In this document: positions 1 to 20,000 of the stretch, one piece after another
Layout of the letters: every line of letters begins with the position of its first letter
How positions within the stretch are numbered: the first letter of the stretch is position 1
Virus record (IMG/VR): IMGVR_UViG_3300031787_000074
Direction: 5' to 3' (one strand)
Length of the DNA stretch: 20,000 nt
DNA from: an uncultured virus (IMG/VR IMGVR_UViG_3300031787_000074)
Taxonomy: Duplodnaviria > Heunggongvirae > Uroviricota > Caudoviricetes
Translations under genes and position numbers: made by a program
The notes under the pieces: model-generated
The model's database searches: none
What the model saw: only the letters and a program-made list of their open reading frames with translations
Told to the model about the DNA's origin: nothing

Positions 1-1608
1 TAGTGTGTTTATAACTTTAGGAGTTACCCTGGTTCCTATCGTGTAGTGAAGGACAGGCCTTTCCAGGTACTTACCTTTTGCCGATTTTGTTGAAAGTTTC
101 TGGTGTCCTGGCCTTGGCTGAAAAGTTTTCTCAAATAGATCGTAAGGAATAATGTCGTCAGGCATGAACTCTTCCAACTCGTCATTTAGCCTGACGTGGT
201 TGATAAGCCCTCTAGATAGCATTTCAATATTTCTTCTATGCGCGCCCAGCCCAGCTTCTTTCATTGCGTCTCTAAAACTTAGAACAAACTGCCTTCTTCC
301 TTCGCCTATTCCCTTGAACTTTACAAATTCAGCAGGGTTTGGAAGGCCGTCACTAAGCACATCTCCAGCTTCTACCTCATCTCCTATTTTGAACTTCATC
401 CCGGCTTCTGGATTTATGTAGTGAGGAACTTGTTTGATAAATATGAACTGCCCGCCGCTAGGAGCTTCGCGAACAGATTCTATTTTTCCATCTACTTGAG
501 CATGAGTTGCCCAGTAAGGAGACTGCTTGGGACTTTGAATCAACTGATTTAGCTGCTTGAAGCCTGATATGGACTTACCGCCAGCAACTCCGCCGCTGTG
601 TTTTGAGCTCAGGGTTCCTTGTGAGATTGGTTCGCTGAGTGCTTGCACCGCTGCAATGCCCACAAAGTCCCCAACAGCAGGTAAACCGCCACGCTCACGA
701 ACTCCAACATCTCTTGCATACAAGCCTCCGTCAGGAGCTCCTGTGGCTACAGGACTTCTGACTACCATCTTGGTTATTCCACGGCTGAGAAGGTCTTTCA
801 TGACCTTTGGAGTTATCAGCGTGTTTTTCTTATAGCCGCCTACTGGAACAGACAGAAGTGATCCTTCGTTGTCAGAATCGTCAACATCAACAGGCATTCC
901 TCTGCTGTCCGTATGCCCAGGATCTTCAGCGTCTCTGGCTGTGACTATGAGCCTGTGCCCTAACTGGTTTAGCTGTTTGGAAAAGAACCCAGAGTGTTGA
1001 ACAGAGAACTTGGTATCAACAACTCCCTTTCTGGCTCCGAAGCTTCCAGCAAAATACTCTGCTGGAGTTAGGCCTTTGGAGAAAGAGTTCAAAACTGGAA
1101 TAGGAATAGGCCTGTCTCTGTGGTCTGTGTACAGTAAGTCTCCGCCTCTCAAAGACTTAAGGTTTGAAGGCTTGCCTCTTGAACCAGACAAAACCTGCAG
1201 AGCCAAAGGGCTGTGCTCAGCTTTGGACTCGTTAAGAATGGCGTCTTCTAGAGGCTTCTGATAACTAAGAACAGTTTTGACAATCTCGTCGTTCTTTTCT
1301 TTCTCTGGAAGGTTTCTTGCCTGTATGGCTTGTATTCTTTTCTTTATTTCTAAAGCAGCTTCCTTGCCTGATACTGACGTCCTTAGAGAATCAAGTCCGA
1401 AAGAGAATCCTCCGGTCTTGTAAGCTACATCTCTACCAACGTCAAATAACTTCTTAAGCACATCCCTGTAGCTGTCTGGATCCTTCTCAGCTATCTGCTG
1501 CATCACTTTTTGAACAGTCTTACCGTCAAGAATACGATTATAGTCTCGATAGCTCTGAGGAAGAGCTTCGTTAACTAGCAGCTGACCTACAGTAGTTCTG
1601 ATAGACAT
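1..1608 (-). CDS. rpoC: RNA polymerase beta'-like subunit, C-terminal half (3'-partial, 536 codons visible; absent from the ORF track)
   Basis: Manual translation: ATG at 1608 (TGATG overlap with the upstream stop), no stop down to position 1. Starts MSIRTTVGQLLVNEALP (cf. TTVGR..FNE.LP). Contains SGSRG (cf. SGARG), F-loop/bridge helix PVLNSFSKGLTPAEYFAGSFGARKGVVDTKFSVQHSGFFSKQL (cf. [37 protein letters not shown]) and trigger loop VGIAAVQALSEPISQGTLSSKHSGG (cf. [25 protein letters not shown]). Confidence 0.93.
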   Translation of the reverse strand, partial: MSIRTTVGQLLVNEALPQSYRDYNRILDGKTVQKVMQQIAEKDPDSYRDVLKKLFDVGRDVAYKTGGFSFGLDSLRTSVSGKEAALEIKKRIQAIQARNLPEKEKNDEIVKTVLSYQKPLEDAILNESKAEHSPLALQVLSGSRGKPSNLKSLRGGDLLYTDHRDRPIPIPVLNSFSKGLTPAEYFAGSFGARKGVVDTKFSVQHSGFFSKQLNQLGHRLIVTARDAEDPGHTDSRGMPVDVDDSDNEGSLLSVPVGGYKKNTLITPKVMKDLLSRGITKMVVRSPVATGAPDGGLYARDVGVRERGGLPAVGDFVGIAAVQALSEPISQGTLSSKHSGGVAGGKSISGFKQLNQLIQSPKQSPYWATHAQVDGKIESVREAPSGGQFIFIKQVPHYINPEAGMKFKIGDEVEAGDVLSDGLPNPAEFVKFKGIGEGRRQFVLSFRDAMKEAGLGAHRRNIEMLSRGLINHVRLNDELEEFMPDDIIPYDLFEKTFQPRPGHQKLSTKSAKGKYLERPVLHYTIGTRVTPKVINTL

Positions 1609-1832
1609 CAGATATTGATCTCTTGGACATCGACGTCTGATTTAATGCCAAGTTTAGAGAGAATAGAATCAAACAAACCATTATCGCCTTTCTTGGCCTT
1701 GTACAAAGTGATTGTCCCAGGAGCTAGCTCAAGAACAACGATAATAGGCTGGCCAAAGCTATCGCGAATGACCAGCCTAGTAGCTTCTGCTTCTCCTGAA
1801 GATTGAAAACCGTTGTGATATTCCAGCTTCAA
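1608..1832 (-). CDS. hypothetical protein, 74 aa
   Basis: TTG start preceded by AAGGGG SD-like sequence; stop overlaps the ATG of the beta'-C gene (translational coupling); fills the gap in the operon. Confidence 0.7.
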   Translation of the reverse strand: MKLEYHNGFQSSGEAEATRLVIRDSFGQPIIVVLELAPGTITLYKAKKGDNGLFDSILSKLGIKSDVDVQEINI

Positions 1833-1842
1833 AGCTTCCCCT

Positions 1843-2574
1843 TTATCGTTTGAATCCCATTGCGTTGATCAAGCAGCGAACAGCTTCGGTTTTGTCTTTC
1901 AAGCTTGCTTCCTTCTTTCCGCCGATTGGATCAATTGGCTTGATAGGAGGAATGCCGCCAACGCTGGCATCGCTTCCTTGTTCTTTTGAAGGAACAACCG
2001 GCTCTTGAGCGTCTTCGCCTTCTGGTGCGGGCTTATCGAGAATGTCGTAAGGAAGATTTAGGCCTAGGCTTTCGTACAGATTGATTAGCAACTTTTGTTG
2101 CCTTTCCATGTACTCAAGCATCTGCGCGGGATCTACCTTGCCGCCGCCTTTTGCCTTTGGCTTTGCTGCCCCGTCAGGAGAAGCTCCGCCGAGAGCTGCC
2201 TGCACGGCATCAGTAACCATTTTCTTTATGTCATCAGGAGAAGGGGCTGGAGGAGCGCCGCCCATAGCCGCTGGATCCATAGGCGGAGCACCGCCCATCA
2301 TAGCTGGGTCCATAGGAGGAGCTCCGCCGCCACCCATGGCAGCCATCATTGCTGGATCCATAGGAGGAGCACCGCCCATCATGGAAGGATCCATTGGTGG
2401 AGCGCCTGGAGGAGCAGCTCCCATCATGGCTGGGTCCATAGGAGGAGCTCCGCCGGCAGCGGCTTGGTCCATGGGAGGAGCGCCAGGAGGAGCGCCACCG
2501 CCAGGAGGAACAAAAGCGTTCTTCAGAGCCATAGCCCTTTTGACTTCTTGTAGCAAAATTGGATTGATAGGCAT
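1843..2574 (-). CDS. Pro/Gly/Met-rich repeat protein, about 243 aa, possible virion internal protein
   Basis: Track ORF 1843-2646 re-started at ATG 2574 (MPINPILL), which has GGAG upstream and avoids overlapping the previous gene's stop at 2594. Contains six GAPPMD repeats after a leader ending VKRAMALKNA. Confidence 0.8.
   Translation of the reverse strand: MPINPILLQEVKRAMALKNAFVPPGGGAPPGAPPMDQAAAGGAPPMDPAMMGAAPPGAPPMDPSMMGGAPPMDPAMMAAMGGGGAPPMDPAMMGGAPPMDPAAMGGAPPAPSPDDIKKMVTDAVQAALGGASPDGAAKPKAKGGGKVDPAQMLEYMERQQKLLINLYESLGLNLPYDILDKPAPEGEDAQEPVVPSKEQGSDASVGGIPPIKPIDPIGGKKEASLKDKTEAVRCLINAMGFKR
2248..2500 (-). repeat. coding repeat, six imperfect copies of GGAPPMDPAMM
   Basis: Translation GAPPMDQAAAGGAPPMDPAMMGAAPPGAPPMDPSMMGGAPPMDPAMMAAMGGGGAPPMDPAMMGGAPPMDPAAMGGAPP; codons vary between copies; boundaries approximate. 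Confidence 0.9.
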
Positions 2575-2593
2575 TGATAGCTCCGTATTTAAA

Positions 2594-3559
2594 TTATCTA
2601 GCTCCCGCGCCGATCGGCCCAGAATGACCTTTTTCAAACTTATCAAGAAAATGACTCATAGCCCAGTTGTATTCGTCGCTAGACAAAGGCCGTCCGTACA
2701 TTTGATTGAATACTTGCCGAGCTGGAGCCATAGGAACTCTGTTAGCGTAAGTCCTATTCCTTGGATCAGGAGCGCTGACGCCAGCATAGAAGTTAGGAAT
2801 CATAAAATCGTTATCTTTGTCCTGAAACTTGTCAGGCATCTTAGAGTTTTTAAGCGCAGAAGATTCAAACATCTGCCTATGAGGGTGATAGCTCAAAGAA
2901 GCCCCGTAGCTGCCTTCAGGAAAGGGCTGAGGCTCAAGAGTTGTGCCTCCGGCATTGACCGTAAGCATCTGAGACAAGTTCTTATTTGAGCTAGGAGCTC
3001 TTCTGCTCTGGCTAAGCATAGCCTTGTTGTTTGCTGAAGCCATCTCCTGAGGGCTCATGGTTGGAGGAACCATGTTTGGAACGCCTCTATTGCCTGCAGG
3101 GGCTACAGCCGAAGGAGGACGGCTTGGAGTGGTTACAGGCCTACTGGGCGTTGGAGCAGATATAGCTCCAGGAAGACTAGCTGGACTTACAGCTGGGCTA
3201 GGCGCTGCTGGAGTCATTCCTGGAACTGTGGGAGATACTGACCCAGGAAGGGCAGATGGAGTAACTGGAGGAGTAGGAGCTGGAAGGCTGCTACTCCTCA
3301 GATGGTTTTGCAAAGAAGCCAAGGCGTCTTGGTTCATCCTGGCCATATGTGCCACTTCTGCGTCTTGCCTAGCCCTGTGCGCGGTAGCACTGGATTGGGC
3401 ATTTCTAAGATGGCCAGCTATGGTGTTACCAGACACGTCGGTTAGAGGAGCCGTTGACGGAGTTGCCGGAGTGGCTGGAGTTCCTGAGTCTTGAGCCGCT
3501 TTAATCATGTGTTTGGCTAAAGCGGCCTTAACCATAATCAACTTAAATGTGTCAATCAC
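2594..3559 (-). CDS. Pro/Ala/Ser/Thr-rich hypothetical protein, 321 aa, with helical N-terminal leader
   Basis: GTG start with AAGGAG SD; leader MIDTFKLIMVKAALAKHMIKAA followed by low-complexity sequence; no Cys. Confidence 0.8.
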   Translation of the reverse strand: MIDTFKLIMVKAALAKHMIKAAQDSGTPATPATPSTAPLTDVSGNTIAGHLRNAQSSATAHRARQDAEVAHMARMNQDALASLQNHLRSSSLPAPTPPVTPSALPGSVSPTVPGMTPAAPSPAVSPASLPGAISAPTPSRPVTTPSRPPSAVAPAGNRGVPNMVPPTMSPQEMASANNKAMLSQSRRAPSSNKNLSQMLTVNAGGTTLEPQPFPEGSYGASLSYHPHRQMFESSALKNSKMPDKFQDKDNDFMIPNFYAGVSAPDPRNRTYANRVPMAPARQVFNQMYGRPLSSDEYNWAMSHFLDKFEKGHSGPIGAGAR

Positions 3560-3582
3560 GGCTTCTCCTTGTTCTTATAAAC

Positions 3583-4341
3583 TTATTTGTTTCTAGCTAC
3601 GCCTGGCATGTCTACGTTTAGCTTCGATGGAGACGTGCTAAAAGGAGTTTGAACTGGAGGGAAGACAGAGGATGGTCTAGAGGATGCTATGTTTCTCTGC
3701 CCTTGCGCAGCCCTGCCTTGCTGATAGTTGGCGTATTCATTTGGCATTATACTTCTGCCACCTGCAGCCACGCCCACAGGATTTTGAAAAGCCTCTGGGT
3801 CAATCAAAGCTGTTCCCATTCGGTCTAGCATGGGAGAACCGCTATTCTGCCCCAAAGAAGCTAAGTAGCCTAGAGGACTGGAGCTAGCGTGTTCCACGTG
3901 CTTCTTTATGGTCGCAGCGTTATCTATTGCTGACCTTCCAAAGTTAGCTGCGCCAGAAGCCGCGTTAGCCAGATAGCTTCCAGCATCTCTCATGCTGTTT
4001 CTTACATTCTCAGACCTAGTTAAGTCGTCTAGAGCTCTGGCCGTAGCGTAATCCGGAGCAGCCATGCTGGCTCCGGGTTTTAGACCTGTTACAAGCTGCC
4101 CTCTTCCTAGAGCCTGCTGTCTACGATTGGCTTGAATAGCCAAGTCGGCAGAAGTAGGACCAGAAGTAGGAGGCACTCTAGAAGAAGCTATAGCCTTGTC
4201 TACAGAAGTAGGAGCGGGCTTAGGCGCATTAACGCTAGCAGGGTTAGGTCCTTCTGGAGGAAAAACAGGAGGAGCGGCCTGTTTAATTAACTTAGCCGCT
4301 GCCTCTTTTACCTGCTGAATAGCCTTGTAGTTGAAAGCCAT
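3583..4341 (-). CDS. MAFNYKAI-leader protein 1, 252 aa
   Basis: ATG with GAGGA SD; N-terminus MAFNYKAIQQVKEAAAKLIKQAA shared with two neighbours; remainder Ala/Pro/Ser-rich. Confidence 0.85.
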   Translation of the reverse strand: MAFNYKAIQQVKEAAAKLIKQAAPPVFPPEGPNPASVNAPKPAPTSVDKAIASSRVPPTSGPTSADLAIQANRRQQALGRGQLVTGLKPGASMAAPDYATARALDDLTRSENVRNSMRDAGSYLANAASGAANFGRSAIDNAATIKKHVEHASSSPLGYLASLGQNSGSPMLDRMGTALIDPEAFQNPVGVAAGGRSIMPNEYANYQQGRAAQGQRNIASSRPSSVFPPVQTPFSTSPSKLNVDMPGVARNK

Positions 4342-4829
4342 CTTAGTATCCTCAGGGTTAGAGCTTTAAAAACTACTAAAAAATTACTTAGATAACCTAG
4401 CTTTAGGTAATCCGTACAACTCATCTTCTATATTTTTTGGCATGGGCAGCGCGAAATTGCTAGTTGGAACCGAATAAACTCCTCTTGGCTGGTAGTGCAT
4501 GGCTCTGCGAGCCATGTCCAGGGTAGTAGGCGATGTTAGCATGTTCTCTACTTGAGCTCTATCTTTACCTATGGACACCGCGTCTTCTTTTTTCCCAGAC
4601 TCCAAAGCTTTAATTTGCTTTTCTAAAAGTCTCTTAGCGAAGTCTTTTTGAATATCAATAAAGTTACTCATACCCTGGTCATTTGGATAATTTCTAGCGG
4701 CAAGACCGGCGTCTCCTGGAGCTCCTAGAGTAGATTTAAGTTTTACTGCTTCATTTTTATCTGCAGATAATTTAACTGCAGCTTTTTTAACTTGTTCAAT
4801 AGCCTTGTAGTTGAAAGCCATCTTAGTAT
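4318..4829. repeat. 32-bp exact direct repeat (4318-4349 and 4798-4829) covering the RBS spacer and codons MAFNYKAI
   Basis: aatagccttgtagttgaaagccatcttagtat occurs identically twice, 480 bp apart. Confidence 0.95.
4384..4821 (-). CDS. MAFNYKAI-leader protein 2, 145 aa
   Basis: ATG with AGGA SD; N-terminus MAFNYKAIEQVKKAAVKLSA. Confidence 0.85.
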   Translation of the reverse strand: MAFNYKAIEQVKKAAVKLSADKNEAVKLKSTLGAPGDAGLAARNYPNDQGMSNFIDIQKDFAKRLLEKQIKALESGKKEDAVSIGKDRAQVENMLTSPTTLDMARRAMHYQPRGVYSVPTSNFALPMPKNIEDELYGLPKARLSK

Positions 4830-4876
4830 TCCTAACTTTAAAACTGCGTTGGCTACGGAAGTAAAACGTATCTAGA

Positions 4877-4905
4877 AGTATAAACTGCTTTATAGCTTAC
4901 AGCAA
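4877..4905 (-). promoter_or_regulatory. sigma70-like promoter candidate TTGCTG-N17-TATACT
   Basis: Lies in the 123-bp intergenic gap upstream of ATG 4821; correct 17-bp spacing; AT-rich context makes a chance match possible. Confidence 0.4.
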
Positions 4906-4944
4906 TCAGCCTTTTACTAACAATTTTTACCTTGGCTTTTACCA

Positions 4945-5415
4945 TTAATACCCGTAGTTAACTTTACCTGTGCCAAGACTTGGCAAACCTACGCCTTTTA
5001 GAAAAGCTTGCCTATGCAAATTGTTGAATGGAGTTTTTGACAATTCTGTCGGTAACGTTTGATAAGTAGGGTATGGAACAATTTGACGATAGTTTTCTGA
5101 TCCAGGCATGGAGTATTGATACGGGTTTACGGGTTTATTTAGCGCCTCTGTACTGGCTGCGTGTCGCGTTTCTGGAAGATTTCTAGAGCCTTCCAACATT
5201 TTTTGTTTTCTTTCTGTTTCAGAAAGCCACTTTATGCCAGGCTCAGGCGCTTTTTGATAAGTAGGAAGACCTATAGCGTCTCCTCCGTAACCTGGAGGAA
5301 TAATTTGCGGTTTAGTCGCACTGCTGGCAGTAGGTTTTAAAGTAGCCGCAGATTCAGCAGCCCTTTTTGCCAGAGCTTCTTTAACCATTGAAATAGCTTT
5401 GTAATTAAAAGGCAT
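4945..5415 (-). CDS. MPFNYKAI-leader protein 3, 156 aa
   Basis: N-terminus MPFNYKAISMVKEALAKRAA; GGGTGA SD-like sequence supplied by the 12-bp repeat. Confidence 0.85.
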   Translation of the reverse strand: MPFNYKAISMVKEALAKRAAESAATLKPTASSATKPQIIPPGYGGDAIGLPTYQKAPEPGIKWLSETERKQKMLEGSRNLPETRHAASTEALNKPVNPYQYSMPGSENYRQIVPYPTYQTLPTELSKTPFNNLHRQAFLKGVGLPSLGTGKVNYGY

Positions 5416-5418
5416 GGC

Positions 5419-5464
5419 TTCACCCTAGTTTACACCCTAGTTTTCACCCTAGTTTTCACCCTAG
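5419..5464. repeat. 12-bp tandem repeat, about 3.8 copies (minus strand AACTAGGGTGAA)
   Basis: Plus strand ttcaccctagtt tacaccctagtt ttcaccctagtt ttcaccctag; occupies nearly the whole spacer and includes the TAG stop of the RNAP gene. Confidence 0.95.
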
Positions 5465-8400
5465 CTGTTTAGAATTACCACTTTCTGATCAGGCCCAATT
5501 TCTCCTGACTTATAAGCCCTGATTGCGTCGGCTTTTGTGGCAAAATACCGTTCTGGTTTATTAGACACGAAGGCCGTTGCCTGATAAAGACCGCCTTGAT
5601 ACTCGTTCTTTGGCAGCTGGTGAACTTTAAACGTTTTAGTTGATAGCAAATTCTTGCTAGGCAACATCTTTTCAAGAGCGTCTTTGACAGCTCCATCAGA
5701 CACAGGAACGTGGTAGTTCATGGTGTCGCCATCAAAGTCGGCACCAAATCCCGTAACCACAGCTGGGCATAACTGCATTGTTTCGTTGTCTACAAGTATT
5801 GGCTTGAAGGCCATAACGCCATACCTGTGAAGAACTGGAGCTCTGTTGATAATCACAGGCCTGTCGTTCATCTCTTGCTGCATAGCTGTCAGAGCTAACT
5901 TGTCTTTGTTCTGCACAAGTTCTGCTGCCCTAATCGGAGAAACTCCTTGTCTGGCCAGTCTTCTTACAATAAATGGTTTATATATTTCCCAAGCTTTGTT
6001 GATAGGAATGCCTACTTGATCTAAATCCAGATTGGCGTTTGGAGAGATAACGCCTCTGCCAACAACGTCTACTGTCGTGCTTAGCAACTTGCGCTGCATA
6101 ACAGAGAACTTAGGATTATCGCCAAACACGTATTTGAGAACGCCTTTGACTCCGCGCTCTTGGTTCTTGGGACTTATTGGATCACCAAGTCCCGTGACTG
6201 CTTTGAATGACCTATATAGAGCTAAGCGCTCATCTCCAACTTCGTTGGATATTCTTCTGGTTTCTTTCAAAGCCTGGTTAGCTTCAAAAGCTTCCTTATA
6301 CAGGTAATTAGGATCAGCCACCAAAGGTCTGTCGCCAGATCCCATAACAGCCACAGGGCGGAATATTGGTGGAAGGACTGGAATCTTGTCCATCATCCAA
6401 TCTTTTGGATGCATCTTCAGCCTTTGGGTGTGTTTCAGAATCGCCCAGCGCTTTAGAGCTGCATCTTTCGATGACTTCTTCGAGTTTCTCCATTCTGTTT
6501 CTGCTCTCTTTGTTGCCTCGTTGATGTCAATTCTTTCCAAAGACTTCTTTATAGCCTCTGGACCGGACATTTCATTGAACGTCTCTTTTCCAGAAAGTAT
6601 GGCGTTGAACCTGTTTTGAGTCAGGCCGAGTATTCTGCGAATAGGCTCTTCCATGACAGGATTGGGCAAAGGCTCAGCTAACTTTATGTAGCTCCATCTA
6701 TTTCCTCCATGTCCTCCTGTTGTTGATTCGTCAAACAATCCTCCCTTTATGGGCTTCAAGCCTTCCTTCCAGTCCACAGTTTCAGGAGAAGTTATTTCCC
6801 TTCCTGCAGCTAATTGGTCTATATCCTTGTTGGTCAAGGCCATGATCTGAATTCTTGGCCCAGTTCTTATTGGGTTTATGCCTGCAGACCTGAGTTGTTC
6901 AAAGAACTTATGGTATACGAGAGGAATTCTTGGCTCAGGAGGAGTTCTACCGGACATGAATGCTGCCCAGTAGTCTTGATTTTTTTGTCCTCTAATAGCT
7001 CCGGCATCGGTAAGAACATCCAAAGCTCCATGGGAAAGAAGGGCGTTGTTGTCAGCAAGGCTTACGCGCTTGCTTCCCATTGGACCGCCTTTAGCTGGAG
7101 ATTCCTCAGAGGTGTAAGAACCCAAACCACGACCAGAGCCTTTGCTCTCAGCCATGTGGTGCAACTTCATGAAGAAGCGATTTCCTGTGAATACGTCCCT
7201 TATTTTTGTGCTGTCTATTGGATCCAGTATGTCTTCCCTGTCAGACATGTTGTGCTTGGATAGTTCTTTTTTGGCGAACTCTATCATGTCTTCTATGTCA
7301 GAAAAGTCTTTTACGGCGTATCTCTTACCGTGCTTTTCAGCTATTTTTCCCAGAACCGCTTCTACCATCTGACCAGGATTTGTTCTGGAAATAATGCCCA
7401 AGGGGTTTACCAGAACCTCAAAAGGTCTTCCGTCGCTATCTACAGGCATGTGGTTGTCTGGAACTATCTCAGAAATTACTCCCTTGTCTCCATACCTTCC
7501 AGAAAGCTTGTCGCCAACCTGCATTTGGGAGTAGCTCTTTACTGTTACGACTACGCCTTTCCTGGTTTTCTCTACGTCTGTAACCACTCCTTTGTCGTGA
7601 TGATCCCAAGTTACAGTGCTGTCTGAAAAAGTAGGAGCCTTGCCTCTGGTTATTTGATTGTGCGCCAGCTCTTTCTGCTTAACCTGAAGAATAAGAGGAG
7701 TATCGGCATTTACTATTGAGCCCTTCTTGATTACTCCGTCCTCATCCATGTTGTCCAGGATGGCTTTGTCGTAAGTGCCTGGGAACATGGATATAAAAGT
7801 TTTCTTTCCGTATTTGGCGTTATCCTCAAACTCCACGTCGTTTTGATACATGTGTTCTGAGGAAAGACGCTTGGCAGCTGCCTCAGATATAACTATGGCG
7901 TCTTCAAAGTTCTGACCTTTATAGGGAATGTAGGCAGTACGCATGTTCAGACCCAAAGCCGTAGCGCCTTTGGCGTCTGTAAAGTTAGACCTGGCAATAA
8001 GAGTATTCTTCTTTACCATGTCTCCAGGCATAACTACAGGCGTGTTATGAAGATAAGTCTTTCTGTTGTAAGGAAGGTTGTCATGTATTTCTTTAACATG
8101 CACCTTGCCATCAGATCCCTTTATGTGAATCTCTTCTGGAGTAACCTTAACAACTTGTCCTTCTACGTCGGAATGTACCGCGCCCATGTACTTGCCGTAT
8201 CTTTCCTCATACGACTCGTCATCAGGACCTGGAACACCTGACTGAACAAACGGGGATTCGGCGTTTGCAATAGGCAAAGCCTGTGTAAGCATTCTCGCGC
8301 CCATCATCACGCGCTGGCCTTTGATGGTGGATTTGAGAGGAATCATGTTTACCAGAGGATTGAACGAGTCTTCCATGTGTGGAAGAACGTATTCAACCTG

Positions 8401-9897
8401 GTTCTTTGGAACATATTTGATTTTGCCGCTAACCAAAGCAGCCACTACGTTTGAATTCTTGTTTTCAAGCTCTTTGGGGAAAGCTATTACAGAGTCAGCA
8501 ATATCCTGAGGAGTTTTCCATACAGGTTTATTTCCATTCTTTACGTCAAGAAACTTGGCATAGACCTTTCCATCCTTACCTTTCATGGAAGATTGAGCCA
8601 AACGGCTATCAACACCTACCTTTAGAGATTCAGGAGTGAGTAGAGGATCGACATAACCAAAGTGAGAAGGCTGAACCGACCTGGCTTCGTCTGGAACAGC
8701 GTCCAGAGAAGGAATACCGCCTTCGCCAAGACGACTCATTCTGGTCAGCTGGCCAAGAATCTCAGCGTTGTTCACTTCTTCAGAAGGCTGTCCAAGTCCA
8801 GAACTTGTAATTGCAGCATTCAAATGCTTGCCAAGGAAGTTAGTTCCCAGAGGACTGAGATTATTTTTGAATGTGGCTTTCCACAGTAAAGGCCTCATGA
8901 CCTTGTAGGCTGAGCGCATCTTCTCAGAAAACAGATCCTCAGGACCCATGATCATCTGATAGGCCATGGCATCGCGGTCGTCTGGATCTGCTTCTCTCTT
9001 GTTTATGGCCACGATCTTCTTTGTGGCATCAATAATGGCATCTACTGACAAGTTTTTATACGGTTTGCCTAGTGTTCTTGACGTTACAACACCATCTAAA
9101 TGCATGTTCTCAAAGAAGTTACGAAGCTTTTGATACTTGCTTTCCTTGTCTCCTTCCTGATCAGCCTTCCTAAGAGTTCTTTGGATTAGCTTTTCCAGAA
9201 CCTGCGGGTCGTTTTGCCTGGCGTTTACTTCGTACAGCTCGTTTCCCCAAGAGTCTCTAAGCTGTTTGTCTGTTGCACCCATGGCTTTGAGCAGGGGAAA
9301 CAGAGGCATGGACGCTTGGCCCATGGAAACTTTGAATACGCCGCGAGCTGGATCTAGAGAATATCTGTGAGAAACACCTTTACCAGGAAGTACGTTAACG
9401 TGAGATTCTATTTCACCGTTCTGCTTTTCTCTCGTATATATCCCTGGGCGCAATCTGGCTTGGTTGGCAAGTGTGTATTCAACACCATTAAGTACGAAAG
9501 TGCCGCCATTTGTCATCTTGGGAATACGAGCCATGGTTATGGCTTTTTCATCAACGATGTTTCCCTGCGTGTCCTGAAGCTGCCATATGCCCTGAAGCCT
9601 TCTTTCAAGGCTTTCTTTTCTAAGAATGGCTTTCTTTCGTTCTTTTATGGAAGGAACTGGGCTATCTAGATAGCTAGCGCTGACTAGCTTTAGCTTATAC
9701 CTATTGTTTTCAAATACAGGAATTTCTTTCGTAGCGTTTAAAACACCGTCGTATATGGAGTTACGAGTCTTATCTATGTCAGAAAAAGACCGCATCTCTT
9801 CCTGAGGTTTATTTAAAATAGGCGCGGCCAGATTGCCAAGAACTCCTGCAGGCTTGTTTGGTCCCGCAGGAGTTCCACCGTCTAGGACAGAAGCCAT
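5461..9897 (-). CDS. rpoBC: DNA-directed RNA polymerase, beta subunit fused to the N-terminal catalytic half of beta' (1478 aa)
   Basis: Beta motifs in order: IPKMTNGGTFVLNG, EARSVQPSHFGYVDPLLTPE, RVMMGARMLTQALP, GQNFEDAIVISE, VGDKLSGRYGDKGVIS, LVNPLGIISRTNPGQ, FMKLHHM, QLRSAGIN. Then, with no stop, beta' motifs: ITSPETVD..KPIKGGLF, IPVLPPIFRP, RKLLSTTVDVVGRGVI, INRAPVLHRYG, GADFDGDTM (5725-5745 for GADFDGD). Confidence 0.96.
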   Translation of the reverse strand: MASVLDGGTPAGPNKPAGVLGNLAAPILNKPQEEMRSFSDIDKTRNSIYDGVLNATKEIPVFENNRYKLKLVSASYLDSPVPSIKERKKAILRKESLERRLQGIWQLQDTQGNIVDEKAITMARIPKMTNGGTFVLNGVEYTLANQARLRPGIYTREKQNGEIESHVNVLPGKGVSHRYSLDPARGVFKVSMGQASMPLFPLLKAMGATDKQLRDSWGNELYEVNARQNDPQVLEKLIQRTLRKADQEGDKESKYQKLRNFFENMHLDGVVTSRTLGKPYKNLSVDAIIDATKKIVAINKREADPDDRDAMAYQMIMGPEDLFSEKMRSAYKVMRPLLWKATFKNNLSPLGTNFLGKHLNAAITSSGLGQPSEEVNNAEILGQLTRMSRLGEGGIPSLDAVPDEARSVQPSHFGYVDPLLTPESLKVGVDSRLAQSSMKGKDGKVYAKFLDVKNGNKPVWKTPQDIADSVIAFPKELENKNSNVVAALVSGKIKYVPKNQVEYVLPHMEDSFNPLVNMIPLKSTIKGQRVMMGARMLTQALPIANAESPFVQSGVPGPDDESYEERYGKYMGAVHSDVEGQVVKVTPEEIHIKGSDGKVHVKEIHDNLPYNRKTYLHNTPVVMPGDMVKKNTLIARSNFTDAKGATALGLNMRTAYIPYKGQNFEDAIVISEAAAKRLSSEHMYQNDVEFEDNAKYGKKTFISMFPGTYDKAILDNMDEDGVIKKGSIVNADTPLILQVKQKELAHNQITRGKAPTFSDSTVTWDHHDKGVVTDVEKTRKGVVVTVKSYSQMQVGDKLSGRYGDKGVISEIVPDNHMPVDSDGRPFEVLVNPLGIISRTNPGQMVEAVLGKIAEKHGKRYAVKDFSDIEDMIEFAKKELSKHNMSDREDILDPIDSTKIRDVFTGNRFFMKLHHMAESKGSGRGLGSYTSEESPAKGGPMGSKRVSLADNNALLSHGALDVLTDAGAIRGQKNQDYWAAFMSGRTPPEPRIPLVYHKFFEQLRSAGINPIRTGPRIQIMALTNKDIDQLAAGREITSPETVDWKEGLKPIKGGLFDESTTGGHGGNRWSYIKLAEPLPNPVMEEPIRRILGLTQNRFNAILSGKETFNEMSGPEAIKKSLERIDINEATKRAETEWRNSKKSSKDAALKRWAILKHTQRLKMHPKDWMMDKIPVLPPIFRPVAVMGSGDRPLVADPNYLYKEAFEANQALKETRRISNEVGDERLALYRSFKAVTGLGDPISPKNQERGVKGVLKYVFGDNPKFSVMQRKLLSTTVDVVGRGVISPNANLDLDQVGIPINKAWEIYKPFIVRRLARQGVSPIRAAELVQNKDKLALTAMQQEMNDRPVIINRAPVLHRYGVMAFKPILVDNETMQLCPAVVTGFGADFDGDTMNYHVPVSDGAVKDALEKMLPSKNLLSTKTFKVHQLPKNEYQGGLYQATAFVSNKPERYFATKADAIRAYKSGEIGPDQKVVILNS

Positions 9898-9900
9898 GGC

Positions 9901-10917
9901 TTATTCCTCGTTATCTTCTTCCTGGTCTTCAGACTCTTCTACTTTTTTCTTCTTTTCATGAATTGGAAGAGCCATAAGCTTTGGAGGAGAAGCAGCCTGC
10001 CTTGCAGCAGCTCTTTCTCTGGCTATTTCGCCAAGGAGCTTGGAAGGATCTCTCTTGCTGAAGTATTCGTATCCAAGGGTTGTTCCAAGAACAGGCAAAC
10101 CAGCCAAAGCTGTAAGCCCCAAACCTCCAATTATGTTACCGGCGGATTCTAAAGAAGCTCTTGCCGCATTAGGGTCAATGCCTGCTTGCTCATAAATAGG
10201 GTCTGTAATCATTCTGCTAGTAGGTATAAGATCACCGCTAGCCTCAACTTTATAAGGAGGATATTTGCCAGATATCTTAAGAATGTACGCTAGCTTTTCC
10301 AGGTTGTACCGCAGCTCTTTGGCTACAGCCTTATCCCCAGAACCGGCTTTTTGCATCTTTAGTTTATCTTCGTCATAAGACTCCATTAGAGCCTTGTTGA
10401 ACTCTTCCGCCTCATCAGAAACATCTTCTTGAATCTGCTTGGCTCGTCTTGAGTTGAGAATGGCGTTGGTCAGCTTGTAGCCGCCATACATAGTTCCCAA
10501 GCCGCCAAGAATACTGAGAGGCCAGAAAATTGGCGCTTCTGCAGGGCTTTGAGCTTCGTGGCCGTGAAGCCAGCTAGCTTGTTCATATGGTTTTCTGTAA
10601 GCGCCTAAGGCCTTGGCTATAAGGTTGCTTTGCGTTGGCTTTTCAGAAGATGCCTTTATAGCTTCTTCTACAATCTGCTCTTTTACGTCCTCTTCAGGAT
10701 CTTCCGTATAGTTTGGATGGGGAAGAGGAAGTATTGATGGGGTTCTAGACCTGAACTTGGCTTTATTCTTTTTGAAGACGCCAGGAATTTCCTGAGCCGC
10801 TCTGGCTCCAGCTCCAAGCATGGCCGAACCTAGAAGAACTTGGCTCAGCAGTCCGTAAGTTTTATTTACCGCTCTGTTTGAATCATCAATTTCATCTGCT
10901 TTCTTTTCTTGAGACAT
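9901..10917 (-). CDS. hypothetical protein with three Gly-rich hydrophobic segments, about 338 aa
   Basis: Re-started at ATG 10917 (MSQEKKAD; GAGGAG SD; upstream stop at 10920). Segments LLSQVLLGSAMLGAGA, IFWPLSILGGLGTMYGGY, IIGGLGLTALAGLPVLGTTLGY; acidic tail. Confidence 0.82.
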   Translation of the reverse strand: MSQEKKADEIDDSNRAVNKTYGLLSQVLLGSAMLGAGARAAQEIPGVFKKNKAKFRSRTPSILPLPHPNYTEDPEEDVKEQIVEEAIKASSEKPTQSNLIAKALGAYRKPYEQASWLHGHEAQSPAEAPIFWPLSILGGLGTMYGGYKLTNAILNSRRAKQIQEDVSDEAEEFNKALMESYDEDKLKMQKAGSGDKAVAKELRYNLEKLAYILKISGKYPPYKVEASGDLIPTSRMITDPIYEQAGIDPNAARASLESAGNIIGGLGLTALAGLPVLGTTLGYEYFSKRDPSKLLGEIARERAAARQAASPPKLMALPIHEKKKKVEESEDQEEDNEE

Positions 10918-10919
10918 GG

Positions 10920-11264
10920 TCACAGTCTCCTCTGTACGTTCTTTGGAATGATGCCGACTACTTCGCCCCATTCCAGATGGATTCTTATCTCTTTACCGTC
11001 TTCAGATATGAGCTTAGTCCTATCTATTAGACGGAATAACCCGTTGACTATCTTATCCAGTATCTGTGTATATTCTTCTAAATCTGAAGAATTACCAAGA
11101 TCAAATACCTTCACATTCGCATTAACGCCGTGAGGTATATTGTCGTACTCTTCCTGAGTTAGATTTGGCGTGGCGTTTCCCATTAAGGGAAAGCCTTGCG
11201 AAGTTACAGCTCTTGAATCAGCGCGATACTTAGCCCCAACACCAAACTGATTCAGTATCTTCAT
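10920..11264 (-). CDS. hypothetical protein, 114 aa
   Basis: ATGA overlap with the upstream gene; fits operon packing. Confidence 0.78.
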   Translation of the reverse strand: MKILNQFGVGAKYRADSRAVTSQGFPLMGNATPNLTQEEYDNIPHGVNANVKVFDLGNSSDLEEYTQILDKIVNGLFRLIDRTKLISEDGKEIRIHLEWGEVVGIIPKNVQRRL

Positions 11265-11725
11265 ATACCGCCGCTTTCTTTAAGCCTTCTAAGTTTGTTC
11301 TTCATCCTGATCTTAGCCTTCTGAATAGCTAAGTCGTTTATTACTTCCTCGGCTTTTGCTTCTTGCTCGGCCAAAGGATCTGAGCGCATGTCAGCCAAGG
11401 CTTTACCAGCCAGAATACCAGAACCTGTGGCTGCTATGCCTGTAGCTGCCAGTATCTTTGGAGCGTTATTGAGTATCCAGTCAGAGTATCCAGTAGCAGC
11501 CAAAGCCGCACCTGCGTTCTGAACTGGAGTAGAAGCTCCAAGAGTGTTTAAAGTTATGCCTGTGCCAAGACCTTTAGCTAGCCTTGACCCAAGAGTTTCG
11601 TTGTCAGCTTGTTTCTCAAGCTTATGAATGGCAGTCTTAACTCGCTCGTTCATCTGAGCAAGAGTTAGACCTTCGTCCAGACATCTACTTATAAAAGCTA
11701 ACTTGAAACTGGTCAGAGGATCCAT
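11261..11725 (-). CDS. hypothetical protein with Gly/Ala-rich hydrophobic segments, 154 aa
   Basis: GAGGTG SD overlapping the upstream stop; leader ...VKTAIHKLEKQA followed by LAKGLGTGITL and ILAATGIAATGSGILAG. Confidence 0.82.
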   Translation of the reverse strand: MDPLTSFKLAFISRCLDEGLTLAQMNERVKTAIHKLEKQADNETLGSRLAKGLGTGITLNTLGASTPVQNAGAALAATGYSDWILNNAPKILAATGIAATGSGILAGKALADMRSDPLAEQEAKAEEVINDLAIQKAKIRMKNKLRRLKESGGI

Positions 11726-11728
11726 GAA

Positions 11729-12091
11729 TCACCTCTTTGGAATATTCAGGCCTGACAGTGAGACATAAACTCTCTTTCGTTCTTCAGCTTGTTGTCTGCG
11801 AATGTCAGGGTCCATTGGATTTCCCTGATCTTCAGCAGCCTTTATAACTTCCATAAGATTTTTAGCTGCTTGCAATAGTTCGCGGCGTTCGTCAACGTAG
11901 TGACCACCACGATCTCTCATGTGCTCAGCTTCTCTTGCAAATGAAACTGCTCTATATCTCATAGTCATTGGGGCTTCATATTTGATATCACCTGCTTTCT
12001 CATCAATAATCGCAACCATTCCGTCCTGAGCCCAATACCTCAGGTCTCTGAAAGAAAACACTTTGCTGTTTTTTACAATGTCTTCAGCCAT
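11729..12091 (-). CDS. hypothetical protein, 120 aa
   Basis: ATG with AAAGGG upstream; charged, helical-looking; 3-bp gap to the next gene. Confidence 0.78.
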   Translation of the reverse strand: MAEDIVKNSKVFSFRDLRYWAQDGMVAIIDEKAGDIKYEAPMTMRYRAVSFAREAEHMRDRGGHYVDERRELLQAAKNLMEVIKAAEDQGNPMDPDIRRQQAEERKRVYVSLSGLNIPKR

Positions 12092-12108
12092 GATAGCCCT
12101 TTCTATAC

Positions 12109-13098
12109 TTAATCTAGCTTAAGCACTCTGTCTAAAACCCTGAAGTCGTTTACCGACTTACACGTCTCATCCCTTCTATCAGTATCGTCTGAACTCTGGC
12201 TAGACAACATCAGTGTATCACGCCCTCGAACCACAAGCACTCTCAAACTAAGTATCGTATCTCCGTTCTCAGAGTGAACGTCATAAGCTGTTACAGGTAA
12301 TTTTCTATCATTTAAAAAAATATCATTTGAGCCATTCTTTCCTAAACTTATTACCCATCTGTTTGATTCAGGATTTGACGTGTCAGCTCTTGTTAGTTGA
12401 ACCAGAGAACTTTCAGGCAATGGCTCTTGAGGATAATAGATCTCATCCTCATACATCTCCGAGTATCCATACCATGGGTTGTACATGGTTGTTCCTGGAA
12501 TCTCTCTATCAGGAACATCTACTTGTTCTATTCTTTCTCTTTCTTCCATTACTCCCGACATATCCAATAACTGATTTATCAAAGCATTCCTTTCTCTTAG
12601 AACTTCTCCTCTTTCCAATACTAACCTTGAATACAGTCCTTGGTTTCTTAGAGGAGCAGCTATTCTTGCCATTAGGGCTAATTCTTGGTCTATCTTATTC
12701 TGTAGCAAGTCTAACCATGCTTTTCTGTTTCTGTTGTTTAAATACCTTACTGAAGAGCGTCTATTTGATATCGAGCCTTCTGGTCTTTCCATATAGTCTT
12801 TTATTGCTTCTTGAGATAGTTCTATCATTGCGGCTATATATTGTCTGACTGCTGTGCCTAGAGTTGGATTTATTTCATCTAACTGAGCATATGTTGCAAT
12901 ATAACTTTCTCTAAGAAGCTTTAATTGTTCTTCCATGAATTCTTGAACTGTATATACGCTTTCTTCTAAATCGAATGATCTTGCTGAAATAGAAAAGCCG
13001 AATGGAAGTATGTACGAATGCTGCCTTATATCTTCTGAGGCGTTTTCGTTCACTTCTCTTTCCATTCTTATTGCTTCTTCGTGAGAAGATTCATACAT
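12109..13098 (-). CDS. hypothetical Glu/Arg-rich protein, 329 aa
   Basis: ATG with GGAGG upstream; long ORF in visibly AT-rich DNA; no recognised domain. Confidence 0.8.
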   Translation of the reverse strand: MYESSHEEAIRMEREVNENASEDIRQHSYILPFGFSISARSFDLEESVYTVQEFMEEQLKLLRESYIATYAQLDEINPTLGTAVRQYIAAMIELSQEAIKDYMERPEGSISNRRSSVRYLNNRNRKAWLDLLQNKIDQELALMARIAAPLRNQGLYSRLVLERGEVLRERNALINQLLDMSGVMEERERIEQVDVPDREIPGTTMYNPWYGYSEMYEDEIYYPQEPLPESSLVQLTRADTSNPESNRWVISLGKNGSNDIFLNDRKLPVTAYDVHSENGDTILSLRVLVVRGRDTLMLSSQSSDDTDRRDETCKSVNDFRVLDRVLKLD

Positions 13099-13117
13099 GG
13101 ATCCTTCCTCCTATACC

Positions 13118-14200
13118 TTATTGACCAAACAATCCTGGTATTACTGCCTTTAGTGCTCCAGCGAACATTCCTGTATTCTGTAATGTTCTTTGGGCTGTTG
13201 GTGTCAGACCAGCTAATGCTCCAAGCACCTTTCCGCCTATATATGCCTGGGATAATCCAGCGCCCATTCCAAGTCCTACTCTTGAAATGTCGAATGGAGA
13301 TATGATTCCCATGTTTCCTTTTGATTGGTTTGCTGCTTCTGTTAGTCCGACTGTTGCTGTTCTTAGTGGTATTGAGGCAAAAGGATCCATCATTACTGAT
13401 CTGTTGAATGCGTCGACAGGAATGGTTGGAAGGTTTTCTATGCCTGATTGGGATAGAGATTGCTTTTGCATATAGTCATCTAGCATTTGTTCTGATTCTT
13501 TGTTTGGGTGTATATCTTTTATTCCTTCAAATGCTCTATTGATTGCTTCTGAGATTTTTTCTTGAGGTTTTTCTTCTGGCTGAGAACCCCAGAACACATT
13601 TGGCTTTACCCAGGCATTCCACTTACTCTTATCCTTGTCGTCCCAATTCCTCATTCCTACAACTCCTAGATATGCTGGAATTGCTGCTCCGCCCAAAGCT
13701 CCAATGACTCCAAGAGTCTTGTTGAGCCTGTCTCTTTTTACAAACCTTTCTGGAAATAGTCTTTCTAGCAGACTTCCTGTCAAATATCCCGCGCCGCCTC
13801 CTAAAGCTCCGCTAGTTAACATTGAGAATAAAGGGCTTGTTCCAAACTCTCCGAAGTTTTGATTGAAGGAGTTTGGAGCCAAGTTCATTAGCTTGGGAAT
13901 CGTTGAAAGAGTATCTTTTGCTTTCAATGGCTCTGCTGCTCTCTTTACGAATATCCATCTCTTGTTTTCAGGCAGCTTTGTTTCCCTATGACCTATTTCA
14001 AATCCTTTCTTCTGCATGTTCTCTACTGTTGATAGGCAATCTGTAGTTAGTAATCCTGGATTGTCTGCATCGAACCAGACAACTGAATTGTCTTCAAGGG
14101 CGCTAGAAACCTTTTCGTGAAATGGCTTAAGAGACTTAATTGCTTCCTTGACCATTTCTGGAAGGAGCAAGTATTCCATCTTTAGAAGAGTGTCGGTCAT
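13118..14200 (-). CDS. glycine-zipper-type hypothetical protein, 360 aa
   Basis: Segments GALGGGAGYLTGSLL, LGVIGALGGAAIPAYLG, VGLGMGAGLSQAYIGGKVLGALAG; starts 1 bp after the upstream stop. Confidence 0.85.
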   Translation of the reverse strand: MTDTLLKMEYLLLPEMVKEAIKSLKPFHEKVSSALEDNSVVWFDADNPGLLTTDCLSTVENMQKKGFEIGHRETKLPENKRWIFVKRAAEPLKAKDTLSTIPKLMNLAPNSFNQNFGEFGTSPLFSMLTSGALGGGAGYLTGSLLERLFPERFVKRDRLNKTLGVIGALGGAAIPAYLGVVGMRNWDDKDKSKWNAWVKPNVFWGSQPEEKPQEKISEAINRAFEGIKDIHPNKESEQMLDDYMQKQSLSQSGIENLPTIPVDAFNRSVMMDPFASIPLRTATVGLTEAANQSKGNMGIISPFDISRVGLGMGAGLSQAYIGGKVLGALAGLTPTAQRTLQNTGMFAGALKAVIPGLFGQ

Positions 14201-14201
14201 C

Positions 14202-14786
14202 TTAGTTTCTCGAATAGAAGGCTGAAGGCATGTGTGATTGAAGCATGTGTATTCTGAAGTTTGTGGGTTTGTGCGTTAATCCCACAATACCGTTCTTTGG
14301 TTCGTCGCTTATGTCGAATTCGTCTGGAGCTGCTGATACAAGTGCTCTAAGTATTATATTCTTCCTTATATATTGTTTCTTGTCTGATAGCTCTTTGGCT
14401 GTTATCAGGCTTTTTAGTGTTTCGCTCTTTGCTGCATACTTTAGGGCTGAAGGCTCTTCTTCTAGTCCAGCCAACACGGACAGTTTGTTTGCAAGATAGT
14501 TTGAGCCTAAGGCTCCAAGTATTGCTCCCAAGGCTTTTCCTGGAGTTACAGAACTATCTGTTGATCCTGACAAAGCTCCTCCTACGCCATAACCTCCTAT
14601 TGCTCCTGTTCCTGTTGCCAGTCCTTTCATGCCTCCTCGAATAAGGTCTAGTAGCCTTGTGTATTTGTTCTTGCCTTTTCCGCCTGTTGGTTCAGCTAGG
14701 GCTGATCCGGCTATTGTGGTAAGTCCAAGCAAGCCCGCAGCTGGACTAACTGGAAAAATATTTGCGGGTTTTGACTCTTTGCTCAT
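14202..14786 (-). CDS. glycine-zipper-type hypothetical protein, 194 aa, first gene of the leftward operon
   Basis: Segments AAGLLGLTTIAGSALA, GGMKGLATGTGAIGGYGVGGAL, ALGAILGALGSNYLA. Confidence 0.82.
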   Translation of the reverse strand: MSKESKPANIFPVSPAAGLLGLTTIAGSALAEPTGGKGKNKYTRLLDLIRGGMKGLATGTGAIGGYGVGGALSGSTDSSVTPGKALGAILGALGSNYLANKLSVLAGLEEEPSALKYAAKSETLKSLITAKELSDKKQYIRKNIILRALVSAAPDEFDISDEPKNGIVGLTHKPTNFRIHMLQSHMPSAFYSRN

Positions 14787-14844
14787 GTTACCGCTTCCAT
14801 TAAACCAGTGTGGCTTTGTACTTATGTCTAATTATTAAATCCGT

Positions 14845-14873
14845 TTGCTTGCTTTTTGCTTCCTTTCTACAAT
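14845..14873 (+). promoter_or_regulatory. sigma70-like promoter TTGCTT-N17-TACAAT for nrdJ
   Basis: TTGCTT 14845-14850 and TACAAT 14868-14873, 17-bp spacer, in the divergent intergenic region. Confidence 0.6.
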
Positions 14874-14879
14874 CCTCTT

Positions 14880-14906
14880 ACCGCCGCATTTGGCGGTTCT
14901 TTTTTT
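14880..14906 (+). terminator. intrinsic-terminator-like hairpin in the nrdJ 5' leader
   Basis: ACCGCC-gcattt-GGCGGT followed by TCTTTTTTT. Confidence 0.5.
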
Positions 14907-14928
14907 GTTGAGTTGAAAGGGTAGAAAG

Positions 14929-17900
14929 ATGAGTCCTGCAAACAAGTCTAAGGACATTGTCAAGAAAATTGAGTCTAAATTCAAGGTCCAAAAGAGAGGT
15001 GGTGGATCAGAAGACTTCAAGGTCAGCAAGGTTCATAGCGCAATCAAGCGAGCTTTGGTGAATGGAGGTGGTTGGAATCCTGACGAAGCTGAGAAGGAAG
15101 CTGAGAATATCACTAACGCCGTTATCAGTCTTATCGTCAAGACTTTGACTAGTCCTGTTAATGTTGAAAGCATTCAGAATTTGGTAATCCAGCAGCTATG
15201 GGCTTTCAATCGCGACACTGAAGCTACTCATTACACCGTTTACAAGGAAGAAAGGAAGAAGTCGCGTGAGCTTGTTCCTGTGGATGAGAAGATCAAGGCG
15301 ATGATTGCTGATGACGCCAAGAACTTTGATGAGCCTATTCAGTACTTTCAGCTTATTACCAAGTTTGCACGATGGAATGAAAAAGCCAATAGGCGTGAAA
15401 CTTGGCAAGAAGTGTGTGATCGTGTGATTGGCTGGTTTCAAAAGCAGCCAAGACTTAAGAATGTTGAAGAAAGCCAATGGAATGAGTTGTTCAGCTATCT
15501 ATATAACTTGAAAGCAAGCCCTGCTATGCGGGTTGTTCAGATGGCTGGAGCTCCTTTGGACCGATGCAACGTTGGTGTTTTCAACTGCTCTTACTTGCCT
15601 ATCGTTGATTTGTTCTCCTTTGTCGAGCTTCTCTACATTCTTATGCAAGGCACAGGTGCTGGCTTCTCCGTTGAGTCTGCCAACATCGAGCATCTTCCTC
15701 GCATCAAGAGGCAAAAGCTTGCAGAGAAGACCAAGCACATTATTGAAGACTCCACAGAAGGTTGGTGCGATGCCTTACATATGGGGTTGAAGGCTTGGTT
15801 TGAGGGAGATGACATTGATTTTGACTTCAGCAGGATTAGACCTGCTGGGGCAAAGCTCAAGACCAAGGGCGGTAGAAGCTGCGGGCCTGAGCCTCTAAAG
15901 GATCTTCTGAAGTTTGCCCGCGATTTGATTCTCAAGCGCCAAGGCAAATACCTTACTGAGCTTGATTGCCACGACCTTGCTTGCATGGTTGGCAAGATTG
16001 TTCAGGTTGGAGGCGTAAGGCGTGCAGCTTTGATCTCTCTTTCTGACCTTAGCAGTTCAGAAATGCGTGAAGCCAAGAGTGGAGCATGGTGGCAAAACCA
16101 CGTTCACCGTTCCATGGCCAACAACTCTGCCGTGTATGACAGCAAACCAAGCGATGTTGCCTTCATGGACGAGTGGCTCAGCCTGGCAAAGTCTGGTTCT
16201 GGAGAGCGAGGTATCTTCAATCGCGATGGTGTTTTGAAGATGTTGCCCAAACGACGCAAGAAAGCCAAGTTTGGAACCAACCCTTGCTTTCATCCAGACA
16301 CAAGAATCTTCTGTAGCGAAGGTCTGATGCGCATTGTTGACCTTTACGAGCTAGGCATGGAGGTGAACGTAACTGTTGACAACCGTGAAAAGCCTGGAGA
16401 GATCGTTGTCGGTGTGGATTTGAAGGCAGCTAGCCAAGTTGAGCTGACTCAAACCCAGGCCAAGGTCTTCAGGCTGACAACGGAGCACGGTCATGAGATC
16501 GTTTGCACCGAAAATCATGAGTTTCCAACCGCCAAGGGGCGTAAGCAACTTAAAGATTTGAAGGCTGGAGACACTCTGTGCCTTCAATCTGACGAGGGTT
16601 TCTTCGGTCCTTACGGCGATTACAAGACAGGAGTGCTTCTTGGAGTGGTTGCCGGTGCTGGAAAGGTAGAAACCAACGACAGAAGGCTTAAAACCTTGTC
16701 CATAGAGGACTTCCTGTCTGACATGGACAACATGGACATGGTTGATGACTGCCTTACAGCCGTCGGAAAGCGCGGGAACAAGCACAAGACCGCAAATGTG
16801 CGCACCCAGCCCAAGATGTCTGGCATGGTTTTCACCAACAGAGTGGCGGAGATGGCTTATTTGAGCGATACGTCCGAGATGAAGACGTCAATTCCTGAAA
16901 CTGTAATGCGCGGAAAGCGTTCTATGGTCGCAGGTTACTTGTCGGCTGTCATGTCCAGCGCTTCCAGGGTCATTTCCACCCGTGAAAATGACGCTCAGAG
17001 CTTCATGATGCAGATTGACAGCCCGTCAAAGAGCTTCCTTCTTGGTTTGCAGATGCTTTTTGCCAACTTTGGCGTTGTTGCCAGGGTTGCAAAGAGGTCT
17101 GGCAAGACAAATAACATAGGAATGCTTCGTGACGTCAATCCAAGCAATGACGATAAGGTCAGTTTGATCCTAAACAGGACAAATTGCGCCATCGCCTATG
17201 AGAGGATTGGCGTTTCTGGTCTTCCTGGCTCCATCCTTAGTGATTTTCTTGGCAACACCAAGACCTGGATGGCTGACAGAGACGAGAAATACGTCACGAA
17301 GGTCAAGGAAATCCGTCCTGACGGCTTCTCTGACGTATATTGCCTCAACCAACCAGAGACTCACAACGTTATAGCCAACGGTGTGGTCGCTGGAAACTGC
17401 GCTGAGATCATTTTGAGGCCACACGAGTTCTGCAATCTCACAATTGTTATTGCAAGACCCAACGATACGGCTGAAACTCTTAAAGAGAAGATCCGCATTG
17501 CCACTATTTTCGGCACCATGCAAGCCAGCTGCACAAACTTCAAGTACATTCGCAATGAATGGCACAAGAACTGTGAAGAAGAGGCGTTGCTTGGCGTCGA
17601 TATCACTGGACAGATGGACTGTCCTCTTCTTAGACCTGACGCTGAAGGCCGTGAAAAGCTTCTTGAGGAGCTTAAGGGCGTGGTCGCCAAGACTAACGAG
17701 GAGTGGGCTAAGAAAATCGGCATCAACAGGGCTGCAGCCGACACTTGCGTCAAGCCTAGTGGCGATAGCAGCCAGTTCTACAACTGTGGTTCAGGCATAC
17801 ACGCCTGGTTTGGTAAGTTCTTCGTCAGAAGGGTTCGCGAACGTCGCGATAGCCCTGTGGCGAGAATGCTAATGGACCAGGGAGTGCCTTGGATGGTAGC

Positions 17901-18312
17901 TCCTGAAGACCCATCCTTGGTTTGTTTTGAGTTCCCACGTAAAGCGCCGGAAGGAGCGTTGACACGCCATGATCAAACCGCGATCGACCAACTGGAGAAT
18001 TGGCTTGTATGGAAGAAGCATTTTGCGGAGCACTCAGTGTCAGCCACTATATATGTGGAAGACGGAGAGTGGCTCGAAGCTGGTCTCTGGGTCCACAAGC
18101 ATTTCGATGAAGTTAGCGGCGTCAGCTTTCTGCCTAGGGATAACGGTACTTACACTGGTACTCCCTATGAGGAGATCACCGAAGAAGAGTACAACAAGAG
18201 ACTGGCTGCGCTGCCTGAGATCGATTGGTCCAAGCTGGTACGGTATGAAACCGAAGACATGACTGTGGGTTCTCAAACCTACGCATGTACTGCCGGCGGT
18301 TGTGATTTCTGA
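14929..18312 (+). CDS. nrdJ: class II adenosylcobalamin-dependent ribonucleotide reductase (monomeric RTPR type) with N-terminal ATP cone and an intein; 1127-aa precursor, about 756 aa spliced
   Basis: ATP cone VQKRGGGSEDFKVSKVHSAI...VESIQNLV; RRETWQEVCDRV; FNCSY; LMQGTGAGFSV; VGGVRRAALISLS; spliced TNP-CAEIIL..EFCNL; TCVKPSG; C-terminal CTAGGC shuttle pair with no class I tyrosine pair. Confidence 0.95.
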   Translation: MSPANKSKDIVKKIESKFKVQKRGGGSEDFKVSKVHSAIKRALVNGGGWNPDEAEKEAENITNAVISLIVKTLTSPVNVESIQNLVIQQLWAFNRDTEATHYTVYKEERKKSRELVPVDEKIKAMIADDAKNFDEPIQYFQLITKFARWNEKANRRETWQEVCDRVIGWFQKQPRLKNVEESQWNELFSYLYNLKASPAMRVVQMAGAPLDRCNVGVFNCSYLPIVDLFSFVELLYILMQGTGAGFSVESANIEHLPRIKRQKLAEKTKHIIEDSTEGWCDALHMGLKAWFEGDDIDFDFSRIRPAGAKLKTKGGRSCGPEPLKDLLKFARDLILKRQGKYLTELDCHDLACMVGKIVQVGGVRRAALISLSDLSSSEMREAKSGAWWQNHVHRSMANNSAVYDSKPSDVAFMDEWLSLAKSGSGERGIFNRDGVLKMLPKRRKKAKFGTNPCFHPDTRIFCSEGLMRIVDLYELGMEVNVTVDNREKPGEIVVGVDLKAASQVELTQTQAKVFRLTTEHGHEIVCTENHEFPTAKGRKQLKDLKAGDTLCLQSDEGFFGPYGDYKTGVLLGVVAGAGKVETNDRRLKTLSIEDFLSDMDNMDMVDDCLTAVGKRGNKHKTANVRTQPKMSGMVFTNRVAEMAYLSDTSEMKTSIPETVMRGKRSMVAGYLSAVMSSASRVISTRENDAQSFMMQIDSPSKSFLLGLQMLFANFGVVARVAKRSGKTNNIGMLRDVNPSNDDKVSLILNRTNCAIAYERIGVSGLPGSILSDFLGNTKTWMADRDEKYVTKVKEIRPDGFSDVYCLNQPETHNVIANGVVAGNCAEIILRPHEFCNLTIVIARPNDTAETLKEKIRIATIFGTMQASCTNFKYIRNEWHKNCEEEALLGVDITGQMDCPLLRPDAEGREKLLEELKGVVAKTNEEWAKKIGINRAAADTCVKPSGDSSQFYNCGSGIHAWFGKFFVRRVRERRDSPVARMLMDQGVPWMVAPEDPSLVCFEFPRKAPEGALTRHDQTAIDQLENWLVWKKHFAEHSVSATIYVEDGEWLEAGLWVHKHFDEVSGVSFLPRDNGTYTGTPYEEITEEEYNKRLAALPEIDWSKLVRYETEDMTVGSQTYACTAGGCDF
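16285..17397 (+). mobile_element. intein, 371 aa, with a degenerate LAGLIDADG homing endonuclease region
   Basis: Block A CFHPDTRI follows TNP; block B GHEIVCTENHEF; blocks F/G DVYCLNQPETHNVIANGVVAGN then extein Cys. Removal restores the active-site NPCAE. Confidence 0.95.
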
Positions 18313-18323
18313 AGTTAGCTGAT

Positions 18324-18371
18324 AGCTAAAAAAAAAGAGTGTAGCTTAAAAGCTACACTCTTTTTTTAGCT
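18324..18371. terminator. bidirectional intrinsic terminator between convergent genes (hairpin repeat copy 1)
   Basis: AGCT-A9-GAGTGTAGCT-taaa-AGCTACACTC-T7-AGCT. Confidence 0.88.
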
Positions 18372-18728
18372 GTCCATGGCATCTTTAATAGCTTTTCTCC
18401 AAACGTCTTTTTTTATGTGCATGTCTTCATATAAGTTTAGCGAAAATCCTAGTTCTTCATTGGCCTCCTCTAGAAAAATAATAACAGAATCACCGTCTTT
18501 ACCGTAGCCAACATCGTTCTTAATTTCTTCTTCGTCGCCATCGATTCCAAGAACTGTTACGTTGTAACAGTGGTCTTTAACTCTACCGACTACTATCTGC
18601 GCTGCAAATTTAATCCTTTCTTCTATTGGCAATTTTAAGAGCCTGGCTCGCTCCTTCGCCAGGGAACAGATCTCCCTAAGCTCTTTAGAGCTTGTAGCCG
18701 CTATCCAATTCTTATTAGGCTGTGTCAT
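18366..18728 (-). CDS. hypothetical protein, 120 aa
   Basis: ATG with AGGAGAAGG upstream; TAA stop embedded in the terminator. Confidence 0.8.
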   Translation of the reverse strand: MTQPNKNWIAATSSKELREICSLAKERARLLKLPIEERIKFAAQIVVGRVKDHCYNVTVLGIDGDEEEIKNDVGYGKDGDSVIIFLEEANEELGFSLNLYEDMHIKKDVWRKAIKDAMDS

Positions 18729-18749
18729 AAGATCCTTCTCCTAGGGGTT

Positions 18750-18793
18750 AAAAAAAGCCAGGCAGGGAGTGCAGTTTTTAGGCTACACTCCCC
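18750..18793 (-). terminator. hairpin repeat copy 2 with a T7 tract on the minus strand
   Basis: Minus strand GGGGAGTGTAGCC-taaaa-ACTGCACTCCC-tgcctggc-TTTTTTT, just after the stop at 18801. Confidence 0.65.
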
Positions 18794-18800
18794 ATTTGGT

Positions 18801-18914
18801 TTACATTTGTTTCCATGCTACCCACAGCACGACATTAGCCACCAAAAGGTATGTGACCAACGCCACTGGAATCATCACAAAAAGACAACTAGCCAAATCA
18901 AATTTCTTAAACAT
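18801..18914 (-). CDS. small single-pass membrane protein, 37 aa (below the ORF-track cutoff)
   Basis: Manual translation MFKKFDLASCLFVMIPVALVTYLLVANVVLWVAWKQM; AGGAGG SD; promoter-like motif upstream and hairpin downstream. Confidence 0.75.
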   Translation of the reverse strand: MFKKFDLASCLFVMIPVALVTYLLVANVVLWVAWKQM

Positions 18915-18972
18915 GGCACTACCTCCTAACAAATCACCGACTACCGAAGTGATAGGTGGCGATCAGCACAGG

Positions 18973-19003
18973 ATTATGCCGCTTATACGCGTTTACTTAA
19001 GTA
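18973..19003 (-). promoter_or_regulatory. bipartite promoter-like motif copy A
   Basis: TACTTAAGTAAacgcgtataagCGGCATAAT; aligns without gaps to 19725-19755. Confidence 0.55.
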
Positions 19004-19071
19004 GCTGATAGCTAAAAGAAAACCCGGAGGGTGGGGAGTGTAGCTTTTAGGCTACACTCCCCATCGGGGTT
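19003..19071 (-). terminator. hairpin repeat copy 3 with TTTTCTTTT-AGCTATCAGCT tail
   Basis: Perfect 13-bp stem TGGGGAGTGTAGC (19032-19044) / GCTACACTCCCCA (19051-19063), extended by AACCC/GGGTT, starting at the stop of the 19070 gene. Confidence 0.8.
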
Positions 19072-19660
19072 ATAGGTTTTTAAGCGCATGATTTAACATG
19101 CGTTTCGCCTCCCCCTCCGATATGACGGCATCACCGCCGCCATCGATTTCGATATGGTAGGTGTTATCTACCGTCTCAACGATGTATATGGTGGGGGACA
19201 CTCGATATACCCTCCTGGTTGGGTGGTAGTACCCCTCCGGAGGAGGGGGCACTTGAAGCCTGGCGAAATCTTCAACCTCCAAAGCTGAAGCCCTTGCGAT
19301 GAGAGCCTCGGCTTCGTTGATCATTGCGAGGTAGTCTGGGTACGCCCCAGATTCCTCGAAGGAATATGCAGGGGCCAGCGCCGATGGCCCCCAGACCTTC
19401 CTGTGGACCCATCTTTCCCGCACATAATAGGCGGCGGTCCTTAAGGCCTCAGCCTTCTTGCGAAGGCCCACGGAGGATTCGGCAAATGCCGCATCAGCTG
19501 CGGCCTTGACGACGAAGGCCCGCGCAGCCTCCAGATCCCTCAGGTTCGCCGCCGCCTGGGCTGCCGCCTCTGCCTCGCGCTGGATTTTGACGCGGTTTTC
19601 CGCGTCAATGCCAATGAGGCGGATTTTTGACTTCAGGGCCCGAAATTTAGCGTTGTTCAT
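19070..19660 (-). CDS. hypothetical Ala-rich protein, about 196 aa
   Basis: Re-started at ATG 19660 (MNNAKF) with GGGGT SD-like sequence; GC-rich relative to the leftward operon. Confidence 0.75.
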   Translation of the reverse strand: MNNAKFRALKSKIRLIGIDAENRVKIQREAEAAAQAAANLRDLEAARAFVVKAAADAAFAESSVGLRKKAEALRTAAYYVRERWVHRKVWGPSALAPAYSFEESGAYPDYLAMINEAEALIARASALEVEDFARLQVPPPPEGYYHPTRRVYRVSPTIYIVETVDNTYHIEIDGGGDAVISEGEAKRMLNHALKNL

Positions 19661-19724
19661 GGCCTGTACCCCAATAGGCACGCCCACACATCTCAGTTGT
19701 GTGAGGGCTATACCTATTCATATT

Positions 19725-19755
19725 AATATGACGTGTTTTTGTTATTAATTAAGTA
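19725..19755 (-). promoter_or_regulatory. bipartite promoter-like motif copy B
   Basis: TACTTAATTAAtaacaaaaacaCGTCATATT; same spacing as copy A. Confidence 0.55.
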
Positions 19756-19758
19756 TTG

Positions 19759-19803
19759 GCTGATGGCTAAAAAAATGAGCAGTTTTACGACCTGCTCAGG
19801 TCG
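19759..19803 (-). terminator. pseudoknot-capable terminator-like element with T7-AGCCATCAGC tail
   Basis: Minus strand CGACC-TGAGCA-GGTCG-TAAAAC-TGCTCA-TTTTTTT-AGCCATCAGC. Confidence 0.6.
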
Positions 19804-19814
19804 GGTCTATGAAA

Positions 19815-20000
19815 TTACTCCTTGCAGGGGTGGGCAACGTTACCACCCCAGTCGTCAACGAGAGTTGAAACATCGTCTTTGAAGAGAGGCCTGAAAGCCT
19901 CTCCCAAGAACCTTGAGGGTTTTCCTGTCCCGGTATCCCAGGAAAGGCAACTCATGTGGTCATGGGCCTCCACCTGGACCCACCGCCCCTCCATAGCCCA
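19815..20000 (-). CDS. hypothetical protein, C-terminal part (probably 5'-partial)
   Basis: Open frame of 61 codons WAMEGRWVQVEAHDHMSCLSWDTGTGKPSRFLGEAFRPLFKDDVSTLVDDWGGNVAHPCKE, TAA at 19815-19817, followed by a terminator-like element as in neighbouring units. Confidence 0.55.
   Translation of the reverse strand, partial: WAMEGRWVQVEAHDHMSCLSWDTGTGKPSRFLGEAFRPLFKDDVSTLVDDWGGNVAHPCKE

Follow-up and report, generated by a model that had tools for sequence, protein, structure and literature searches.

The window analysed here is a stretch of 20,000 nucleotides from the genome of an uncultured phage of lake origin (~190 kb; the record has 189,675 bp), and it contains two genes for parts of a bacterial-type RNA polymerase, both on the minus strand. 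The longer gene (5461..9897) encodes, in a single open frame of 1478 aa, the whole of β followed by the N-terminal catalytic part of β′. The shorter gene (1..1608), located 3.85 kb downstream, encodes the C-terminal part of β′ (β′-C), recognised by Pfam domain Rpb1_5. It runs past the first base of the window, which holds the first 536 of its 634 codons; in the nearest record β′-C is 634 aa long.

The fusion of β to β′-N on one open frame was part of the original prediction, and it is confirmed by Pfam domains and by a residue map for which Salmonella RpoB and RpoC, in E. coli numbering, served as ruler. HMM domain mapping, as proposed earlier, placed Rpb2_3 at residues 373-437 of the 1478-aa chain, Rpb2_6 (PF00562) at 582-929 (E 8.8e-53), Rpb1_1 at 1123-1214 and Rpb1_2 at 1338-1409 (E 4.1e-25), with Rpb1_5 on β′-C. 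The β-homologous part comprises residues 1-1008 (6874..9897, minus strand). In BLASTP against Salmonella RpoB, residues 104-217, 283-782 and 781-1008 matched β 104-224, 420-939 and 1045-1336, respectively, and the E. coli inserts at β 225-420 and 939-1045 are for the most part missing; the end of this part, residues 966-1008, corresponds to β 1300-1336 of 1342. The β′-N part (residues 1019-1478; 5464..6843, minus strand) was delimited by alignment to Salmonella RpoC and lacks the zinc-binding domain. Residues 1019-1045 correspond to β′ 22-48 and 1092-1465 to β′ 160-540, and the chain reaches approximately E. coli β′ residue 553. The Rpb2_6 region contains the stretch GDK..GR.G.KGV (here VGDKLSGRYGDKGV), which we take to be the active-site motif of the β barrel, and the three-aspartate catalytic loop of β′, canonically NADFDGD, is present as GADFDGD (residues 1385-1391; 5725..5745, minus strand). 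This chain harbours the two double-psi barrels together with the Mg-binding GADFDGD loop and ends 87 residues after that loop, close to the 85 or so estimated earlier.

The β′-C chain starts at 1608 (minus strand) with MSIRTTVGQ, the very place where β′ had been proposed to resume. Its TTVGQ motif (residues 5-9; 1582..1596, minus strand) aligns to TTVGR 572-576 of Salmonella β′ and marks the split point; with four residues ahead of the motif, the chain starts at approximately E. coli β′ residue 568. Residues 127-340 and 409-537 correspond to β′ 714-939 and 1201-1324, the region that presumably contains the bridge helix and the trigger loop (E. coli numbering). From its sequence β′-C is predicted to carry both of these elements and the clamp's C-terminal portion, and the alignments agree with the earlier suggestion that the two barrels reside on one chain and the bridge helix and trigger loop on the other.

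Since the β match ends at residue 1008 and the β′ match begins at 1019, the junction consists of the ten residues 1009-1018, PIRTGPRIQI (6844..6873, minus strand), an interval that encloses the 6855-6870 estimated beforehand. In an AlphaFold2 single-chain prediction for residues 781-1478, moderate in quality (mean pLDDT 70, pTM 0.45), the linker forms a hairpin-like turn with five low-confidence residues between two strands. Single HSPs span the junction in Salmonella phage Arash and Vibrio phage D69.

The two genes are separated by six minus-strand open frames (1608..5415) of 74, 267, 321, 252, 145 and 156 aa. None of them gave a match in Pfam and PHROG searches. Five are rich in Pro and Ala, the exception being the 74-aa frame. 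Among ten loci of close relatives, the 74-aa and 267-aa frames recur in five and the 252-aa frame in one, and no other frame recurs; the intervening frames are variable cargo between the polymerase genes. A 12-nt repeat in four copies (CTAGGGTGAAAA on the minus strand; 5419..5464) starts within the fused gene's stop codon. All four minus-strand copies are found at 5419..5464 of the 189,675-bp record, and the repeat is absent from the relatives.

Public data contain many instances of the layout, among them the cultured phages Arash (Salmonella) and D69, D181 and D148 (Vibrio). PF00562 and PF00623 occur together in 119 of the 120 homologues listed (52-77% identity), 119 of 121 fused proteins retain [GNA][AM]DFDGD, and all 150 β′-C representatives listed have the same N-terminus, i.e. 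the same cut site. The fused gene lies upstream of β′-C, on the same strand and 0.64-5.3 kb away, in ten of ten related loci, and the fused chains of G001, Arash and D69 end at the same alignment column. The Arash polymerase consists of gp206 (1525 aa) and gp216 (606 aa), with gp10 as sigma (OQ632216.1; PMC10585845), and gp206 could be aligned over 98% of the length of the fused protein with 30% identity. The Arash and Vibrio phage enzymes share with the present one the fused-and-split layout, a homologous junction and chain end, and the sigma family, but their identity to it is only 26-30%, their catalytic loop reads AADYDGD instead of GADFDGD, and the cargo between the genes differs, in Arash being partly on the other strand. 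G001 has portal, both polymerase chains, helicase and structural proteins in common with Arash and D69 (21-38% identity). An SNF2 helicase homologue immediately follows β′-C in Arash; the D69 locus yielded none. In passages of the Arash paper the proteins are named β and β′, and no fusion is mentioned there (PMC10585845). Although the layout is widespread in public data, a literature search found no published description of it, and the Arash-type group has no published name.

A misassembled junction had been named as a point to check. Two independent metagenome contigs, one from run X15 (13,309 nt) and the other from run X2 (12,674 nt), span the junction with 0 differences, and a 1101-base stretch around it was found whole in 19 DNA runs from 12 studies. 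Together with the complete genomes of cultured phages that carry the same layout, and with a peptide coverage of 100% for Arash gp206 (PMC10585845), and with the catalytic motif retained in nearly all fused proteins, this leaves practically no room for an artefact of assembly or sequencing, or for a decaying gene, as the source of the fusion or the split; nothing in favour of such an origin was found. It is also highly improbable that the β′ halves are rejoined into one β-β′ chain, either by a split intein following translation or via RNA trans-splicing. The genes of the relatives are indeed rich in inteins and other inserts, but β′ homology extends to ~15 residues from both free ends, leaving no space for split-intein halves. 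Moreover, terminator-like hairpins directly follow the fused gene in Arash and D69, and Arash gp206 and gp216 were seen as separate proteins (PMC10585845).

No gene for alpha (PF01000) or omega (PF01192) was detected in five phage records (0/5 for each; controls 14/14). The present record is estimated to be 91% complete, so a missed gene is possible, and the absence of these genes is compatible with the use of host subunits. One Rpb1_2 locus was found in each of five records, i.e. a single polymerase set. The region of the first β′ zinc site is deleted, with alignment gaps at C70/72/85/88. Both zinc sites, the ligands of which we take to be Cys70/72/85/88 and Cys814/888/895/898, are lost, the sole cysteine in the two chains being C1377 of the fused chain (none in β′-C; 1 in 2112 residues, compared with 1.33% Cys in the proteome). 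Among insert-free fused homologues, 96 of 105 are free of cysteine, and the near-total loss applies to polymerase and sigma alike.

The sigma candidate (274-289 aa) is encoded in the same record, ~37 kb from the polymerase genes. As a single sequence it scores only 28.3 bits with Pfam Sigma70_r3; its family profile matches SigA structures over regions 2-4 (E 3.5e-13), and the top 50 Foldseek matches of its AlphaFold2 model are all sigma chains. The family is present in five of five related records, with gp10 as the match in Arash. Matches to sigma70-like promoters are depleted in positions 1-11000 of the window (2, versus 11.3 +/- 3.5 in shuffles). In mass spectrometry of Arash virions, gp206 gave the most spectra (3516), exceeding the major capsid protein, followed by gp216 (1210), helicase gp217 (1148) and sigma gp10 (467) (PMC10585845). 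As all three homologues are abundant in Arash virions, we infer a virion-carried, sigma-dependent holoenzyme; for the present phage, packaging would follow by analogy with this one proteomics study of a relative with 26-30% identity. On balance, the two genes probably encode the catalytic core of the only RNA polymerase of the phage, an alpha-free, sigma-directed and virion-carried holoenzyme.

In such an enzyme the covalent β-β′ tether would stand in for the missing alpha dimer during assembly, and the phage sigma would steer the core to phage promoters. Judging from the Arash homologues, the holoenzyme would be packed in the virion, enter the host with the DNA and start phage transcription. 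The split may have arisen once, in the ancestor of the clade, at a surface linker attractive to mobile DNA, variable cargo accumulating later between the polymerase halves. More tentatively, the complex might be a self-sufficient holoenzyme of three proteins (β-β′N, β′C and sigma), free of alpha, omega, zinc and cysteine, carried inside the capsid and ejected along with the DNA, which separated very early from cellular polymerases and in which the β-β′ link made alpha dispensable.

A rather unlikely, but not negligible, alternative is that the two-chain enzyme is not carried in the virion but made after infection for the middle or late genes, the host polymerase reading the early ones. The Arash authors also allow for carry-over of abundant, highly expressed enzymes (PMC10585845); each genome has a single polymerase set, while phiKZ-type phages have virion and non-virion sets (PMC7598289); and no recognised head or tail genes (Pfam, PHROG) flank the genes of the window. 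However, gp206 tops the virion spectra of Arash, where sigma and helicase are also present (PMC10585845), the near-total loss of cysteine is not easily accounted for if the enzyme is purely cytoplasmic, and the depletion of sigma70-type promoter matches also speaks against this alternative. It is still less likely that the core borrows the alpha dimer and omega of the host and that the fusion is a neutral accident instead of a substitute for the alpha platform. The lack of a detectable phage alpha or omega gene in the five records would suit such borrowing, as would β and β′ parts that are otherwise of bacterial type over their full length. Yet identity to bacterial β and β′ is ~26-30% irrespective of phylum, which makes conserved alpha contacts doubtful, and the fusion is kept in all but one of the homologues listed. 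In addition, jumbo-phage polymerases lack alpha and omega and, according to a review, do not stably bind those of the host (PMC13282480, PMC7598289).

Few gene borders in biology are as conserved as those between RNA polymerase subunits, and natural exceptions reveal which contacts are structurally negotiable. To our knowledge, fusion and split are otherwise known only separately. Helicobacter and Wolbachia fuse whole β to whole β′, and theirs are cellular enzymes in which alpha and omega are retained. Their rpoB-rpoC genes join the C-terminus of β in frame to the N-terminus of β′ (PMC7483510). As noted in the original prediction, the present fusion is unlike theirs, as described, because its β′ is not whole; a Helicobacter/Wolbachia-type RpoBC was rejected on the grounds that the chain ends at about β′ 553 and the remainder is a separate gene. 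Cyanobacteria and plastids, with RpoC1 (gamma) and RpoC2, divide β′ within the same linker that follows the catalytic barrel, and the phage β′-N finds its best matches, in sequence as in fold, among RpoC1 chains. Our mapping places the cyanobacterial cut just after the TTxGR motif, as had been stated, whereas the phage cut precedes TTVGQ (β′-C residue 24 matches RpoC2 residue 12), and cyanobacterial β is separate whereas that of the phage is fused; the cyanobacterial type of split was rejected for these reasons.

Among phage enzymes, those of the phiKZ/AR9 type are likewise two-barrel polymerases without alpha and omega, with β′ cut after the barrel and with a virion form (PMC7598289, PMC7824862). 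They are defined by β in two to three pieces, two enzyme sets and no sigma recognised in the description (PMC7598289). Here, in contrast, β is whole and fused, and one set (one Rpb1_2 locus per record) and a sigma70-family factor are present, and this assignment was therefore rejected. The mReC phages are metagenomic tailed phages with bacterial-like, deeply branching β and β′ (PMC7481178), but these are separate, mostly adjacent and often present in two sets (11/118 and 11/116 supplement rows; PMC7481178). The mReC filter of Weinheimer and Aylward (2020) requires NADxDGD and a minimum of 800 aa for each subunit (PMC7481178), and the GADFDGD of the present phage therefore fails it. crAss-like phages and Thermus phage P23-45 also have both barrels on one polypeptide, in a virion-delivered enzyme; their polymerases are too divergent for β and β′ profiles, whereas here every Pfam β/β′ domain searched was recognisable.

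A single enzyme that unites fusion and split, and that also has no alpha platform, no omega and neither zinc site, is a candidate minimal bacterial-type polymerase, and with Arash and the Vibrio phages as cultured relatives it is already open to testing. If the virion does deliver it together with a sigma of its own, this would constitute a third route of transcription import by phages, besides the N4 and phiKZ types. The clade is large, common in lakes and annotated only as 'beta subunit'.

The phylogeny suggested at the outset was run on the β′-N region. Nine fused sequences formed one clade (SH-aLRT 99-100), placed on a long branch outside the 29 sampled bacteria in a quick search that is subject to long branches. 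This position, and the uniformly low identity to all bacterial phyla, did not bear out the proposed capture from a bacterium. An independent origin of the layout is a possibility; the free tree keeps the phage and cyanobacterial groups apart, but a cyanobacterial sister position was not rejected in the AU test (p-AU 0.088), and other phage polymerases are also cut in this inter-domain region. The best 80 bacterial rpoC matches came from many phyla (35-44% identity in the barrel region), and the top Foldseek matches of β′-N were cyanobacterial and plastid RpoC1 and bacterial β′.

The window phage encodes a conserved, single-copy polymerase core of bacterial type that is divided between two re-cut chains, is accompanied by a phage sigma, and lacks alpha and omega genes as well as zinc sites. 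The fused ORF (window 5461-9897, minus strand, 1478 aa) carries four Pfam domains on a single chain, namely Rpb2_3 (residues 373-437), Rpb2_6 (582-929, E 8.8e-53), Rpb1_1 (1123-1214) and Rpb1_2 (1338-1409, E 4.1e-25). The beta'-C ORF (window 1-1608, minus strand) runs past the window edge, comprises 634 aa in the nearest viral record, G001, and matches Pfam Rpb1_5. The domain content thus bears out the original prediction that beta is joined to the front of beta' (beta'-N) while the remainder of beta' is a separate gene. None of the six same-strand ORFs between the two genes had a Pfam or PHROG match. G001 is a viral record of 189,675 bp with an estimated completeness of 91%, and only 12 of 96 of its proteins matched PHROGs. 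The window is identical to it except for the last 257 bases (19744-20000; 198 mismatches when laid ungapped), and therefore stems from a near-identical yet different assembly.

As residue ruler we used Salmonella RpoB and RpoC (E. coli numbering), taken from a bacterial contig filed among phage records. Residues 104-217, 283-782 and 781-1008 of the fused chain correspond to beta 104-224, 420-939 and 1045-1336 (of 1342), and residues 1019-1045 and 1092-1465 to beta' 22-48 and 160-540. Since the RpoB match ends at 1008 and the RpoC match starts at 1019, the junction comprises the ten residues 1009-1018 (window 6844-6873, minus strand). The fused chain stops 87 residues past the GADFDGD motif (residues 1385-1391), at about beta' 553. 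In beta'-C, residues 5-9 (TTVGQ) align to beta' 572-576 (TTVGR), 127-340 to 714-939, and 409-537 to 1201-1324. Between them, the two chains account for the full length of beta and beta' except for about 15 residues at the cut and the large enterobacterial inserts, which are absent. Both zinc sites are missing in the alignment to Salmonella RpoC, the region of Cys70/72/85/88, which we take to be zinc ligands, being deleted. The fused chain contains one cysteine and beta'-C none; of 105 insert-free fused homologues, 96 have no cysteine, eight have one and one has two. Cysteine is likewise absent from all 51 relatives of the sigma described below, and its share of the G001 proteome is 1.33%.

The position of the cut was compared with that of the cyanobacterial split. 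The best beta' structure match was cyanobacterial gamma, with fused residues 1110-1467 aligned to its residues 186-549 of 624, and beta'-C residue 24 aligned to RpoC2 residue 12. The phage cut consequently lies just before the TTVGQ motif, whereas cyanobacteria are cut just after it, as had been proposed at the outset. An AlphaFold2 single-chain model of residues 781-1478 (mean pLDDT 70, pTM 0.45) was confident in its beta'-N part and folded the junction into a pair of short strands with a low-confidence turn of five residues between them; bacterial beta' and the RpoC1 of cyanobacteria and plastids matched its fold best (lowest E 3.4e-29).

A fusion of this kind could be an assembly artefact, and the junction was examined accordingly. 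The 1101-base junction stretch was found complete in 19 DNA runs from 12 freshwater or lake studies, and contigs of 13,309 nt (sequencing run X15) and 12,674 nt (run X2) cross it with 0 differences. Moreover, PF00562 and PF00623 occur together on 119 of the best 120 homologues (52-77% identity, several sources), which measure 1436-1554 aa, or 1785-2195 aa with inserted inteins, the sole exception, of 1350 aa, being encoded on a contig of 7 kb. Misassembly was therefore rejected, and the fused layout is real on several independent lines. Rejoining of the beta' halves by a split intein was also considered and rejected. In an RNA library (X20), one 258-nt contig of depth 2 covered the junction, which by itself does not prove transcription.

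The same arrangement recurs among relatives. In 10/10 related loci (eight IMG/VR loci plus the cultured Salmonella phage Arash and Vibrio phage D69) beta'-C follows downstream of the fused gene on the same strand, 0.64-5.3 kb away. All of the best 150 beta'-C representatives (45-56% identity) share a common N-terminal start, the fused-chain ends of G001, Arash and D69 fall in one alignment column, and single alignments cross the junction between G001 941-1104 and Arash 938-1104 (35%) and between G001 and D69 953-1101 (38%). The shared gene order, beta'-C start, chain end and junction alignments place both the fusion and the split before the time at which these phages diverged. Conservation does not extend to the cargo lying between the polymerase genes, of which only the 74-aa and 267-aa ORFs are found again, and in close relatives only. 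In Arash the pair is gp206 (1525 aa) and gp216 (606 aa), nine genes apart, and D69 has a corresponding pair. Other phages divide the enzyme in other ways: beta' is unsplit in Yersinia GN1 and Rhizobium RHph_Y65, beta'-N and beta'-C lie five ORFs apart in Ralstonia RP13, and Acinetobacter Ab1-TPeters has a separate beta'-C.

The original prediction had also suggested capture of the polymerase from a bacterium. The beta part scored about equally against solved structures from many phyla (233 bits C. difficile, 221 cyanobacterium, 212-214 Thermus, 206 E. coli). A scan of one genome per species yielded nothing but ordinary rpoC from bacteria; its top 80 matches had 35-44% identity in the barrel region and came from many phyla, with cyanobacteria as three of the first five. 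In trees of the beta'-N region (41 and 38 rows, quick IQ-TREE search, LG+C20) the nine fused sequences formed one group on a long stem (SH-aLRT 99 and 100), with all 29 bacteria on the opposite side and the attachment point near CPR and Chloroflexota. A clade of fused sequences and cyanobacteria was not rejected by the AU test (p 0.088), and the long branches make the deep position of the fused group uncertain. Given the spread of the rpoC matches over phyla and the separation of the fused group from bacteria, the sequences point to no identifiable donor, either among the 29 bacteria in the tree or in the one-genome-per-species scan, and to no sign of recent capture. The suggested capture was thus not upheld.

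G001 and four relatives each have one Rpb1_2 locus, and Pfam scans of 180 G001 ORFs gave no second polymerase. Alpha and omega were found in 0/5 of these records each (controls 14/14), and the covalent link between beta and beta' may replace the alpha platform. A protein of 274-289 aa at G001 53572-54441 is a sigma70-family factor. It matched Pfam region 3 (28.3 bits), its family profile matched SigA structures over regions 2-4 (E 3.5e-13), and its AlphaFold2 model (mean pLDDT 76) has three helical domains, with sigma chains as all of the top 50 fold matches; a Sigma70_r2 single-family search of G001 gave no match, and one for the Gp23 capsid matched neither G001 nor any control. The sigma family is present in 5/5 related records, and its Arash counterpart is gp10, the virion sigma. 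Neither the second Arash sigma (gp196) nor the D69 sigma gave a BLASTP match to G001 at 1e-3. An SNF2 helicase is encoded three genes downstream of beta'-C in G001 (86016-87506) and directly after it in Arash. In one relative (P0220) beta'-C, a NUDIX domain and an SNF2 helicase form one 1774-aa protein, and this single chain ties the helicase encoded near beta'-C to the polymerase.

In the Arash virion, gp206 had 3516 spectra (the highest of all proteins), gp216 1210, sigma gp10 467 and helicase gp217 1148 (PMC10585845). By homology, the holoenzyme of the window phage may be carried in the virion; the Arash authors allow that these proteins could be abundant contaminants. They named gp206 and gp216 beta and beta', and in the available portions of their paper a beta-beta'N fusion accompanied by a separate beta'-C is not described. 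Nor is the layout described in the corresponding portions of Sokolova 2020, Iyer 2021, Weinheimer and Aylward 2020, a 2026 jumbo-phage review and a 2026 freshwater jumbo-phage paper, and text searches of the literature found no description. In mReC phages, by contrast, beta and beta' are separate, mostly adjacent genes in the part of the supplement rows available, and the mReC selection filter, as given in the accessible text, would exclude GADFDGD (Weinheimer and Aylward 2020). The 'moraphage' was set aside, being in the available text a different lineage without polymerase (PMC12619734).

In relatives, inteins or other inserts occur at about residues 424 and 942 of the fused chain and, recurrently, 203-210 and 334 of beta'-C, which is why we suggest that the split may have arisen at a linker attracting mobile DNA. 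The polymerase genes of relatives are insert hot spots (loci L026, L028, L029 and L030): L028 and L030 have an in-frame insert of roughly 344 codons at fused-chain residue 424, and at residue 942 L029 has a stop-containing insert of 759 bp, its open frame there reaching only 599 aa. In Vibrio phages D181 and D148 the fused gene harbours a homing endonuclease. Within the window, a 1127-aa ribonucleotide reductase (14929-18312, plus strand; PHROG 367, ATP-cone, class II insertion domain) is split by an intein (Intein_splicing 495-823, LAGLIDADG_3) with a LAGLIDADG-type endonuclease.

Three consecutive intervening ORFs (window 3583-5415, minus strand; 252, 145 and 156 aa) begin with a common stretch of 17-18 residues, M[AP]FNYKAI..VK.A, beyond which their sequences differ and become rich in Pro/Ala/Ser. 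The 190-kb record contains no other such ORF, L026 has one at the matching place, and the common N-terminus is reminiscent of a targeting or processing tag, for which it is a candidate. Four copies of a 12-nt unit occupy window 5419-5464, the first starting within the TAG that terminates the fused gene, so that four TAGs in frame precede the ATG, also in frame, of the following ORF. No further copy of this word exists on that strand of the record, and it is absent from relatives. Recoding of TAG at this repeat was rejected, since TAG serves as a normal stop in this record, terminating 38/207 ORFs. The 267-aa protein (window 1843-2646, minus strand) has imperfect GGAPPMDPAMM-type repeats, with DNA repeat spacings of 33, 45 and 81 nt, and is predicted to be disordered (Atlas pLDDT 0.46, a low-confidence model). 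Five close relatives have kept it immediately before beta'-C, and an Atlas search gave unnamed viral clusters only, under 0.9. Sigma70-type promoter-like sites are scarce in window 1-11000 (2, versus 11.3 +/- 3.5 in shuffles), and neither an Rfam nor a tRNA scan of the window gave a match. Just past window base 1, G001 has an 836-aa ORF (88496-91006) that carries DUF6321 at its N-terminus and whose start overlaps the beta'-C stop (ATGA).

In an Acidobacteriota MAG contig (L052), the beta' catalytic motif lies in a stop-to-stop frame of at least 2564 aa, far above the length of a normal beta', that continues to the edge of the sequence examined. In 107 of the best 150 relatives (P0123-P0272), beta'-C is lengthened at its C-terminus by 200-1156 aa; these extensions are Ala/Pro/Gly/Gln-rich and belong to several unrelated families, mostly without a Pfam domain, a few having DUF5661 or DUF4269.

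Follow-up and report, generated by a model that had tools for sequence, protein, structure and literature searches.

The window analysed here, a 20,000-nucleotide stretch of the uncultured Caudoviricetes record IMGVR_UViG_3300031787_000074 (G001; phage genome of ~190 kb), encodes a bacterial-type RNA polymerase (RNAP) consisting of two chains, with 2,112 residues in total and only 1 cysteine. Judged from its domains and alignments, this enzyme is a multisubunit (two-barrel) polymerase of the bacterial beta/beta-prime type, a stripped core in two chains. We consider it likely that this is the sole polymerase of the phage, built into the particle and delivered with the DNA, and that thiols have been selected against. 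The relevant features of the window are:

1..1608, minus strand: C-terminal half of beta-prime (P0002), first 536 of 634 codons, 0 Cys (translation, Pfam Rpb1_5)
703..762, minus strand: VRSPVATGAPDGGLYARDVG, in which C888, C895 and C898 correspond to T or G, Y and D, respectively (alignment)
922..945, minus strand: VTARDAED, with Ala in place of the first ligand of the second zinc site, Zn2 (E. coli/Salmonella C814; alignment)
1843..5415, minus strand: five ORFs between the polymerase genes, 1 Cys in 1,141 aa
5461..9897, minus strand: fused subunit (P0001), 1478 aa, 1 Cys (translation, Pfam, PDB sequence matches)
5725..5745, minus strand: catalytic loop GADFDGD, residues 1385–1391, aligned to NADFDGD of solved beta-prime/gamma chains (window coordinates calculated from the residue numbers)
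5767..5769, minus strand: the sole Cys codon of P0001, residue 1377 (alignment of homologues)
6670..6744, minus strand: remnant of the first zinc-binding domain (Zn1), ~12 residues replacing the bacterial CxC...CxxC segment (phmmer, MAFFT)
9901..14786, minus strand: seven ORFs upstream of the P0001 gene, 3 Cys in 1,627 aa
14929..18312, plus strand: ribonucleotide reductase of the NrdJ type, containing an intein and a LAGLIDADG domain, 24 Cys (2.1%)

The 1478-aa chain comprises more than beta-prime: residues ~1033–1478 form the N-terminal half of beta-prime, and a beta (residues ~1–1008; window 6874–9897) is fused to it. Pfam detected Rpb2_3 (E 1.5e-4) and Rpb2_6 (E 9e-53), which make up the beta subunit core, together with Rpb1_1 and Rpb1_2 (E 4e-25), the latter containing the beta-prime catalytic loop. 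The matches to PDB sequences were with solved beta chains (E down to 5e-68) until residue ~1008 and with beta-prime or gamma chains from residue ~1105. The second gene is truncated by the left end of the window; in its full form (G001 91003–92907) it encodes 634 aa with 0 Cys. P0002 has an Rpb1_5 match (E 2e-18) covering the bridge helix and trigger loop, and it aligns to residues 664–1185 of beta-prime (5tw1_D) and to residues 12–352 of 8syi_Z; its AlphaFold2 model (mean pLDDT 75.7) was matched by Foldseek to bacterial beta-prime chains (E ~1e-23). Membership of the N4-like single-subunit virion RNAP family was rejected, as Pfam yielded Rpb1 and Rpb2 domains only and no T7-like domain.

The catalytic loop, the beta active-site segments and the bridge helix and trigger-loop regions align with those of bacterial beta and beta-prime (Salmonella, E. 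coli, Thermus, Mycobacterium). However, the window enzyme differs from bacterial RNAP in its subunit boundaries, in the loss of both Cys4 sites, in several shorter segments and in having no alpha or omega that we could find; Salmonella beta and beta-prime contain 22 Cys, versus 1 here. Cyanobacteria also have a split beta-prime, which keeps both zinc sites. In the cyanobacterial gamma/RpoC1 and RpoC2 (PDB 8syi) the break lies at about the same place as in the window, with P0001 aligning to gamma until residue 549 of 624 and P0002 aligning from RpoC2 residue 12, but cyanobacterial beta is a separate chain rather than part of a fusion.

The alignments bore out the proposal that the Zn1 domain is deleted and the four Zn2 ligands are replaced. 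By phmmer, the segment PETVDWKEGLKPIKGGLFDESTTG was anchored on beta-prime, at residues 24–51 in a Thermus-type chain of 1524 aa and at residues 36–63 in a cyanobacterial gamma chain; it precedes GGLFDESTTGGHGGNRWSYIKLAEP (residues 1052–1076, window 6670–6744), the Zn1 deletion site. Alignment by MAFFT with Salmonella beta-prime, the reference (Cys at 70, 72, 85, 88, 814, 888, 895 and 898), left a 32-column gap in P0001 spanning the CxC...CxxC segment, and the same gap was present in gp206 of Salmonella phage Arash as well as in each of the 6 further homologues in the alignment. The N-terminal Cys4 domain of beta-prime (E. coli C70, C72, C85 and C88) is absent, being deleted in these alignments. 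For Zn2 (C814, C888, C895 and C898), read from alignments to the M. smegmatis chain 5tw1_D and to Salmonella beta-prime, none of the four positions is occupied by Cys (A, G/T, Y and D). Two of the replacing residues of P0002 are highly conserved, D300 in all 109 homologues and Y297 in 105 of them, and H218 and D226, near Zn2, are also invariant. The term "zinc-free" used in the initial annotation is apt for the canonical Cys4 sites only; the invariant D300 at a former ligand position, H218 and D226 would count against a firmer reading.

A recount of Cys gave the same values as before: 1 in the 1478-aa chain, 0 in the 536 window codons of P0002 and 24 in NrdJ, the internal comparison of the initial annotation. 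At the rest-of-genome rate of 1.49%, 31.5 Cys would be expected in 2,112 aa (Poisson P(<=1) = 7e-13), and the scarcity in the polymerase is therefore not due to chance. At E <= 1e-10, one of the chains has 888 homologues and the other 1,381, and Cys was likewise scarce in those counted. Among the best 120 homologues of the first chain (52–77% identity), the 105 without an intein contained 0 Cys in 97 cases, 1 in 7 and 2 in 1, and none had a Cys at the position of residue 1377; for the second chain, only 1 of 109 intein-free homologues had any Cys. The 92 of 150 representatives of 50%-identity clusters that lacked an internal insert contained 58 Cys in 112,249 aa, a count that takes in C-terminal extensions. 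The 15 intein-bearing homologues had 128 Cys within the inteins (4–16 apiece) and 2 outside, and the residue following each intein was Ser or Thr, never Cys. This distribution indicates that selection acts on the mature, spliced protein.

The Cys depletion was noted for the polymerase, but it is not specific to this enzyme: it spans a run of 19 consecutive ORFs, polymerase included (6,772 aa, 8 Cys, 0.12%), and a run of that length was obtained in 0 of 10,000 shuffles of ORF order. The five ORFs between the polymerase genes are Pro/Ala/Ser-rich, with paralogous N-termini in 3, and a Gly/Ala-rich hydrophobic segment is found in 3 of the seven upstream ORFs. In the same genome, enzymes of replication and nucleotide metabolism retain 1.4–3% Cys. 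Fibre-like proteins with collagen repeats, encoded in other parts of the genome, likewise contain hardly any Cys. Met shows no depletion (2.9% vs 2.2%), which points to a constraint on thiols and not to general oxidation damage.

The polymerase genes are located in the structural gene region, adjoining the head genes, and the order major capsid protein, gp222-like, gp218-like, SNF2, beta-prime C-half and fused chain is common with Arash. The search of the full genome for a second, Cys-retaining RNAP suggested by the initial annotation was negative for G001 (91% complete), since a single beta and a single beta-prime match each were obtained in G001, G002 (93% complete) and Arash. Beyond the two chains, a Pfam scan of 178 G001 ORFs (E <= 1e-5 or 1e-3) yielded neither a further polymerase nor an alpha or omega family, a search that could miss divergent forms of alpha and omega.

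Arash (OQ632216.1), the closest cultured relative (~30% identity), and Vibrio phages D69, D181 and D148 have the closest known systems to the window polymerase, at an identity of only 26–31%. As in the window, the polymerase of Arash and these Vibrio phages consists of a beta/beta-prime-N fusion and a second chain for the rest of beta-prime, and the fused chains are low in Cys (gp206, 1 in 1525; D69_0261, 2 in 1527); gp206 likewise has the zinc-binding domain deleted (D69 was outside that alignment). In Arash, the adjacent SNF2 and head genes also correspond and the polymerase is the only one of the genome. In the Arash study (PMC10585845), the polymerase chains were among the most-detected particle proteins: gp206 was top of all proteins, with 128 unique peptides and 3516 spectra, and gp216 (40 and 1210), the SNF2 helicase gp217 (38 and 1148) and the sigma-like gp10 (24 and 467) were also detected. 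From the protein lengths, we calculated 2.3, 2.0, 2.4 and 2.0 spectra per residue for gp206, gp216, gp217 and gp10, respectively. The Arash proteins with at least 10 unique peptides (n = 36) contain 0.40% Cys, versus 1.37% in the remainder. These particle proteomics concern Arash only, a relative at just 30% identity. However, the C-halves of Arash and D69 retain exactly four Cys, the Zn2 ligands, which are replaced in the window's clade; zinc loss is therefore not needed for packaging.

The virion RNAP of phiKZ is a multisubunit bacterial-type enzyme injected with the genome (PMC8287921). Like the window enzyme, it has no phage-encoded alpha or omega, but it consists of four chains (gp178, gp149, gp180 and gp80) rather than two, phiKZ has a second, non-virion polymerase, and no pairwise similarity to P0001 was detectable. 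The zinc domain is missing from virion gp180 at the point where P0001 has lost it, whereas non-virion gp55 retains CxC...CxxC; virion gp80 retains CxxC and non-virion gp74 retains Cx8CxxC. With 16 Cys in its 2,614 aa (0.61%, vs 1.16% in the non-virion RNAP and a background of 0.85%), the phiKZ virion RNAP shows that a multisubunit enzyme can be injected while retaining Cys.

N4 gp50 and DEV gp71 (Schitoviridae), single-chain T7-like enzymes of ~3,400 aa from short-tailed phages, have a fold unrelated to that of the window polymerase. The N4 precedent invoked in the initial annotation is nevertheless real: two studies describe N4-like virion RNAPs as devoid of Cys, connect this lack with the route through tail or periplasm, and report Cys suppression across the whole ejection operon (PMC3715699, PMC11445570). 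Both enzymes are described there as virion-carried, ejected and Cys-free across the family; gp71 of Pseudomonas phage DEV is Cys-free, yet has a predicted zinc motif (PMC11445570). The window polymerase shows the same Cys suppression, a trait that is not universal, as illustrated by the phiKZ virion RNAP.

The proposal that the window encodes a virion RNAP is strengthened by the Arash particle data, the gene location, the failure to find a second polymerase and the Zn1 contrast in phiKZ; the part of the argument drawn from zinc and Cys loss is weakened, since Arash, D69 and phiKZ indicate that such loss is not required. For the window phage, packaging in the particle, ejection, the reason for avoiding thiols and a role in early transcription are inferences that we consider likely. 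The polymerase would be built into the particle, would enter the host together with the phage DNA, probably with the sigma-like protein and the SNF2 ATPase, and would start phage transcription there. Life as virion cargo would select against thiols in the mature protein, with every non-essential Cys purged. The beta-prime zinc-binding domain may have been lost early, in an ancestor common to the window clade and Arash, and the second Cys4 site may later have been converted, in the window clade, into the conserved GG-[LV]-Y-A-R-D packing motif. A point against packaging is that, if the sole polymerase is encoded among structural genes, it must be asked which enzyme transcribes the middle and late genes. 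We advance only tentatively, as a rather doubtful extension, that the fused beta/beta-prime-N chain, beta-prime-C, the sigma-like factor and the SNF2 ATPase form a head cargo set in roughly equal amounts, passing the tail and envelope unfolded or partly so and refolding in the host without zinc or the risk of disulfides; Zn1 loss would then be a general hallmark by which virion polymerases of the multisubunit type differ from non-virion ones, as phiKZ gp180 does from gp55, and the window's clade the end point of this trend.

Alternatively, the polymerase might be an ordinary, unpackaged enzyme of the infected cell, found with Arash particles through carry-over of an abundant late protein, and its Cys and zinc sites might have been lost for another reason, such as resistance to thiol-directed stress or host factors, or streamlining. 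The Arash table lists 116 proteins, many of them enzymes unexpected in particles, such as ribonucleotide reductase, primase and ligase, and its authors themselves consider that abundant proteins may have been carried over (PMC10585845). Moreover, the injected phiKZ polymerase tolerates Cys, and some G001 homologues of Arash particle proteins are not Cys-poor (portal, 7 Cys in 637 aa; gp218-like, 10 in 959; gp222-like, 10 in 492), so low Cys is not a simple mark of virion proteins. However, gp206 was the most-detected protein, its unique peptides far exceeding the 11 of the reductase gp27 and the 2 of the primase (PMC10585845), the enzymes of replication and nucleotide metabolism keep their Cys, and the Zn1 deletion matches the virion and not the non-virion enzyme of phiKZ. 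We therefore regard this explanation as unlikely.

It is very unlikely that the depletion belongs to a block of late genes expressed together (for example through late cysteine economy or shared descent), with nothing specific to the polymerase. The extent of the run and the fibre-like proteins would fit such a property, but the gp218-like and gp222-like genes, on the same strand and in the same region, are undepleted, Met is retained, and inteins bearing Cys within these same Cys-free genes argue against supply or composition effects. Least plausible is a packaged enzyme retained in the capsid rather than threaded through the tail, with thiols avoided owing to long extracellular periods, since oxidation-prone Met is not avoided, published Cys suppression concerns ejected proteins (PMC11445570), and a polymerase has no obvious use inside the capsid.

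In cellular-type RNA polymerases, the two zinc sites of beta-prime are regarded as structural features that are nearly universal. The existence of a large natural clade lacking both sites and nearly all Cys indicates that neither is needed for fold or catalysis, and the two-chain core of 2,112 aa is compact and amenable to in vitro study. The Arash and D69 intermediates, with four zinc cysteines left, and the virion/non-virion contrast in phiKZ provide a testable ordered series; since Arash and the Vibrio phages are available in culture, their packaging, ejection and zinc content are open to direct measurement. If packaging and ejection hold as in N4-like phages, the rule of no cysteine in ejected proteins would extend from single-chain N4-type polymerases to a multisubunit polymerase, and, should the cargo-set extension also be true, this would be the first cellular-type RNA polymerase working without Cys or structural zinc.

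Two RNA polymerase genes were identified on the minus strand, on which all long ORFs of window positions 1–14786 lie:

Window 5461–9897, minus strand: fused RNA polymerase chain (P0001), 1478 aa, with Pfam matches to Rpb2_3 and Rpb2_6, then Rpb1_1 and Rpb1_2.
Window 1–1608, minus strand: beta-prime C-half ORF (P0002), 536 codons, continuing past the edge of the window, with a Pfam match to Rpb1_5.

Sequences of solved structures matched the 1478-aa chain as beta up to about residue 1008 and as beta-prime thereafter, so this chain corresponds to beta fused to the N-terminal half of beta-prime, with the catalytic loop GADFDGD. The ORF at 1–1608 is the C-terminal half of beta-prime, and the break between the two chains falls at about the same point of beta-prime as the cyanobacterial gamma/RpoC2 split. 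This second chain has a full length of 634 aa in G001, the 189,675-bp virus record containing the window (estimated to be 91% complete), which was used for genome-wide counts. A HMMER scan of cluster representatives yielded 1,056 at E ≤ 1e-30, and the best 150 of these were analysed; in none of the 150 was an 836-aa downstream protein fused to the beta-prime C-half. In one relative (P0343, 1774 aa), a single chain combines the beta-prime C-half with a NUDIX domain and an SNF2 ATPase; others have NUDIX or DUF5661 joined to the C-half. Homologues of beta-prime were also found in many mid-sized phages (110–207 kb) outside the known jumbo groups, among them the Vibrio phages 1.031.O and Va2, Ralstonia RP13, Escherichia EP_H11 and the RHph_TM phages of Rhizobium. 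A 12-base unit, A[AG]CTAGGGTG[AT]A, is present in four tandem copies at window 5419–5466 (minus strand; 4 matches observed, 0.13 expected), extending from the TAG stop codon of the gene for the fused chain to 3 bases short of the ATG of the next ORF. Every unit has a TAG in the polymerase frame, in which the following ORF also lies, and among 43 loci the fourfold array occurred only in copies of the same place.

The initial annotation had described a near-absence of cysteine, with one residue in the 1478-aa chain and none in the 536 visible codons, against 24 in the reductase NrdJ. These counts were confirmed, and the complete 634-aa chain also has none; the cysteine frequency elsewhere in the genome would predict 31.5 in the 2,112 aa (probability of one or fewer, 7e-13). 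The cysteine frequency across homologues pointed the same way. With the fused chain as query, 7,999 proteins were scored, 888 of them at E ≤ 1e-10, and the best 120 of the 888 were examined (52–77% identity): 97 of the 105 without inteins had no cysteine, seven had one and one had two, each stray residue at a different, unconserved place. For the second chain (best 120 of 1,381 at E ≤ 1e-10), cysteine was absent from 108 of the 109 homologues shorter than 700 aa. The 92 insert-free sequences among the best 150 of the 1,056 representatives contained 58 cysteines in 112,249 aa, long C-terminal extensions included. Polymerase genes of relatives often contain inteins: among the best 120 fused chains there were 15 with inserts, at five sites. 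These 15 homologues had 128 cysteines within the inserts and 2 elsewhere, and the first extein residue downstream of each intein was serine or threonine, never cysteine. Since the inteins bear cysteines and the exteins are almost free of them, avoidance acts on the mature spliced protein rather than on gene composition or cysteine supply. The NrdJ-type reductase gene (window 14929–18312, plus strand) is also split, by an intein that contains a LAGLIDADG domain.

The loss of both beta-prime zinc sites, also proposed in the initial annotation, was upheld by alignment. Salmonella beta-prime has its cysteines at positions 70, 72, 85, 88, 814, 888, 895 and 898, the E. coli numbering used there. MAFFT alignment with this protein left a 32-column gap over the CxC...CxxC of the N-terminal zinc-binding domain, the remnant of which lies at window 6670–6744; phmmer placed the motif directly before the remnant on residues 24–51 of a Thermus-type beta-prime chain. 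The gap is common to P0001, gp206 (the fused chain of Salmonella phage Arash) and all six further homologues aligned. At the second site, the four ligand positions are occupied by A, G or T, Y and D, and the old site reads GG-[LV]-Y-A-R-D in the clade. Y297 (105 of 109 homologues) and D300 (109 of 109) are the only fixed ligand columns; column 227 is variable (A44, D24, S12, H11 of 109) and column 289 is G, S or T. No conserved four-ligand His/Asp replacement was apparent at the old site among these 109 sequences. The AlphaFold2 model of the second chain matched bacterial beta-prime chains, with mean block pLDDT values of 80–95 over residues 211–300, and the old site is thus predicted to lie in a confidently folded region.

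We compared these features with the phiKZ polymerases, using the virion and non-virion gene lists in PMC8287921. The phiKZ virion enzyme (gp178, gp149, gp180 and gp80) has 16 cysteines in 2,614 aa (0.61%) and the non-virion enzyme 33 in 2,850 aa, against a background of 0.85% in ORFs from 150 kb of its genome. Cysteines can thus be present in a multisubunit enzyme that is injected, and the proposal that such enzymes are always cysteine-free was rejected. The non-virion subunits retain C58, C60, C73 and C76 (gp55) and a C...Cx8CxxC pattern (gp74), whereas virion gp180 runs from GLFSVSIFG through 11 residues to GYIHLGLEL and lacks the zinc domain in precisely the manner of P0001; a CxxC persists in virion gp80. 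The zinc sites set the virion enzyme apart from the non-virion one, in a single phage. From its N-terminal alignment only, gp180 may be read as the N-terminal part of beta-prime. BLAST and phmmer detected no meaningful similarity between P0001 and the phiKZ subunits, and a regular-expression search for the D[FY]DGD catalytic loop found none in the phiKZ chains. Descent and convergence are not distinguishable for the domain loss common to gp180 and P0001, because it involves a single phage and pairwise similarity is nil.

The search for a second, cysteine-retaining polymerase, suggested in the initial annotation, found none: with PF00562, PF00623 and P0001 as queries, G001, the related record G002 and Arash each gave one beta and one beta-prime match. 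The Pfam scan of 178 G001 ORFs (at least 90 aa) revealed no other polymerase, alpha or omega. G001 encodes a sigma-like protein (289 aa, one cysteine) with a Sigma70_r3 match and BLAST similarity to Arash gp10; Pfam searches of G001 for sigma r2 and r4 gave no match. It also carries a family A DNA polymerase with a uracil-DNA-glycosylase domain (G001 171160–174354), a fusion also described in Pseudomonas phage PaBG (PMC7412058).

Cysteine depletion is wider than the polymerase alone. A simple ORF call identified 208 ORFs in G001, 195 of them on one strand, with 1.34% cysteine overall. A run of 19 ORFs (G001 85477–106085), spanning both polymerase genes and their neighbours, has 8 cysteines in 6,772 aa (0.12%, versus 1.49% elsewhere), and no comparable run appeared in 10,000 shuffles of ORF order. 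Methionine is not depleted in this block (2.9% versus 2.2% genome-wide). Its members include Pro/Ala-rich proteins and the following:

G001 86016–87506 (outside the window): cysteine-free SNF2-family ATPase, 496 aa, homologous to the Arash helicase gp217.
Window 9901–10971, 13118–14200 and 14202–14786, and G001 85477–86007 and 87513–88445: five cysteine-poor proteins, each with a glycine-zipper-like hydrophobic stretch rich in Gly and Ala.

The Gly/Ala-rich stretches would be compatible with membrane-inserting ejection proteins. Proteins nearly free of cysteine also occur outside the block, namely the homologue of the major capsid protein and fibre-like proteins with collagen repeats; the portal (7 cysteines) and the gp218-like and gp222-like proteins (10 each) are not cysteine-poor. 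We consider it unlikely that the depletion is a trait of the block unrelated to the polymerase, and likewise unlikely that the polymerase is packaged without being ejected. Three successive cysteine-free ORFs of the minus strand (window 3583–4341, 4384–4821 and 4945–5415) start with M[AP]FNYKAI..VK.A, looser variants of which open other ORFs of the block. This N-terminus may act in targeting or assembly as a signal common to these proteins; considered as a lead to a packaging signal, its strict form matched one ORF at the related locus L002 and was absent from L004 and L005. A 267-aa ORF (window 1843–2646, minus strand) consists mostly of GGAPPMDPAMM-like repeats (15% Pro, 15% Ala, 12% Gly, 8% Met), within which Tandem Repeats Finder detected DNA repeats at 2249–2493; the antisense ORF that overlaps it at 2081–2989 (plus strand) is probably spurious.

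Arash (29.9% identity over 98% of the fused chain) and the Vibrio phages D69, D181 and D148 are the closest cultured relatives, and in Arash the genes running from that of the major capsid protein through to that of the fused chain stand in the same order as in G001. The presence of both chains in particles is already reported for Arash: in the particle table of PMC10585845, gp206 is the most-detected protein (128 unique peptides, 3516 spectra), accompanied by the beta-prime C-half gp216 (40 and 1210), helicase gp217 (38 and 1148) and sigma-like gp10 (24 and 467). The spectra per residue that we computed from its Table 2 (2.3, 2.0, 2.4 and 2.0, respectively) are only suggestive of a roughly equimolar set. 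An unpackaged enzyme would fit the carry-over named by the Arash authors as an alternative, the table of 116 proteins including a reductase, a primase and a ligase (PMC10585845), but this reading is considered unlikely, gp206 being the most-detected particle protein. The 36 Arash proteins represented by 10 or more unique peptides have 0.40% cysteine, versus 1.37% in the rest. The fused chains of Arash and D69 (D69_0261) have one and two cysteines, and gp216 and D69_0264 exactly four each, aligned to the four ligands of the second zinc site. The branch with particle data has thus lost the N-terminal site and every dispensable cysteine and has kept the second site, the replacement of which, in comparison with Arash and D69, is confined to the window's clade. 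A tie between zinc loss and packaging as such was therefore rejected for the second site. Our limited literature search found no later work on Arash.

Virion polymerases and the no-cysteine rule for ejected proteins are already known. According to PMC3715699 and PMC11445570, N4-like virion RNAPs lack cysteine, the ejection operon of 191 N4-like viruses is cysteine-suppressed (0.00075% versus 0.865%), and the suppression may stem from having to cross the tail or the periplasm, where disulfides form. The cysteine-free virion RNAP gp71 of Pseudomonas phage DEV is still predicted to contain a zinc motif (PMC11445570), so the absence of cysteine should not be equated with that of zinc. The same limited search found no published description of a multisubunit polymerase lacking cysteine or both zinc sites. 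We consider it fairly likely that the polymerase of this virus is carried in the virion and delivered to the host, its mature chains being under strong selection against thiols. The reason for this selection would be disulfide trapping or thiol chemistry during ejection, which fits better than general oxidation because methionine is spared.
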